From Marsupella aquatica (taxonomy: Eukaryota; Plantae; Marchantiophyta): a stretch of DNA of 64,000 nt. The notes below the pieces were generated by a model. That model made no database searches, was not told where the DNA came from, and worked only from the letters and a program-made list of their open reading frames with translations. This document shows, piece after piece, positions 1 through 64,000 of this stretch. The stretch lies in NCBI GenBank assembly GCA_973895155.1, contig OZ316892.1, positions 4,858,510 to 4,922,509 on the forward strand, written 5' to 3'. The translations under genes and the position numbers were made by a program. Each line of letters opens with the position of its first letter. Positions within the stretch are counted from its first letter, which is position 1.

Positions 1-2420
1 ATAATAGACATTGATATCAATAGTGCATGAACTCTTCTATTGCTATGATCTTGGTGGAATAATATTTAATCAGTTTGATTTGATCATCATCACATGATAT
101 TTTTGTCATGAGCAGATTTTTTTTTAATCTCAATAAATTTTGTATTCAATTTTTTGAATATTATCTAATTGAACTCAAAACCCTATATCATTAAATTATC
201 TATTTTAATTTCATGGATAAAAAATTATTTCCTCAAACTAAAAATATGTATTACTGATAATTTAATAATTATTTATATAAAAAATAATTTTAATTACATA
301 AAATATAAAACAATTTATTATATGTAATGAACAATATATATTATTAAAAATATTTATCTATTTAAAATATTAAATTCAAATAATATTTATTACATATTAA
401 TGAATAAATTAAGAAGTAACACCCTAACCAACTAGTAGGTTCTCTGTGCAATTTGTAGCTAAACACAACTTAAATTAATTTAACAAATACATATATATAT
501 ATTGGATGTAATAATTTACATTTGAATATAAAAATAATTTGTTATCATTATTTTCATTCAATAATCTAAAAATATTATATCAAAATATTATATATCATTA
601 TTTTTTATAAGACTTGTTATGGTTTGGTAATATTTTATTCCTGCAAGCTAGTCATTTTAATAATTGTTTTAGAATTTAATCAAGTAATAATATATATATA
701 TATATATTTGGAATTGATCTAGTTTTTATAATATATAAATTTATGTATAGAGTAATCTTTTCAAAATTTTATTTAAAGCATTTAAAGTATTTTGTTCAAT
801 GACAAAAATAATTTTTTTTCAACATTTTCAAGAATTTTAAGTTTATAATACTTACAAAACTCTCACAAAATCAATAAACAATCACCATAAACAACTGTGA
901 ACTAACATAACAAGTTTCAAAAATATATTAAAAATTATTAGTTTAAATAATTATTCTTGAAATAAAATATTTATTTTGAGTTAACTATTTGACTAATTTT
1001 ATTATTTTAAATTATAATATAAATTAATATTGTTTAAAAGATTTATTTTTAGATAATTATTTTTGCTATAATAACAATTTTGATGCTTTCTTCTAAAAAA
1101 AATTTAATAAAATTTTAAATATATATATTTTTATTTCATTTCATCTAAATTTTCAGTATATTTTTAAGAACAAATTTTTTCAATATAATTAAAATATAGT
1201 TAAATAATTGAATTTTATTAAGTTATTAAATATACTATATTTAATTTACATATGATTATCCATAAAATATTTTTAAAATATTTATTTCATTTGATTTTGA
1301 TTTTATAAATTTAATTATATTAATTTTAATCAAATATAAATTTTTAATAATATTTTTTTTAAATAATAATAATTATTATTTTATGAAATATTATAAATAA
1401 AATAACTAACTTTATTTTATTTAGAAAACTTATTTATATTATTAAATATTATTTTACTTAATTTATTATTATTTATTTCAAATATTAAATAAAATAATAA
1501 ATTTAAAAATAAATTTAAAAACTTTATATTTATATTTTATTGACATTTTAAATTAAATTTTAAAATATATATGTATTATTATTAGAAAAATGTAAACAAA
1601 TGTTAATAAATTTATTTTAATAAATATAAAATAATCCAATGATTCACAATGAATATTAATATGTAAATAAAATAATAATTAATTTTAAAGATATACATGT
1701 TATTAATTTTTTTAATATTATATTTTACTTTTTTATATATTTTGTATTCATATCCTAAAATATATTATTTTTAAAATAACAAATTATACAATATAGATAC
1801 AAACGTTTGAGAAAAAGCCCTGATGAACAAACACAACCTAGATGGACACAAAATAAACCTAAGATTGTGCTTGTATAACACAATTTTCACTTGTGCTCCA
1901 ATGGTGACCCGTAAAGAACTAGCTGACCGGGAGGAGGAGGAGGTTTTTGCTTGTTTCTTACTTTAGTCTATCCAAGCAAGAGCAACAGAGGAAATTTAAT
2001 GTACTTTATTTAATGTCTAAATCTTGATTAGCTTCCATTCATAAGACTTGTAATGTCTAAATCTTGGTTAGTTTACATTAATAAGACACCTGTAATCCAT
2101 TATGGGTATCATTAGGATTAGTGTTACAGTGTCAATAGGTTGTGTCCATCCGGGTTGTCTCTACAAAGGTTTGTGTCTATTTTGGCTTTAAGTTCCTCAA
2201 AATTACTTAGAATTTTGTATTAATAATATTAATATTTTAAATGTTATTTATATTAATTTAATATTATATATTATTCATGTCTTTTATAACATGAAATAAC
2301 TTAAAGTAATTTTAATAATGAAAACCAAATAAATAAATGGTAATTTTTAAATCCCATAATGAAATTGAATTTGTTAAAATAATAATATATATAAATTTAG
2401 TATTAATGTTCATGTAAGAT
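1..2420. other. Extremely AT-rich low-complexity intergenic DNA
   Basis: Long A/T runs and (TA)n tracts; no ORF of 60 aa or more in the track. Confidence 0.8.
1792..2182. mobile_element. Possible degenerate MITE/foldback remnant
   Basis: Imperfect inverted matches: tagatacaaacgtttg (~1794) vs caaaggtttgtgtcta (~2164), and acaacctagatggacacaa (~1833) vs ttgtgtccatccgggttgt (~2140). No TSD identified. Confidence 0.3.
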
Positions 2421-2756
2421 AAATCTCTTTAGACATACAAATTCAATACCAATCTAACATTGGTAACCATCTCATTAAAGAATATTCAATTGCATTTAAA
2501 TTGGATTCCTTGACTTCAAATGTAAGACCCTACCTAGACTGAGAAGAAAACTAGGTTAAATCAAAGAGTCCTTCACACTAAGGGCCAAACAAATTCAATG
2601 TGAAGGTGAAAATTGTTAAATACACAACATATAAGGCCGGTGTATGCACTCCAATGCTTCTTCAACTATCTAAACCAATCTCCTCTCTTCCCGCTTGTCT
2701 TAGCTTCTAATTGCACGTTGGTAATTCTGATTTCTTTAGAAATAGCCTTGCACATA

Positions 2757-5700
2757 TGTAGTATCACACTAGGGACATAAATTAACATTTAAGATCCAAA
2801 CACGGTATTCGTTCTTATGGAAGAACATGTAAGAAATGATTTTCTATTGTTTAGCACTTTTGAATGAGTAAGGTAACAAAAACACAAGGTTGAGCTTTTT
2901 ACTATGGTTGCTCAGCAAGGCATAGATTTGAATGTTTGCTTAACATTGTAAATAAGAATAACAAAATGGAATCAATTAATAAAACACAATAAAAATCTTG
3001 AGGTATGGTAAGGAAGTTAGGAAACAACCAAGGTGACTCCTCAACATCACTTCATTTGATGTGATTTAGGTGGTATATCCGTAAGAAATATTTTTGGAAA
3101 GAATTACTTTACTATGATGATTACTAAAATGTCGTCAACATGTCTCAACTTTTCCTTCCAAGGTACTTAGTGGAGACTAGTAATCAGTCACTTCTATATC
3201 CAATCGGTACTTTGTGTCACGAATAAGAGACACCATCATCATCAAATTTGAAGTCATAAGTCATTGGTAAGTAATCATTCTTAGCATCCGTGCTCAAGCA
3301 AGGCAATGTCAACAACTATGCATCAAGAACTAAAGAATATGTGAAACATCACCAACAAGGAATCTATTTCCATATATACAAAAGATTTAACATTCACAAT
3401 GATTTTACTTCAAGGGCCCAAACTTCTCATTCATTCAAACTTGAAGGAGGAAAAAATCATTTGTATTAAGTACTTATGAAATCATAGAGTTCTCTTTACA
3501 AGGTGGAGGTAACAAAACTACAATCTTGCAACTAAGCGTTCATGAAATTTCTTCACACACAAAATGACATGTGGTCCACTATCTATAGGCTAGTAGGAAT
3601 CAAAGGGAAAAGAGATAATGAAAGGACATGCACTTTCATATCTTAAGGGTCATGGGTAAAAGTAAAGTAACAAAAATACTCTACAGGAGTAGCTAAGGTT
3701 CAGTGTAATGTTCATGGAATATAAAACTAACTAAAAGATATGTCAAATGTTGACTATTGTAAAAGTGAAATTGTGGTAAAATTAATGAATATGGGTTTTG
3801 TCCTAATTTTAGTTTCTAAAATAAAAAGTTAGAAAAAGGTGAGACTTTTCTTAAGTGGTCTCTGATGTATTCATGCTAGAAAATTATGAGACTTTTTTGA
3901 GGTGTTTAAGTGCCTCAATAAAATAGACAAAAATGTTAAAAATGTTATAGAAAATGGAAACTGGAAAATTATCTAAGTGTTGGGCGCATAAGCGCATTTG
4001 CGTCTAAGCGGAAAACAACAAAACAAAAACATTTTTAACTTTCAAACCACTTGTAGGTTTGAGTTGAGATTTTCAAAGTAGGTTTTACTACGTAAGGGCT
4101 ATCTCCTGGAAAAGTATGAGACTTTTCTGACTACTTAAACTATTTAACTAAAATTGCATGGATCTATACAATTTAACTATTGTTGTAGGAGAGTTAATCG
4201 TGTTGGAGTAGTGTTGTCTGATCTGGTTGTTGAACTCTTGTGTAGGTATTCTCTTGCATAGCTTCTCGAATTACATCCATGTCTTGAGCGTGATGCCGAT
4301 AGAAAGGTAAAGACTCCCGCTGTCGTTCAAGATCCAGAACAGGAAGTAGTCTCCGATGTAGCATGGTATTTGCCTTGCTAGCTTGCATGTAAATACCGAT
4401 GAAGTCGTAATTGCAGCAAGTAGCATGGTAGTTTTGAGGAAACCTGACAGGAATGTCTCAGAGTCTCTAGCAAGTGGTAGAAGTAAAGTGACTCTAGGTA
4501 AGAGTTCACGTCACTTCAGAGTATACTCTGTTAATCGCTAAGAAGTAATGTTATCCCAGATCCTTTGTTTCTCAGTGATTGGAGTAATGAATCGTTGGAG
4601 GACAACAAGTTGTACTGGAGAAGCTTTGTGATTCATGTGGAACCTCCTCTTGGTTTCTCTTAAGAAGACAATAATGAACTCCAGGATATAAGCAGGTAGA
4701 TTCCTTAAATAGGCTAAGGCCAAATCTCCATTTTCCAGTACAATGTGTCCAACTAGGATTATGACAGCGAGAATGGGACAAAAATATTTAGCTTATGTCC
4801 AGATTTCATCCATCTCTGCTATCTCTAAGCGGGTGACTCTAACAAATGGAGTTTCAAGATGTAGAGGCATTCAACTCTCTTTTTATGATAGTCCTTCCAA
4901 AACTCTAAGATTGGAGGAGTTCTAAGACCTAAAACTCTGACAAATTCAACAAACTGTTTTAATACTCTCCTGAGGGGTTTTTGGATCAATATGCAGGGTA
5001 GGGATAAAATTGACTTGGCATGATTTATCTTGAGTGGGTGGAAGGGTGTCAGGGAAAGAAATGACAATATGTTCACTTGCAGGAGTGATCTCAGGTTCTA
5101 GAAAACTAGGAAAAAGTTGGTTTGGTTAATTTCAAGGACTGTAAGGAGAGGTAGGTGAGTGGCTAGAAGGAGGGCTGGAATAATAAATGGGAGAACTTGA
5201 TGCTGAGGTATGATAGCAAACTGCAGAATAAACTTGCTTGGTGTTGCAGCCAAACATCTTAGTGAATCTGTGGACAAGATATTCGTAGTATTCCAAGTGC
5301 TGTTCGTGGCTTGAAATACGAGATAATCTATACATAACCTCGTCTAATACCTCAATCAAATGATCAGGGTCACACTCCAACATCTTGCACATCTCATGCA
5401 CCCACAAGTCCAAAGTAATACTCAGCTGAAGGTCGGGGTAAAACTTCCATGATTTGTTGAAGATTTGTCCTCAATGGTCATAATCTCTCATCTACCGAGG
5501 ATCTCACAATGGTGTCTGTATTGTGGATATCTATCAGAGAGAGATGATCTATAGCCCCAGGTACTTCTAATTGTCCTTCAATGGATGGGTAATTTGGTGG
5601 AACAGGACTCTGGGTCAGTGAATAGATAGAAGTGGGGCTGTATGGAGTGATACAGTGGTAGGCTGGTGATGGTTGGGTAACAAAGGTAGTCCTCAATCTT

Positions 5701-7198
5701 TCTACAATGGTGAGAATTTCATTTGGATCGCAAGTTAGCATCCTGGACAAACTGTCTACTACATGCTAGTTAAAAATAGTCTTCCCATCATCAATCAATT
5801 TCTCTGGATGAATATGATCACTGGCAGGAATAACAGGAAGAGGAGCGTGGTTTGTCGCACTACTATTGGTATGGTAAGGTGTAATCTCAATATTATGATT
5901 AACATCCTCATCCATAAGTTCTGGGGCGTGTGACATAATTTCCTAGTGACCAGCTTTTGATGTTTCCTCCACTCTCAAATCATCAGGTCTTGAATCAGTC
6001 TATGAGTGTTCCACATCTAATTCCTCCAATAATGCAATCCTTTCGGCTTTCTCCTGGGGGAGCAAACAATTCCCATACCAGTAAAGCTGACTGAGGAAAA
6101 CTTGAAGGTAGGTAGGTTTACCATTCTGTACAACATTGATCTGGCTAAGAATGGTTTGTCTCAACAGCATACCCCAATTCACTTCAGTATGTCCCTTCCA
6201 AGAAGTCACAAAAGTATTCGCCAAGGATACAGCTACCATGTAGGGTCGAGCAAGATGAAAAATTGGTACTAGAAACTCGAGAATAATCTTGAACGCATGA
6301 TCAATACATTGATTAAGCTTCCATCCAGCTTTTGAATTTCTTGTCCCAGCAAACATTGAATTGGATAGAGCACTTCTCCCAGATTGTAGACCACAGCCCT
6401 CGGAAGGACAACTAAAAGCATCGGAAACAAACTCCAAGTCCTATTTCTCTCGATCCACTCGTACAGTCTCCTGAAATACTTCTAGTATCTGTGACCCATC
6501 AGCAAACTCGCGCAAGTAGGTAGGACATACAGAAGTCCACGGAATAGATAGAAGCTGCCCCAGGTGCATAACTTCTAGAGCGTCAAGCCAATAACATTGA
6601 ATCCCTCTCGAGTACAGGATATTTCACAGGGACAGCCCTAGGAATGGGAGAATCGCAACTCATCTCATCTACATCCGCCATGAAGGGTCGTAGCTATAAT
6701 TCTTGAGATTTTCTTCACCGTTGATTCGAGAGTCTAAGTCACAAAAGGTTGCGGCGCATTGGCGTGCTCGCGTATAAGCATATAAGCGCCACAACGCATA
6801 AGCATCTCTACGTATCAGCGTATGGGCATCGAGGCGTTTGGTATCAAAACAGGAAAGTAGAAGTGTTCGTCGCAAGCAGGTGGCCTAGTAAATCTCTCTC
6901 TCTCTCCTTGTCATCAACGGCTACTTTTAGTTACCCACAAGGTAGGGAGCGCATAGGCATATGAGCGCATTAGTGTCTTTGCGTTTTAGCGCATATGCTG
7001 ATTCTGCGACTCCCGATTTGACATGGCTTTAAAAGTAACTAGTTTTAGTAAACTACATGTAGGTATGTACATTAGGGTGACTTATCTACTTCTAATTCTC
7101 CTAATTAATATAAATAACCTGAGTTGAATCACTACTTATCTAAAAAAGTTGAAAATTTTCAAGTTTTCTCAATAATTTTGAATAACTATTGTATTACA
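2757..7198 (-). mobile_element. Family X long copy (X1, 4442 bp): solo-LTR-like unit with internal degraded ORF
   Basis: Minus-strand ends TGTAATAC...GTGTGATACTACA. Perfect 5-bp TSD ACATA (2752-2756 / 7199-7203). 2757-~4400 is homologous to X2-X4. Confidence 0.9.
4194..6681 (-). pseudogene. Degraded accessory ORF inside X1; N-terminal domain resembles the family A protein
   Basis: Collinear same-strand ORF pieces broken by stops and frameshifts: LGQLLSIPWTSVCPTYLREF...FVSDAFSCPSEG...KAGWKLNQC...LEFLVPIFH...VNWGMLL...GKPTYLQVFLSQLY, then repeated (R/K)M(L/F)xCx(P/T) motifs, ending MLHRRLLPVLD. Confidence 0.6.
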
Positions 7199-9261
7199 AC
7201 ATATCATACACTGTGAGGCTGGCAATAGACACAGCAGTGAGAGCCTCCATCTCCATCCCACTTAGGCCTGAAGCAGTGGCCTCTGCCCTGATCTCAACCG
7301 AATGCAGCTTGTTGTTTAGAGTGAGGGTGATATCAACCCCACTCAACAGAATACTATGACATAGAGGAATGAGAGAGCTGGTTTGTTTGGCACCGTGAAT
7401 TCCTGCAATTTTGGCTACTATGAGCACATCTCCCTTGGCTATGTTGTTGGCAGCAACCAGATTAAAGGCTTCCAAGCCCAGGAAAGCTTTACTTGAAGCA
7501 ACTGCAACTTGATTGAAATCTGTCTTGTTGACAACATTCACCATGGAGGCTTTCCCAGCAGCGTCCACATGTGAGAGAGAATTCACCTTCAAAGCATTCT
7601 TCTCAGCTTGAGCAAGAGCAAGGGGAGCTTGCTGGAGATCCTCCGAGCTGAGGTTGACCCTCGAGACCTGTTCTCCTCCTATCTATGGAGGGCTCTTTGG
7701 TCGAGTGCCAAACACAAGCTCCAGTTCCTGGAAAATCCCGTAAGTCCCAATAATTAAAATTAGATGATGCCTTAAGGACATTGTCCTAGTCTGTCAGCCA
7801 CAGACCCTGGTAATAAAATGAATGGTAGGGCCAAGGGAATGAGCGAATTTATTTCTATACATCAACGTACCAATGACCAACTGGACACTGAAATGTGCAG
7901 GGAAAGACAGGGTAGTGGATGAGAGTCAAGAGGACCCAATACTCAGAGAAAATGAATCTCCAATGGTTGATGCCACCCTAAATTTGAACATGGGACATCC
8001 AGTCCAAAAACGACACATCCAGACCATGACCATCACACAGTATCAAAAACCAATGAATAGGGAGACTGCTAATGTAATGTTACAGTCCAAAAGATTTCTG
8101 AGACATAGAGGAGAGCATGCTCAAGGGTTGAGCCGTCTATGCAAAAGAGTGCACAATTCTGCAACCTAAATGCTGGCTATCTATAAACCCCTAAAATTGA
8201 CTCACTTGGTTGAAATCTTTGACACACTCATCGTCAACTTCTTTGTTGCTGAACAATCTCTTAACACAGTCACCTAAAATTGGATAGCCATCACAGATGC
8301 CTAAGGACGCGTGCGGCACAACCAGAAAATTTGGCTTGATCCCTAGCAGAGCTCTCCTGATGCCAAACATACCTTCTCCTCCTCCTCCGCTCGGTACATC
8401 AAGTGAACCCACAACTTGACATCCACCTCTATCTATAGCTCAACAAGGACTTCTCATTGCATAACTAGGATTACATGGCAAAACGCCTTGTCAGCCTTCT
8501 CTGCGTCTGTCCATTCATTTACCTCCGCTATGCCTTGATCCAATTCACTTTTGCATATTCTTCACACTTCGTCTAGCCTTGTACATATTGCAACCTCCAT
8601 GTGTGTGTCCGCCTATCTATGTTCATCACTTTGTGTCAATTTGGCAGCTTCTTTGTTTATCACCAACGCCTCACCAACACTTCAGTACTCATCGGTAACA
8701 GAGCTTAGTTAAAAGATTACATTGTTTGTGTAATCAAACTGGGTTGGGAGTGTTGGATGGGAGCCAAGAAACTAACCTTGGCAATAAAACAATTTTTTTT
8801 TCTTGAAAGTCCTGGCAAGCTTTTTGTACTCGGGAGCTAGCTTCTTCCAATGACCACACCTGCAATAGAATTGAAAACCTTGTCACACTAAGAGGAAGTA
8901 ACACGGCAAGAGGAAATTTCCAGATTGATTCGGCTTTGCTCATCACTTCCCCTTGAAATAATGTGATAACACGTCGCTTGAGCTTCGTCACTCTGAACTC
9001 CTGAATCAACTCTTCAAAGAAGTGAGACTAAAGTACACTCCCTAGTGTCCTACTTTTTTGTTGACTGAAAGCGAAATTAAATTGAAGTATGGCAAATTGT
9101 AACTAGGCAGTGGACGCAGCTCACACACCAACAACAAATTTCACTGACGTTGTGCGACTTGGCTCCCCACCCCAAACAAAGAGAAAAACAAAAGGGGAAA
9201 ATTGGCTCCTGCCGCGATAGATCACGCCCCTAAAGTTCGACAACGGTCCACATTCTCCATA

Positions 9262-9713
9262 CCTCAAAAATGGTATGAGATTCAATTTTGTCAACCAGGC
9301 CAAAGAATGTGCGCTGATCCATTCTGGTCAGCTGTATGAAAAGTGTGGCATGCAAGTTGTGAAATTATGGGGTCACAAAATCAGCTGACTTAGTAGTCAC
9401 TAGTCTTGGCACAAAGAACCTGGTGTTATAAAGCACAAAATACAATTCAAACATAGAAGTAGGAGTTCCCCTTGAAATTCATGTGGATCATTTGAGATCT
9501 CTGAATCTTCACTACTAGAGTCCATAGGTAACTCAATGTCCTATCTGATAAAAGGGAGGCATTGCCCTGATCCACCACCGAGAGGTAGCCCATTGAAAGG
9601 TCAAGAGAGTCTGCATCGGATGAAGAGTCTGAGGACTCCATAGCAATGTTTAATAGTTGAAGTTGATGCCTAATTGCCCTCAACTGTTTTTGGTGCTTTG
9701 AAACACGAGGCAT
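9262..9713 (-). pseudogene. PIF/Harbinger-type transposase N-terminal fragment
   Basis: MPRVSKHQKQL start, acidic/Ser linker, then TRFFVPRLVTTKS..*..LFIQLTRMDQRTFFGLVDKIESHTIF, matching the FxxxxRMxxxxFxxL pattern upstream of Harbinger DDE domains. Catalytic part and TIRs not found. Confidence 0.55.
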
Positions 9714-11404
9714 AGTAAACAAAACAGAGTTCTAGAAAAGGTACAACAGCAATGGGGCACATTGTTCAGAGTCTAACTGGTACACATAAATTGCACAATA
9801 CCCATAAACTGAATGGTAGAGAGTATACACACCCGTCTTGACTAGCTCAAACATATTATCAGACACAGCTTGCCTGATAAAATGGTACCTGACGTCAATG
9901 TGCTTCACTCTGCTGTCCATCACCTGGTTCATAGCAAGGTGGAGCGCACTCTGACTATCATAATGGAGCTTCACATTCCCCTGTGGCAATCCCATCTCAG
10001 TGATTAGTCTATCCAACAACCAAATCATTTCCTTTGCTGCTTCCGTTGCTGCAACATACTCCACTTCTATAGTAGGCTGAGCAATACACTTCTGCAAAGT
10101 AGACCTCCAACTTATGCATCCAACACCAAGTGTGAACACATAACCTGTTGTTGACCTTCTCTGATCCAGATCCTGTGCATATGGTCAGCATCTACATAGC
10201 CCATCAATGATCTAGCATTATCAGCATGTGCATCAAACAATAGACCATGATCCACAGTACCCTTCAAGTACCGAATAATCCACTTCACTGCTTCTCAGTG
10301 TACCTTCCCTGGATTCGACATAAACCTGCTCACCTTGCCCATAGCCATGGCAAGATCAGGTCTAGTGTAAGTCATCAAATACAGAGACTTCCCACTTGTA
10401 ATACAGTAATTATAAATTTTGAACTTTTTCTAAGTCAAAGATGCAGTATAGTTACCTTTTGTAGAAATTTAGATCAACTGAACACTTTGTCTAATGCTAT
10501 GCTTCATCGGAGGCTATTGTCTATATTGGACAAGGATCGACAATATAAATCCTTGCTCTTTGCATGCTACCAAGAAGGAATATTGGACATCATTGGAGAA
10601 GCAATGCAGACTAGAAGATTCAAGAATTGGACTCCAAAACACTTATTCAGCAAGAATGAGCTCTATATGTCTTTATGAAGATCAACCGATCTCTGCAAAT
10701 TTAGTTAAATAGTTAAAGTAGATAGAAAAGTCTCATACTTTTTCAAGAGGTAGTCCTTATGTAGTAGAACCTACCTTGAACATATCGGCTTAAACCGACA
10801 TTTAGTTTAGAAGTTATTAGCATTTTAATTTTGCTGTAGCGTAAAAGCGCAACGGCATTTCCGACACTTAGAAAATTTTCCAGAACAGAATATTTTATAT
10901 CGACAACATTTTTCATCGATTTTATTGAGGCATTTAGACACCTCAAAAAAGTCTAAAATTTTGCCAGCATGTAGCATGTATGTAAATCTTCCACCTACAA
11001 ATGTTTCACTCTATTATAAATTTTATATTATAAATTAAAATTCAGACAAAGTTGATATTTGTTAGTTTTACCACAAAGGTGCAAAGACACTTTTACTCCA
11101 ATTTACACTAGGGATGATTTTTTATTAGATTTTGATTCTAGGAACATTCTAGTGAACCTTGAGTACTCTTTTAACATATTTTGATACTTTTTACTTTAGT
11201 TCATGTCCTTTCATTATTTCTTTTTCCTTTGTTTCTTGCTACCCTATATGTAGTAGAGTTTCTGTCAGTTTTTGTGTGAAGGAATTTCATGAGCGCTTAG
11301 TTGCAAGATTGCAACTTTGTTACCTCCACCTTGTAAAGAGAACTCCATTCCTTATGAGTACTTAATACAAATAATTTATTCCCCCTTCAAGTCTGAATGG
11401 ATGA

Positions 11405-14400
11405 ACTACAAGGCTCTGCATTAGCAAAGGAGACAGAAATTCAAGTCTTAAGAGACAATCTTTGGGCTCTGAAGCTGGCAATAATTAGTGACTATGCAGA
11501 CTCAGATCTTAGAGACTATGCAACGGCGGAGGAAGCAATGCGGAAGGCCGAGCACGAAGAGGCTGAACACGGCAGGAGGCTCTCAAGACTACGATGGTTA
11601 GGGCAAGGGGACGAGCCGTCTAAGTTCTATTTTGCCAACATTAAAGCAAAAAGGAACCGAGAAACCATGGATTCATTGCTCTTGGAGGACGGGACAGTGA
11701 TAACACAAGCCACTAGGATACTGGAAGAGGTAGAACAGACCTTTGCAGATCTCTACAAAGCGGATGAAGAGGTTGCACGTTGCGACTCTTTGGTTGTTAG
11801 GGAGGCCAAACGCGTCCTCCTTATGAATACCCATAAAGCCCTATCAGCCGACGAGATCCACCGGCTAGAAACCCCCGAATTTAGAAGAAATTCGATCCAC
11901 TCTATGGCTTCTACCACTCGACAAAGTCCCCGGGCCGGATGGACTGACGGCGGAGGTGTTTCGCCACTGCTGGGATTTTGTTAAGGAGGATATGCTCGAC
12001 ATGATCCTTGAATTGTGGCGTACAGGGGCTCTTACTTCGCACATCAAGGAAGGAATCATCAAGCTTATTCCCAAGAAACCAGACAAACTTCGTCTCAAAG
12101 ACTGGAGACCGCTCACAATGCTCAATACTGTCTACAAGCTGATTGCAAAAATTCTTGCGCTGCGGCTTAAACCACTTCTACGGAAGCTCATCAGCCCACA
12201 GCAAACGGGATTTATCCCTGGCCGACACATACTAGAGAACATCTCTGTTGCGTGGTTGACTGTGGACTGGGTCACCCATTGAAAACAGGAGTCGCTATTC
12301 CTGCAACTAGATTTCGAGAAAGCCTTCGATCGTGTCTCTCACTCGTACATCTGGGAGACCATGCACATACTCGGCTTGGGACCCCACTTCATTAGTCTTG
12401 TCAGATCACTCATTAGCAATGCCAGTTCTCAAATTCACGTAAATAGGTGCTTTTCTAAGGATATTCTGATGCGGAGAGGAGTACGCCAGGGCTGCCCGCT
12501 CTCTCCTTTGCTTTTTGTTATTGCTACTCAGCCTTTGATGGACCATCTTGACACTGCAATGTTGACCGGGAAATTCAAGGGGGTGCAGATTTCTGAAAAT
12601 CTTATCATCAGCTACAGGCTCTTTGCTGATGACGTGGGTCTATTCATTCCTGCATCCGAAGAAGACTTCAAAGGAGTAATGGAGGCGATTTTGTGCTACG
12701 AACTGGCTTCAGGAGCTAAGTTGAACCTCCTCAAGTCTACTGTCATCCCGTTGGCTTTGGAAAACCCTCCTGGGTGGTTAATTAGCATGGGGTGCAAAAT
12801 CAGCAAACGGGGAGAGGTCCAAAGATATCTTGGAGCGCCTATGGGGTGGGGTCTGAACGATGCACAACTGCACACCTTCTGCCTAGACAAGATTGGTAAC
12901 AGACTCTCATCTTGGGCTAATCGGTTCCTCTCTTTCACTGGCCGGACTATACTTGTAAAACACGTTCTGCAGGCTATTCCCATCTACCATATGATGTTTT
13001 TGCACTCTTCGAATAGTCTGGCTATCAAATTAGTAGCGCTTTGCAGAGACTTTCTTTGGGGTTACAATGCTAACGGTGGCAAAAAGATTCCTCTTGTAGC
13101 CTGGAAAATGCTCTCAACACCTAAGCTAGAAGGCGGGATCGGTATGAAGGACTTTCGAGCTCATTCCGATGCTTTGCTTTGCCAATGGTTCAATAGGGCC
13201 CTTGATTGGCCTTCCTCTGATTGGGCTAGATTGCTTGCCGCAAACCTATGTCTGGCCAAATGGCGCAATGCTAAAACCATTCGACGGAATAAGTACTCCT
13301 TCACAGACAAGCTGCTGCTCTGACATTACCCAAGGAATTTTAGTGGTCTGAGCTACACGGGCAGTATTTGGCAAGCTTGGGAGGTGCTACGTACTCACCT
13401 CATTTTTTCACCTAGAAACACTGCAGTTGCCACATGGTGGCGTGTGGAAGACGTAATACGTTGTATTGAAGGAATACAGGACCTTGGGGAGGACACAATT
13501 TGGGCTATCAACAGAACCTGCGGCAGGATTGGAATCAGAGATATTGCAGACCTGAGGGAGCCCTCTCCAGCTACCACCACCATGTACACTAACAAACTGG
13601 ATCGGGTGAGAGGTCTGGACCACAGAACTAGACTCTTGACTCTAGAATTCTTGGGCAAAGTGGGACGGCGGACGACATCCACACTGGACGGGCGTGCCGT
13701 AGCTGGGCAGTGGAGGTGGTCGGATAAACCTGAAACACTGAGGAAATTCACTTTACCAAATGCCCGAACTTACCAGTTGCTCCGACCCAAAGGGTCTGAT
13801 TACACAAGGCTTAACCGAATATGGCAAACAACACTCTCGGAGTTGGAATGGAACAAAGTATGGCTGTCGATGTGGACCTCAGACCTACCATTGAAATCCT
13901 GCACATTTGTCTGGAGAATTTTGGCTCAAGGCCTGTTCACCGGTACCCGGGCTCTCAGAATTGGGAAGAGTGACGGATTGTGCCAGATCTGCCCCTCAGA
14001 AATGGAATCCATCCTGCATCTCTTTTTTAAATGTCAATTTGCACATAGGTGCTGGAATCTAGTGTTGCAGTCTTTCCCTGGCAGTATAATTTGGCCTCCA
14101 GTAGAAGTCCTGCAACTGATTGACCAATTTCAAGGCCCCAGGTTCACACACACTGTGGTAGCATTTGTAGTATACCAGGTTCTGTGGGCTCTATGGACCG
14201 CCAAGAATGAGCATCTTTTTAATCCCCGGTCTAGTAGATCCTTCAATATGAATCTAGTGCTTTCAGAAATGGAGGACCAAATATGGGGACTTTGCGAGTC
14301 CTTTGGCCCCAGCCGCAAGCACTCGCGACTGCTTCTGGCCAAGGCCGCTGTGGCACTGGAGAGACAGCGGTGGATGGGCCGAAGGGATGCCTATGTAACC

Positions 14401-14409
14401 TGGCAATAG
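11405..14409 (+). pseudogene. LINE ORF2 (reverse transcriptase plus C-terminal zinc-binding region), disrupted
   Basis: KSPGPDG, WRPLTMLNTVYKLIAK, QTGFIPGR, LDFEKAFDRV, GVRQGCPLSPLLF, FADD and CQIC...ESILHLFFKC. Frameshift near 11875; stops at 12280 and 13321. Confidence 0.92.
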
Positions 14410-14713
14410 CATTAGCACTCACTTCCTACTTGTCTCTCAGCACGCCTGTATTATTGCTAGTAGACTACTGCCTGCCCCTAGTTAGGGTTACCTTAGGGCA
14501 TGCCTGCCAGTATCTCCGCTCTGGTTATAGGATAATGCTCTTTTAGTCTCAGAATTAGAATTTTGCCTGATGTACTATGGCATTGATGAGTGAGGCTGCT
14601 GGTACTCTTGCTTCTTGGGCCCTTGGCATCTCTTGTACTGGCTGTTTTGGCCTCCCTTCCCGTGGGGTTTCGCGGGTTATTCTATTAAATTGCCATAAAA
14701 CGGTGGAAAAAAA
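11405..14713 (+). mobile_element. 5'-truncated L1-type LINE
   Basis: 16-bp TSD AAGTCTGAATGGATGA (11389-11404 / 14714-14729), short poly(A) from 14707, ORF2 motifs present. Confidence 0.92.
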
Positions 14714-15841
14714 AAGTCTGAATGGATGAGAAGTTTGGACCCTTGAAGTGAAATCATTGTGAATGTTAAATCTTTGGTATATGTGGAAATAGATTCCTTG
14801 TTGGTGATGTTTCACATATTCCTTAGTTCTTGATGCATAGTTTTTGGCGTAACATTGTTTGTGCAAAGATTGTTACTCACCAATTATTTATGACTTCAAA
14901 TTTGATGATGATAGTGTCTCGTGACACAAAGTACCGATTGGATACAGAAGTGATTGATTACTAGTCTCCACTATGTACCTTGGAAGGAAAAATAGAGATA
15001 TATTGACGGCGTTTTAGTGATCACATCCTAGTATAGTAATCCTTTCCAAAAATATTTCTTATGGATATACCACCTAAATCATATCAAATGAAGTTATGTT
15101 GAGGAGTCACCTTGGTTGTTTCCTAACTCCCTCATCATACCTTAAGATTTTCATTGTATTTTGTTAATTCACTACAACACTATCGGCCGGTTTTGCGAAG
15201 ACAATCTCATCACAACTAACAAGCCCCTGATTTTCATCATTCTGGCCATTGCAAACATACGCGCATCGCACCACCTTCGCACTTTGTGAACCTAATAACA
15301 TCGCACGTAGACCATCGCAACGGCATCGCAACACCATGGCAAACTGCGAAGCTGAGAGGTTCGCAAGATTCAATACTTGTGCAATCCATTATACGTCGCA
15401 TAAGGTTTGCAAACATATACGCACATGTCCCGCGCGGGCGTCGATATTTGAGAAGAATTTACCATCGCATCATATTTGCGAAAGATACTGGTTCAATTAT
15501 TTTCATGGGGATTGTATGACAAAGAGCGATACCGGTGATTTCAAAAGTTTGTGAACGGTTTCGATTAGGAAAGTGCGATCCTAGAAGTATCACAAAAACT
15601 CGACATATTTGGATGTGAAGTTCTGAAGTGAATTGACTCAAAAAGTGCGACGCCTTGGGGTTTATATTGTGCGATGGGAATGAGTTCTTAAAGGGTTTGC
15701 AAAATTATGATCATAGAGGATTCAATACATTATTTGCGAGGGGTTTTCCTTGGGACCCAATGTGGAAGGCAAAATTGTTGTTTTATAAAATGGAAAAGCA
15801 TGAACAAAATGATAGGGCTTCAAAGAACCCTATACATGGAC

Positions 15842-15854
15842 AAGAGGGGGGAAA
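15842..15854 (+). promoter_or_regulatory. Putative polypurine tract upstream of family A short copy C
   Basis: AAGAGGGGGGAAA lies 2 nt before TATGATGC, the inferred start of copy C. Confidence 0.5.
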
Positions 15855-15856
15855 TA

Positions 15857-17033
15857 TATGATGCTAGGTCCGCCCTTCTAAACCTATGCTGCCTCCTCCT
15901 ACCCTAAGCTCCGGCATGACAAGTCACTCTCATGCATGTATCTCTACAAAATAACTAGAATGGGCTCTTGCGGCTCCTCTTGGTTGGCTTCTTGGTTGGC
16001 TTCTTGCCCTTATCCTTCCCAGGATCCTGTTGGTGACGGGTGCGTGATGGCCGTCGGCGCTCCTTCTCTTGCTGCTCCTCTGCCTCCTCTCTTGCAAAGT
16101 GTAATTGGACCTCCTCGGGGAGGATCGCCGCCCAGCCTTTCCAGGTGTCATCTCTCATTGGAATGGCGTTGATGGGGTCGACCTCCTCCTCCTCGGCTTC
16201 TCTCTGCCTCCTGCTCTGCTGTTCGGCTGGTTTCTTTGGTGCCGCCGACCTCATTCTTTTTGCCGGGGTGGCCTCATCGTTGTTAATTCCCTTCCTCTTC
16301 ATCTCGGCTGCCGTGGATGTCTCTCCGAGCATGGTTGCCTTTGTCCACCCCTCCGTGCTACCCTTCAACTCCCAGTGTATGTTGTTGCAGCGTTTGATGG
16401 CTTTGCGGATGCCGACGACTCTGTCTTCGCAAAACAGAAGGTCGTCGAGTTGATTGGTAGTAGGAGTCCACAAGAATTTGGCCTTGATAAGTTCTCCTCC
16501 TAAGAAGGCAGCTTTTTGCAGCTCCCACAATCGAGCGAGCTCCTGCCGTTCTCGAGCTGCTCTCTCCGATTCTTCATCCTCGTAAGTCCCAATGTACTCA
16601 GTTGCCCGCTTGAATAGGCATCCCCAAAAATGTGTCGCTTGATTGACGTTGCTCATACCCTTATCGAGTTGATAGTCGGTATCTGCTCCCCCCCTGAGTG
16701 CTTGCTTAAGCAGCTGATAGTAGTTGGCCGCCCGTAGTCGTCTGCCCAGTTCGTGCCTGCAAATGAGCCACAACTCTTCGCGAGCGGTCCTTACCCCTCT
16801 CCTCCTCGGCGTTTCTCTCCCATTGGTGACCCCTAGCCGCCGGCATTTATCGTGCCCTAACCCTAATCGTGTTCTCTCCCCTGGCGTCCTTACTTCCGGC
16901 CTCGGCTCGGGTTCCATAGTCACCCTTAATTGTTTATATTTTCTTATTTTTGTAACTATACTAAGGTGTTTCTAGGGTACACTTCCCTTTTCCCCTGTAA
17001 ACCGGGCCTAGTGATTCCTGGCTAGGCATCACA
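15857..17033 (-). mobile_element. Family A short copy (C, ~1.18 kb)
   Basis: Ends CTAGGCATCACA at 17033, the reverse complement of the family terminus TGTGATGCCTAG. 16100-17033 is homologous to the first ~0.95 kb of copies A/B. The left end is inferred from register-matched similarity to the other terminus of A/B. Strand given is the ORF strand. Confidence 0.75.
15955..16917 (-). CDS. Uninterrupted ~320-aa ORF: N-terminal part of the family A protein plus a basic tail
   Basis: MEPEPRPEVR...QATHFWGCLFKRATEYI...DDTWKGWAAILPEEVQLHFAREE aligns to the A/B ORFs, then a different tail ending KKPTKKPTKRSRKSPF*. Confidence 0.6.
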   Translation of the reverse strand: MEPEPRPEVRTPGERTRLGLGHDKCRRLGVTNGRETPRRRGVRTAREELWLICRHELGRRLRAANYYQLLKQALRGGADTDYQLDKGMSNVNQATHFWGCLFKRATEYIGTYEDEESERAARERQELARLWELQKAAFLGGELIKAKFLWTPTTNQLDDLLFCEDRVVGIRKAIKRCNNIHWELKGSTEGWTKATMLGETSTAAEMKRKGINNDEATPAKRMRSAAPKKPAEQQSRRQREAEEEEVDPINAIPMRDDTWKGWAAILPEEVQLHFAREEAEEQQEKERRRPSRTRHQQDPGKDKGKKPTKKPTKRSRKSPF

Positions 17034-19310
17034 GAAATATATGAAGAAGAGATACCACAGATGGAGGTATTGGCAGCAGAGGTGGTATGCAAGCTGGAGA
17101 AGGCCCTCCCTCCTTCCTTCTTTGATTGTCAGGTGCATCTTCTCGTTCATCTTGTGAGGGAGGTTGCCGTTGCCGGTCCGGTGCATTGTAGGTGGATGTA
17201 TTGGCTGGAAAGGTATATGGCCGTGTTAAAGGCTTATGTACGGAACCGTGCACGAGTGGAGGTGTGGAATGACACTTTGGAGCTATGGAGTGAAAATGGT
17301 AAAATTTAAAACTTTTTGGCATTAATTGAAGCTACTTCAAAGCATATTACTACCCCTTAACCTATTTCAAGCTTCAAAAGGAAGTTTTGGAGGAAAGTGA
17401 AGAACTTGAAGTTCCTGACGGAAAAATCGCTTTGGGAAACATGAGGAGAAAATCGTTTTGGCAGGAAAATCGGTTTGAAGTTGCTACAACAACTTTGACA
17501 GACGATTGCGGATCAACCCAATGTTGTTTTAAGGATATTTTTAGTGTGTTGGAAAGATATTTCCAAGAGCTACAAGGAGAGTTTAGTTTGAACCTAAAAG
17601 ACATACTTCAAAATGTCTCAAATTGATTCTTCGAGATATTCTGGCACTTGTTTCTTAAACCATTTTATATCTGTTTTACACCTCTTGAGCTTTTCCAATA
17701 GTTAGTTAGAGTAGGATATAGAGAGACATAGTTTATTACACCCTTAGGAATTAGATTTAAAGAGTCTTAAACTTATCTTACCTTTTAGGACCTTAAGTTT
17801 AGATGAGAAAAGGTTTGTAGATTTTTAAACCTTTTGGCATCTTTGAGGGAGCCTACAGTGGACTCCCAAGACAATTTTTTGTTGTCTTTTCCTTGGAAGT
17901 TAATCTTTGACCAGATTTGGGTCTTTCTCTCAAGCCAGTTTTGGGCATAGGAGGGAAGATTGAACCAGAGGAATTGTACCACACATTTGCACTTGAATCA
18001 TAACATTTATCACAAATTCATGGATGAATGTCATAGAGTCATGGATTTATAAAGAAAAGCTTTGGATTCTAGGGAAAAGAGAATTGTAGTGAATCATTCA
18101 ATGTAAAACCAATCTCTGTTGAGTATATGGAAGTTGATGAGGAATGAAAATCAAGATTACCTATTGATAAGAAGTAATCACTTATAAATTTGATGATAGA
18201 TTGAAATCCATTGAAATGTCGTTGTAGAATCGTTTGTACCAGAAAGATAGTAAAGAAATTGCTTTGAGGTTTCAAAGTGTTTAAACACCTACATAATTCG
18301 TTTCACTTATTCCTTACGGGATTGAACCTTGGTAATTAAGGACAAATTACATACATTTGAGTTATTATCACTTACCACAGGAGGGGAGCATGGCAACTGG
18401 ATACTTGGCAGCTGAGAGTATGTTTTATTGTAGTAACATCTTAGCTACCATTGATCCTAGTTGTCCATGCACTTGGATGGAAGAGAGGGAAGTGGAGGAG
18501 GACCGTTTAATAGGTGCAAAAAAACACGCTTACTAATCGCAGTGGAGTTGACACAGGTTAGTACTTTCATGTTGAGTAACAGCAATGTGATGGAAGATTG
18601 GAGAGAGTTTTATGAGGATGCAAAGAGGGAGTTGTCGCCCAAGGATCTTTCCAAAGTTCCTTGAGTATATGAAGGAGAAAGTACTTCAGTTGGATGCTAT
18701 GGTGGCCCAAGGTGAGAATGTATCACATTTTCCAGATATGACTCCTGAGGTTCGAACAATTGTTCATGGTCCTTTAAGACTTGTTCAGACCAGAACAACA
18801 ATGTGGACACAAGGGAGGCATTTCAGGATTTCTGACCTTGATGAGAAGAGGGGAAGAACTTTTGATTGTGGAGTTCAAGGGCAGTTCATGCAAGATTCAC
18901 AAAGTAGCCGTCATGACACTAATGTGATCAGAGATGTGGTGCCTCACTATGGGAAGATTGAGGAGATCTTGATCATATCCTATGATGCCGATTCCAAATT
19001 TGAATAGTATGTCTTCAAGTGTAAGTGGTTCAAAATTCACCTGGTTGGTGATAATCGCACGGTACTTCTTGATGAGTGTGGGTTTACTCGACTGAAGACA
19101 TCAGCAACTAGCTTTCAACCATCTCATTGGCAAACATCTGAACCATTTACATTCCCAAGTCACCTTGAGCAGTGTTTCTATATTCCGTACCCACCAGACC
19201 CAGAGTGGTCAGTTGTTATACCGTATGTGCCAAGGTCTCGTTCCATTATCTCGGAAAAACCTGACGTTATTATTGTGTCAAATGGAGGAGAGGATGAGGA
19301 CCAGGTTTGA
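17034..19310 (+). pseudogene. CACTA-1 TnpD-type transposase, C-terminal half, disrupted
   Basis: LEKALPPSFFDCQVHLLVHLVREVAVAGPVHCRWMYWLERYMAVLKAYVRNRARVE, probable intron ~17261-18380, then EGSMATGY...YGKIEEIL...FKCKWF...EPFTFPSHLEQCFY. Stops and frameshifts present. Confidence 0.85.
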
Positions 19311-21289
19311 TGCACTAGTAGTAAAACTTGTTGTGGGCCCAAAATTTGACCCTAAACTAACTATCATGGTTTTATTTATATTAACATATTAATTTTCTTC
19401 TTTTGTTTTACAAACACTTAATTGGACTTTGAAATTTTATCTCACTGTTATATATGCAACCCTAGCCGTTTCCAAAGCTATCCTCATGCATGCCACCTTT
19501 TTGAAAACCCTAACTGTAACCTAAACACATGCATTCTCCGTCTTGTAAAGAAACTCTCTCAAACATTTCCATTCTACAAACTTTTCAAACAACTCTCTTT
19601 GCAAAACATTTTCAAGCTTGTCAAGAAGCAACTTTTGAACACTTTGTGAATAACACACCATCGGTAATTGTGATGCCAATGGGTTCTCAACTTTGCGAAT
19701 CAACTGGCTTCGCTAACTTGCGACTATTTATACTTCACAATATTGTGCGAAGCTAATAGGTTCACAAGATATATTTGAGTACATTATTATCGCTAAATTA
19801 TGAAACAAAAGAGATCCAAATGCAGTCGCGATGGTCGCGGATCCACAAATACTTTGCGAGACTAATAGTATCTGAAAGAGTTGCGAATTCAATCCGATCT
19901 CAAACAAATTACGAGGTATTTAGCTTCGCAACACTATGTTGCGAATCTTTGAGCATGGTTTATTGTGATGCGTGTTTGATCACAAAATATCTGAAGTCGA
20001 TGATATCGCAAGACCATCCCGGCGTAAAAAAAAAGCGTCGCAAAAGGGGCCAATATGTAGTAGTGATTGATTCTATTTTGTTATTTTATTTACAATGTTA
20101 AGCAAACATTCAAATCTATGACTTGCTGAGTAATCATAGTAAAAGGCTCAACTTTATGTTTTTGTTACCTTACTCATTCAAAAGTGCTAAACAATAGAAA
20201 ATCATTCCTTACATTTTCTTCCATGGGAATGAATACCGAGTTTTGGATCTTAAATATTAATTTATGTCCCTGGTGTGATACTACACCATTGCCTTTTCAT
20301 AAGAAACCTTTGACATCAGCCCCTTCTCTATCTCATCTGTAGGACATAAAGCTGATGACAACCTGAAGTGTCACTAGTAGAAAATGGGGCCTTTTATGAC
20401 TATGACACATATGACTTATGTGCTCAAATGACAAAATATGTAAATGACATAACATAAATGACATTGAAATGACTGTCCAAAATGACGGGGTGCAAAAAAT
20501 GACTAATACTTGCAATAGTGTCATTTAAACCAATGAGCCAAATGACTTTGACTGCTATAATGACAACAATCATGAGTTGTAGTCATTTTGGACAGTCTTT
20601 GTGAATGACACAATTAACAAAAACTCTGTCATATCAGTGTTTCACATATGGGAAGTCATTTCAGACGACGGTGACTAATGACTAATAAATCAAATATGCA
20701 AATATCAGTGTTTAAAAATGTTAGTAGTCATTTAAACCAAAAGTGATAAATGACATGATAAACAACATATGACTATTTTGAGGTTTATGGTTTAGTATAT
20801 GTTTTAGGGTTTAGGGTATGATTAGTCATCCAAAATGTATGGTAGTATATATAAAGACTAGTGGCACTCACATATTAGATTTGAAATACATTTAGAGACC
20901 TAACAAGCCTTCTTTTGTTGTGAGTCTCATCATTAAATTGATGTACAACTTAAAGGCTTGATAATCTCTAATAAGTATGTACATTTAAATATATACTTGC
21001 ACCCATTCATTACATCTTTCCTATATATGCCAAGGACTCCTGAAGTGTTTACATTCCTTAAGCTGTATTCACATTTCACATGTTTGAGTATATATGGGGG
21101 CATGCAAGGTTGCCAAATAACACTCTCTAGCATAGGTCTAGGGTTTAAGGTTTAGAATTTAGGTACTACATGCCTATATTTGCTCATGTCATTTTTTTCA
21201 ATATATTATTCATTTTATTTGCAAAGGATTCCCAATCATTTTTACTCTCACTCAACTTTCTAGTCATTTGACAAGTGCCGCTAGATGTC

Positions 21290-24200
21290 ATTTATGCAAA
21301 TGTCATTTGGGATGTCAATGTTGTGGTCATGTATGCCATGCAGAATATGACCCTTAAGAGCCTTTGGTGGCTGATTGACCCCATTGGTGATAGGGGCCGG
21401 CCATTAAGGATGATACCCACTTCACATGGTGCGGGATAGGGTACTTGACAACCCTAGGCCACTAGTTATGCCACTTGGCCTCCACAACTCTTTTTAAAAT
21501 ACACATTTTGCATCATGGAAGGGCATCACCCAACTTTGGGCAAAACACTCCCAAGTTGTATGACTTTGGAGTCATTTGCCCAAAGGGGTGCAAATCATTC
21601 TAATTTGGTCATTTGCAAGGGATCTTGAGTCATTTGTGCGTGTGACTAAAGGTTTTTGTCATTTGTGGAGTGCCGAGGGGTGTCATTTAAGCAAATGACA
21701 CAAAAATAAGTCATTGATGATGTCAATGCGGCAGTCAAGCATGCCATGGACAATATGACTCCTTGGGGCCTTTGGGGGCTTATTCGCAATATACGCGATC
21801 GTAGCCGGCCATTAGGGATGCTACCCACTCCACATGGTGCGGGATGGAGTACTTGTACACCCGGAGCCACTAGTTATGCCACTTGGCCTCCACAACACTT
21901 TTTAAAACACACATTTTGCATCATGGAAGGGCATCACCCAACTTTGGGCAAAACACTCCCAAGTTGTATGACTTTGGAGTCATTTGCCCAAAGGGGTGAA
22001 AATCATTCTAATTTGGTCATTTGCAAGGGATCTTGAGTCATTTGTGTGTGTGACTAAAGGTTTTTGTCATTTGTGGAGTGCCGAGGGGTGTCATTTAAGC
22101 AAATGACACAAAAATAAGTCATTGATGATGTCAATGCGGCAGTCAAGCATGCCATGGACAATATGACTCCTTGGGGCCTTTGGGGGCTTATTCGCAATAT
22201 CTGTGATTGCAGCTGGCCATTAGGGATGCTACCCACTCCACATGGTGCGGGATGGGGTACTTGTACACCCTGAGCCACTAGTTATGCCACTTGGCCTCCA
22301 CAACACTTTTTAAAACACACATTTTACATTGCGGAAGGGCATCACCCAACTTTGGGCAAAACACTCCCAAGTTGTATGACTTTGGAGTCATTTGCCCAAA
22401 GGGGTGCAAACCACTATTGTTCGTCATTGGCAAGGGATCTAAAGTCATTTGTGCACGTGACTAAGGGTTTGTGTCATTTAGGGAGTGTTGGGAGACGACA
22501 TTCATGCAAATGACACAAAAATAGGTCATTCATGATGTCACTATTGCAGTCATGCATGGCATGGACAATATGACTCTTTGGGGCCTCCGGGGGTCGACTG
22601 GCCATATCCATGATTGTAGCCCACCATTAGGGATGCTACCCACTCCACATGGTGTGCCACAGGGTACTCACCAACCTTGGGCCACTAGTTATGCTACTTG
22701 GCCTCCACAACACTTTTTAACACACACATTTTGCATCATGGAAGGGCATGGCCCAACTTTGGGCAAAACACTCCCAAGTTGTATGACTTTGGAGTCATTT
22801 GCCCAAAGGGGTGCAAACCACTTGCATTTTGTCATTTGCAAGGGATATAGAGTCATTTGTGCGATTGACTAAAAGTTTTTGTCATTTATGCAGTGCCAGG
22901 GGATGTCATATGAGCAAATGACACAAATAGGGGTCATTCATGATGTCACTGTTGCAGTCCTGCATGCCATGGACAATATGACTCTTTGGAGCCTCCGGGG
23001 GTTGACTGGCCATATCCATGATTGTAGCCCACCATTAGGGATGCTACCCACTCCACATGGTGTGCCACAGGGTACTCACCAACCTTGGGCCACTAGTTAT
23101 GCTACTTGGCCTCCACAACACTTTTTAACACACACATTTTGCATCATGGAAGGGCATGGCCCAACTTTGGGCAAAACACTCCCAAGTTGTATGACTTTGG
23201 AGTCATTTGCCCAAAGGGGTGCAAACCACTTGCATTTTGTCATTTGCAAGGGATATAGAGTCATTTGTGCGATTGACTAAAAGTTTTTGTCATTTATGCA
23301 GTGCCAGGGGATGTCATATGAGCAAATGACACAAATAGGGGTCATTCATGATGTCACTGTTGCAGTCCTGCATGCCATGGACAATATGACTCTTTGGGGC
23401 CTCCGGGGGTCGACTGGCCATATCCATGATTGTAGCCCACCATTAGGGATGCTACCCACTCCACATGGTGTGCGACAGGGTACTCAACAACCCTGGGCCA
23501 CTAGTTATGCCACTTGGCCTCCACAACACTTTTTAACACACACATTTTGCATCATGGAAGGGCATGGCCCAACTTTGGGCAAAACACTCCCAAGTTGTAT
23601 GACTTTGGAGTCATTTGCCCAAAGGGGTGCAAACCACTTGCATTTTGTCATTTGCAAGGGATATAGAGTCATTTGTGCGATTGACTAAAAGTTTTTGTCA
23701 TTTATGCAGTGCCAGGGGATGTCATATGAGCAAATGACACAAATAGGGGTCATTCATGATGTCAATAGTGCAGTCCTGCATACCATGGACAATATGACTC
23801 TTTGGGGCCTTCGGGGGTTGACTGGCCATATCCATGATTGTAGCCCACCATTAGGGATACTACCCACTCCACATGGTGTGCGACAGGGTACTCACCAACC
23901 CTGGGCCACTAGTTATGCCACTTGGCCTCCACAACACTTTTTAACACACACATTTTGCATCATGGAAGGGCATGGCCCAACTTTGGGCAAAACACTCCCA
24001 AGTTGTATGACTTTGGAGTCATTTGTCCAAAGGGGTCCAAATCACTCCCATATGGTCATTCCCAAGCCATTTTCAGTCAATTGTGCCTGTCAGTCATTGT
24101 GTTGGTCATTTTATGAGTGCCAGGATATGTCATTTATTCAAATGACACGGAAACGAGTCATTGTTCATGTCAATGTAGCAGTCATGCATGCCATGGACAA

Positions 24201-24900
24201 TATGACTCTTCTGGAACTCAGGCCGCTGATCGGCCATTGTTGGTGATAGGGGCCCGCCATTGAGCATGCTACCCACTCCACATGGTGTGGGATAGGGTGC
24301 CCCTCAATCCTGGGCCACTAGTTATCACTAATTGGCAAAGCAATAGTTTTTATGACCAAACTTTTGCACAATGATAGGGCATCACCCAACTTTGGGCAAA
24401 ACACTCCCAAGTTGTACGACTTTCAAGTCATTTGCCCAAAGGGGTGCAAACCACTCATATTTTGTCATTTGCAAGGGATTTTGCGTCATTTATGCAAGTG
24501 ACTGAATATTTTCGTCATTTATAGAGTCATAGGATACGTCATTCTTGCGTATGACACAAAAACAAGTCATTCATGATGTCAATGCGGTAGTCAAGCATGC
24601 CATGGACAATATGACCCGTTGGGAGTTTCGGGGGCTAATTTGCAATATCCGTGATTGTAGCCGGCCATTAGGGATGCTACCCACTCCACATGGTGCGGAA
24701 TGGGGTATTTGACAACCCTCGGCCACTAGTTATGCCAGTTGGCTTCCACAACACTTTTTAACACGCACATTCTGCATCATGGAAGGGCATCACTCAACTT
24801 TGGGCAAAACACTCCCAAGTTGTACGACTTACAAAAAATGGTCATTGATGTCAATGCAACAATCATGTAAGCCACACACAATATGACTCATTACACCCCT
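21290..24900. repeat. Tandem array of ~9 x 408-bp units, each with a conserved 52-bp hairpin
   Basis: Anchor CTTTGGGCAAAACACTCCCAAGTTGTA recurs at 21534, 21942, 22350, 22757, 23165, 23573, 23981, 24390 and 24798 (407-409 bp period). Confidence 0.95.
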
Positions 24901-27900
24901 TGATGACATATTCCGCCATATTGATGGTAGGAGCCAACCATGAGTTACATACACAAAACAATGATATATATAGGGTGTACAACGGAACATGCATAATTAT
25001 GTTCATAAAAGGGCAGGGTTTAGGGTGAAGTGTTAAAATTAGACTAAGTCAGTCCACAATTATGTTTGAATGGGATCCTTCCAAACATACCCCCAAGCTC
25101 GCCCCCAAGACCTCATCACTCAATAAGCTCCCCCTTGTATGTATTTATATGTTTTGGGGGTCATAATGGTTTAGGGTGCACATGCCCCCCCCCTTTCCTA
25201 AGGGTCTCCCAAGTCTTTTGATGGGGGATAGGATCACAGCATCTGGACCATCTATGTAGCATCTATAATCATCCCCTCATGCAATCGTGGCCCTTTGCAC
25301 AGGAATGTTATTTTACACTACCTCGCATTGGATGCCTTCCTTAGTCCGGTCAAACATCGAGAACAACATATCGAATGTTGCGTTTTGTGTCCTAGTCGGT
25401 GCAGGTTTACGTGAAGGGTTTACCGTTGCAATGCAGTGCGTGCTCAGGCAGAGTGCTCTCACATTGTCACCCGACAACATTAGGGCTGTGAATTTCCTCG
25501 TAGCGATAAGCGGGGAGTCAAGGTGCGACCTTCAGTTGGTGCTGTGGGAAGTGAGTGCACAACCTTGGTGCTGCGGGGAGTCAAGGTGCGACCTTGGTGC
25601 TGCAGGGAGTCGACGGACTAAACTGCGGGGAGTCGATCGACCTTGGTGCTGCATTCGTGGGTAGACATTGAAGGAGGGCCGCTAGGAGGGCCGCTGCGCT
25701 TGGCTGCCATTGTCGAGGCCCCGGGTCGAGGCAGGTAGGAGGACAGCTGCTACCATCATCGAGGGCAACCTGCTTGCAAAATGGGAGAGTGATGAGTTGT
25801 TGTGTGGGAGGTGCGGGTTTCACCATGGGGAGGTTTGCGCTTGGAGGTTGAGACCAAGCTCTTCATTGGAGGATTGCCTTATTTTGACTGCAAAGGTTTT
25901 TGAGAACCAGCTCAGTGGAACTCAGCTTGCTCAGTGGAAACTTGCAGCTTCTTGTCACTAAGGTTGGCTACTTACAGAGCGAGCTTGGTGGAGAAAGGAC
26001 TCCGCAACACCGTTGCTCCCTCGGACTATCTACAGAGCGCAAGCTCCTGTATGTGCAAGTTGAGACCCGGGACCTTCAATGTTGTAGCTGCCTCCAACCT
26101 GCAACGCTGCTGCAACGCCATTGCTCGCAAGTTGCTACAGAGCGCAACCTCTTGCGACTTCCACCTCAAAGGTATGACCTGGATGATTGGAGTCAGTGGA
26201 TAGTTGCACATTCTCTGTCCAATTTATGTGGCACTACGTCCCCCAAGTAAGTATCTGGCCGTGCTGCAATGTTGTGCTTCGATGTTGTGCTTTGAGCTGC
26301 GATGAAGGTGGACATGCATTAGAGATACCCTGTGTGTCCCAAGCACTAGAATAGACTGTGGCCTACTTTGCTTTGTCTGTCCTTGACGTTGCTTGATGCC
26401 ACACACAGCGGCTTCATCACATCAAGTGTTCCGCAGACTCTCGTCTCTTATTTCAAGCTTCCTATTTCTACCAACATTGCTCTGAGTCTTAAAAAACTTT
26501 AATGATCGATTCCTCTTCAATGCTCTCTGTTGCTCTCCAGAAGTTTGCGTTCCTGATTGTATTCTTGTTCATTTTCTATTCATTTTTGTTCAGTTTCTGT
26601 CCTTGTCTGGCCATACCTCAATTTTTGTCTTTTCTCATACTCTGCTTACTGTGCTCTGTCATGCAGTATACTCATTTACTACAGATTGAATGTGGAGCCG
26701 ATTGGAGGTGGGCATTGGAGTTGCAACGACCAGCAAGGTGAGTCCAAGAGGATTGCATCCTCAAGCTTAGGGAAAGAAAAGCTGTTTTTTCCTTGTATCC
26801 CCCGTTCTATCCTACTCCTCCTGCATGCAATAATTTCTGACTGTATTCTCGTTTCTTACCTGTGTTGGACATACGTGCATATCTAAAGAGACTAGTTGTT
26901 GCTGAGGTGCGATTGGATCTGCATTGGAGCTGCATTCCTGCCTGCATCATCCAAAGATTCTAAGGAGGATTGGAGCTCTGTTTTACAATTCGCGCCATTT
27001 GTAAGTATCTTGTGCTCAAATACTAGAGAGCAGTCTTACAAATTTTTTGCGATGCTGTCAGAGGTGTCTAGATTGTTGGACTATTGAATTGGTTGCCCAT
27101 TCTTTGTGTTCTTCCTATTGCTGGTACTTATTTTTTGTGGAACATCCTAGTGAATTTAAGCTACGCAAATTGCCATAAGTCACAAAGGCATCTTTCATGC
27201 CATCTGGATATTGTGCCATTAAATTTTACGTTCCATTTCTTACATGATTGTGTTGGACTGACATTGGACCGTCCTGCATATCTGAAGAGACTTGTTGCTG
27301 CACCGGTGCGGTTAGTATTGGATAACCCTAAAGCTGCATTCCCATAGGCTGCAGCATCCAGGGATTCTAAGGAAGATTGGACCCTTGTTTGGTGGTGCTG
27401 CTACACAAGAAGGCTCCAGTGGAGGTGGGCTTGCTTGCATCCATGTCGTGTGTTTGTTGTTGTGATCGATTGGGTTGCTGTTGAGATTTATTTTTCTTGA
27501 ATTTAGAAAATGCTTAATTGAGTCGTCTTGACTGTTTTTTCTTCACTAAGTAACAAGGCGGCCCCAAGAGACTCTGAATAAAATCCCTAAATCCTTGAAA
27601 GAACATTATTTTAAGAGTTGTGGTGACTTTCTACAGTGGTGACTTGATGTGGAGGTGAGCTTGTTTCTCAGTGAAGGGGGGCCCAGTCCACTGTACTCAG
27701 ATAATGACTTGTGTGCAGTGGCCAGTATACCAGTTCCTTTCTTTGTGCAAGTAAGACCTGTGAATGTTTAAATGAGTTTTTAAAAGGATAGAGGTTTTAA
27801 TCCGATGTAGTTAGCCCCCCCCCCCCAAGAAGAGCTACAGCCCTGTCTATACTATCCCCAGTCGCTACTGAATTCTACCTGCTCCAACAAGTATTGAATG

Positions 27901-28244
27901 AGTACAATTTCAGTGAACAATATTTAATTTGTGTGCTCTATGGTCTTCACAGTGGTTGCCTTTTTGAATGAACTTCTCTTTGACTCTTCTGAACATTTTT
28001 TCCAAGTCTGCCTGACACTAAACCCTGAACTGCTTGCTCTCTGTGCAGAGCACCCTTAAGCCAAAGCCAAGTTATTTTTGACATTGCTTGTACTCCGTGA
28101 GATCGAGGTGGGCAGGACATCTCCTGATTTGTACTAAGACCTCTTACGGTAAGTACACTATGTCCAAATACCATCTTTGTACTTGTCTGTTGCCCTTCTC
28201 CATACACTTCTTGTAATATTCAAGGTAATTGTGCAGATCCACGC

Positions 28245-28958
28245 ATGACATCGGGCATGGCACGAGCTGCTGCTGCCTGGCTGGATCCAAAGTTTGCCCA
28301 TAAAGAACACCTTCGCTTGGATCCCCCTTGTTGTTTTGAATGTGATGAGGGAGGTACTGTTTTGTTCTGCGATGGGCCTTGCAGTCGTCATTTCCATTAC
28401 TTAGTTCATGGCCAGCAAGCTCCTCAGGAGCCTGATGGCCATGGGCCTGAGTGCACACCCGTTGCCATTTCTAGAGGGCATGATTGGGCCAAGGAGTGGC
28501 TCTATGACCTCTGTCAGCAGAACCAAGGTCGTTGCTTTGCTTGTGGACTACTTGGCCGAACCGTAAAGCCCACTGCAGATGAGCCCCTTGTGGTCCAGTG
28601 TGCACAAGATGACTGCTCTTCTTTTTATCACGTGGGTTGTCTGCGGACCATACTGAGGGCAAGGGAGTTGCCTCTCCTGGGGTACGCACAAAACTCAGAT
28701 GCACATCCCGCTGCTCTGATATGCCCAAGGCATTATTGTGATGTTTGCAAGGAGTATCGGGATGGCATCTGGGAATTCATCCAGTGTCGTAGGTGCCCTC
28801 GTGCGTGGTGCAGGGATGAGGGACCAGAGGCAGACAAACACCTCAAGAGAGGGGTGAAGGGTAGAGAAACGTGGGATATTGGTCCATGGCGTATGGTGTA
28901 CTGCAATCGCCATGTCATTCCAGAGAGTTCTGATGTGCCACCTCATGATTTCAAATAG
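28245..28958 (+). CDS. Tandem PHD-finger protein/exon (EDM2/NSD-like arrangement) carried inside CACTA-2
   Basis: CFECDEGGTVLFCDGPCSRHFH ... CFACGLLG ... VVQCAQDDCSSFYHVGC ... ICPRHYCDVC ... IQCRRCPRAWC ... VYCNRH. A splice-acceptor-like TGTGCAG lies just upstream. Confidence 0.8.
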   Translation: MTSGMARAAAAWLDPKFAHKEHLRLDPPCCFECDEGGTVLFCDGPCSRHFHYLVHGQQAPQEPDGHGPECTPVAISRGHDWAKEWLYDLCQQNQGRCFACGLLGRTVKPTADEPLVVQCAQDDCSSFYHVGCLRTILRARELPLLGYAQNSDAHPAALICPRHYCDVCKEYRDGIWEFIQCRRCPRAWCRDEGPEADKHLKRGVKGRETWDIGPWRMVYCNRHVIPESSDVPPHDFK

Positions 28959-31331
28959 ATGATAAGCCTTAGTTCAGTTGTGTCGAAAACACTGCCTAGT
29001 ACAAAGTATATTGAACTTGTCATGGGTTAAGGACTTCTGGAGGATACTGGACACAAAATGGACTAAAGGGGTACAGTGGAGCACCAGAGTTTTTTGTTGG
29101 ATGAAAATGGAGTGAAGTGTCAAGTTGGATTCAATGGACTAAACTGAAATGGACTAAAGCAGGATGATTGTATGAAATGGACTAAACTGCCTGATTGTAT
29201 GAAGTGGACTAAATTGTCTCACTGTATGAAGTGGACTACACCTGTGGTTGAGACTGTTTGCCCTAGAGTAGAGCAACACTTAGTGGAGAAAGACCAGTAT
29301 CAATTCTGATTGTATGATGACTGTTACAGCTGTACTCAGCAATATATGAACAGCCTGAATGGAGATACATAACAAAAGAACTAAAACACTAAAAAACATC
29401 ACACTGACCTTAGAGGCAAGACCTAAAATCCACCCAAGGTCTTAAAAATGTTGTTGTCCCTTTGAGGGATCTGGCCATAAGAAGGCAAACTTTACATAAT
29501 GTCTCTCAAGTTTTGTAGTACTGCCTTTCTAAACCTACAGCCTTAAGAACTCCTTCAACCCTTCAACCTGGGTCGATCTCTGAACTTCGTCATTTTTGAT
29601 AATTTGAAGACTGAGTGACTGTATTTTATTCTGACTATTGCACAAAAACACAGTATGTGACATTATGTAGATTACATGAAATCCTTTGAGGCCCTTGCCC
29701 ATATGTATCCTGGTTTGTGTGGGGATGATGAAATGTTGTGATCTGAATCTATTCTAGTACCTGCCCAAAACAAACTGCCTTGATGAAGATGATCATTTCA
29801 ACAAATGAATTCAAAAGTCACAGAATGAAGGAGGGGATTGTTGGACATTATGATTAATGTTTGTTATTGTATTCACTGTTTTGAAGGGTCTGAGATTGCT
29901 GACTACTGTGAACACCCTTGCCCTAAATCTGGTTGAGGTAGGCCTCTATTTGGTCTTGTAAACTTTTGTCATTTTCATTTGTACAATTCAGGTCTCCTTC
30001 AAATACCCATTGTCACTTACAGTATGAATTGAGATTAGGTAACGTGTACCCAAGTAAATAATTTCTGATCAAGTTGCTAATATGTAATCTGTTTACCTTT
30101 TGTTGGCATGCATGTACTATTCTATTGGCAATGAAGGCTAAAGTGGGAGCTGCCTTTACCTCAGTTGGAGTACTGTGCCTCAAATGTATGTCTATTCTTC
30201 ACTTGTGCACACATTTGCTTCACATGACGGTCTAGAAGATGGTATGGAAGGGTTTTGGAGTTGTCTAGAACAAATTCATATGCTCTGCAAGATGTGACAG
30301 AAGAAAGACGTGCAATTGTGTTTTTGATTAGGTAGTGCTGCAATCATGGCTTCTTCTAGCCAGGCTGGGTCACATAACACTGCACATACAATAGAGGCAA
30401 ACAACCTGAGAAGATTACCTCTTTCCCATCCACGTCGAATACAGCGTCGTGATGATAACTTATGGGCTCGGGAACAGACAGCTTGCTCTGGTAGTGTTGA
30501 TCATAGAATGTATTGCTCTTGCATGGAATGCAAAGGGATTGTTAAGACTACTCGAAAGACCAGTCGACAACATCTTCTTAAATATGGCCGCTACCCTGCC
30601 TGTCGAGTGTGGGTAGGAGAGGGTGAAGACTCTTCTGATGAGGAGTGGAGATCCAATTACATTCGTAACTCTGGTCCAGAGGCACTAAGGGCAGGAATGT
30701 CTCGAGAGGCATTCCACTCAGGCCAGCCATCAATAGATGTTGAAGAGCAGGTCAGAGTTTTACTTCAGGAGACATTGGCAAGAGCTTCTGAAGAGTCTGA
30801 CGAATATGTGGATAATGATCCTCCTTTTGATATAGATTCAATGTTTCAAAATGATGAGAATGAGGCAGGTCCACCCTCTGCTGAGACCAGGGCTGAGGAC
30901 ACACCTGCAGCAGGGCATCCTATAAATCCTGTCCCTCTGCAAGGGTCTTTAGAAGAAGCCATGAGACCCTTATTTCCAGGCAGTAAGACTGATGTAGTTT
31001 CCTTCATGTTGTTGTTTTTAAACATCTGTCACAACAATAGGTTCTCAAACACGGGAGTGAATGCCATGCTGTCTTTGTTGACTGAGCATGGAATGCCAAC
31101 AGAGCACACTCTCCCTAAAAACCTATATGCTGCAAAACAATTACTAAGAAAATTGGGTTTAGACTATGAGAGAATCCCAGTCTGTGAGAATGGATGTATG
31201 TTGTTTAGAAATGAGACTGCAGAGTTGGACAATTGTTCCAAGTGTAATCAGCCAAAGATGAAGTTAGTGGGGAATTCTTTACAGCCTGCAAAGGTCTTGA
31301 GATATTTCCCTATAATCCCTCGATTGAAGAG

Positions 31332-34300
31332 TGTGATGCCTAGACAGGAATCACTCGGCCGGTTAAGTGGGTAAAGCAGGAAGGCACCCTAGGAACACCT
31401 TAGTATAGTGACAAAACAAGGAAAATATAAACAATTAGGGGCAACCATGGAACCCGGGCAGAGGCCGGAGGTAAGGCTGAGGGTGAAAACCCGATTAGGG
31501 TTAGGGCGCGTTAAGCATCGGCGGCTAGGAAGGATCAACGGGAAGAAGGACCGGCAGAGGAGAGGGGTAAGAAGCGCTTGCAGGAGATGGTGGCTCATTT
31601 GCGAGCACGAACTAGGCAGACGACTACGGGAGGCCAACTACTGTCAGCTGCTTAGGCAAGCACTCGGGGAGAGAGTAGATACCGACGATCAACCTAAGGA
31701 GGGTATGAGCAACGTCAATCAAGCGGCACATTTCTGGGGATGCCTGTTCGAACGGGCAACTGAGTACATCAAGACTTACGAGGACGAGGAGTCAGAAAGG
31801 GCAGCTCGAGAACGGCAGGAGCTCGCTCGATTGTGGGAGCTGCAGAAGACGGCTTTCTTAGGAGGCGAACTCATCAAGAACGAGTTCCTGTGGACGCCTA
31901 CTTCCAATCAACTCGACGATCTTCTGTTTTGCAAAGACAGCGTCGTCGGCATCTGAGAGGCCATCAAGAACTGCAACGACATACACTGGGAATTAAAGGG
32001 TAGCACGGAAAGGTGGACCCGGGCAACGGTGCTAGGAGAAACCTCCACGGCAACAGAGATGAAGAGGAAGGGAGCCGTCAACGATGAAGCCACCCCGGCA
32101 AAAAGAACGAGGTCGGCGGCACCAAAGAAGCCAGCCGAGCAGCAGAGCAGGAGGCAGGGAGAAGCCGAAGAGGAGGAGGTCGATCCCATCAAGGCCATTC
32201 CAACCAGGGATGACACCTGGAAGGGCTGGGCGGCAACCCTACCGGTGGAGGTGCAACTACATTTTGCATGGGAGGAGGATGCATGCTTTACGGCCATGCA
32301 GACCAAGAAGTACCAAGGCTTCATGGCCGGATCCGGCTTGGAGGCCTTTGTAAGATTACCATGGCTGAAGCCGGAGGTACCGGAGTCAGACCTATTAGAA
32401 TTCGTGGGGTCATGGGAACCCGAGACCAATTGCACGAGGATATATGGGAAGGATTTCTATCTTACTCCCAAGGTGATTGCCGAAGTGTTTGGCTTGCCGA
32501 TGGGCAATAAGACCAAAGTTGATACCAGGAAGACCTTGCCTGACAAGGAGTTCCGGTCGTTCCCCGGGCCATCAACGAAGAATGGCTTCTTCCGGAACAC
32601 CTGCACCAACCCGCACATAGGAGAGATGATCGACTTCTTGCGGGTGACCATGCATTGTAACTTGCCGAGGGCAGAGATCGGCAAGGCACAGGTCTATCTG
32701 GCAGAAAGGCCAGACCCAAGCCGGGACTACAACGGGTACCTCCTCAACCAATTGAAGAAGATCTTAAAGGAGGAGCAGCAGGTAATCGGCATGGGGAGCG
32801 TGTCGCGGCTTGGCTATCACATGCCGCTGTTGTGCCGGTATGCCAGAGGTCAGACTTTTGCCCCGGTACTTCCCCTGCAGGTAAGGGCACCCGAGGAAGC
32901 TCCAACGCCGAGGCCGTTGGCTGAGAAGCCTCAACCACCTGTTAGTCCTACGATCGAGCAGGTGTTTAGGCCCAGGAAGGAAGACTTGCCGATGCAGCAA
33001 CCAGGCATGCAGAGTCTGCTGAAACTACTGGAGAAAGAAAAGAGATCGGCATCGGCAAAAACAACGGCAACGGCAACAATGCAGGACACTACTACAGAGG
33101 TAGGCCTACACCGGCTCACAAGAGAAAACCCCTTTGCTGGAGACAAGGAGAGAATCAGGCCAGAATCCAAGCCAGGTGTTCGAATGTACGTGGGAACCTC
33201 AAGCTCCGAATCTGAGGCAGAATTGCCTGAAGCTCCTACCGAGGAAGAGGAGAGGGAGAAGCCGGAAATCCAAGAGGTAGAGGAGGCAGTGGAGGACTGC
33301 AGCCATGATAATTCCGGCTATGGGTCGGACCATCACGTTCCAGGAGTAAGGACCTGTGGCCGGTTTGTCCCCACACTTCCAAGGGTAGTGCGAGGGGACC
33401 CCAACCAGCAGAGTAGCCCTGAGTCTCCCCCACCAGATGTTGCTCCCCCGAGCTTCGACGGCATAAAACAGACGGTGCAGGAATTTCAGGAGCGAATCAA
33501 GCAGGAGGAAGAGGCCGCCCTGGCTAAGGAAAAGGATTTACCAGGAGGAGATTGGCCGGAGGACATCAGGCGGCTAGCCGAAAAAGGAAGCAAACCTCTA
33601 GCCACGATTGAAGAGATCCGCAGGACGGCTTGGGAGCAGAGGCCACGATGGGCGATGCCGATCACTTCTACTTACTCCACCTACGCTAAGAATAGAGCCA
33701 TGGAGTATGGTGAGATGTGTGGGGAACTTGCGCTCGGCATCTTTGGAGAGGAGTTGGAGGTAGGACCCTTTTTCCATAGGGAGCAGTTGGAGAAGCACCA
33801 ATTAGAAGAAGCGGTGGCTTTAGAGAGAAGCAAGAAGGACGAGGTCATTCGGCGGCTTAGGAGGATGGAAGCCGAGATTGAAGATCTAAGGGCGGCCAAG
33901 AAAGCCCAAGATGAACTGCGGATTAAACGACATGAGCTGAACATCATGCAGGGGCAGTTGGACGCCGCGCAGGCTGATAATCAGAATATCAAGGATAAAC
34001 TGACTCAGACGCAGGAAGAGTTGGCCGACACGATCAAAGAAAGGGAAAAGTGGAAGCAAGAGCTGAAGAATACAGAGGAGGCCCACATAACAGCCAACAG
34101 CCGGGCCATGGCGGAGACCCAAAGAAAGGAATGGGCGTTGAAAGGGGAGCTCGAGAAAATCCGCGGAGCCCTTGAGCAGAAGGAGGTCGAGTTAGGGAAA
34201 TCCTATCAAGGGATTATGGCGCTGCAGCAGGAGCTTGCGTCCCTGACGGCCAGCTTCAAGGCCGACCTAAGGGAGAAGGACGAGATGCTCGAACAGACTT

Positions 34301-35981
34301 ACGCCAAGATGAACCAGATGGAGTCTGTCATCATTGCAGAGCTCGACAAGGAGCTAAGAGCAACCCAGGAGGAGAAGGCTACCTTGAAGAAGGAATTGGA
34401 GGAAGCCCACAGGGAGCAGGAGGAGGCCAAAAACGAGCTGGAGGGGGCACGTAAGGACCTGGATGAAACCCAAGAGGAGTTGGAGGAAATCACGAGGAAG
34501 ATGGAGAACCTACAGCGGCGGGCCGACAACCAAACAGAGCGGCTGAAGAAACAAGCCGCAGTATTTAAATGCTTAGCTGCAGCAGGTCCATCTCCTGTTG
34601 GGACAAACCAGTTACCAGGGGTGGTAATTGCCGAAGGACAAGCCGCGCCACCTGCACCAGTGCCGGAAGTAAGTGGGAAGGGGAAGGGACCAGCTGCCGA
34701 GCCACCAACGAAGAAGAAGCGGAAACCTTCAGGGTCAAGGAGTAATACGACTTCACAGGCCGTGGTGATCAAGGAGGTAGACCCAGCACCGACCCCAGAC
34801 AGGGTCACGGCTAAGGATCCAACTACCCTAGGGGAAGGGGAAGCCGAAGCCGTGGGAGTGGCTGAAGCCGAAGCCGTGGGAGTGGCTGAGGCCAAAGCCG
34901 TGGGTATTGCCGAGGCCGGTGTCGAGGCTGAAGCCGAAAGTGGACCCAGTCAGGCCGATGGAGAGTTGACTCGGTCAAGGGCAGGTAATCTGTCAGTAGG
35001 CGGGCCAACGGCAGTGGCTGAGGAGGAAGTGTTGGGGGCGTCCATTGAGGATCCACCACCGGTGTCGTGACGGTGCAAGGGCGCCGTTCCTTTTAGGGAG
35101 GGCGGACGTGGAGGGAGGAGGCGTGAATGGGCAGGGCGGGCACGGATCTCCACGTTTAGGATTAGGATCAGAACCAGGAGCGGCCCTGACACTTAGCTTA
35201 GTGGGATTGCGGTCCCACTAGTAGGAGCAACACTTGTGCTCCTGCCTTGCTGTACATAGGTAGATTCGGGCAAGTAGATTACTGTTAAGTAGATTAGGCT
35301 TACGATGCAAAGAATGGCGGATCCACTACCAGGATAAGTACCTGGGCAGCGGGGAGCTCAGGGCCTCTTCTTTAGCAAGTTTTTAGTTTGCACCAGCCGG
35401 GCTGGGATCAAGTAGTACGAGAAGCTCTCGGTTAGTCATACAGTGACCCTTGTGTATATTCATGTTTCCTCATGCCTAAGAGCTGAATAGAGTTGGCCTC
35501 ACGGCTTAGTTCGCAGAACTTGTGTATGAGATGTACTGTTTGTATGGCAAGTGCATGGTATGACTCAGTCAGAATGAGTCATTTTGCTATTTGTGTGTCG
35601 CATTAACTTGTGTGAAGAGTGCCCACATCAACAGAAGGAAGGAAAGTAAGCAGGGGAGTGAGAGTTGGATGTGTCGAGCTGAGAGAGGTCTTAGCGGCTT
35701 AACCAAGCCTATTGGGGATCATTCCGGCGGCGGAATCCAAACATACCTAACAAGATGGAGGGGAAGACAAGGGAAGGCCTAGATTAGGTCGGCTACGTAT
35801 CTCATGACCCGATGAAGGATCTGTCCAGTATATGTGTGTAAAATGTTAATAGTAGTAGTAGAAGGTTAGCAGCGTCCCATGCCGCTAAGCCGCGGAAACG
35901 GCCTCGCCAAGCACGAAACCTGCGGGAATCGGCTTGAGCTGGGGGGTTTCTTGGGTTTAGGGAGCCATGGGACGCACCACA
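31332..35981 (+). mobile_element. Family A long copy (A, 4650 bp): giant solo-LTR-like unit
   Basis: Ends TGTGATGC...GCACCACA (7/8 inverted match). Perfect 5-bp TSD AAGAG (31327-31331 / 35982-35986). Removing it restores the TnpD frame (PRLKRLY). No internal direct repeats, gag or pol seen. Strand given is the ORF strand. Confidence 0.95.
31447..35070 (+). pseudogene. ~1207-codon accessory protein ORF (conserved globular domain, acidic linker, long coiled coil, NLS-like KKKRK) with one premature stop
   Basis: The 31408-31956 and 32029-35070 ORFs are in the same frame. The only stop is TGA at 31954, where copy B has CGA. Confidence 0.85.
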
Positions 35982-38867
35982 AAGAGATTGTATGCCACTA
36001 AGGGTACATCTAAGCTAATGACTTGGCATCATGAGAACAAGAGCAAGGACAACATGGTGCGACATCCAGCAGATTCAAAGGCATGGAAACATGTGGACAC
36101 AGAGATCGACCCTGCTTTTGCTGCTGAGCCAAGGAATGTGCGAATGGGATTGGCACTTGATGGGGTAAATCCATTTGGGAATAATTCTACTGCCTGGTCT
36201 ACATGGCCAATCCTGCTATTGAATTATAATATCCCTCCTTGGCTTTCCACAAAGAAGTTCTTTGTCATGCTGGCTCTTCTAATTCCAGGTCCTGTGTCTG
36301 TAAGCGAGGAACAATTTGATGTATACATGGCTCCACTTGTGGATGATCTTGAGACATTATGGTCAGAAGGAGTAGATTGTTTTGATGTTCTACCAAGGCT
36401 AGGATTGCAGCAACAGTTCAAGCTAAGGGCTTCAGTATTGTGGACAATCAATGATTATCCTGCATATGGATTAGTCTCTGGCCAACAACATGCAGGGTAC
36501 AAAGGATGTGTGGTTTGTGGGCCAAATTGTGTGGCACAAGGTTCAAAACAGTTGGGCAAGTTACTGTTTGCTGGCCATCGTCGCTGGTTACCACATAGGC
36601 ACTATTTTCGCAGAGAGGAAGTGGCAAAATACTTTAATGGTGAGGTAGAGGCACGAGCTGCACCATGTAGAGTGTCCAGCTCTGATAGGAAACGTTGGGG
36701 AGAAAAGACCGCTAAATATGTGGAGAAGAAACCAGGGAATGCGCTGGATGATGAAAACTCTCCAGTAAAGAAGAATGGAGTGAAGAGGGTTACTGGATTA
36801 TACAAGCTGCCATACTGGAGTGTAAGTATCTGGTTCCCCATACTGAATCCCTTAGTGTGTAATGTTAAGTACCAAAGAGTAATATTTCTGATTCTAACTT
36901 AGTTTGTATTGAACTGTGCATCCAATGCAGAAACTTCTCATCAACCATTGTTTGGATCCCATGCACTGTGAGAAGAATCTTGCACACAACATTGTGCACA
37001 CTATTTTGGGGACAAAGGATACTCCTTCTGTTCGAGAAGACATGAAAGTCATGGACGTGCGGGAACACCTGTGGCTGGTTCCAAATCCAGATCCAAAAAA
37101 AGATTCAAAGATCATGCCGCCAGCCCCATACTGCCTCAATAAGATAGAGAAGACTAAGTTCTTAGAGGTATTGTTGACCTTTAAAGGGCCCACTGGTTTC
37201 AGCAGTTCTTTGGCTAAATGTGTCACAGTTAAGAAGAAGTTATCAGGGCTGAAATCTCACGATTTCCATCACCTCATGCAACAAATCCTTCCATTGGCAA
37301 CAATGGGATTACTTGATGAAGGTGTTCGGTTGGCCATAGCCAGAGTGAGCAATGTGTGGCGTACCATCTGTGCCAAGGTTTGGGATCCCTCACAGTACAA
37401 CTCTGTGATGTTGGATGTTGCATTCACACTCTGCCTTATGGAAATTCATTTCCCACCAAGCTTCTTTGATGTCATGACCCATCTGTTGATTCATCTGGTT
37501 CAGGAACTAGACATCTGTGGTCCAGTGAACATTAGATGGATGTACCCAATAGAAAGATATCTAAAGACCTTGAAGGGTTATGTTCGAAACAAGGCACGTC
37601 CAGAGGCTTCTATGGCTGAAGGCTACCTTCTGGATGAATCTTTAGGATTCTTTTCTGAATACATGATCGATGTTAAGGGGACAGGAATGAGAACATGGGA
37701 CTTGGAGGAGAATCCTGGTGTTGCAGGCATTGTCTCAGAAGGAGCTGGAAAACAGATCATCTTGGAGTGGAATGATATGATAGCTATGCATCATTACATA
37801 CTGGAGAATGAAGAGCTGGTGGAACCATGGTATAGGTATGAGCATGGTTTATATTGTTAAGTTCTCTGTTGTTTATTATTAAACAGAATTGAGTTTTGAG
37901 CAAAAATTGTGTGGGCCTAGGAGCTGACTGTCATTCTTGCCATGCAGGGTTTATGATGATCAAAAGGAGGCAGTTACCAAGCACAGAGCAGATTTCCGAA
38001 AAGAATGGATGAAGAATCCAGGAAATCGGAGGAATCCTGTGCCTTATCCCTCTGATTTGGATGAGTTGCCTCCTTTTAGAGAATGGTTTGAAGTGACAAT
38101 TAGAAGGCATAATTTTGAGAATGAGTTTGAACGAATGGTGTTGGCAGCGTATAGTGTACCACCTAGTCTGAAGGCACTGCGGTACAGGGCCTGCAGAGCC
38201 TATGGGCACCATTGGAGGACCATTCCATCACTAGGTTTCTTGATTGATTGTGATTCATCTGGGTTCAAGACTTTTGATTCTGGGATGGCTTGTACATTCA
38301 CTGAGAAGCGGGTGATTAGGTCAGGGACAACAGTTGATGAATCTGTACAATATATGGGGATGTTGACAGACATCTTAGTGTTGAACTATGGGCCTCTGAT
38401 AAAGGAAGTGGTCCTTTTCAAAGGAAGGTGGGCAAACCCATCTTGGACTCCCAAAGCCACTGCAAGTATGAGATATGATGCGTCTGGATTGTGGCAAGTA
38501 AATTTTCAGAAGGAGCTGGGTGCTTCCAAGAAAATGGACTATGTATTGCCACGACAGATAGAATAGGTGTTTTTTTACCCAAATGATAAGGGGATTGCAT
38601 GGAGGACAATCCTCCACAAGGAATCCAGGTCTACAAGGGTACTGGGTGATTACATGGAAATTGATTTCCATGATACTATGGATGACAATGCTAAGTTTCA
38701 CATAGAGTTGGCAGAAGCCTGTACAACTAGACAAGAGCCTAGACCAAGTACTACAGACAAAGGAAAAAGAAAGTATAAAAGGAAATGAATGATTTGAAGA
38801 TACTGTACAGTCCGGTTTTATTTGGTTGGGAGTGGGATTATACTAACATGGCATGCCATGGTCTAGC

Positions 38868-41800
38868 AGTGAATGCAGCGAATACCTCCATATGAGGAGG
38901 AACGAAATAAGAAGGTAGCAGACAACAATAGAAAATTCAGGGAGATATTGGAGAAAATTTCAATTTCATGTGAGTATAATCTTGCATGTTGTTTTGAATG
39001 TGCAAAGATGTGTTAATATTACTCATCAGCAATATGAGTTGGTTTTTGGTACTTGTCATTCATTCATTGATATTCTCTGATGTAGACTGGGTGCAACACA
39101 GACCGTAGGGCACAAGAAGAAAACAAGTACACGTCGAACTCCTATAAGTGAGGTTACCACACAGAGGAGACAGAGCTCAAGACTATCAAGAATTGCCTCA
39201 GTGAGTATGGCAGAGTCTGGTGATGAGGGCTCTGAATCAGATTATGACACTGATGCTGAGTACAGTGAAGATGAGAAACCAGAAAGTTCATCCAAGGTGA
39301 GATTCCTATTACATTTCACCAACATTATAAGGAAACTATAGACATTGGTAGTGATTCTGTTTAATAACATTGGTTTTAACTTGATCTGGACAGGAACATC
39401 TGCAACCTCCATCTAAGAGCTTGGCAGATGCAAAAGAAACCCCTACAAAGATTGGACCTTCCATGAGTGGCATGGTGCAATGTTACAAAGACCCTGTGAC
39501 TGGCCAGCTATTTGAATGTAAGTAATTTCAAAGATTTTCAATGTATTTTTCAATGTTGATCTATATGAATGTTGGATTCATAACTCCAGTGGTTTGCATG
39601 TGTATAGTGGTGGTTCCATCAGCATCGATTGGGAAATCTGGACACTCTGCAGTAGTGACATCCAGTCAGGGTTCAGGTAAGTCAAATTCAATGAAGCGTC
39701 CTCCTATTATATTGTAATATTTCTTGTCCCTCATTTTGCAATAGTGGATGATCAATATTGGATGCTCATTGTGTATGTAGAGGGAAGAAAGATTGCAACT
39801 AAGCAACGCAGGGAATCTAGGCAAGCCAAAAAACAATTCCAGAGAACCGGTAGTGCAAGAAGGGCTGACAATAAGAAGGGAAAATTGATAACGGTAAGAT
39901 TTTCATTGCACATTTCACATTTGTGGCCTACAGTTTGTGTACTCAGAAGCAATTGGGTGTTTGTTTCATTTCCAATGTTGATGACTATCATTTATGGTGT
40001 TTTTTTCAGATTCATGACAATGATATTGATGATTCTCATCCTAATAAACCATATTGGATGGAGGAGCTACGTGCCAATGTCTTGAGGCTTTTTGATGTAT
40101 CAGAACCTGATTGGAACAAACAAGATCCAAACATAATTGCGGATGTGCAGAAATTGATGGAGGCAGATTGGGAGTATCCAGATAAGCAGTCAGTGTCTGA
40201 CAAGAAATTTATTAGTCACTGTCGGACATTATTGAAAAGAGAACGTCACAAACTAAATACTTATTGGAAGGATGTATGTAAACGTGATCGCTCCAAACCA
40301 GGACCTCAATATGTTGATCCGTTGAAATGGGCACGACTGGTGGATCATTTTGATAGTCCTGCTTTGCTTGCAAGGAGTGCTGTGATGAAAGCAAGGAGGG
40401 CAAAAGTGGTGAACAAAGAGCATTTTGGAAGAGGAGGGGCTGCTGGAGCAGAAAAAAGATTGGTAAGAATCTTCAGATGGTCCATCTCACTGCAGGTCTA
40501 GACTGTCATTTGAATTGAAGTGTTTATCTAGTATAGGAATAAACAATGACATGATGAGTTCTAATTAAATATTTCAATTGCTTTGAATGTGATTATGTGT
40601 TTCCAGAAAGCAAAAGGAATGACGAGCTCTGTTATATCAAAACTTGTGTCTAGTAGTCCAGTCCCCCCAGTGCAGATCAGTCCATCTATGGGCAGTGGTG
40701 AACATCGAGGCAGTAGTTTTGTTGGAATTGGATCTGCACATGGATCAGCGGTATGTAATGAAAACCTGTGTATATATTCAATTTTGATTATCAGTTATCC
40801 ATGATGTTCAAATTATCATTGATGATTGACATTGTATGGTGTCTTTGTGTATGTAGACTCCACTGTCCAGGGAAACTACAATTGAGGAACCAGCTTGATT
40901 ACTCAAGCTTGAACAGTCTGTGGAGAATTTAACCAAGCTTGAGTTCAAAGTGGACAATTTGACATCTATGATGACCTCTTTCATTGCACAAAATCAACAG
41001 AATCAGTTTCATATGCAATTATCAAATGCAATTGCTACTAAGGTGGTGGTTGAGCCTAAAGGTAGTAGCAGGAAACGTTCTCTTACTTTCTCAGGTGATG
41101 GTGATGGTAAGAACATACAAACTTATACTCTAAACATATTACATATGCAATAGTTTATTTTTCAATTTAGAATGAAGTTTTCGAAGCATTCATTGTTTGG
41201 TTTTGTGGTAGCTTCTTCAGGGAAAATCCTGTATCACAGCGAGAGAAATCAGATACTTTAACAAGGCAGAAGCCAAAGCCAAGTATGGGAGAAGCAAATT
41301 TGGGAGCACTGCAGGAACCTTGCGTTGTACAAAGCAGCATTGGTAATGGTGAAAGTGATGAGATTGCTGTCACAGATGAACAGATAGTGTCAAATGCAAT
41401 TCAGGAACAAGAGGCTACGCCACCTAGGCCTTCAAAGAGATTCAAGAAATCAACCCCTATCACTATCTCACCTAGTGAACGAGGACCAGTTCTCTCCCCA
41501 AATCCAGCAGCAAAGGTGAATTTGTTTTCAGTTGGCTTATGTTCTTAAATTGATAATATGCCCAAATCAGTACTACAAGACAGTATTTTATCCTAACAAT
41601 TTTGTGTGGCAGTTTTCAAAAGGAGATGCTGTAGAAGTACGAAGCGTTGTGGATCGCTCTACAGTTGTTGCTAGAGGTGAAGTGACAGGGTTACCAGGAG
41701 AGGATAAATTTCATTGTGTCATGATTGAGAGTCCTTGGGTGCGAGTATCAGTTAAGGCAGTGTATTGTGGTGATGCAACATTGCCAATGCCCAACAAAGA

Positions 41801-41876
41801 AGAGAAACAACTCTGCTTACGGAATGTGTTAGGAATGAATACATTGTGGAATGCTAGGTTTCTTCGGAAGTGTTGA
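38868..41876 (+). CDS. CACTA-2 TnpA-like multi-exon gene; exon structure approximate, integrity not verified
   Basis: YEEERNKKVADNNRKF, PQYVDPLKWARLVDHFDSP...SAVMKARRAKV...HFGRGG (Ptta/En/Spm-type), and C-terminal VVARGEV...VRVSVKAVYCGDATLPMP...LWNARFL. Several GT-AG introns. Confidence 0.75.
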
Positions 41877-42242
41877 ACATTTTCTCTGATCATGTAGAAT
41901 AGAGAATTTTTGAATATTTTGGTTACCATTGTTTCACTCATGCGAGTGAAAAATGTGTACTTTCTATCCCTTTATCATAAAGACTTATGTTTTTTCAATT
42001 GTTCTATACTCGAGCTTGTGAATGTTGGAATGTGAATTTCTGAATACAATGATGACTTCTGTTTTTTCAATTATTCTATATTAGAGCTTGTGAATGTTGG
42101 AGTGTGAATTTCTGAATACAATGATGATGCGCAAAGTGATGTATTTGTTTAGAGTTTTAAGTGGATTCATTGTATGTGATTTTGAATATAACTATGAGCT
42201 CTTCTTAGATACATCCCAAATGACATTACTTAAAAGCACCTT

Positions 42243-42600
42243 GTATGACACCCTCAATGACATCCTCAATGACACCCTATATGACACCCTGTATGACACC
42301 CTGTATGGCACCCTGTATGACACCCTCAATGACACCCTCAATGACACCCTATATGACACCATGTATGACACCTTCAATGACACCATGTATGACACCTTCA
42401 ATGACACCATATATGACACCCTCAATGACACCATGTATGACACCCTCAATGACACCCTATTGACACCCTCAATGACACCTTGTATGACACCCTCAATGAC
42501 ACCCTATATGACACCCTCAATGACACCTTGTATGACACCTTATATGACATTTTTAATGACACCATGTACGACACCTTCAATGACACACTAAATGACACCT
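42243..42600. repeat. 12-bp subterminal minisatellite (ATGACACC + 4 nt)n
   Basis: Repeats such as atgacaccctgt, atgacaccctca and atgacaccatgt near the right end of CACTA-2. Confidence 0.95.
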
Positions 42601-43190
42601 TAAATGATTTATTATTGTGTCATTTATGACATGTCTGAAATGACATATAATGACAACCGTGCGTAGTTGCCACATGTTGTAATATGATTTGTTTAAATAT
42701 GTGTCATTAAAGACATGCCTAAATGACTGACGGTCGTTCATTCAGTCATTTAGGACAACATGTCATTTCAGAAATATTGTGTCATTTAGGACTACCATAA
42801 ATGACTGGTGAGAGTTTTAGTCATTTGTCTTAATTGACTGTCCTAAAAGACGAGGCAGGTATGACAGAAAAGCTCTAGTCATATATTGGTACATATGACT
42901 TGTTTGTCAGTCCTCTTTCTAGTCATTAAGGACACTATTTTCCACTAGTGTGTGGAGCCAACGAGGTACTCACTGGCTTACTATCCCCCATGTTGAACCT
43001 TGCAATTACCTTCCTTGCATAACTATTTTGCGTCAACCATAGCTTGCCAGTCTCCAAGTCCCTAGTGATCTCCATACCCAAAATCCTCTTAGCTGGCCCT
43101 AAGTCTTCATCTTAAACTCTGCACTTAGTAATGCCTTAAGCTTAGCAATCTTAGACCTATCATTGGCCACAATAAGCATGTCATCCACAT

Positions 43191-46100
43191 TGTGATGCCT
43201 AGCCAAGAATCACTCAGCCAATTAAGTGGGTAAAGCAGGAATGCACCCTAGAAACACCTTAGTATAGGGACAAAACAAGGAAAATATAAACAATTAGGGG
43301 CGACCATGGAACCCGGGCCGAGGCCGGAGGTAAGGACGCTGGGGGTGAAAACTCGATTAGGGTTAGGGCGCGTTAAGCGTCGGCGGCTAGGAAGGATCAA
43401 CGGGAGGAAGGACCGGAAGAGGAGAGGGGTAAGGAGCGCTTGCAGGAGATGGTGGCTCATTTGCGAGCACGAACTAGGCAGACGACTACGGGAGGCCAAC
43501 TACTGTCAGCTGCTTAGGCAAGCACTCGGGGAGAGAGTAGATACCGACGATCGACCTAAGGAGGGTATGAGCAACGTCAATCAAGCGGCACATTTCTGGG
43601 GATGCCTGTTCGAACGGGCAACTGAGTACATCAAGACTTACGAGGACAAGAAATCAGAAAGGGTCGCTCGAGAACGGCAGGAGCTCGCTCGATTGTGGGA
43701 GCTGCAGAAGACGGCTTTCTTAAGAGGCAAACTCATCAATGCCGAGTTCTTGTGGACTCCTACTTCCAATCAGCTCGACGATCTTATGTTTTGTGAAGAC
43801 AGAATCATCAGCATTCGAGAGACCATCAAGAACTGCAACGACATACACTGGGAATTGAAGGGTAGCACGGAAAGGTGGACCCCGGCAACGGTGCTAGGAG
43901 AAACCTCCACGGCAGCAGAGATGAAGAGGAAGGGAGCCGTCAACGATGAAGCCACCCCGGCAAAAAGAATGAGGTTGGCGGCACCAAGGAAGCCAGCCGA
44001 GCAGCAGAGCAGGAGGTAGGGAGAAGCCGAAGAGGAGGAGGTCGATCCCATCAATGCCATTCCAACCAGGGATGACACCTGGAAAGGTTGGACGGCAACG
44101 CTACCGGTGGAGGTGCAACTACATTTTGCACAGGAGGAGGATGCATGCTTTACAGCCATGTAGACCAAGAAGTACCAAGGCTTCATGGCCGGATCTGGCT
44201 TAGAGGCCTTTTCAAGATTACCATGGCTGAAGCCGGAGGTGCCGGATTCAGACCTATTAGAATTCGTGGGGTCATGGGAACCCGAGACCAATTGCACGAG
44301 GATATATGGGAAGGATTTCTATCTTACTCCCAAGGTGATTGCCGAAGTGTTTGGCTTGCCGATAGGCAATAAGACCAAAGTTGATACCAGGAAGACCTTG
44401 CCTGACAAGGAGTTTCGGTCATTCCCCGGGCCATCAACGAAGAATGGCTTCTTCCGGAACACCTGCACCAACCCACACATAGGAGAGATGATCGACTTCT
44501 TGCGAGTGACCATGCACTGTAACTTGCCGAGGGCAGAGATCGGCAAGGCACAGGTCTATCTGGCAGAGAGGCCAGACCCAAGCTGGGACTACAACGGGTA
44601 CCTCCTCAACCAATTGAAGAAGATCTTAAAGGAGGAGCAGCAGGTAATTGGCATGGGGAGCGTGTCGCGGCTTGGCTATCACATGCCGCTGTTGTGCCGG
44701 TATGCCAGAGGTCAGACCTTTGCCCCAGTACTTCCCCTGTAGGTAAGGGCACCCGAGGAAGCTCCAGCACCGAGGCCGATAGCAGAGAAGCCTCAACCAC
44801 CTGTTAGCCCTACGATCGAGCAGGTGTTTAGGCCAAGGACGGAGGACTTGCCGATGCAGCAACCAGGCATGCAGAATCTGCTGAAACTACTGGAGAAAGA
44901 AAAGAGATCGGCATCGGCAACGACAACGGCAACGGCAACAATGCAGGACACTGCTCCAGAGGTAGGCCTACACCGGCTTACAAGGGAAAACCCCTTTACT
45001 GGAGACAAGGAGAGAATCAGGCCAGAATCCAAGCCGGGTGTTCGAATGTACGTGGGAGTCTCAAGCTCTGAATCTGAGGCAGAATTGCCTGAAGCTCCTA
45101 CGGACGAAGAGGAGAGGGAGAAGCCGGAAGTCCAAGAAGTAGAGGAGGCAGTGGAGGACTGCAGCCATGATAACTCCGGCTATGGGTTGGACCATCACGT
45201 TCCAGGAGTAAGGACCTGTGGCCGGTTTATCCCCACACTTCCAAGGGTAGTACGAGGGGACCCCAACCAGCAGAGTAGCCCTGAGTCTCCCCCACCAGAT
45301 GTTGCTCCCTCAAGCTTTGACGGCATAAAACAGACGGCGCAGGAATTTCAGGAGCGAATCAGGCAGGAAGAGGAGGCAGCCCTGGCTAGAGAAAAGGATT
45401 TGCCAGGAGGAGATTGGCCAGAGGACATCAAGCGGCTAGCCGAAAAAGGAAGCAAACCTCTAGCCACGATTGAAGAGATCCGCAAGACGGCTTGGGAACA
45501 AAGGCCGCGGTGGATGATGCCGATGACTTCTACTTCCTCCACCTATGCTAAAAATAGAGCCATGGAGTACGGGGAGATGTGTGGAGAACTGGCGCTCAGC
45601 ATATTTGGGGAGGAGTTGGAGCAGGGACCCTTTTTCCAGAGGGAGATGTTGGAGAAGCGCCAATTAGAAGAAGCAGTGGCCTTGGAAAGAAGCAAGAAGG
45701 ACGAGGTCATCCGTCGGCTTAGGGAAAGGGAAGCCGAAATCAAGGACCTGAGGGTGGCCAAGAAAGCCCAAGATGAGCTGCGGATTAAGCGGCATGAGCT
45801 AAATATCATGCAGGGCCAGTTGGATACCGCACAATCTGATAATCGGATGATTGAGAATCTACTAACGCGGACCCAAGCAGAGTTGGCCGATATGATCAAA
45901 GAGAGGGAGAAGTGGAAGCGAGAGCTGAGGAATGCAGAGGAGGCCCACAAAACAGCCAACAACCGGGCCATGGCGGAGACCCAAAGAAAGGAATGGGCAT
46001 TGAAGGGGGAGCTCAAGAAAATCCGCGGAGCCCTTGAGCAGAAGGAGGCCGAGTTAGGGAAATCCTATCAAGGGATTATGGCGCTGCAGCAGGAGCTTGC

Positions 46101-47876
46101 GTCCCTGATGGCCAGCTTCAAGGCTGACCTAAAGGAGAAGGACGAGATGCTCGATCAGACTTACGCCAAGATGAACCAAATGGAGTCTGTCATCATTGCA
46201 GAGCTCGACAAGGAGCTAAGAGCAACCCGGGAGGAGAGGGCTACCTTGAAGAAAGAACTGGAGGAAGCCCACAGGGAACGAGAGGAAGCCCAGAAGGAAC
46301 TAGAGGAGGCGCGCAAAGACCTGGACGAAGTGCAGGAGGAGTTGGAGGAAATCACGAGGAAGATGGAGAACCTACAGCGGCGGACCGACAACCAAACAGA
46401 GCAGCTGAAGAAACAAGCCGCAGTATTTAAGTGTTTGTCTTCATCAGGCCCAACTCCAATTGGGGCAACCAAGTTACCAGGAGTGGTACTGGCCGAAGAA
46501 CAAGCCGCGCCACCTGCACCAGTGACGGAAGTAAGTGGGAAGGGGAAGGGACCAGCTGCTGAACCAGAAAAGAAGAAGAAGCGGAAACCTTCAGGGTCAA
46601 GGAGTAATACGACTCCACTGGCCGTGGTGACCAAGGAGGTAGACCCAGCACCAACCTCCGGCATGAACACGGCAATAGATCCCGCTATCACCAAAGGTGG
46701 GGATGGCGCGGCCCAAGCCGAACTACTCAATAATGAGGCCGGTATCCCAGATCCGCCTCTTGAGCAGGCCGGGGAGATCATAGCCGAGGCTGAGGCTGTA
46801 GCCAAGAATGATTCCCGAGCCAACGCCGATGCCGATGGTAGACCCAGTCAGGCCGATGGAGAGTTGACTCAGTCAAGGGCAGGTAATCTGTCAGAGAACG
46901 AACCTACGACAGTGGCTGAGGAGGAAGCGTTGGGGGCGTCCATTGAGAATCCACCACCGGTGTTGTGATGGTGCAAGGGCGCCGTTCCTTTTAGGAAGGG
47001 CGGACGTGGAGGTAGGAGGCATGAGTGGGCAGGGCGGGCGCTGATCTCCAAGTTTAGGATTAGGATCAGGACCAGGAGGCAGCCCTAACACTTAGCTTAG
47101 TGGGATTGCGGTTCCACTGGCAGGAGCAACACTTGTGCTCCTGCCTCGCTGTACAGTTAGGTAGATTACAGGTAGGATAGATTAAGCTTACGCAACGAAG
47201 TTCTGGACAGATCCACTGCCAGGATAAATACCTGGGCAGCGGGGAGCTCAGGGCCTCTTCTTTAGCAAGTTTTTAGTTTGCACCAGCCGGGCTGGGATCA
47301 AGTAGTAAGAGAAGCTCTCGGTTAGTCATATCGTGACCTTGTGTATATTCATGTTTCCTCATGCCTAAGAACTGAATAGAGTTGGCCTCACGGCTTAGTT
47401 CGCAGAGCTTGTGTATGAGATGTACTGTTTGTATGGCAAGTGCATGGTATGACTCAGTCAGAAGGAGTCATTTTGCTATTTGTGTGTCGCATTAACTTGT
47501 GTGAAGAGTGCCCACATCAACCAGAAGGAAGGAAAGTAAGCAAGGGAGTGAGAGAGTTGGATGTGTCGAGCTGAGAGAGGTCTTAGCGGCTTAACCAAGC
47601 CTATTGGGGATCATTCCGGCGGCGGAATCCAAACATACCTAACAAGATGGAGGGGAAGACAAGGGAAGGCCTAGATTAGGTCGGCTACGTATCTCATGAC
47701 CCGATGAAGGATCTGTCCAGTATATGTGTGTAAAATGTTAATAGTAGTAGTAGAAGGAGGTTAGCAGCGTCCCATGCCGCTAAGCCGTGGAAACGGCCTT
47801 GCCAAGCGCGAAACCTGCGGGAATCGGCTTGAGCTGGGGGGTTTCTTGGGTTTAGGGAGCCATGGGACGCACCACA
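43191..47876 (+). mobile_element. Family A long copy (B, 4686 bp)
   Basis: Ends TGTGATGCCTAG...GACGCACCACA. Perfect TSD CACAT (43186-43190 / 47877-47881). Inserted in the copia RT YVDD codons; collinear with copy A. Confidence 0.95.
43306..46968 (+). pseudogene. ~1220-codon family A accessory ORF with three premature TAG stops and no frameshift
   Basis: ORF pieces starting 43306, 44185 and 44824 are all in one frame. Stops at 44017, 44161 and 44740 are CAG in copy A. Confidence 0.85.
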
Positions 47877-49265
47877 CACATAAAGTACTAAAAGATAACA
47901 TTCTTCATCGGTTTAAGATACACACAAAGGTCAAACACACGTACTCTTGTGAAAACCTTGTGCACAAATTCAATTATCAAACCGCTTATTCCACTGTCTT
48001 GGTTCCCCTTCTTCCAATATCAATGCATCACCCTCATCATCAGTAACAAAATCCTCCTCTTGCAATTGAGATGGATCAACCCACTGTCCATACCTTGATG
48101 GAGCGCGTATAGTGCAACCAGATGTTCTTCTAGCTGATGACTCTGGTTGATCTGTGTGTGCTGGTATAATCTGAAGCTCAGCAGCATCCACTTGTTGCTC
48201 ACCAGCATCAACAAACTCCTTTGGTTCTTCTGGTACATAAACCAACTCCATAATTGGAGCAACTCCTTCTCTCCGATCATGCATCTCATGACCAATCTCC
48301 CCCTCAACGAGATTCAGGATATGAGATTTTTCTTTGTCAGTACGGGAGACCTAAGTATTCTCCCCCTCCTTCAATAATCTAGATTCATTGAAAGAAATAT
48401 CCCTACTGACAATGAGCTTACAGGCAATAGGATTCAATAACCTATAGGCTTTTACACTTGGTCCTATTCTGTTTCAGTGTGAGAGTATATGCATCACTCC
48501 CAAAAACTACCAAGCCATGATAGTCTGTTTGTCGCTTATAGCGCATCTCAAACGGTGTTTGGAATTTGATAGCACTAGAAGGAGAAAGATTTACCAAGTA
48601 AGTTGCGATATTGACAGCTTCTGCCCAAAATTCTTATGGTAAACTTGATTGGCTCAACATACTCCGTGACCGCTTCAATAGTGTCTGATTGAACCTCTCA
48701 ACGACACCATTTTTCTACGGAGTATAAACTATAGTAAGATGACAAGTTGTCCCCTATTCTAAACAGTACTCTTCAAATTCCACTGAAGTGTACTCCCTGC
48801 CATTGTCTGACCTCAGACTCTTCACCCTTGTCTCCATATACTTGACCGTGTTTTCAGTCTGATTCTCCACTTGGGCCTTCCACTTCTTAAAAATGGACAA
48901 GATATCAGACTTATGCGTCATGAGGTCGTAACTCTAGACCTAAGAGTAAATCCTAACATTCTCCGGGTATCTGCCATGGCCTTATTGTAGATTGCAATGT
49001 TGGCATGCTCTGCTCCCTTCAGGTCTTGTATGCTCTGCTCTTGGCTTTGGTTTTCATTGAGCAATTTGGCCAACTGTCCTTGGGTCTGCGCGAGTTTATT
49101 CTTGATTAATTGGTCGTCAGCCTTAGCTGTATCCAGCTGCCTTTGCATGATGCTCAACTAATGATTTCTAACCCGCAGCTCATCTTGAGCTTGCTTGGCT
49201 GCCCTTAGGTCTCCCGTCTCGGCTTCCTTCTCTCTAAGCCACCGGATGACCTCTTCCTTCTTCAT

Positions 49266-50973
49266 TGTAATATAATCAATTCATTAGAAATGATAGAAAT
49301 TTTATAAATTTTGAACTTTTTCTAACTCAAAGATGCAGTCTAGTTACCTTTTGTAGCAATTTAGATCAATTGAACACTTAATTTACCTAGTTAGCATATT
49401 AGTATAGAAGAATAGATATTTGTATGGAAGCCAACAAAATCAATGCTATGCTTCATCAGAGGCTATTGCTTGTATTGGATAAGGATCAACAATATAAATC
49501 CTTGCTCTTTGCATGCTACCAAGAAGGAAGACTGGATGTCATTGGAGAAGCAATGCAGACTAGAAGATTCAAGAATTGGACTCCAAAACACTTCTTCAGT
49601 AAGAATGAGCTCTATATGCAATTATCAAAATCAACCTATCTTTGCTATTTTAGTTAAATAGTTATCACGGTCAGAAAAATCTTAAACTTTTTTAGGAGGT
49701 AGTAATCACGTAGTAGAATCATCCCTAAAAGTTTCAGCTCAAACTTACACGTGGCTTGAAGTTAAAATTAATTTAGTTTTGAGGTCTAAAAAAAGTATGA
49801 AACTTTGCAAGCATAGAGACTATATGTAGTAAAATGCTATGAAAAAGTGTCACATCATTCCAACTTTCAGTTTAGAAGTTATAATTCTGACAAAGTCACT
49901 ATGTATTAATTTTACCAAAAATACGGATGCTTTGCGAAGCGTCCGCCCCAAACATTGACGCTTTGTGAAGCGTCCACTACATTTTCGACACTTATAGTGA
50001 TGTCCGTTTTTAGCATTTTTCTATTTTTTCACTTTTCAAGGATGACGGTTTTTAAGTTTTATTCAAGACCCTTCAGATATGAAAGGGCATGTCCTTTTAG
50101 TATCTCAGTTTCCTTGGGTTCTTGCTAGCCTATATGAAGTAGAATTTGTGTCATTTTCAAGTGTGAAAAAATAAACTAAGTGCCTGTGGCATGTGCTGCA
50201 GCATTGGAATGACCTTTGCAAAGTAAAGTTTTTGTGTATTTTTGTATGGAACTTGCAAATGCAAAAGGAATTCTTCTCCCTTCCTTGGTCTGAATGATTG
50301 AGAGTTTAGATCATTGAAGTAAAATTATTTGTATGAAGTTGAATCTCAGAAGTATGAGCGAATAGATTCCTTAAGTGGTGACAACCCATCTTCTTGAGTT
50401 CTTGATGCATAGTTTTTGGCGTGACATTGCTTGTGCACGGGATGCAAAGATTGTTATAGACTCACCAGTTATTTATGACTTCTATTTGAGCATGATGGTG
50501 TTCTGTATTCGTGACACAAAGTATTGATTGGATGCCAAAGTGATTGATTACTAGTCTCCACTCAGTACCTTTGAAAGGAAAAGTTGAGACATGTTGACAA
50601 CATTTTAGTAATCATCCTAGTACAATAATTCTTTCCAGAAATATTCTTGCGGATATACCACCCAAATCACATCAAATGAAGTATTGATGAGAATCTACCT
50701 TAGTGTTTTCCAAACTCCCTCATCATACCTCAAGATTTCATTGTGTTTTATTAATTATTTCCATTTCATTATTTTATTTACAATGTTAAACAAACATTCA
50801 AATCTATGCCTTGCTGAGCAACCATAGTAAAAGGCTCAAACATGTGTTTTTGTTACCTTAGTCATTCATAAGTGTTAAATGATAGAAAATCATTCTTTAC
50901 TTGTTCTTCCATGGGATCGAATACCGAGTTTTGGGCATTAAATGTTGATTTATGTTCTTAGTGTGACACTACA
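49266..50973 (+). mobile_element. Family X short copy (X3, 1708 bp), solo-LTR-like
   Basis: TGTAATAT...GTGTGACACTACA with perfect TSD TTCAT (49261-49265 / 50974-50978). Confidence 0.93.
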
Positions 50974-52406
50974 TTCATCCTCTCCAAAGCCACTGCTTCC
51001 TCCAAATGGCTTTTATCCGACATCCCCCTTTCGGCCCCATCTCCAACTCTTTCCCAAAGATGCCGATGGCAAGTAATCAACACATATTCCCGTACTCTAT
51101 GGCTTGGCAACATGAGTATATGGAGCGGTTAGGCGACATCGACATCTCCCATTGAAAGTGGGCCTTGGATCAACTTGCTTTCCTGCAAGCCACTGGATGT
51201 CTTCTGGCCACCCTCCCCTTGGTAAGTCCTTATCCTTGTTTGGGGATTCTTCCGCCAGATCTCTGAGTTGCGCCTGCAACTCTTGAGCGACCTACTTCAT
51301 CTCATCACATTCCAAAGGAGGGACGTCTAGTGGGGGAGACTCAGGGCTTCTCTGCTGCTTCGGGTCCCCACAAACCACTCCCAAAAGTGTGGGGATGAAC
51401 CGGCTGAAGCTCCTGACCCCGGGTACGGGCCGATCCTCTTCATAGTCAAAGTCTTCATCATCATAGTCCTCCACGTACGGCTACCCGTCCAGCTTGGAGC
51501 TTGGGTTTCTCCTGGTCTTCTTCTTGACTGACCGTAAATGCGGCCTCCTGTTGGAAAGAGGCACGGGGGCCGGCTTTGGCTTCGACTCCCATACTTGCTT
51601 TTCCCTCTCTTCATTGGCACTGTTAATCTTAGGCTCTTGTTCCTTGAATTGGGTTCCAGCCTTAAGCCCCCCACGTACATCCGCACTCCTTGCTCCCGCT
51701 CTGGCCTTCTTCTTTTCGTGGCCCTGGCAAAGGGATCTTCCCTTGTTGGTCTTCTTGGGCCTGCCTCTTTAACAGTGCCCTATACCGGTTCTTGTACCGC
51801 AGCTGCAGGCCCTGTTGCTGGCTTCTCTTTCTGCAGCATCTATAGAATGTTCTGCACAACTAGTTGCTGTCTTGGCATGGGTGTTGGCCTTGGCATGAAG
51901 ATCTGATCGATTGTAGGGCTGCCGAGCGGTTTGGGCTCCCTTGCCACCGGCCTCTCTTTCGACTCCTGTTCTGGTGCCCTAGCCTACAACGGAAGTACTA
52001 GTGCAAAGGTCTGACTTTGGGCATATCGGCACAACAACGGCATGTGAAATCCAAGTCAAGACATGCTCCTCTGGCCTATCACTTATTGACATTCCTCCTT
52101 CAAGATCTTCTTCAATTGGGTGAGGAGGTACGCGTTGTAGTCCTGGCTTGGGTTTGGTCTCTCTACAAGATAGACCTATGCTTTGCCGATCTCCGACCTT
52201 GCCAAATTGCAATGCATGGTCACCCGCAGGAAATCAACAATTTCTCCTATGTACGGGTTGGTGCAGGTGTTTCAGAAAAAGCCATTCTTTCTTGATGGCC
52301 CAAAAAACGATCTGAACTCCTTATCCAATAAGTTCTTTCGGGAGTCCACCTTGGTCTTATATCCTATTGGCAAGCCAAATACCTCGGCAATCACCTTGGG
52401 AGTGAG

Positions 52407-54164
52407 TGTAATGTAGTAGATTAGTTGAAAATGATGGAAAATTTATAAATTTTGAACTTTTTCTAACTCAAAGGTGTAATATAGCTACCTTTTGTAGCAA
52501 TTTAGATCAACTGAACACTTTACCTGATGTTATGCTTCATCGGAGGCTATTGCCTCTATTGGACAAGGATCGTCATATAAATCCTTGCTCTTTGCATGCT
52601 ACCAAGAAAGAAGACTGGACATCATTGGAGAAGCAATGCAGACTAGAAGATTCAAGAACCGAACTCCAAAGCACTTCATCAAAAATGAGCTCTGTGTGCA
52701 ATTACCACGATCAGCCGATCTCTGATATTTTAGTTAAATAGTTCTCATGGTCAGAAAAGTTTCATACTTTTTCAGAAGGTAGTCATTACGCAGTAGAATC
52801 ATCCCTGAAAGTTTCAGCTCAAGCCGACTTATAGCTAGGAAGTTAAAAATGTTTGAATCTGCTAAGTTTTTGCTGCACCGCGATTACGTCTTTACGAGTT
52901 TATGCTTTTACGTGTATACGTGTTTATGCCTTCAACACTTAGAATTTTTTCCGATTTTCTGTAGTTCTTTATTTCCGGTACTTTTTGGTATTTTATTGAA
53001 GTACCTAAACACCTCAGAAAAGTCTGAGATTTTACCAGCATGAAGACTATACCTAAGAGAATACTCTAGGAACGTTTCATCTCAAACTGATATTTGGTTT
53101 AGAAACTAAAATTAGGACAAAGCCACTATTCATTAGTTTTACCGTAATGTCACTTTTACATTAGTTCACATTTGCAATACCTTTTGGTTAGTTTTATATA
53201 CTAGGAACCCTCATGTGACTCTTAGGTACTACTGTAGCACACCTTTGTTATTTTTACTTTAGTTCAAGAACCCTTGAGGCATGAAAGGGCATGTCCTTTC
53301 ATTTTCTCTCTCCTTGGGTTTCTACCAGCCTATATAAAGTAGAATTTATGTCATTTGAAATGTGAAAGAATTATGTAAGCACTATGTTGCAAATTTGTAG
53401 CATGAAAAAGCTTCACTTTGTAGAGAGAAACTCTGTATTTGCATGAGTGATTAATACAAAGGAATTCTTCCCCCTTCCTTGTGTTTGAATGTTGGAGATC
53501 AAACCAGAGAAGTAAAACCTTGTGAAATGGTGAAATCTTTTGAATGTATGGAGATAGATTCCTTAATTGGTGAAGGCTATACATTTTTAAGTTCTTGATG
53601 CATAAGTTTTTGGCATGACATTGCTTTTGCACGGGATGCAAAGAATGTTATTGACCAATTACCTATGACTTTAGTTTGACGATGATGGTGTTCATTATTC
53701 GTGACTCGGAGTACCGACTGGATGCTGAAGTGATTGGTTATTAATCCTAACTGAGTACCTTGGAAGGAAAGGTTAAGATATGTTGACGGCATTTTAATAA
53801 TCATCCTAGTAAAGTATTTCATTCCAGAAATGTTCTTACGGATTTGTCACCTTAAATCATCACAAATTAAGTGTTGTTGAGGAGTTACCTTGGTCTATTC
53901 CAGACTCCCTCATCATACCTCAAGATTTTCTTGTGTTTTGTTAATTTATTCCATTTTGTTAATCGTATTTATAATGTTAAGCAAACATTTAAATCTATGC
54001 CTTGCTGAGCATCCATAGTAAAAGGCTCACCTTTGTGTTTTCGACACCTTAGTCATTCATAAGTGTTAATTGATAGAAAACCATTCCCAACATGTTCTTC
54101 CATGGGAACGAATACCGAGTTTTGGGCATTAAATGCTGATTTATGTCCTTAATGCAATACTACA
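52407..54164 (+). mobile_element. Family X short copy (X4, 1758 bp), solo-LTR-like
   Basis: TGTAATGT...GCAATACTACA with perfect TSD GTGAG (52402-52406 / 54165-54169). TATA-like CCTATATAAAG at ~53329. Confidence 0.93.
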
Positions 54165-56019
54165 GTGAGATAGAATTATACCCTCTCATATACCTTGGTT
54201 GCATCTGAATCATGATCCCATGATCCCACGAATTCCAGCAAGTCTGATTTCGGCACCTCCGGCTTTAGCCAAGGTAATCTAACAAAGGTCTCCAAGCCGG
54301 ATCAAGCCATGAAGCCTTGGTACTTTCGGGACTGCATGGCCATAAAACATGCATCTTCTTCTCATGCAAAATATAACTGCATCTCCTTTGGCAAGACCAT
54401 CGCTCAGCCCTTCCATGTGTCATCTCTCATGGGGATGGCATTGATTGGATTGACCTCCGGTTCTCCAACCTCCTCCTGCCTCTTTCTTCCTTGCTTGGTA
54501 GGCTTTCTAGGTGCCGCCGACCTAGTTCTTTTTGCCAGGGTGGCTTCTTCGTTGATGGGTACCTTCCTCTTCATGGTGGCGGCTCCTGACGACTCCCCCA
54601 ACATCGTTGCTTTTGTCCACGTCGCCGTGGTACCCTTCAAGTCCCAATGTTTGTCGTTGCAACGGTTGATGGCCTCACGGATGCCGACGATTATGTTATT
54701 ACAGAATAGTAGGTCGTCAAGGTGTCCACAAGAACTTGTCCTTGATGAGTTCTCCTCCGAGGAAAGCAAACCTCTGCAGCTCCCACAACCTAGCGAGCTC
54801 TTGTCTTTCTTGGGCTGCTGTCTTTGGCTCCTCGTCCTCGTAGGTTCCAATGTACTCAGTTGCCCGTTCGAACGGGCATCCCCAAAAATGTGCAGCTCGG
54901 TTGACGTTGCTTATTCCTCTTTGTGTTGATGCTCGATACCTGCTTCCGCGCACAGTGTTTGCCTAAGCTCCGAACAGGTTGTTGGCTTCTCTCTGTAATC
55001 CTCTGTTGATTAGTGCTCACAAATGAGCAGCCGCCCCTGGTGAACAGTCCTTACCCCCTTCCTGCCCCGTAATCCTCTGTTGATTAGTGCTTGCAAATGA
55101 GACGCCGCCCTTGGTGAATAGTCCTTACCCCCTTCTGCCTGCCTTCACTTGGCTGCCCATTGATTACCCACTTCCGATTGTGCTTAGTATGCCCTAATCC
55201 TAATCCTACCCTCTTGTTGCCGTTACGCCGTTACTTTCGGCGCGCCCCAGCTTGGGTTCCATGGTTACACTTAATTGTTTAAGTTTTCCCTTTTTCCTCC
55301 TTATACTAATGCAATTTAGTGTACACCACCCGTGTTTACCTTTTTAAATGGCCTAGTGTTTCTAGGCTAGGCATCACACTACTCTTACATGCCTGAGTGG
55401 TCTTTTGTGTAGAGCGTAGGTCTTACCCCTTGTTTATGTCCATATGGCCTTCTTTAGACAACTTGCTTGTTGCATTAGAGATTGCTCAAGCATTTGCTAT
55501 TCTTCCTAGGGGTGAGAATTTTGGTGTTAGGGTCTCTCTAGAGTTAAATTCTTTTGTGTGACCCTCCAATACATTTTACCCTAGAGCTTTACTAGGCTTT
55601 TCAGTTTGTTGCTCATAAGGGTTTTGGGTTTGTAGTTACGGACCCCCATTAGGGGTTCCTTCCAAATTCCCTAGCACAAGGATGTGCCACATCAGCAAGG
55701 ATGGTGACAAACAAGACAGAGCAGTTTTTTGGAAAACAAAAAGGGACTTGTCATGTTTGTGTCCATATATATTCGTGTAAATTATGGGGCGCCATGCCGT
55801 AAGTATTAAGCGTAAAAAAACCCGAATACAAAGGAAGAGATGTCATTTAGTAAAATAAATTTACCATTCTGATGTTTGTCAATCATATATCAATGTTTTA
55901 CATCATAATGCTTATATGTTTTTTAATTGTTTGCAAGTTTTAAAAAACCAATCGATAGAAATGTACATAGTTAGAACCTTGTGGCTCCGCATCGTAAAAC
56001 TAAATAATCAAACTCCTTA

Positions 56020-56610
56020 CTACTTGATGAAATCTATCAATGTTAGATTCATTGGAAAGCTCAAGATCAAGATTTAGAAACTCATGACCTCTTTAGTACT
56101 GTCGTGATCAAATCTCTCAATGTCACACTCATTGGAAAGCTAGATCAAAATTAGAAACTCATCAACTTTTTAGTACTTGACAAAATTTATCATTGTTAGG
56201 TTCATTGGAAAGCTAGAGAAATTTGTATACTCATGATCTCTCTAATTCTTGACAAATACTCCCAATGTCACACATTAGAGCTACAGAGATTGAAAACCCC
56301 ATGATCTATTTAGTACAGTGACAAAATTTGACATGAATTTTGTCAATGTCGGACTCAATGTTGGAAAAGCTAAAAGAATTCATGAACTCATGATCAAAAT
56401 TTCTTCTTGTTACACTCATTGGAAACAGGATAGGAAAGACTGGGAAATTCAAAAACTCATTTGGAATTTGACACAATTTGTCAATCCGAGGCTCATTGGA
56501 AACCTAGAAAAATTGGTATTTAACTCATGATATACTTGGTACTTGACAAAATGTATTAATTTGATGCTCATTCAAAACCAACAGAAATTCAGAAAATCAT
56601 GATCTCATTT
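56020..56610. repeat. Degenerate tandem repeat, roughly 70-80 bp period, core CTCATTGGAAAGCTAG...AACTCATGA
   Basis: (c)attggaaa(gct) recurs near 56050, 56130, 56204, 56360, 56417 and 56494. Confidence 0.6.
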
Positions 56611-56879
56611 CTCACTCATCTCTCAATGAACCTTTTGTGCTAAACACTTAGAGGCATTTTAGAAAATCATAACATTGAGAATGAATCTAACATTGGCAGA
56701 TTTTTTCATTACCAACGAGATCATGGGCCCTCAACCCATTTGGTTCTTATAAGTTTGAGAAATGGATTGAGGGCCATTTGGACTCAAACTTCCAAGTTAC
56801 CGACAATAAAATATTTGAAGGAATGAAAAAAATAATCGAGAAATGACATTCCTGTATTGGAATGTTTGGGTTGGGTTCA

Positions 56880-56883
<4 letters not shown>

Positions 56884-56924
<41 letters not shown>
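56884..56924. repeat. (GA)n microsatellite
   Basis: Directly visible, about 20 units. Confidence 0.98.
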
Positions 56925-56926
<2 letters not shown>

Positions 56927-58014
56927 GAAATCTAAGCTGCGAACTAATCGACAGTATTCAGGGGTCCACGAACTAATTTTTGTTGTGGGGGACTTTCCTT
57001 GAGACTCCCCGACTCTTTGCTCTTCCTTGGGTTTTCCCTTGACGATTTCCTTCCCTTGATTGGGTCTCTTGCCTGTTTCATCGTTTGTCCCCTGGGTGGG
57101 CCCCTTTTTTTTATTTCTGGCAGTGTATTTTATCTTATTTATAAAGCACAAAGGGAGGCTAGAGTTGAGGTCTAGGTTTCTCTAGAGTGAAGACTCTAGA
57201 CTGTGATTCTAGGGCCCCACCAAAATATATGTGCATAGAAAGGAGAATGATATATTTTGTATGTTAAAATGATGACATGCATGATGCTTTCTTTAATCAT
57301 TTCATTAACAATTAAAGAATGTAATTAGTGAATATATTTTGTCAAACATTTCATTGTTCACTCCTCTATTCACTCTTAAAGAACTGGGAGTAGGGGCTAG
57401 TACATTTAATTACCATTTCAAATGCTGCCAGCCCTATTGCAGTAAAGGGGGAAATAAATAGTGAATGTGTGCAGAATTCTCACCAAATGTCTGCCCAAAA
57501 TGGAGCCCCATTGCATGCACAAATCACCGTGACCACTTGAGGTTATTTCTTAGTATGTTTCTCAAGTTAATAGTCTGCTGTAGAAAATCCAGTTCTCTCG
57601 TTCATACTCTTCGGCGGACGTCGACAAGAGAGGACTGGGGATGCAGAGGGCGAACAGGGAGGGGAGCCGGAGCTTTAGACAGCGGTACGTTTCGGTTTAG
57701 GTTGTGGGATATCTTGTCGTGGAAAGGTGGAAAGAAATAGCATTGGGATGGTGTTGATAAATTGATCAAGATGGCCGAAGGAGGCGAATCGTCGGAGGCG
57801 TATGTTTTCTACATCTTTTGACCACTTTTTCATCCTTCGTTTGTGTCCTGAGCGGTGTGATTCAGTTGTTTCTGCTCTCCCCCTAGTCTTATTGGAACAA
57901 GTGATTGTAGGGTTTTGTAGCCACAGTTTTCTGACATGGATGGGTCGTTGCTGCTCTGTCTCTCTCTCGAAATCGTTCCATGCACGGTGCAGGCATTAGA
58001 AAGCAGAGCCAGAG

Positions 58015-59113
58015 ATGAAAGGAGGGAGAAGGAATCTGAAGCAGGGCGCCTTGAATGGGTGCCCGGAGCCTCAACCGGGAGAGTCCCTGATGCGTGTTGT
58101 GTCTCTACGTGGTTCCAATGTAATTGAGGTATGGTAATAGCGTGTCAATTGCAATCATTCATTCCACTCATTCATTCATCCGTTTCATTCATGTGTTCTT
58201 ACACTTCGACGTTCTCTCATAATTAAGGGCGTGGTCTGTTTGCCAGGTTGAGGATGCTCAGAGGGGAAAGACACTGTGTATGCTGCCTGCCAAGTTTCGT
58301 AAAAGTTTGTGGATTAAGACGGGTGAGTCATCGCCAGCACAAAGGTTTAGGCTACTTATGAAGTCTGTGCATAGTAGGTATAGAAGACAAACCATGCTAG
58401 GTGCTCCACTACATTGGTTGTGCTAATCTTTGCTCAAAAACCCTAGTGACCAGGTTTGATATTCTCGGACCTTACGTTGTTTTACCTGCTTTCAGCGTTA
58501 GACATAGTCAGCTACGGATTGTTTTGTGGATGTAATGACATTTGACCTCATATTGAGTTCTGTGGACGATGGAGTTGGTTTTGTAGGTAACTATGTCCTA
58601 GTAGAGGAGGGCGACAGAGAGAAAGCTGCAGATGCAGGTAGTAAGGTTACGGGAACAATTGTCCAAGTGTTGTACGACGAGCATGTTCGGGCTCTCCGGA
58701 AAACTTCATTTTGGTATTCTGCCACTAAACCCAAACCAAATCGGTGTGGGGATGGAAACTGAATCTTTCATTAGTCTGGTCTAGATCGAGATTAAGTCAG
58801 TCTGTAGGCATCAATACATATAGCACTAATTCCCTGTTACTTTTTGAGTTTGAAAAGTCGTTCCTGGTGGCTGAGTTTGTACCGCTGGCTGACATTTTCC
58901 ATCTGCAGGCCTCCCTCGTTTGTAGATACATCGGAAAAAGCACTCATGGCTGCTGAAACTCTTGCAATCGAAGAATGCAAAGACAACAGGGATGACGTTA
59001 ACAGTGACGAGGAGGAGGATGGATTGCCACCTTTAGAAGCTAACAGGAACAGGCAGCAACCCACAAGCCTCTGGCAAAAGTCAGATTCTGACTCAGTCAG
59101 TGATGATGAATAA
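58015..59113 (+). CDS. EIF1AD: EIF1AD (eIF1A-domain OB-fold RNA-binding protein); exons 58015-58128, 58247-58322, 58587-58713, 58909-59113
   Basis: Spliced product MKGGRRNLKQ...MRVVSLRGSNVIEVED...PAKFRKSLWIKTGNYVLV...GSKVTGTIVQVLY...WPPSF...DGLPPLEANRNR. All introns are GT-AG and the frame is consistent. Confidence 0.92.
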
Positions 59114-59866
59114 AATGAACATGCCAGCCACATAAAAAGGGAGGTGGCTCTGTGAGATTCTTAGACCTCGGTTTCCCTATTTGCTTCAGATAAGGCGGTA
59201 GTTAAATGGGACCTTGTGAACTCTTCGTCCAATTGGCATTATGATGCAATTCAATGAAGAATCAAAGGTGCGACCACTAGAGCCACCGGCTTCGACGATT
59301 TGAAGACTGAAGCAATGCTGTTTAATTCACAATAGCAAGGCATCCCACACAGCATTGCAAATTTGAAAGAAGATAATGTCCGAAGGGAGCCATCAATGAG
59401 GGGGCCGTAATCTGATTTCTCAGATGTTGAAGTAAATAAGGGTTGTTTGAACCTGTCTTGATACTCTTGAGGACCAGCACAAGCCGAATAGTCTTCTTGT
59501 CTGATTTCGTTTGATTATGATGCCTGTGAAGTGTTTGACTGACAAAGCTAGCAAAGCAGAATGAAACTATCTTTGGTAAAGCACACAACGAAAATATGGC
59601 CATGGGCTTTATCAATAAGTGCATCTCTTGGCTGGTTCACTCTTTCACTGCTGACCGGCAGGTGGGTCGTGAACCAAGCAATTTGCGATATAGCAACGGT
59701 TTGACTGTTGAATGTAAATTTTCGCCTCTTCACAATACCAGAGTCAGCAAGGTGGAGTTGTTTGTTGGAAATGTGGTCTCGTTACTGAACGTGACATCCT
59801 ATCCAATACCTACTCAATTGGAAAGGTTGGCAGTTCAACGATTGTGCAAATTTGTCATTTCCTGGC

Positions 59867-60112
59867 TGTACCCTACTTCAAAGGAATTCCAGACCAAAGA
59901 AACTGCTAAGTTTGGCAACACAAGGCTTGGAGGAGTCGGAGCTTTTGCAGTTTTCTCTCTGTACCCTACTTCAAAGAAATTCCAGACCAAAGAAACTGCT
60001 AAGTTTGGCAACACAAAGCTTGGAGTAGTCAAAGCGTTTGCAGTTTTCTCTCCATACCCTACTCTAAAGAAATTTCAGAAAGTGCTAAGTTTGGCAACAC
60101 AAAGCTTGGAAT
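59867..60112. repeat. ~75-bp tandem repeat, about 3 copies, intergenic
   Basis: tgtaccctacttcaaag..ttccagaccaaagaaactgctaagtttggcaacacaa.gcttgga is repeated. Confidence 0.85.
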
Positions 60113-60433
60113 AGTCAATGCTGACGCTCCGTACGAACACCATCGTACAAAATGGAAAGGTTGGGTTTGGGTATCATTCTCGTGTGGGCCCCGAGCCCAG
60201 ATGTGCCAATAGATGACCGACAGGTGGCATATCCTTGTGGCTCCCTGCAGAAGAAGGTCATGAGCACAAGAGTCGTCTTCAAATTCGCACTTGAGAAGCG
60301 ACGTACTGTGAATCATACAAAATTACAACTGAGAGGGGAACGTTTTGCCAGGCTCTGTGCTCTGCTCTGATCGCTCATTGCATCGAGAGCGCCTTCACAG
60401 AAGCACATTGGGAACAAAGAGACTCAGACAAAC

Positions 60434-63387
60434 ATGGGTGACTTGTATGCATTGGACTTCGACGGAGTCTTGTGTGACAGCTGCGGTGAAAGCTCCAAGT
60501 CTGCTCTCAAGGTGGGCAACCTTGCATTCCCTCGGCCGTGCAGATGATGTCGTGAATTCCTAGCTGGTGGTACGAAAATCACATTTACGATCCAGCTAAG
60601 CAGGCATAGATTTATTGAGATACAGAGTTAGTGAAGCCATGGCCGTGGAAATTCGGAGTATTACGAAGTCTGCCGAGCATTTGCTTTGACATGCGCTGAT
60701 AGATCGCTGCTAAGGGACAGCAGGGCTTCCCGTTCAGTTTGATAGTCAAATTCGGTGTTGAACTTCTCTACTGTTGAATGCTATTTTTGTTTCCCTGCGT
60801 GGGTGAGTGAATATCGTCTCTCCACACGAATTGGTGCAGCCTCATAGTTCAGCACCCTTTGCTTTGACATGCGCCCTCGTTGAACTTCTCTGCTGTTGAA
60901 TGCTAATTTTGTTTCCCTGCGTGGGTGGGTGGGTGGATATCGTCTCTCCACACGAATTGGTGCAGCCTCATTGTTCAGCAGCCTTTGCTTTGACATGCGC
61001 CGATGTATCGCTCCTAAGCGACAGCAGGGCGCTTCCCGTTTAGTTTGATAGTCAATACCCCGTGTTGAATGCTAATTTTGTTTCCTTGCGTGGGTGGGTA
61101 GATATCTTCTCTCCACACGTAGTGGTGCAGCCTCATAGTTCAGCAGCCTCGGGTTTTCCCAGGAGCCGACCGTGAATAGGGTTGAATAGAGTTAAACACT
61201 GCTCCTTGAAGAATGACTTGTCACGAATCTAAACATTTATGCGGCATGGCTGTTGCAGGCAGCCAAACAGCGATGGCCCGATATCTTTGTGGGTGTTGAT
61301 GCCGAGACAGAGACATGGCTTCTGGACAGCATGCAAACAGTAAGTAAACATGGGACATTGATCTTCAATTTCGAAGGTTGCTCTTAGTTCATGACAATTT
61401 TTATGGTAGTGTGGTCGGGTTTGACAGCGCCCTTAGCCTCAGATGCGTTGTTGAGATTCAAATTTCTGACTTCATTTCCAACATGGTATTCTTGGGCTAG
61501 GTGCGGCCAGTTGTGGAGACCGGTTATGAAAACTTGTTACTTGTACGCCTCTTATTGGAAGTCAGGCGACCGCACGCACAGACCAGCCCAGTAAGATCAT
61601 TTACAAGAGGACAATTTACCATGCCGTTGTTTCTGTTGACACATCTCTTGGTGTTCGTTCACTGCAATTTCTCTCTCTCCTTTATATCCTTCTGCTGCCT
61701 TCACCTGTCCTCTGGCTTAATTCAACTTCGTCCAAAGTGAGCTTAAAGATTTCTCTCAACAAGTGTTACCTAGCAAATTTGAACATTGTGTGTTCACTTT
61801 TGCACGTGTGACACCAATTGTTGTCGATCGCTAGCATGGCAGTTTTGAGCATTAGAATTACGTGGTCTAAGGTTACTTTTTGTGTCCCGTCTAGGTGAGC
61901 AAGGGGCTGACCGTGGAGGATATACTGAAGTCCTGGGAGACGATCAAACCTAAGTTGCAGGCATCCTGGGGTGAGAAAAACAAAGAAGAGCTAGTGGAAC
62001 TATTTGGAAGAGTGCGAGATAATTGGATTCAAGAAGATCCTCATGATTGGGTTAAGGCCAACAGGTGAGATCACATGATGATTTTCAGGGCCTTCTGCGT
62101 TTCATATGCAAAGCTTATAATAAATAGGAGTTAGCTTGTGAAGGTGGATTTCCAAACTTCTGCGTTTCATATGCAAAGCTTATAATAAATAGGAGTTAGC
62201 TTTTGAAGGTGGATTTCCAAATTTCACAGGTACATTTCTCTGACTTACTTGCCGTTGTAGGGTGATAAAGTTTCTAGCCTCTCGTGTGTCTAATCAGGTT
62301 TCTGTTGCATGCCAAACATGACAGATTCTATCCAGGAACAGCTGATGCCATCAAGTTTGCGACCTCTACAGTGTATATAGTTACGACTAAGCAGGTATCG
62401 CTTATGTGCTTTTGGCTCACTGTAGCTGCCCGATTCGTCAAGGGTGTGACAATGCTATGAAACTCATTGAACAGGAGTCTGTTGTCGTGCGGGTTCTTAG
62501 CACTGATAGTATTTACTGAAATTTGTAAGGGGGTTATGTTTTTTCTTCTTCCAGGCTCGTTTTGCGTCGCTATTGCTCAAAGAGATAGCTGGGGTGGAAA
62601 TCCCTGCCGATCACATTTACGGTTTGGGCTCTGGGTAAGCTTGGATATTCATATCTCCACTTTCACTCCTGTTCCAAACTGATTAAAGAATCTCAGTTCT
62701 GAATGCCAGAGTTAATGCCATTGTGTTGGGTGTTTTTTTTCCCTTTGTCTTGAAAATTCGACTTTATGTAGTACAAAGGATTTCATGCTGGACTAAACTG
62801 CCCAACCAACAGGCAATTTTCAAACACGTACTTACATATCAGTGGATCAGGCAGGCCTAAAGTAGAGGTGTTGAAGAAACTACAAGCGCTGCCCAATCAT
62901 GAAGGGTTGACTTTGAAGTAAGCTACTTGTTTTTTTCTTTGTGAGTCGTATTACTTCGAATTTGACTGCAGTGCAAGGATGGAAATAGTAATTCTGGCCA
63001 TGCTCGACTTGCTTTGCAGCTTTGTTGAGGATCGACTTGCCACATTGCGAAATGTCATCAAGGATCCGGAGCTTGACAAGTGGCACCTGTATCTTGGTAT
63101 TCTTCGTGGCTCTTGCTCCAGCGATCTCATTGAGAGTCTCAATTCTTGGTTAATGTTGAGGCTGACTGTGGGCTTGAAGCTTCTCCCGAAGCACCTAAGC
63201 GATCTACATCTTTGATATCGGATACATGCTACTTTTTTCCTGAATGTCTCGTACCAAAAAGTCTAATAGTGTGTCTTCTACTGCAGGATCGTGGGGTTAC
63301 AATACTGCGGACGAAAGAGAAGCTGCTACTGCTGTTCCTCGTATAAATGTTATTGATCTACCCAAATTTTGCACTAAGCTGAAGTAG
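60434..63387 (+). CDS. HAD-superfamily hydrolase-like protein (At2g45990-like); exons 60434-60511, 61259-61339, 61501-61590, 61895-62064, 62325-62394, 62555-62634, 62855-62917, 63020-63096, 63287-63387
   Basis: MGDLYALDFDGVLCDSCGES (DxD motif I)...VRPVVETGYENLLLVRLLLE...RFYPG...YIVTTKQARF...IYGLGSGPKVEVL...FVEDRLATL...WGYNT...KLK*. GT-AG introns keep the frame. An upstream extension cannot be excluded. Confidence 0.92.
60680..61150. repeat. Intronic patchwork tandem duplications in intron 1 of the HAD gene
   Basis: The blocks tttgctttgacatgcgc and gttgaatgcta.ttttgtttccctgcgtgggtg...ctctccacacg...ggtgcagcctca each occur three times. Confidence 0.8.
62092..62221. repeat. ~65-bp tandem duplication in intron 4 of the HAD gene
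   Basis: cttctgcgtttcatatgcaaagcttataataaataggagttagctt.tgaaggtggatttccaaa occurs twice. Confidence 0.9.
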
Positions 63388-64000
63388 TGGGGCTCTGGAT
63401 CATAGATTTCTGATGTCCAAATCTTCAACTGAATCTGTTGTGAGTGTTATCCCACTGGATTCTTCTTCAACTCGACATTTACAGAGGTTTTATCAAACCA
63501 ACCTTCAAGTTTGAGTGAATTTAATGAGGCCCGAGTTGCCTGCCTGACTGAGATTTTAGTAAAGGTTTCCCATCCCAGAAATATTCAAATTGGCCTAGCC
63601 ATCAGGCTCTCTTGATTGAAACGTAGGCCGTGGAGTGTGGCTTTTGACCCACGAGACTTTATTATTTTTCTGTGGAAAGAATGTAATAAATTAGCAGAAG
63701 CAAAATCCGCTTATGCTGCTTGCAACCGATACTGTCTTGTGCTTTGTGCTGTTCAATGTCATCGAATCCAGAAATAGGGAGAGAACCTTCTTGTACCACG
63801 CTCGGTTTCCCAGTTTCTTTTGATTGCAGCTGATATGTTTACGTACCAACAGAATAACAGATGGGATTCAATAATGCCGTCGAATCTAGAAACCGGTACA
63901 GTCCCTGGATGCCATTATTATTGACAGTGCCGACTACTGTACCTAAAAACGGCGCAAAGTAAGGGGAAGGACCGTCAGTGAAGCCGTTGCTTGCCGGGGG

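What the first reader, a model, noticed from the sequence alone, without database searches (positions are those of the whole stretch)
6000..6610. A second family (X) carries an apparently homologous protein domain inside its 4.4-kb TSD-flanked unit
Eye alignment. X1: LEVMHLGQLLSIPWTSVCPTYLREFADG...FVSDAFSCPSEG...MFAGTRNSKAGWKLNQCIDHAFKIILEFLVPIFHLARP...VNWGMLLRQTI...GKPTYLQVFLSQLY. Family A (32323-32845): MAGSGLEAFVRLPWLKPEVPESDLLEFVGS...VIAEVFGLPMG...SFPGPSTKNGFFRNTCTNPHIGEMIDFLRVTMHCNLP...RDYNGYLLNQL...GSVSRLGYHMPLLCRY. The order PW / EF / FxxPxxG / KxG / C / FL / H..P is the same. The EF...IAEVFGLP pattern recalls plant retroelement accessory ORFs (Transposase_32/PMD-like), from memory only. 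Two families with different termini and no evident DNA similarity sharing this layout suggests a recurring system rather than one accidental capture. Plant-mobile-domain proteins are linked to silencing control, so a chromatin or anti-silencing role is a hypothesis.
Basis: partly seen in the sequence, partly recalled or inferred. Interest (0 to 1): 0.85.

Follow-up and report, generated by a model that had tools for sequence, protein, structure and literature searches.

The report
Shared protein domain in two retroelements
Two jumping-gene families in this plant-like genome carry the same unnamed protein domain, each inside a unit that is likely a retrotransposon's long terminal repeat, a part that normally holds no gene.

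Summary
The minus-strand frame 6003-6623 is a decayed but real coding sequence. It lies in a 4,442-bp insertion (2757-7198) with TG...CA ends and a 5-bp duplication (TATGT) that splits a MoaC exon; contigs of public runs show the empty site.

Pairwise similarity to the family-A domain (about 32254-32916) is at noise level. Profiles settle it. A 19-sequence family-A profile matches the X-type pair (X1 plus a 46%-identical metagenome relative, L001) at HHalign probability 90-93%, E 3.5e-7 to 1.5e-6, with 0 of 150 shuffles as high. A profile HMM built without the window's own copy finds only L001 (E 5.9e-6) and X1 (E 3.9e-4) among 797 six-frame ORFs, apart from the A copies.

The PMD/Transposase_32 label is not supported: no Pfam match for X1, L001 or any of the 19 family members. 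In L001 the ORF follows a retroelement integrase directly.

Families A and X share end motifs (TGTRAT...ACYACA), 5-bp duplications and ORF orientation. They are most likely solo LTRs of two related Ty3/gypsy-like families with the accessory gene in U3. No full-length element was seen, and function is unknown.

The parts
2757..7198 (-). X1: long form of family X, 4442 bp, 5'-TGTAAT...ACTACA-3', likely a solo LTR
   Evidence: Ends aligned with three other X copies. Length and ends checked. Empty-site joint 2751->7199 in 3 of 4 runs.
7199..7203 (-). Target-site duplication TATGT, upstream copy
2752..2756 (-). Target-site duplication TATGT, downstream copy
6003..6623 (-). X1 domain ORF (207 codons, one in-frame TAG at 6441-6443), homologous to the family-A domain
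   Evidence: HHalign with X1 alone: 86.3%, E 4.8e-6. hmmsearch E 3.9e-4 for 6003-6440. 46% identity over 155 aa to the L001 ORF. Variant places by codon position 10/7/23, p 0.004.
5478..5999 (-). Same frame continuing with further stops (acidic, then Pro/Ser-rich): decayed rest of the ORF
   Evidence: ORFs 5766-5942 and 5478-5765 lie in the frame of 6000-6440
4396..7050 (-). About 2.65 kb present in X1 but missing from the short X copies; it carries the ORF
   Evidence: the short copies differ in their deletion edges, and no ends or TSD of its own were seen. Diverged contigs bridge 4173-4549 and cover 4967-6706.
2757..4395 (-). 3' part of X shared with all short copies (74-78% identity)
7051..7198 (-). 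5' terminal segment of X shared with the short copies
7199..7682 (-). MoaC-family exon cut by the X1 insertion
   Evidence: Pfam MoaC 1.4e-37; frame continues at 2751
2666..2751 (-). Rest of the MoaC exon, to its stop codon
31332..35981 (+). A1: family A unit, 4650 bp, 5'-TGTGAT...ACCACA-3', TSD AAGAG, inserted in a CACTA TNP2 gene
   Evidence: Flanking Transpos_assoc and Transposase_21 2.5e-71. No internal terminal repeats.
31957..35067 (+). A1 ORF, 1037 aa. The same frame runs from 31393, broken by one TGA at 31954-31956.
   Evidence: Codon-position differences A1 vs A2: 65/73/151.
32254..32916 (+). Family-A copy of the shared domain (query of the library search)
43191..47876 (+). A2: second family A unit (91% to A1), TSD CACAT, ORF with stops
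48959..55378 (-). A3: older, truncated family A copy holding two short X insertions
52407..54164 (+). X2: short X copy (1758 bp), TSD GTGAG
49266..50973 (+). X3: short X copy (1708 bp), TSD TTCAT
10397..20285 (+). X4/5: short X copy broken by nested insertions (a LINE and others), flanks CCACT/CCATT

Best explanation
The decayed ORF at 6003-6623 (minus strand) and the family-A ORF share a homologous domain of an unnamed family, and both lie in TG...CA units with 5-bp target duplications that are likely solo LTRs of two related Ty3/gypsy-like retrotransposon families, so the gene would sit in the U3 part of the LTR.

Shown:
- The homology.
- The insertion boundaries and the empty site.
- Coding constraint on both ORFs.
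- In a metagenome relative (L001), the X-type ORF begins about 180 nt after the stop of a retroelement integrase.

Inferred:
- The units are LTRs. No paired copy with gag-pol between was seen.
- The short 1.7-kb X copies are LTR variants that lost the ORF by internal deletion.
- The protein would be made from the 3' part of the element's RNA, which contains the 3' LTR's U3, as a 3' accessory (eORF) product.

Function is not known. The A protein has basic NLS-like runs and a long coiled coil, and I saw no hydrophobic stretch by eye; none of this was computed. My guess is a nuclear, oligomerising accessory factor acting on the element's own chromatin, transcription or integration, not an envelope protein.
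For: Homology:
- HHalign A7 vs A5: 90.2%, E 1.5e-6.
- With the profile trimmed to the domain 92.4%, without the window's own A1 93.0%, X1 alone 86.3%, L001 alone 86.5%; 0 of 150 shuffles as high.
- hmmsearch: L001 5.9e-6, X1 3.9e-4, next hit E 1.6, among 797 ORFs.
- L001, fetched only by likeness to X1, aligns to A1 in the same register: BLASTP E 0.019; 9 of 5000 shuffles as high with BLOSUM45 and 50 of 5000 with BLOSUM62.

Real coding sequence:
- X variant places fall 10/7/23 by codon position, p 0.004.
- A1 vs A2 differences fall 65/73/151, p 7e-11, against 15/13/15 in the non-coding tail.

LTR-like units:
- TG...CA ends with short inverted ends and 5-bp TSDs: exact in 5 of the 6 copies whose two flanks were read (X1, X2, X3, A1, A2), 4 of 5 bases in X4/5.
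- Empty site for X1.
- Both families end TGTRAT...ACYACA, with the ORF in the same orientation.

Retroelement link:
- L001 has an integrase core (rve 1.9e-5; PFV/HTLV integrases 9e-7 to 1e-4), a stop at 826, a purine run at 846-857, then the ORF from 1005.

ORF piece integral to X:
- X3 keeps more of it at both edges than X2.
- Diverged contigs bridge its junction with the common X part.

Background: plant non-chromovirus Ty3/gypsy elements have eORFs and LTRs up to about 5 kb (PMC6317226, passages).
Against: - No full-length element is in the window: no LTR-element gag, RT or integrase near any A or X copy and no terminal direct repeats inside A1. The LTR reading therefore rests on ends and TSDs only.
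- L001 stops before any LTR boundary can be placed, and it starts inside the integrase, so RT upstream was not seen.
- An ORF filling about 80% of a 4.65-kb LTR is unusual.
- The pairwise similarity is at noise level.
- With shallow profiles HHalign gave only 0.5% and 2.2%.
- A-L001 identities are not enriched at columns conserved between X1 and L001: 15 of 33 against 40 of 115, p 0.18.
- Both AlphaFold models, made from single sequences, were unusable (pLDDT 33 and 38), so the folds were not compared.
- Only one X-type relative was found.
Confidence: 0.6

Rival explanations
1. The domain is a remote member of the plant mobile domain / Transposase_28 / Transposase_32 / Athila ORF-1 group of retrotransposon accessory proteins, and acts in silencing control as PMD proteins do. 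This is compatible with the best explanation; it adds a family label and a function.
For: The ESM-Atlas feature search with the A domain gave clusters carrying PF20167 Transposase_32 (score 0.88) and PF03078 ATHILA (0.87) at ranks 3 and 5. [quoted passage not shown] The layout of a domain followed by a coiled coil recalls such proteins (recalled, not tested).
Against: There is no Pfam match for A1, X1 or L001's ORF at E<=1 to 10. None of the 19 family members matches any of these four models at E<=10. The Atlas scores are under the tool's 0.9 lead line, and X1 gave no usable hit. No profile-profile comparison with Pfam and no fold comparison could be run.
Confidence: 0.2
2. The units are not LTRs. 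They would be whole non-autonomous elements moved by a gypsy-type integrase acting as a DNA transposase (Ginger-like), or another class with short inverted ends, and the ORF would be their own gene.
For: All A and X copies in the window stand alone, and none has gag-pol beside it. The ends are short imperfect inverted repeats. L001 shows only an integrase upstream, with no RT visible.
Against: TG...CA ends with 5-bp TSDs are the LTR signature. Solo LTRs are common. Short X copies that lack the ORF but keep both ends fit LTR variants. Ginger-type elements are not known to me from plants (recalled).
Confidence: 0.12
3. The ORF piece in X1 (about 4396-7050) is a secondary insertion or a separate capture, so families A and X gained the domain independently.
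For: Three of the four X copies in the window lack the piece. Summed contig depth over the piece is lower than over the common X part, but the tool warns that this depth cannot rank parts.
Against: The piece shows no TSD, TIR or TG...CA ends of its own. X3 and X2 have different deletion edges, and X3 keeps about 30 nt more at the 3' edge and about 25 nt more at the 5' edge. Diverged contigs (10-16% other letters) bridge the 4400 junction. A relative has the ORF in the native place after the integrase. The A and X ends are alike.
Confidence: 0.08
4. The similarity is chance: the two ORFs are unrelated.
For: All pairwise tests are at noise level. The shallow profiles gave HHalign 0.5% and 2.2%. 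The conservation-enrichment test was not significant.
Against: The deeper profile gives 90-93% probability with 0 of 150 shuffles as high, also without the window's own A1. HMMER separates X1 and L001 cleanly from 797 ORFs.
Confidence: 0.05

Closest known systems
Extra ORFs (eORF-3'F) of plant non-chromovirus Ty3/gypsy elements (Ogre/Tat/Athila), Neumann et al. 2019, PMC6317226 (passages read)
   Same: A long sense ORF outside gag-pol. In L001 it lies directly downstream of the integrase. The elements have very long LTRs and 5-bp TSDs, and the protein has no known function.
   Different: Those eORFs are described in the internal region. Here the ORF lies inside the TSD-flanked, LTR-like unit itself. 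The domain matches none of the Pfam families reported for them. The named relatives are from a liverwort (Calypogeia fissa).
Plant mobile domain (PF10536), Transposase_28 (PF04195), Transposase_32 (PF20167), Athila ORF-1 (PF03078)
   Same: Accessory-protein domains of plant retrotransposons. There is an Atlas feature-level lead for the A domain.
   Different: No HMMER match for any of 19 family members, or for X1 or L001. Membership is not shown.
MMTV sag and lentiviral nef: coding sequence in the U3 of a retroviral LTR
   Same: If the units are LTRs, an accessory gene sits in U3, is duplicated with the LTR, and would be read from the 3' end of the genomic RNA or a subgenomic RNA.
   Different: No sequence relation. 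The host is a plant-like genome. The ORF is far larger (about 1000-1200 codons in family A). Expression was not tested.
Solo LTRs
   Same: TG...CA ends, short inverted termini, 5-bp TSD, and an empty site shown for X1.
   Different: Solo LTRs are normally non-coding. These hold an ORF that was under purifying selection.

Membership tests
Plant mobile domain (PF10536) | Match to the Pfam model at or near its gathering score | tested here: not met
   No match at E<=1 to 10 for X1, the A1 domain, the A1 ORF or the L001 ORF. 0 of 19 family members match at E<=10.
Transposase_32 (PF20167) | Match to the Pfam model | tested here: not met
   Same calls as above. The only hint is an Atlas feature score of 0.88 for the A domain, under the tool's lead line. 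A remote relation is not excluded.
Transposase_28 (PF04195) / Athila ORF-1 (PF03078) | Match to the Pfam model | tested here: not met
   Atlas gave 0.87 for an ATHILA-bearing cluster.
PMD-group domains (all four) | Shared fold or profile-profile match | not testable with these tools
   There is no Pfam HMM-HMM search here.
eORF of plant LTR retrotransposons (Neumann 2019) | ORF of at least 250 codons outside the polyprotein | tested here: met
   A1 has 1037 codons. L001 has at least 282 codons, open at the contig end. X1 is decayed: about 380 codons in one frame with several in-frame stops, including those at 6441-6443, 6000-6002 and 5766-5768.
eORF of plant LTR retrotransposons (Neumann 2019) | Lies up- or downstream of gag-pol in a full-length element | tested here: inconclusive
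   L001: downstream of an integrase and in sense, but the contig lacks RT and LTRs. No full-length A or X element is in the window.
LTR (solo) | 5'-TG...CA-3' ends with short inverted termini | tested here: met
   X: TGTAAT...ACTACA. A: TGTGAT...ACCACA.
LTR (solo) | 4-6 bp target-site duplication; empty site | tested here: met
   TATGT, GTGAG, TTCAT, AAGAG, CACAT; CCACT/CCATT for X4/5. Joint 2751->7199 in 3 of 4 runs.
LTR (solo) | The same unit occurs as a direct pair around PBS, gag-pol and PPT | not testable with these tools
   No genome is held and there is none in the window. The contig pieces are short.

The most novel reading that the evidence does not exclude
A lineage of bryophyte Ty3/gypsy-like retrotransposons keeps a conserved accessory gene wholly inside the U3 of its LTRs. 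The gene belongs to no named family and encodes a domain followed by a long coiled coil with NLS-like runs. Every element would then carry two copies and every solo LTR would leave one behind: a plant counterpart of the retroviral U3 genes (sag, nef). The domain defines a new family that may act in the nucleus on the element's own silencing or targeting.
Probability: 0.45. Interest if true: 0.72.

Novelty: new variant of a known kind. Interest (0 to 1): 0.6.

Why it matters
Extra ORFs of plant LTR retrotransposons are common but very diverse, and their functions are unknown. Neumann et al. 2019 could not tell whether they evolve fast or were gained many times (passages).

Here one such domain is shown to be shared by two families with no DNA similarity, to have been under purifying selection in both, and to have relatives in a liverwort genome. 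That argues for an old, functional accessory gene.

If the units are LTRs, the gene lies in U3. I found that layout described for retroviruses but not for plant elements, by phrase searches only. Solo LTRs could then be carriers of protein genes.

The new profile (A7 plus A5) gives a handle for annotating these ORFs in bryophyte genomes.

Tried and rejected
Searches that found nothing:
- Word-seeded protein searches with X1, with the A domain inside the whole ORF, and with the A domain alone.
- Atlas search with X1: no usable hit.
- PDB sequence and profile searches for both domains. The only hit was one chance match at E 0.78.
- Viral contig scans with X1, the A domain and A5, and a prokaryote genome scan with A5.
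- Earlier notes of this scan by place and by sequence.

Structure and expression:
- AlphaFold on single sequences gave pLDDT 33.2 (A domain) and 38.1 (X1). The models are unusable, so no fold search was run.
- No RNA holder was listed among the sequencing runs, so expression is open.

False leads:
- The six-frame scan's top hit at 56480-57550 is a low-complexity K/E-rich frame, not a third family.
- One PDB search of L001 was made in a wrong single frame and is void. It was repeated correctly.
- Three hits of the library search were dropped as spurious before A7 was built: P0005 (bacterial Ig domains) and P0017 and P0021 (HA domains).

Readings rejected:
- The long inverted repeat 3427-4164 / 10688-11404 is not a TIR pair. 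It is two X copies in opposite orientation.
- X1 is not an 'LTR - internal region - LTR' element. X homology resumes at one point (X3 position 155), not at X position 1.

Literature phrase searches for ORFs inside plant or liverwort LTRs gave nothing relevant. These are phrase searches of an open-access library, not proof of absence.

Full report
**What is at the coordinates.**
On the minus strand, 6623-6003 is one reading frame of 207 codons with a single in-frame TAG at 6441-6443. The same frame runs on, with more stops, to 5478. The family-A peptide lies in a 1037-aa ORF, 31957-35067. That ORF has a 96%-identical copy with stops at 44116-44778, and an older copy (72-76% identical) split by an insertion at 54379-54164 and 52406-51948. 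No whole genome is held for this window.

**The X unit.**
Four copies of family X share ends 5'-TGTAAT...ACTACA-3' and 5-bp flanking duplications:
- X1, 2757-7198, minus strand, TATGT.
- X2, 52407-54164, GTGAG.
- X3, 49266-50973, TTCAT.
- X4/5, 10397-20285, broken by nested insertions, CCACT/CCATT.

X1 is 4442 bp; the others are about 1.7 kb.

X1 sits in the last coding exon of a MoaC-family gene (Pfam MoaC 1.4e-37). With X1 and one TSD copy removed, the frame runs on from 7199 to 2751 and ends at a stop at 2666-2668. Contigs of 3 of 4 public runs laid on the region join 2751 to 7199 and skip 4447 bases. That is the empty site. The '4.4-kb TSD-flanked unit' is therefore real.

**Is the ORF piece a secondary insertion?**
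X1 equals a short X plus about 2.65 kb (about 4396-7050) placed at one point, about 150 nt from the 5' end.
- I found no TSD, inverted ends or TG...CA ends for this piece.
- X3 keeps about 30 nt more of it at the 3' edge than X2, and about 25 nt more at the 5' edge. The short copies therefore look like internal deletions with different edges.
- Contigs with 10-16% other letters bridge the 4400 junction (4173-4549) and cover 4967-5755 and 5732-6706. Other diverged genomic copies thus have the same layout.

**Is the X1 frame a real gene?**
Of 118 variant places in 5990-6640, the tool listed the 40 best supported. By codon position in this frame they fall 10/7/23 (chi-square p 0.0044). Most contigs laid there differ from X1 at the middle base of the in-frame stop, so that stop is private to this copy.

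A metagenome contig, L001 (1851 nt), encodes a 46%-identical relative over 155 aa (tblastx E 4e-47) in an intact ORF of at least 282 aa.

The family-A ORF was also constrained. A1 and A2 differ 65/73/151 by codon position (p 7e-11), against 15/13/15 in the unit's tail. A1's frame starts at 31393, about 61 nt from the unit's 5' end. It is broken by one TGA at 31954-31956 where A2 reads a sense codon.

**Homology, the tests that failed.**
- BLASTP of X1 against A gave 18.1 bits, E 0.075 for a single comparison.
- tblastn of the A ORF against the window at E<=10, and tblastx of the two units, did not list the pair.
- With BLOSUM62, 628 of 2000 shuffles scored as high; with BLOSUM45, 22 of 2000 did.
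- Among 1770 six-frame windows, X1's ranked 5th, behind a low-complexity frame.
- HHalign with window-only profiles gave 0.5%.
- With L001 added it gave 2.2%, E 0.022, and 2 of 300 shuffles were as high.
- A-L001 identities were not enriched at columns conserved between X1 and L001 (p 0.18).
- AlphaFold on single sequences failed (pLDDT 33 and 38).

With BLOSUM45, 9 of 5000 shuffles scored as high; with BLOSUM62, 50 of 5000 did. This was suggestive only.

**Homology, the test that decided.**
An exhaustive phmmer search of 1.84 billion representatives with the A1 domain gave 21 hits at E<=1e-3. Three were dropped as spurious. The other 18 plus A1 form alignment A7.
- HHalign of A7 against the X-type pair A5: probability 90.2%, E 1.5e-6, 142 columns, same register.
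- Trimmed to the domain: 92.4%. Without the window's own A1: 93.0%. X1 alone: 86.3%. L001 alone: 86.5%. Reversed: 0.2%.
- 0 of 150 column shuffles reached the score. The largest was 22.7, against 50.8 observed.
- A HMMER profile built without A1, run over all 797 six-frame ORFs of at least 40 aa of the window and L001, found the A copies, then L001 (5.9e-6) and X1 (3.9e-4). Nothing else scored better than E 1.6.

The shared core reads roughly F-x-G-x(3-4)-K-[NH]-G-[FYW]-x(3)-[QT]-C-x-D ... [IL]-[ED]-[FL]-L. I take the homology as shown.

**What family is it?**
None of the 19 members of A7, nor X1 or L001's ORF, matches any Pfam model of the PMD, Transposase_28, Transposase_32 or Athila ORF-1 kind, even at E<=10. 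No solved structure matches.

The only hint towards that group is a feature-level Atlas score for the A domain: 0.88 for a Transposase_32 cluster and 0.87 for an ATHILA cluster, below the tool's lead line. X1 gave nothing.

Three named relatives are 'unnamed protein product' of the liverwort Calypogeia fissa. Four others are called only 'hypothetical protein', and the rest carry no name. It is an unnamed family.

**What kind of element?**
Family A units end 5'-TGTGAT...ACCACA-3' with TSDs AAGAG (A1, 31332-35981) and CACAT (A2, 43191-47876). The two families therefore share TGTRAT...ACYACA ends, 5-bp TSDs, and an ORF in the same orientation starting near the 5' end. Common descent is the simple reading.

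Neither unit has internal terminal repeats. No LTR-element gag, RT or integrase lies near any copy. The window's other coding pieces are a CACTA TNP2 gene that A1 interrupts, a LINE, and a PHD ORF.

In L001 the X-type ORF follows a retroelement integrase (rve 1.9e-5; PFV and HTLV integrase cores 9e-7 to 1e-4). The integrase stop is at 826, a purine run lies at 846-857, and the ORF runs from 1005. That is the place of a 3' extra ORF of Ty3/gypsy elements. Such eORFs, LTRs up to about 5 kb and 4-5-bp TSDs are described for plant non-chromoviruses (PMC6317226, passages).

X1's 5' end falls, relative to L001, between the integrase stop and the ORF, where a PPT/LTR boundary would lie.

**Most likely mechanism (inferred).**
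- A and X are solo LTRs of two related families.
- The accessory gene lies in U3, so it is copied with the LTR and left behind in solo LTRs.
- It would be read from the 3' part of the element's RNA.
- The short X copies are LTRs that lost it.

The A protein has basic NLS-like runs. Its coiled-coil stretch gave a weak ATG16 match. I saw no hydrophobic segment by eye in the translation. I guess a nuclear, oligomerising factor rather than an envelope protein; this is a guess from sequence reading.

**What stays open.**
Open points are whether paired units with gag-pol exist, the fold, any link to PMD-type domains, expression (no RNA holder was listed), and function.

Earlier notes of this scan describe genes inside LTRs in other genomes. 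They are unchecked and are not evidence here.

Noticed in passing
window 7199-7682 and 2666-2751 (minus): The last coding exon of a MoaC-family (molybdenum cofactor) gene is split by the X1 insertion. Contigs of 3 of 4 runs also hold the uninterrupted form, so there is an intact allele or paralogue.
   Followed up: partly
window 30328-31371 and 35961-37857 (+): A CACTA/En-Spm TNP2-type transposase gene is interrupted by the A1 insertion. Its pieces are Transpos_assoc (E 9.9e-5, below the Pfam cut-off), Transposase_21 (2.5e-71) and DUF4218 (1.6e-35). A second TNP2 piece (DUF4218, DUF4216) lies at 17001-19307 beside an A fragment at 16083-17033.
   Followed up: partly
window 11869-14406 (+): A LINE-type element (RVT_1 6.7e-18, zf-RVT 2.9e-13) is nested in the X4/5 copy. 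The X sequence overlaps by a few tens of bases on its two sides.
   Followed up: no
window 21217-24834: A tandem array with a period of about 400 bp (80-87% between units) in the self-comparison.
   Followed up: no
window 1-2000: Very AT-rich stretch (16% G+C) against 38-55% elsewhere in the window.
   Followed up: no
window 28128-28955 (+): ORF with a PHD_NSD zinc-finger match (2.6e-9); its context was not examined.
   Followed up: no
window 31954-31956: A1 has an in-frame TGA where A2 reads a sense codon. The ancestral family-A ORF was therefore about 1225 codons and began about 61-115 nt from the unit's 5' end.
   Followed up: yes
L001 182-186: The integrase reading frame of the metagenome contig shifts by one base between ORF 1-186 and ORF 182-826. 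This is either a decayed copy or an assembly error.
   Followed up: no
window 56480-57550 (minus): A K/E-rich low-complexity frame beside an (AG)n-like run scores above X1 in uncorrected Smith-Waterman scans against the A domain. It is a composition artefact.
   Followed up: yes

What the first reader, a model, noticed from the sequence alone, without database searches (positions are those of the whole stretch)
28245..28958. CACTA transposon carries an EDM2-like multi-PHD histone-reader exon
Seen: an uninterrupted 237-aa Cys/His-rich ORF inside the TSD-defined CACTA-2, on the same strand as and upstream of TnpD. The series CxxCDxGGxxxxCxGxCxRxFH / CFxCxxLG / CxxxxCxxFYHxxC / CPxHxCxVC / CRRCP matches my recollection of the composite PHD fingers of plant EDM2, with related fingers in NSD methyltransferases. 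Known: EDM2 binds H3K9me2-containing chromatin and promotes full-length transcript processing through heterochromatic introns (ASI1-AIPP1-EDM2). Inference: the element may have captured a heterochromatin reader for anti-silencing or targeting. One expected Cys appears as Tyr (WLYDLC), so this copy may be decaying.
Basis: partly seen in the sequence, partly recalled or inferred. Interest (0 to 1): 0.78.

Follow-up and report, generated by a model that had tools for sequence, protein, structure and literature searches.

The report
Transposon-borne EDM2-type histone reader gene
A CACTA transposon in what is probably a liverwort genome carries a small gene made only of the three-finger PHD module of the plant heterochromatin reader EDM2; diverged copies keep it intact, so it likely serves the transposon, perhaps by reading or masking silencing marks, although this copy is damaged.

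Summary
It lies inside a 22.6-kb CACTA element (20372-42950, 3-bp TSD TGT), upstream of the transposase and on the same strand.

The EDM2/NSD homology also holds. Pfam PHD_NSD scores above its cutoff. An exhaustive HMMER search aligns the whole module (aa 26-235) to the PHD module of proteins that NCBI names ENHANCED DOWNY MILDEW 2-like. The fold model matches NSD1/2/3 PHD-C5HCH tandems.

It is not an EDM2 orthologue, because the RFD and C-terminal domains are absent. It looks like a complete intron-less coding sequence rather than an exon. Relatives at 67% and 54% identity share its start and stop.

Contigs of public runs carry many distinct copies under four organism labels. Their indels are in frame, and 14 of the 32 listed substitutions are synonymous. 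So the gene is not confined to this copy and does not look neutral.

This copy is decaying. Zinc ligand Cys87 is Tyr here but Cys in the contigs of all four runs laid. A nested 4.65-kb insertion splits the transposase.

Histone binding and an anti-silencing role are untested. No RNA data were available. My searches found no published report of such an element.

The parts
20372..42950 (+). CACTA (En/Spm-type) element 'CACTA-2', 22,579 bp, genes on the + strand
   Evidence: CACTA termini with 19 of 25 bases complementary, and TGT on both flanks (read). Subterminal AAATGAC fields. Transposase_21 and DUF4218 inside.
20369..20371 (.). Left copy of the 3-bp target-site duplication TGT. The right copy is at 42951-42953.
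20426..24520 (.). Left subterminal field of AAATGAC motifs (55 matches). It includes a tandem array of about 408-bp units at about 21217-24865.
42218..42826 (.). Right subterminal field of AAATGAC motifs (10 matches), with 12-bp tandem repeats at 42186-42655
28149..28236 (+). Possible 88-nt 5'-UTR intron (GTAAGT...TGTGCAG) just upstream of the start codon. Inferred, not shown.
   Evidence: Sequence read. GTAAGTACAC recurs in the loose ends of otherwise unlike contigs from X4 and X7, and TTGTGCAG recurs in one from X2. No RNA data.
28245..28958 (+). Coding sequence of the 237-aa three-finger PHD protein (P0001). Finger 1 is about aa 29-90, finger 2 (PHD_NSD) aa 94-163, and finger 3 (variant PHD) aa 165-223. 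A second ATG at 28257 aligns with the start of P0003.
28503..28505 (+). TAT codon (Tyr87) in place of the zinc-ligand Cys of finger 1. A change at 28504 from A to G gives TGT.
   Evidence: P0002 and P0003 have Cys here. G at 28504 is seen in 8 contigs of X2, 1 of X4, 1 of X6 and 2 of X7.
29059..29213 (+). Cluster of five exact TGGACTAAA motifs between the PHD gene and the transposase gene. Role unknown.
   Evidence: 5 of the window's 6 exact matches lie here. A diverged copy in X2 also shows ATGGACTAAA after the ORF (loose end at 29041).
30328..31326 (+). N-terminal part of the TnpD-type transposase frame (Transpos_assoc, below cutoff)
   Evidence: The frame continues into 35982-36902 once the nested insertion is removed.
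31332..35981 (+). Nested high-copy 4,650-bp insertion with TG...CA ends and a 5-bp TSD AAGAG (31327-31331 and 35982-35986). It splits the transposase frame.
   Evidence: Contigs of X2 and X4 join 31326 to 35982. Ends and TSD read. A second copy lies at 43191-47876.
35982..36902 (+). Transposase_21 (tnp2) core of TnpD
   Evidence: E 2.5e-71
36913..37860 (+). DUF4218 part of the CACTA transposase
   Evidence: E 1.6e-35
39875..40498 (+). Open frame of 208 aa downstream of TnpD. A possible TnpA-like gene part (weak lead only).
   Evidence: No Pfam match. The atlas lists at rank 6 a cluster in which 32% of members carry Transposase_24, score 0.88.

Best explanation
Window 28245-28958 is a complete small gene carried by a CACTA transposon family. 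It encodes only the three-finger PHD module of EDM2-like plant chromatin readers. It is likely kept by selection as an accessory protein of the element. It is predicted to bind histone H3 tails and would help the element cope with heterochromatic silencing.

Shown:
- The frame, its zinc-finger motifs and its place inside a TIR/TSD-bounded CACTA element.
- End-to-end homology of the module to EDM2-like proteins, and a fold match to NSD PHD-C5HCH tandems.
- Many diverged copies in public runs, with the frame kept open.
- Damage to this copy: Cys87Tyr, and a transposase split by a nested insertion.

Inferred:
- The protein reads H3-tail marks.
- Because it has a reader but no effector domain, it most likely acts in trans on the element's own chromatin. 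It would mask repressive marks from host readers, or stand in for the host EDM2-type reader so that long transposase transcripts are still made from heterochromatic copies. Tethering the transposition complex to marked chromatin is the second choice.
For: Frame and motifs.

Element: ends, TSD and subterminal repeats. Transposase domains.

Homology:
- PF22908 PHD_NSD scores 38 bits against a cutoff of 23.9.
- The exhaustive HMMER search gave 175 hits at E <= 1e-3 and 81 at E <= 1e-10. Most align query aa 26-235 to about aa 215-430 of proteins of 1000-1350 aa.
- All 20 of 20 hits scanned carry PHD_NSD, and 9 of those 20 also carry DNMT1-RFD.
- Named members are 'protein ENHANCED DOWNY MILDEW 2-like' from Mangifera, Salvia, Asparagus, Diospyros and Triticum/Aegilops.

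Fold: the AlphaFold model built on 27 sequences has pLDDT 78.7 and pTM 0.78. All 4 PDB matches at E <= 1e-3 are NSD2, NSD1 or NSD3 PHD-C5HCH tandems, one of them bound to an H3K9me3 peptide. Target-normalised TM is 0.61-0.68.

Constraint:
- P0002 (67% identity) and P0003 (54%) keep the same start, the same stop and every zinc ligand.
- On 901 bases, 84 contigs of X2 and 96 of X4 were laid, spanning from 99% or more down to under 90% identity. A single variant, T>A at 28317, is carried by 9 contigs of X2 and 13 of X4.
- Runs under four organism labels hold it.
- The listed indels inside the frame fit a net 3-nt deletion in each run that shows them.
- Of the 32 listed substitutions in the frame, 14 are synonymous. 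This gives omega of about 0.4-0.5, with P 0.007-0.049 for kappa 1-4.

Origin:
- A host MoaC exon in the window is closest to liverwort proteins: Calypogeia 80%, Marchantia 73%.
- The nearest relatives outside the transposon clade are liverwort RFD-PHD proteins, E 5e-24 to 3e-16.
- With four long rows left out, the 5 transposon rows, 6 liverwort rows and P0017 form one side of a branch with SH-aLRT 95.

EDM2 biology, from passages read in PMC7529245: EDM2 binds H3K9me2 and recruits ASI1/IBM2 and EDM3/AIPP1 to intronic heterochromatin, which promotes full-length transcripts.
Against: - There are no expression or splicing data. None of the 7 listed runs is on record as RNA.
- No second copy was seen joined to a transposase. 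Contigs over the repeat are short, and the relatives P0002-P0006 sit on contigs of 1.1-3.2 kb whose context I could not read. Linkage in other copies rests only on a continuous rise in summed contig depth from about 27835 to 42000. The tool warns that this depth is not a copy number.
- The substitution test uses only the 40 rows shown of 122, and its P value is borderline at high kappa.
- In the whole transposon clade, finger 3 has Cys where EDM2-like proteins have His. It also lacks the next Cys, which is E, D or K instead. PHDvar_NSD and PHD-1st_NSD score below their cutoffs. That finger may be remodelled or weakened.
- The protein lacks the RFD and the C-terminal half of EDM2, so EDM2's partner contacts cannot be assumed.
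- This copy carries Cys87Tyr and is probably not functional itself.
- The transposon clade sits on a long stem (1.21 changes per column), so its placement beside the liverwort genes could be long-branch attraction. The AU test did not finish.
Confidence: 0.55

Rival explanations
1. Neutral passenger. The element picked up a fragment of a host EDM2-like gene, as Pack-CACTA elements do, and the fragment does nothing for the element and is slowly decaying.
For: CACTA elements are known to capture host fragments (Pack-CACTA; PMC6379663 and PMC8903248, abstracts seen in the listing). Only one module of the host protein is present. This copy has lost a zinc ligand. Finger 3 departs from the EDM2 pattern.
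Against: Relatives at 67% and 54% identity keep an open frame of the same extent and all zinc ligands. The listed indels inside the frame fit a net 3-nt deletion. There is an excess of synonymous changes. The element is autonomous in type because it carries a transposase, so it is not a Pack element.
Confidence: 0.12
2. A host gene family. Small PHD-only EDM2-like proteins are ordinary host genes. This one merely lies within, or was recently swallowed whole by, one CACTA copy. The many copies seen in reads would be host paralogues.
For: PHD-only short relatives exist as annotated host genes. Examples are Marchantia Mp4g03050 at 280 aa and grass proteins of 252-339 aa named EDM2 or EDM2-like. 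No other copy was seen physically joined to a transposase.
Against: The frame lies 7.9 kb inside the left end and 14 kb inside the right end of a TSD-bounded element. Summed contig depth stays raised without a break from the frame through the spacer into the transposase. A diverged copy is followed by the same ATGGACTAAA spacer motif. The clade has no member among NCBI-annotated proteins and is found only in unannotated assemblies, as is usual for masked repeats. This last point is weak evidence.
Confidence: 0.13
3. It is the element's second transposition protein, a functional stand-in for TnpA. It would bind the subterminal AAATGAC repeats or the transposase, rather than histones.
For: No Pfam Transposase_24 (TnpA) domain was found in any frame of 75 codons or more in 24900-42950 outside the nested insertion. 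The element has dense subterminal motifs that need a binding protein.
Against: The fold and family are those of histone-tail-reading PHD tandems. A conserved region downstream of TnpD (38600-42000, depth like that of TnpD) holds frames that may encode a divergent TnpA. One of them gives a weak atlas lead to Transposase_24.
Confidence: 0.08
4. It is an exon of a longer transcript. It would be spliced to upstream exons or to TnpD, giving a transposase or other protein fused to the reader module.
For: En/Spm makes its proteins by alternative splicing of one primary transcript (recalled). A conserved GTAAGT...CAG pair lies just upstream.
Against: The frame ends in a stop at the same place in all three relatives, and conserved ATGs open it. 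The frame upstream of the putative intron is closed at 28079-28081 (my reading of the sequence). Nothing else in the window matches the longer liverwort relatives.
Confidence: 0.1

Closest known systems
EDM2 / EDM2-like proteins of land plants (Arabidopsis ENHANCED DOWNY MILDEW 2)
   Same: The whole three-finger module (the '2 1/2 atypical PHD fingers' of PMC7529245) aligns end to end at 30-36% identity, E about 1e-14 to 1e-16. It shares the signature motifs CxxCDxGG, CFxCGxLG, FYHxxC, CPxHxC and CRRCP.
   Different: There is no DNMT1-RFD domain and no C-terminal ELP/methyltransferase-like half. The protein is 237 aa against about 1000-1350 aa. In finger 3 the His is Cys and the following Cys is lost. 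It is encoded inside a transposon.
Liverwort RFD-PHD proteins (Marchantia polymorpha Mp1g03210, 768 aa; Riccia, Calypogeia and M. paleacea homologues) and Mp4g03050 (280 aa, PHD module only)
   Same: These are the nearest relatives outside the transposon clade, E 5e-24 to 8e-19 and 32-35% identity. They fall on the same side of a branch with SH-aLRT 95. They come from the same plant lineage as the window's host gene.
   Different: All but Mp4g03050 carry an EDM2-type RFD (E 5e-10 to 1.5e-16 against my own profile) and long N-terminal regions that are absent from the window. They keep the CRRCPxAWHxxC pattern in finger 3.
NSD1/2/3 PHD5(PHDv)-C5HCH tandem domains (PDB 2naa, 9gbf, 4gng)
   Same: Same Pfam families: PHD_NSD above its cutoff, PHDvar_NSD and PHD-1st_NSD below theirs. 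They are the best structural matches. The EDM2/NSD1 likeness is in print (PMC3776765, passages read).
   Different: About 20-23% identity. NSD proteins carry PWWP and SET domains, and none is present here. The NSD tandem covers only fingers 2-3 (query-normalised TM 0.23-0.29).
Transposon-encoded factors that act on chromatin: VANC of Arabidopsis VANDAL (Mutator) elements, and TET/JBP dioxygenases in fungal DNA transposons
   Same: An accessory gene beside the transposase that would act on the host's epigenetic silencing. VANC: abstracts of PMC5735166 and PMC10398659 in the listing. TET/JBP: abstract of PMC12730594 in the listing.
   Different: There is no sequence relation. VANC binds DNA motifs, and TET/JBP is an enzyme. 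This protein is predicted to be a histone-tail reader without an effector domain, and its activity is untested.
Pack-CACTA elements (gene-fragment carriers)
   Same: A CACTA element holding sequence of host-gene origin (PMC6379663, abstract in the listing).
   Different: Pack elements are non-autonomous and carry fragments. This element has a transposase gene, and the captured module is a complete, conserved open frame.

Membership tests
Pfam PF22908 PHD_NSD (NSD/EDM2-type PHD finger) | Profile score above the curated cutoff | tested here: met
   38 bits against 23.9, E 2e-9, aa 94-163, covering profile positions 2-57 of 57
Pfam PF23004 PHDvar_NSD and PF23011 PHD-1st_NSD | Profile score above the curated cutoff (27 bits each) | tested here: inconclusive
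   18.7 and 17.2 bits, both below cutoff. EDM2-like relatives score 24-33 bits. The fold model matches PHD-C5HCH tandems.
EDM2 / EDM2-like protein family | Composite module of 2 1/2 atypical PHD fingers | tested here: met
   Query aa 26-235 aligns to the whole module of proteins named EDM2-like. Alignment A2 shows the shared motifs.
EDM2 / EDM2-like protein family | N-terminal DNMT1-RFD-like domain | tested here: not met
   No RFD in P0001. My own RFD profile does not hit it, though it hits 93 of the 166 stored proteins. No RFD-like stretch elsewhere in the window.
EDM2 / EDM2-like protein family | C-terminal ELP (N6-adenine methyltransferase-like) domain and proline-rich tail (PMC7529245) | tested here: not met
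   The frame stops 14 residues after the last zinc ligand (His223). The relatives P0002 and P0003 stop at the same place.
NSD histone methyltransferases | SET domain (with PWWP domains) | tested here: not met
   Pfam finds only PHD-type families
PHD zinc finger (C4HC3 cross-brace) | All eight zinc ligands present in each finger | tested here: not met
   Finger 2 is complete. Finger 1 has Tyr87 for ligand 7 in this copy only. Finger 3 has Cys189 in place of His and lacks the next Cys throughout the transposon clade.
CACTA / En-Spm superfamily element | CACTA... terminal inverted repeats and a 3-bp target-site duplication | tested here: met
CACTA / En-Spm superfamily element | Subterminal repeat fields | tested here: met
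   65 of the window's 79 AAATGAC matches lie in the two subterminal fields, against 13.6 expected for the whole window
CACTA / En-Spm superfamily element | TnpD-type transposase (Transposase_21, DUF4218, Transpos_assoc) | tested here: met
   E 2.5e-71, 1.6e-35 and 9.9e-05, the last below its cutoff. The frame is split by a nested insertion.
CACTA / En-Spm superfamily element | TnpA-type second protein (Pfam Transposase_24) | tested here: inconclusive
   No Pfam match. One weak atlas lead for 39875-40498.
Pack-CACTA | Non-autonomous, with no transposase gene | tested here: not met
   A transposase gene is present
Histone H3-tail reader (functional class) | Binding to modified H3 peptides | not testable with these tools
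   Only fold likeness to NSD3 PHD5-C5HCH bound to an H3K9me3 peptide, and the published EDM2 binding of H3K9me2

The most novel reading that the evidence does not exclude
A liverwort CACTA family stole the reader head of the host's own EDM2-type heterochromatin pathway and uses it as a stand-alone decoy or adaptor. The protein sits on H3K9-methylated chromatin of the element. There it either blocks host readers or replaces EDM2, so that full-length transposase mRNA is still made from silenced copies riddled with nested insertions. This would be a transposon-encoded anti-silencing factor that is a histone reader, and none turned up in my literature searches.
Probability: 0.25. Interest if true: 0.85.

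Novelty: new variant of a known kind. Interest (0 to 1): 0.62.

Why it matters
Transposons that fight back against epigenetic silencing are known from very few systems. VANC in Arabidopsis Mutator-like elements is one, and TET/JBP enzymes in fungal DNA transposons are another.

This would be a different kind of factor. It is a conserved gene carried by a transposon and made only of the histone-reading module of EDM2. EDM2 is the host factor that lets transcription proceed through heterochromatic transposons. The gene would be a natural, minimal reader-only version of the EDM2 module.

It would give a direct handle on three questions. What does the EDM2 PHD module recognise in bryophytes? Do transposons mimic host chromatin readers? 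How do very long DNA transposons stay expressed once they are methylated?

If it proves to be a passenger instead, it is still a clean dated example of CACTA-mediated domain capture in liverworts.

Tried and rejected
- Window's own genome: none is held, so copies could not be mapped in an assembly.
- Word-based search for longer relatives: none found. The exhaustive HMMER search then found them.
- PDB sequence search: no hit at E <= 1.
- First fold, on 3 sequences: pLDDT 32.3, unusable.
- JGI metagenome contig scan with alignment A1: 201 pattern matches, none confirmed.
- RNA evidence: no RNA holder was listed among the 7 runs, so expression and splicing were not tested.
- Contigs joining the PHD frame to the transposase in other copies: none among the pieces shown. 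Most pieces are not shown, and contigs over the repeat are short.
- A second copy of the frame in the window: none. tblastn gave only the locus itself, plus one antisense hit at E 0.003 inside it.
- N-terminal parts of the liverwort relatives in the window: none.
- Pfam on 22 further frames of the element: nothing at E <= 0.01.
- Earlier findings of this scan: three look-ups, nothing to show.
- AU test of the grouping of transposon and liverwort rows: not finished in 288 s.
- Literature: six searches and passages of four papers. None of the rows listed, and no passage read, described a CACTA element carrying an EDM2-type PHD gene. Only 9 to 15 of up to 247 matching papers were listed per search, and subscription journals are not covered.
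- NSD membership: considered and rejected, because there is no SET domain.
- Pack-CACTA: considered and rejected, because a transposase is present.
Full report
**1. The observation**

Window 28245-28958 on the + strand is an ATG-to-TAG frame of 237 codons. The stop-to-stop frame opens at 28128. It holds 19 Cys and 13 His.

The frame lies in a CACTA element that I place at 20372-42950:
- The ends read CACTAGTAGAAAAT... and, as reverse complement, CACTAGTGGAAAAT..., with 19 of 25 terminal bases matching.
- The trinucleotide TGT flanks both ends.
- The heptamer AAATGAC occurs 79 times in the window against 13.6 +/- 3.5 expected, and 0 of 100 shuffles reach 79. Of these, 55 lie in 20426-24520 and 10 in 42218-42826. 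This is the subterminal architecture typical of CACTA elements.

Downstream on the same strand lie three transposase parts:
- a Transpos_assoc frame at 30328-31374 (22.9 bits, below the cutoff of 27.7);
- Transposase_21 at 35961-36902 (E 2.5e-71);
- DUF4218 at 36913-37860 (E 1.6e-35).

**2. What the protein is**

*Pfam and sequence searches.* Pfam places residues 94-163 in PF22908 PHD_NSD (38 bits, cutoff 23.9). It gives below-cutoff matches of residues 165-188 to PHDvar_NSD and of residues 29-56 to PHD-1st_NSD. A word-based search found only two proteins of similar length, P0002 (247 aa, 67% identity) and P0003 (226 aa, 54%), and no longer ones.

*Exhaustive search.* The HMMER search over 1.84 billion representatives found 175 proteins at E <= 1e-3 and 81 at E <= 1e-10. 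In most of them, query residues 26-235, the entire module, align to about residues 215-430 of proteins of 1000-1350 aa. All 20 of 20 hits that I scanned carry PHD_NSD. Nine of those 20 also carry an N-terminal DNMT1-RFD domain.

*Names.* Where the sources give names, they are 'protein ENHANCED DOWNY MILDEW 2-like' (Mangifera, Salvia, Asparagus, Diospyros) or 'ENHANCED DOWNY MILDEW 2' (Aegilops and Triticum short forms). A profile I built from seven EDM2-like N-termini marks 93 of the 166 stored proteins as RFD-bearing.

*Fold.* A model on three sequences failed (pLDDT 32.3). A model on 27 sequences reached pLDDT 78.7 and pTM 0.78. Its only four PDB matches at E <= 1e-3 are the PHD-C5HCH tandems of NSD2 (9gbf, two chains), NSD1 (2naa) and NSD3 bound to an H3K9me3 peptide (4gng). 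Target-normalised TM is 0.61-0.68.

*Literature.* The likeness of the EDM2 and NSD1 fingers, including the C4HC2H last finger, is in print (PMC3776765, passages read).

**3. What it is not**

The protein has no RFD, no ELP/methyltransferase-like C-terminal half and no SET domain. It stops 14 residues after the last zinc ligand. It is a reader module on its own, not an EDM2 or NSD orthologue.

It is also probably not an exon of a larger coding sequence:
- P0002 and P0003 stop at the same place. P0002 opens with the same MT, and P0003 begins at a Met that aligns with Met5 of the window protein.
- A contig of run X6 also runs into an ATG at that place (loose end at 28293).
- Nine longer relatives searched against the window by tblastn match only 28242-28991.

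Just upstream lies an 88-nt GTAAGT...TGTGCAG pair (28149-28236). Its donor motif recurs in otherwise unalignable copies (loose ends at 28168 and 28211). I take this as a possible leader intron, unproven.

**4. Is it only in this copy, and is it neutral?**

The window itself holds no second copy. No genome is held for it. Seven public runs from five studies, under four coded organism labels, hold parts of 27500-31500.

Contigs laid on 28150-29050:
- 84 contigs of X2 and 96 of X4 align, spread from 99% or more down to under 90% identity.
- A single variant, T>A at 28317, is carried by 9 contigs in X2 and 13 in X4. So many distinct copies exist within a run.
- Runs X6 and X7, under two further organism labels, contribute 16 and 8 contigs.

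Inside the frame all listed indels fall at 28416-28425. Their pattern fits one net 3-nt deletion in each run that shows them (3, or 1+1+1, or 2+1), which matches the one-residue gap in P0002. The only other indel lies after the stop.

Of the 40 substitution rows shown (82 more were not shown), 32 lie in the frame. Of these, 14 are synonymous and 18 are not. That gives omega of about 0.38-0.52, with a one-sided binomial P of 0.007-0.049 for kappa 1-4.

None of the 18 replacements removes a zinc ligand, and one restores a ligand. Together with open frames at 67% and 54% identity that keep all ligands, this speaks for purifying selection.

Caveats:
- The substitution list is partial.
- No contig shown joins another PHD copy to a transposase.
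- The rise in summed contig depth from about 27835 through the spacer into the transposase region fits one repeated unit, but the tool warns that this depth is not a copy number.

**5. This copy is damaged**

Codon 87 is TAT (Tyr). G at 28504, which gives TGT (Cys), is carried by 8 contigs of X2 (851 of 1152 summed depth), by the single contig of X4, by the single contig of X6 and by both contigs of X7. P0002 and P0003 have Cys here. Residue 87 is ligand 7 of finger 1, so that finger is probably unstable in this copy.

The transposase frame is split by a 4,650-bp insertion at 31332-35981. The insertion has TG...CA ends and a 5-bp duplication AAGAG. Contigs of X2 and X4 join 31326 directly to 35982. 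With the insertion removed, the frame reads through from the Transpos_assoc part into Transposase_21.

**6. Origin**

A MoaC exon of a host gene at 7194-7682 (-) is closest to Calypogeia fissa (80%), Marchantia polymorpha (73%) and Riccia (73% and 71%). The window is therefore probably from a liverwort.

The nearest relatives of the PHD protein outside its own clade are liverwort proteins:
- Mp1g03210 (768 aa, E 5e-24);
- Riccia (692 aa);
- Calypogeia (747 and 691 aa);
- Marchantia paleacea (619 aa);
- the PHD-only Mp4g03050 (280 aa).

All but Mp4g03050 match my EDM2-type RFD profile, at E 5e-10 to 1.5e-16.

In a tree of 113 module sequences, the five transposon-clade rows form one side of a branch (SH-aLRT 96) on a long stem of 1.21. 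Eight isoform or cluster-member rows had been left out of that tree. After also leaving out four very long rows (P0147, P0127, P0151, P0120), the five rows group with the six liverwort rows and P0017 against all other EDM2-like proteins (SH-aLRT 95). The AU test did not finish, and long-branch attraction cannot be excluded.

I infer capture of the reader module from a liverwort RFD-PHD gene, followed by long independent evolution.

One derived feature marks the whole transposon clade. EDM2-like proteins and the liverwort genes have CRRCPxxYH/WHxxC in finger 3. The transposon proteins have CRRCPRAWC followed by E, D or K where the Cys would be, with a conserved His ten residues on.

**7. How it most likely works**

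Shown: a conserved, transposon-resident gene for a reader-only EDM2-type PHD module.

Established for the family (PMC7529245, passages read): EDM2 binds H3K9me2. [quoted passage not shown]

Inferred: the transposon protein binds H3 tails. It has no effector domain, so it would act in trans on the element's own chromatin. It could mask repressive marks from host readers. Or it could substitute for the host reader, so that the long transposase transcript of a 22-kb element that is prone to nested insertions is completed. Tethering the transposition complex to marked chromatin is the next choice.

I give the core reading (a selected accessory gene that reads chromatin) about 0.55. I give the specific anti-silencing reading about 0.25.

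Rivals and their weights:
- neutral passenger, 0.12;
- host gene family that merely lies in the element, 0.13;
- exon of a longer transcript, 0.10;
- TnpA substitute that binds DNA, 0.08.

A weak atlas lead suggests a divergent TnpA-like frame at 39875-40498, which counts against the TnpA rival.

**8. Comparison and novelty**

The closest known families are EDM2-like proteins (same module, other domains missing), the liverwort RFD-PHD proteins, and the NSD PHD-C5HCH tandems (same fold).

Functionally the nearest precedents are transposon-encoded factors that act on silencing:
- VANC of VANDAL elements (abstracts of PMC5735166 and PMC10398659, listing);
- TET/JBP dioxygenases in fungal DNA transposons (abstract of PMC12730594, listing).

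From recall only, the chromodomains of chromoviral integrases are another case of a reader domain in a transposon.

Six full-text searches and passages of four papers turned up no CACTA element with an EDM2-type PHD gene among the rows listed. Each search listed only 9 to 15 of up to 247 matching papers. The library also lacks most subscription journals, so this is not proof of absence.

I class the finding as a new variant of a known kind, with interest 0.62. The sequence-level finding is solid, and it bears on the arms race between transposons and host silencing. Function, expression and linkage in other copies are still open.

Noticed in passing
window 31332-35981 and 43191-47876: Two copies (91% identical) of a 4.65-kb element with TG...CA ends and 5-bp target duplications (AAGAG and CACAT). 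Part of a third copy lies inverted at 16083-17033. Summed contig depth is roughly 100 times that of the surrounding CACTA. The element has no internal LTR-like direct repeats. It holds a frame of about 1,225 codons broken by one stop (31393-35070), predicted coiled-coil, with no Pfam family beyond weak ATG16-like matches. It could be a very long solo LTR or an unclassified element.
   Followed up: partly
window 29059-29213: Five exact TGGACTAAA motifs fall within 155 bp between the PHD gene and the transposase gene, out of 6 exact matches in the whole window. A diverged copy in run X2 shows the same motif after its PHD frame. This may be a binding-site cluster or a promoter element.
   Followed up: partly
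window 21217-24865: A tandem array of about nine 408-bp units (63-97% identical), each carrying several AAATGAC motifs, sits inside the left subterminal region of the CACTA element. This is unusually long for a subterminal array.
   Followed up: no
window 12283-14409 (+): Reverse transcriptase (RVT_1, E 6.7e-18) followed by zf-RVT (E 2.9e-13) in two adjacent frames. This is a LINE-type retroelement fragment.
   Followed up: no
window 7194-7682 (-): An exon of a host MoaC (cyclic pyranopterin monophosphate synthase) gene. It is 80% identical to Calypogeia fissa and 73% to Marchantia polymorpha, which places the window in the liverworts.
   Followed up: yes
window 2767-50963 and neighbours (inverted repeats 2798-4182 against 10410-11348, 14714-15176, 20051-20285, 49302-50973 and 52443-54164): Many inverted and direct repeat pairs of 95-300 bp at 66-95% identity, and a second CACTA-like pair of ends (2767 and 50963, 22 of 25 bases, no matching TSD). 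Further CACTA-related or other repeat copies appear to be interleaved around CACTA-2.
   Followed up: no
proteins P0010 (Marchantia Mp4g03050, 280 aa) and the P0109 cluster (grasses, 252-339 aa): PHD-module-only short relatives of EDM2 also exist as annotated genes in Marchantia and in Triticeae. I did not check whether any of these is itself carried by a transposon.
   Followed up: no

Follow-up and report, generated by a model that had tools for sequence, protein, structure and literature searches.

The window, the whole 64,000-nucleotide stretch of Marsupella aquatica DNA analysed here, contains two complete copies of a large unit with TG...CA ends, both on the plus strand. Copy A (31332..35981; 4,650 bp) is flanked by AAGAG at 31327-31331 and 35982-35986, and copy B (43191..47876; 4,686 bp) by the duplication CACAT, confirming an earlier note on this DNA that had read 31332-35981 and 43191-47876 as separate insertions, each with its own 5-bp duplication. 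Both complete copies (2/2) start TGTGATGC and finish GCACCACA, with a short terminal inverted repeat of only 8 bp with one mismatch, and A(1-4650) is 91.1% alike to 43191-47876 by blastn. As the ends were set independently by this match, the two exact 5-bp duplications are not due to chance (about 4^-10). Copy A sits inside a CACTA transposase gene, with Pfam Transpos_assoc to its left and Transposase_21 to its right, and a contig in run X2 represents its empty site, joining the left flank straight to the sequence behind the right duplication. The insertion site of copy B is a minus-strand pol remnant, which from its motifs we take to be Copia-type. The separate duplications, together with the CACTA and pol remnants in between, ruled out that A and B form the LTR pair of a single element. 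The absence of an internal direct repeat also held: the unit has no terminal or long internal direct repeat, and two-copy repeat families spanning it were merely 27-31 nt at 70-74%. Most of this multi-copy unit, with its TG...CA ends and 5-bp duplications, is taken up by one selected gene.

While the two family members named earlier stand, two further relatives in the window, both on the minus strand, had been overlooked. Copy C (15857..17033) is a short relative of 1.18 kb, 84% identical to the first 947 nt of A, with an unbroken frame of 233 codons from 16656 without the core domain; it has a different 3' end, an ambiguous 5-8 bp duplication and flanks that are not contiguous. Copy D (48959..55378) is an old, decayed relative (69-75%) with two family-B units inside and its 3' part missing. 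Judging from public sequencing runs, there appear to be hundreds of copies, and their 3' end is sharp; it was found with mixed flanks in at least 29 contigs in run X3 and at least 41 in X4. Metagenome, viral and genome contig collections contained no family loci.

The earlier note had described a gene of ~1,200 codons (~3.6 of 4.65 kb). One long frame is indeed present, although the gene itself is likely to be the 1,121 codons from 31705 (31705..35070, plus strand; 3,366/4,650 nt, 72% of the unit), because the first 86 codons of the long frame are neutral (dN/dS 0.90-1.01 in 3/3 pairs) and codons 87-275 are constrained (dN/dS 0.13-0.17 against copy C). The copy B gene lies at 43567-46968 on the plus strand (1,133 codons, with its end part at 45946..46968). 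The long frame has one internal stop in A and three in B, the stop at 31954-31956 in the gene being private to copy A, and all three indels inside it (3/3) are multiples of three. Over codons 1-1140 the dN/dS is 0.29, falling to 0.15 in the core, and the gene is under purifying selection.

The gene is preceded by 373 nt of 5' non-coding sequence (31332..31704, plus strand), which has conserved blocks common to copies A-D and a neutral open frame, and is followed by 911 nt of 3' non-coding sequence (35071..35981, plus strand) that includes, at about 35380-35680, a T/TG-rich stretch resembling a 3'-UTR. A TATA-like word at +95 is the only one in the unit when both strands are scanned. A single long hairpin (35864..35978, plus strand) ends 3 nt before the terminus and folds better on the gene strand (z -5.31 versus -3.76 on the minus strand; z -4.48 in copy B). 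Given the TATA-like word found only at +95, the TG-rich stretch past the stop and the stronger hairpin on the gene strand, the putative LTR probably reads in the gene's direction. The 5' non-coding part also contains the telomere-like motif GATTAGG, picked post hoc, with four occurrences in A and 10/14 window matches inside family copies, all on the gene strand. Rfam and tRNA searches gave no match, and the unit held no non-coding tandem array and no dense VANDAL-type motif array. The internal region of a full element could hold motif arrays.

The protein begins with a conserved N-terminal domain (31705..32046, plus strand; residues 87-200 of the long frame; dN/dS 0.13-0.17 against copy C). 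This domain had no Pfam or Atlas match; its homologues are four short, unnamed sequences, and its best E value in the liverwort homologues was 0.15 among 28 targets, which is not significant. The core domain follows (32194..32886, plus strand; dN/dS 0.15), with a predicted VANC/PMD-type fold that was modelled confidently in one of five models (pLDDT 79 versus 47-56), while single-sequence prediction reached a pLDDT of 31. The top and only standout PDB match of the core was VANC21, 9lnj_A (probability 0.95, TM 0.47, E 0.047), a match with E above 0.001, an rmsd of 6.2 and 11% identity; the next match had an E of 3.6. Atlas returned Transposase_32 PF20167 (0.89) and ATHILA PF03078 (0.88) for the core, as leads only. 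We think it likely that the core has a VANC/PMD-type fold. Pfam PMD, DUF1985, ATHILA and Transposase_32 gave no match, the DUF1985 profile matched neither the query nor any of 14 other sequences (E up to 10), and the best hit of the core in a viral fold library was unnamed (E 0.048, TM 0.32). Further downstream, a predicted coiled coil of about 280 residues (33787..34626, plus strand; 1% proline, 40% charged; dN/dS 0.20) showed weak matches to coiled-coil Pfam families.

A search of 1.84 billion representatives gave a best homologue of the protein that is unnamed and has 41% identity; those relatives that do have names are liverwort proteins. From the 23 representative matches, P0020 (bacterial Ig repeats) was judged spurious and removed prior to alignment; alignment A1 leaves out the four N-terminal matches as well as P0010, P0011 and P0022. 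Word-index protein searches gave 0, 0 and 3 matches, and PDB sequence searches 0 matches and one at E 2.3. The reported lack of an RT, integrase or DDE motif was borne out, with no Pfam RT, integrase or transposase match and one of six catalytic patterns matched, a lone GPF only; the fold search of the core, put forward earlier as a possible refutation, returned no transposase or integrase fold. Five antisense frames were scanned and gave one weak match, below cutoff. An env-like membrane protein was ruled out, as there is no hydrophobic segment (maximum 19-residue hydropathy 1.1).

Like VANC21 of the Arabidopsis MuDR element VANDAL21 (PDB 9lnj), the protein is element-encoded and non-catalytic, is predicted to have such a core fold and combines a predicted coiled coil with a variable, repeat-rich tail (excerpts of PMC5735166, PMC13547354). 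The VANC21 coiled coil is predicted to oligomerise (excerpts of PMC13547354), and VANC and PMD are structural relatives (excerpts of PMC13547354; 10.1101/2024.09.27.615353). In contrast to VANC21, the carrier here has integrase-type TG...CA ends, 5-bp duplications and no MuDR transposase, the unit has no dense motif array, and the candidate anti-silencing protein is about 1,120 residues long with an extra N-terminal domain. Its named relatives are from liverworts, whereas VANC is described as dicot-specific in the available sections of PMC5735166 and PMC13547354.

Both complete copies in the window (2/2) are single, and neither an LTR pair nor a primer site, polypurine tract or gag-pol belonging to the element was seen. 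In run X5, one or two shared sequences take up about 40% of the end depth past the terminus, the pattern that a junction between an LTR and an internal region should give. Of the 13 records in the X5 depth table, the 5 that are unlisted can be recovered by arithmetic within rounding; two of these have a summed depth of about 142 versus 350 at the terminal word and reach at least 20 letters past the end, and the printed share of 0.29 is reproduced only with them (0.294 versus 0.171). X5, the only run to carry the shared-flank signal proper, bears another organism label; among four runs, a shared downstream sequence is inferred in one and weak in one other. The majority flank lines of X5 and X6 agree at chance level (7/30 by eye), a primer site was not told apart from a pyrimidine run on hand reading of the mixed majority lines, and an X6 contig of depth 21.7 may reflect Hi-C or PCR duplication. 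Head-to-tail arrays were rejected as the shared flank, with no end-to-start joint among the best 15 of 101 joints. Splicing or deletions were likewise rejected for the internal joints, as 12 of 15 checked coordinates fall at GATC, GANTC or CTNAG, which indicates Hi-C ligation.

We consider the unit likely to be an LTR, and there is a reasonable probability that it is a solo LTR derived from a large retrotransposon of Ty3/gypsy type that carries an accessory gene, with a predicted VANC/PMD fold, inside the LTR. Non-chromovirus Ty3/gypsy elements can have LTRs as long as about 5 kb and 4-5-bp duplications (excerpts of PMC6317226), and Transposase_32 and ATHILA are Ty3/gypsy accessory families (excerpts of PMC6317226; PMC11728184). 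The earlier note had offered such an accessory gene as one of two explanations; the shared downstream sequence in X5 and the PMD/Athila/VANC kind of domain now speak for it, short of proof, and the other, a gag/pol-less unit mobilised in trans, has become less likely. A complete non-autonomous unit without an LTR pair, carrying a helper gene and moved by another element's integrase-like enzyme, would account for the single copies with their own duplications, the mixed flanks in X3 and X4, the self-contained promoter-gene-3'UTR layout with its terminal hairpin, and the different 3' end of copy C, which matches the 5' end better in the inverted sense. Such an enzyme could come from a Ginger-like DNA transposon or be a borrowed retro-integrase, the unit being cut or copied as is. 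We regard this as quite improbable, as about 40% of the X5 end depth enters at most two sequences, the A/B inverted repeat is only 8 bp with a mismatch, the core has no transposase fold and the nearest families of the domain are retrotransposon accessory proteins. The solo LTR could also be an ordinary, catalogued one of Ogre/Tat/Athila type with a known extra ORF, merely unannotated. Large LTRs and 5-bp duplications occur in that group, and large LTRs and PMD/Athila ORFs are common in it (excerpts of PMC6317226); its extra ORFs, PMD PF10536, ATHILA PF03078 and Transposase_32 PF20167 (excerpts of PMC6317226, PMC7264820, PMC5418596, PMC11728184), are of the same broad domain kind according to the Atlas lead. 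However, described extra ORFs sit in the internal region (excerpts of PMC7264820, PMC6317226, PMC3485330), whereas here the TG and CA ends of the unit enclose the whole gene, and the best homologue is 41% identical and unnamed. The long LTRs (over 3 kb), many solo LTRs and extra ORF0 of rice Retrosat2/RIRE3/RIRE8 are similar, but this ORF0 lies upstream of gag-pol in the element body, and in the available sections of PMC3485330 the solo LTRs are not described as coding. The earlier note had reasoned that an already described family with this LTR-borne ORF would take away the novelty; the literature search gave no plant precedent, although the tables of PMC6317226 could list one; the available portions of PMC13468544, PMC10508981, PMC12885004, PMC12844716 and PMC1560396 describe no LTR-borne gene. 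We consider a catalogued element highly improbable.

If A and B are solo LTRs, the full element would be LTR-internal-LTR, at least 15 kb long and moved by its own gag-pol, and LTR-LTR recombination would leave copies like A and B, each keeping the whole gene. The LTR would open with a short promoter part, carry the gene in R/U5 and have its terminal hairpin beside the primer site, a layout that would arise via a shifted priming site swallowing an accessory ORF. The encoded protein would form oligomers and attach to family DNA, keeping this DNA open to transcription in the face of host silencing, both in cis and in trans; we give this anti-silencing role slightly less than an even chance. CG transitions between A and B occur at 1.9-3.5 times the CHH rate, which suggests that these copies have not been free of methylation. 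The gene of a solo LTR might instead serve integration targeting, act as a particle or RNA chaperone, or provide a host-protein decoy. This fits the continuing decay of CG sites, the absence of a target array in the unit and the fact that the functions of Ty3/gypsy extra ORFs are unknown (excerpts of PMC7264820; PMC6317226). We nevertheless think it unlikely: the one solved structure that matched is that of an anti-silencing factor bound to DNA, the lack of a membrane segment means that the protein is not env-like, and CpG depletion is milder in the family (0.63-0.72) than in neighbouring elements (0.23-0.54), a difference confounded by age and base composition.

Returning to the anti-silencing reading, it is conceivable, and we propose it tentatively, that in a plant retrotransposon a VANC-like anti-silencing gene has been moved into the LTR, making every solo LTR that host recombination leaves a complete promoter-gene-terminator cassette. 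If so, the host's main route for deleting retrotransposons would scatter the gene that keeps the family unsilenced, and transposon counter-defence by means of the VANC/PMD fold would date back to plants of bryophyte grade and would include retroelements. With a VANC-fold protein encoded by a retroelement outside eudicots, the role of PMD/Athila-type Ty3/gypsy extra ORFs would become testable, as would the question whether retrotransposons have sequence-specific anti-silencing; such a protein also has implications for how VANC and MAIN/MAIL1 originated. With solo LTRs usually taken as non-coding remains, and with annotation tools that seek extra ORFs only between LTRs, an LTR that codes for protein would escape notice or be annotated as a host gene. 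How strand transfer and polyadenylation work in a 4.65-kb LTR with 72% coding sequence would be a further mechanistic question.

Non-autonomous LTR elements of the LARD and TRIM types have two LTRs around an internal part and no gag-pol; the unit here is likewise without gag-pol, but unlike them it has no internal repeat pair and is coding. Among retroviruses, HIV nef and foamy-virus bel2 overlap the LTR, and sag of MMTV, an animal retrovirus, is a much shorter gene for a membrane protein. By analogy, MMTV sag is the retroviral counterpart, as a protein-coding gene within the LTR and hence at both ends and in remnants (excerpts of PMC11998498), whereas the 3.4-kb gene described here fills 72% of its unit and its product is predicted to be DNA-binding.

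The unit, a 4.65-kb stretch of mobile DNA occupied mostly by one gene, is present in two complete copies, copy A at 31332-35981 (4,650 bp, flanked by AAGAG) and copy B at 43191-47876 (4,686 bp, flanked by CACAT), which confirms the positions and duplications of the earlier note. Both start with TGTGATGC and end with GCACCACA, and their full-length alignment shows 91.1% identity. Long internal direct repeats are absent from both, as had been reported, and so are terminal ones. Copy A splits a CACTA transposase gene, with Pfam matches on either side, and its empty site was found in one contig of X2 (X1-X14 being public sequencing runs that contain near-identical sequence), where AAGAG is present once. 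Copy B is inserted into a minus-strand pol remnant, which we take from its motifs to be of the Copia type. The feature is thus real and, in agreement with the initial proposal, A and B are independent insertions. Being separate and having their own duplications, they are ruled out as the LTR pair of one element.

Two further relatives lie on the minus strand, copy C (15857-17033), which is short and matches at 84%, and copy D (55378 to about 48959), which is decayed and matches at 69-75%. Copy C has an unbroken N-terminal-domain frame, no core domain and a 3' end of its own; 15 nt near this end match the DNA directly after the copy B stop codon (46990-47005). An 11-nt direct repeat flanks copy C, and the two flanks do not form one host element.

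The long frame contains one stop in copy A and three in copy B, and its three indels measure 3, 3 and 33 nt. The copy A stop is private: X5 and X6 show the other reading at all of the contig depth, X1 and X2 at >99% of it. Between A and B, dN/dS is 0.29 over codons 1-1140, with values of 0.15, 0.23 and 0.20 for residues 250-490, 490-780 and 780-1060. Compared with copy C, codons 1-86 are neutral (dN/dS 0.90, 0.94) and codons 87-275 constrained (0.13-0.17), while the same N-terminal codons give 0.54-1.01 in the A-B pair, where changes are too few to inform. Because of this boundary, and because one short homologue starts at the same methionine, the gene is likely to start at 31705. The earlier note's gene of ~1,200 codons holds as one long gene, its length probably being 1,121 codons instead; counted from 31705, it makes up 72% of the unit, leaving 373 nt of non-coding DNA on its 5' side and 911 nt on its 3' side. 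The protein begins with an N-terminal domain and a charged linker, followed by the core domain; a proline-rich spacer then leads to a predicted coiled coil of about 280 residues, and the tail is variable.

Pfam matched the protein to weak coiled-coil families and nothing else, and one of six catalytic patterns was matched, by a lone GPF, in keeping with the absence of RT, integrase or DDE motifs noted before. At E 0.001, 23 matches were detected among 1.84 billion representatives, the best being 41% identical; unnamed proteins of the liverwort Calypogeia fissa account for three of the ten matches looked up and for two more from another protein search, so that a plant of bryophyte grade is the probable host. 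The Atlas ranked an unnamed cluster (0.92) before Transposase_32 (0.89) and ATHILA (0.88), as leads only. We modelled the core domain (32194-32886) from a 20-row alignment, which gave a pLDDT of 79 and a pTM of 0.78 in one of five models (47-56 in the others). The best PDB match of this model was 9lnj_A, VANC21 bound to its target DNA (probability 0.95, TM 0.47, E 0.047, 11% identity); the second-best had an E of 3.6, and no match in this fold search reached E 0.001. A structural homology of VANC to MAIN, a PMD protein, is described, as is an oligomerising coiled coil in VANC (PMC13547354); PMD-C is reported to be similar to DUF1985 and to counteract Polycomb silencing (10.1101/2024.09.27.615353), and Gypsy elements are reported to carry PMD-A clades (PMC5418596). 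Given the fold match and these relations, the protein resembles accessory factors of the PMD/VANC type. Every profile test for VANC, PMD, ATHILA and Transposase_32 failed, so it does not count among the filed members of these families.

The contig collections searched for the unit yielded no locus. It is present in public runs in 14 rows from 10 studies, none recorded as RNA, with 30 of 30 bins covered in four runs. Nine organism labels occur in these rows, in addition to an air metagenome, and contamination, close relatives and between-species transfer are candidate sources of this spread. Peak summed depth divided by 31 was compared with the depth of single contigs (about 10-60), which points to a copy number in the hundreds for X3 and X4; the figure is rough, as depth does not measure copies. 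The 3' boundary is well defined, with exits at 47876-47878; among the rows listed, at least 29 contigs leave there in X3 and at least 41 in X4, into mixed flanks (agreement 0.36-0.49). For X5, eight of 13 records are listed and the remaining five were derived from depth bins (residuals at most 0.2). Two derived records, whose depths sum to about 142 (the terminal word has 350), must extend beyond the end, since without them the printed share of 0.29 is not recovered. About 40% of the end depth in X5 continues into at most two sequences, unique flanks being lost to low cover. Such a shared-flank pattern is as expected at an LTR-internal junction, and an insertion amplified within a host repeat would also give it. 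In X6, one contig extends 206 letters beyond the 3' end and another 106 beyond the 5' end; we give this run little weight because it contains duplicated chimeric reads and its majority lines agree with those of X5 at chance level. Altogether, we consider it quite probable that the unit is an LTR.

A scan of both strands of copy A found a single TATA-like word, located at +95 in a 5' stretch conserved among copies A-D. A T/TG-rich stretch lies 3' of the stop codon, and the terminal 118 nt form a single hairpin, conserved in copy B and stronger on the gene strand (z -5.3 versus -3.8). These features favour an LTR whose reading direction is that of the gene; a short promoter part would come first, the gene would occupy R or U5, and the hairpin would adjoin the primer site. 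This anatomy seems reasonably likely. The LTR may instead be arranged antisense as in Grande or Retand, since pyrimidine-rich stretches occur on the opposite strand near the 3' end. Loose ends from diverged members of the family differ in both arms of the hairpin (35864-35978), in a manner that by eye seems compatible with pairing.

In Ogre/Tat/Athila elements, LTRs can reach about 5 kb, duplications of 4-5 bp occur, and extra ORFs of the PMD or Athila kind are described (PMC6317226). Such ORFs are placed in the internal region in the cited accounts (PMC7264820, PMC3485330), whereas here the gene lies between the unit's own ends. A gene within an LTR, as proposed for the unit, is described for MMTV sag (PMC11998498). 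Our search, which covered the main texts of openly accessible papers, found neither a plant retrotransposon with an LTR-borne gene nor a VANC-like gene on a bryophyte retroelement.

The protein may bind DNA of its own family and oppose silencing, and solo LTRs would provide a continued supply of it. The fold match and the selection on the gene point to this anti-silencing role, against which count the missing VANDAL-like motif array (none within the unit; such arrays are described in PMC5735166) and the elevated CG transitions between A and B, at 1.9-3.5 times the CHH rate, even though CpG depletion is milder in the unit than in neighbouring elements (0.63-0.72 versus 0.23-0.54). The word GATTAGG is no more than a lead. 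We put the role forward tentatively, and that a coding solo LTR acts as a working anti-silencing cassette is rather less likely than not.

Copy D contains two units of a separate TG...CA family of about 1.7 kb (family B), at 52407-54164 and 49266-50973, with 5-bp duplications GTGAG and TTCAT; further pieces lie at 2757-4154, 10410-11404, 14714-15169 and 20066-20285. The family-B units, which contain no ORF of 150 aa, look like ordinary solo LTRs. The CACTA element spans 20372-42950 (about 22.6 kb including copy A); besides the transposase, it contains a 408-bp tandem array of 8.6 copies, a 12/24-bp subterminal array and a PHD-finger frame at 28128-28958 (Pfam PHD_NSD, E 2.6e-9). At 11397-14650 lies the remnant of a plus-strand LINE, in which RT and zf-RVT domains are recognised. 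Host genes are represented by a minus-strand MoaC frame (7194-7682) and, at the right end, by apparent intron-containing genes on the plus strand (about 57600-63400; CpG ratio 0.64).
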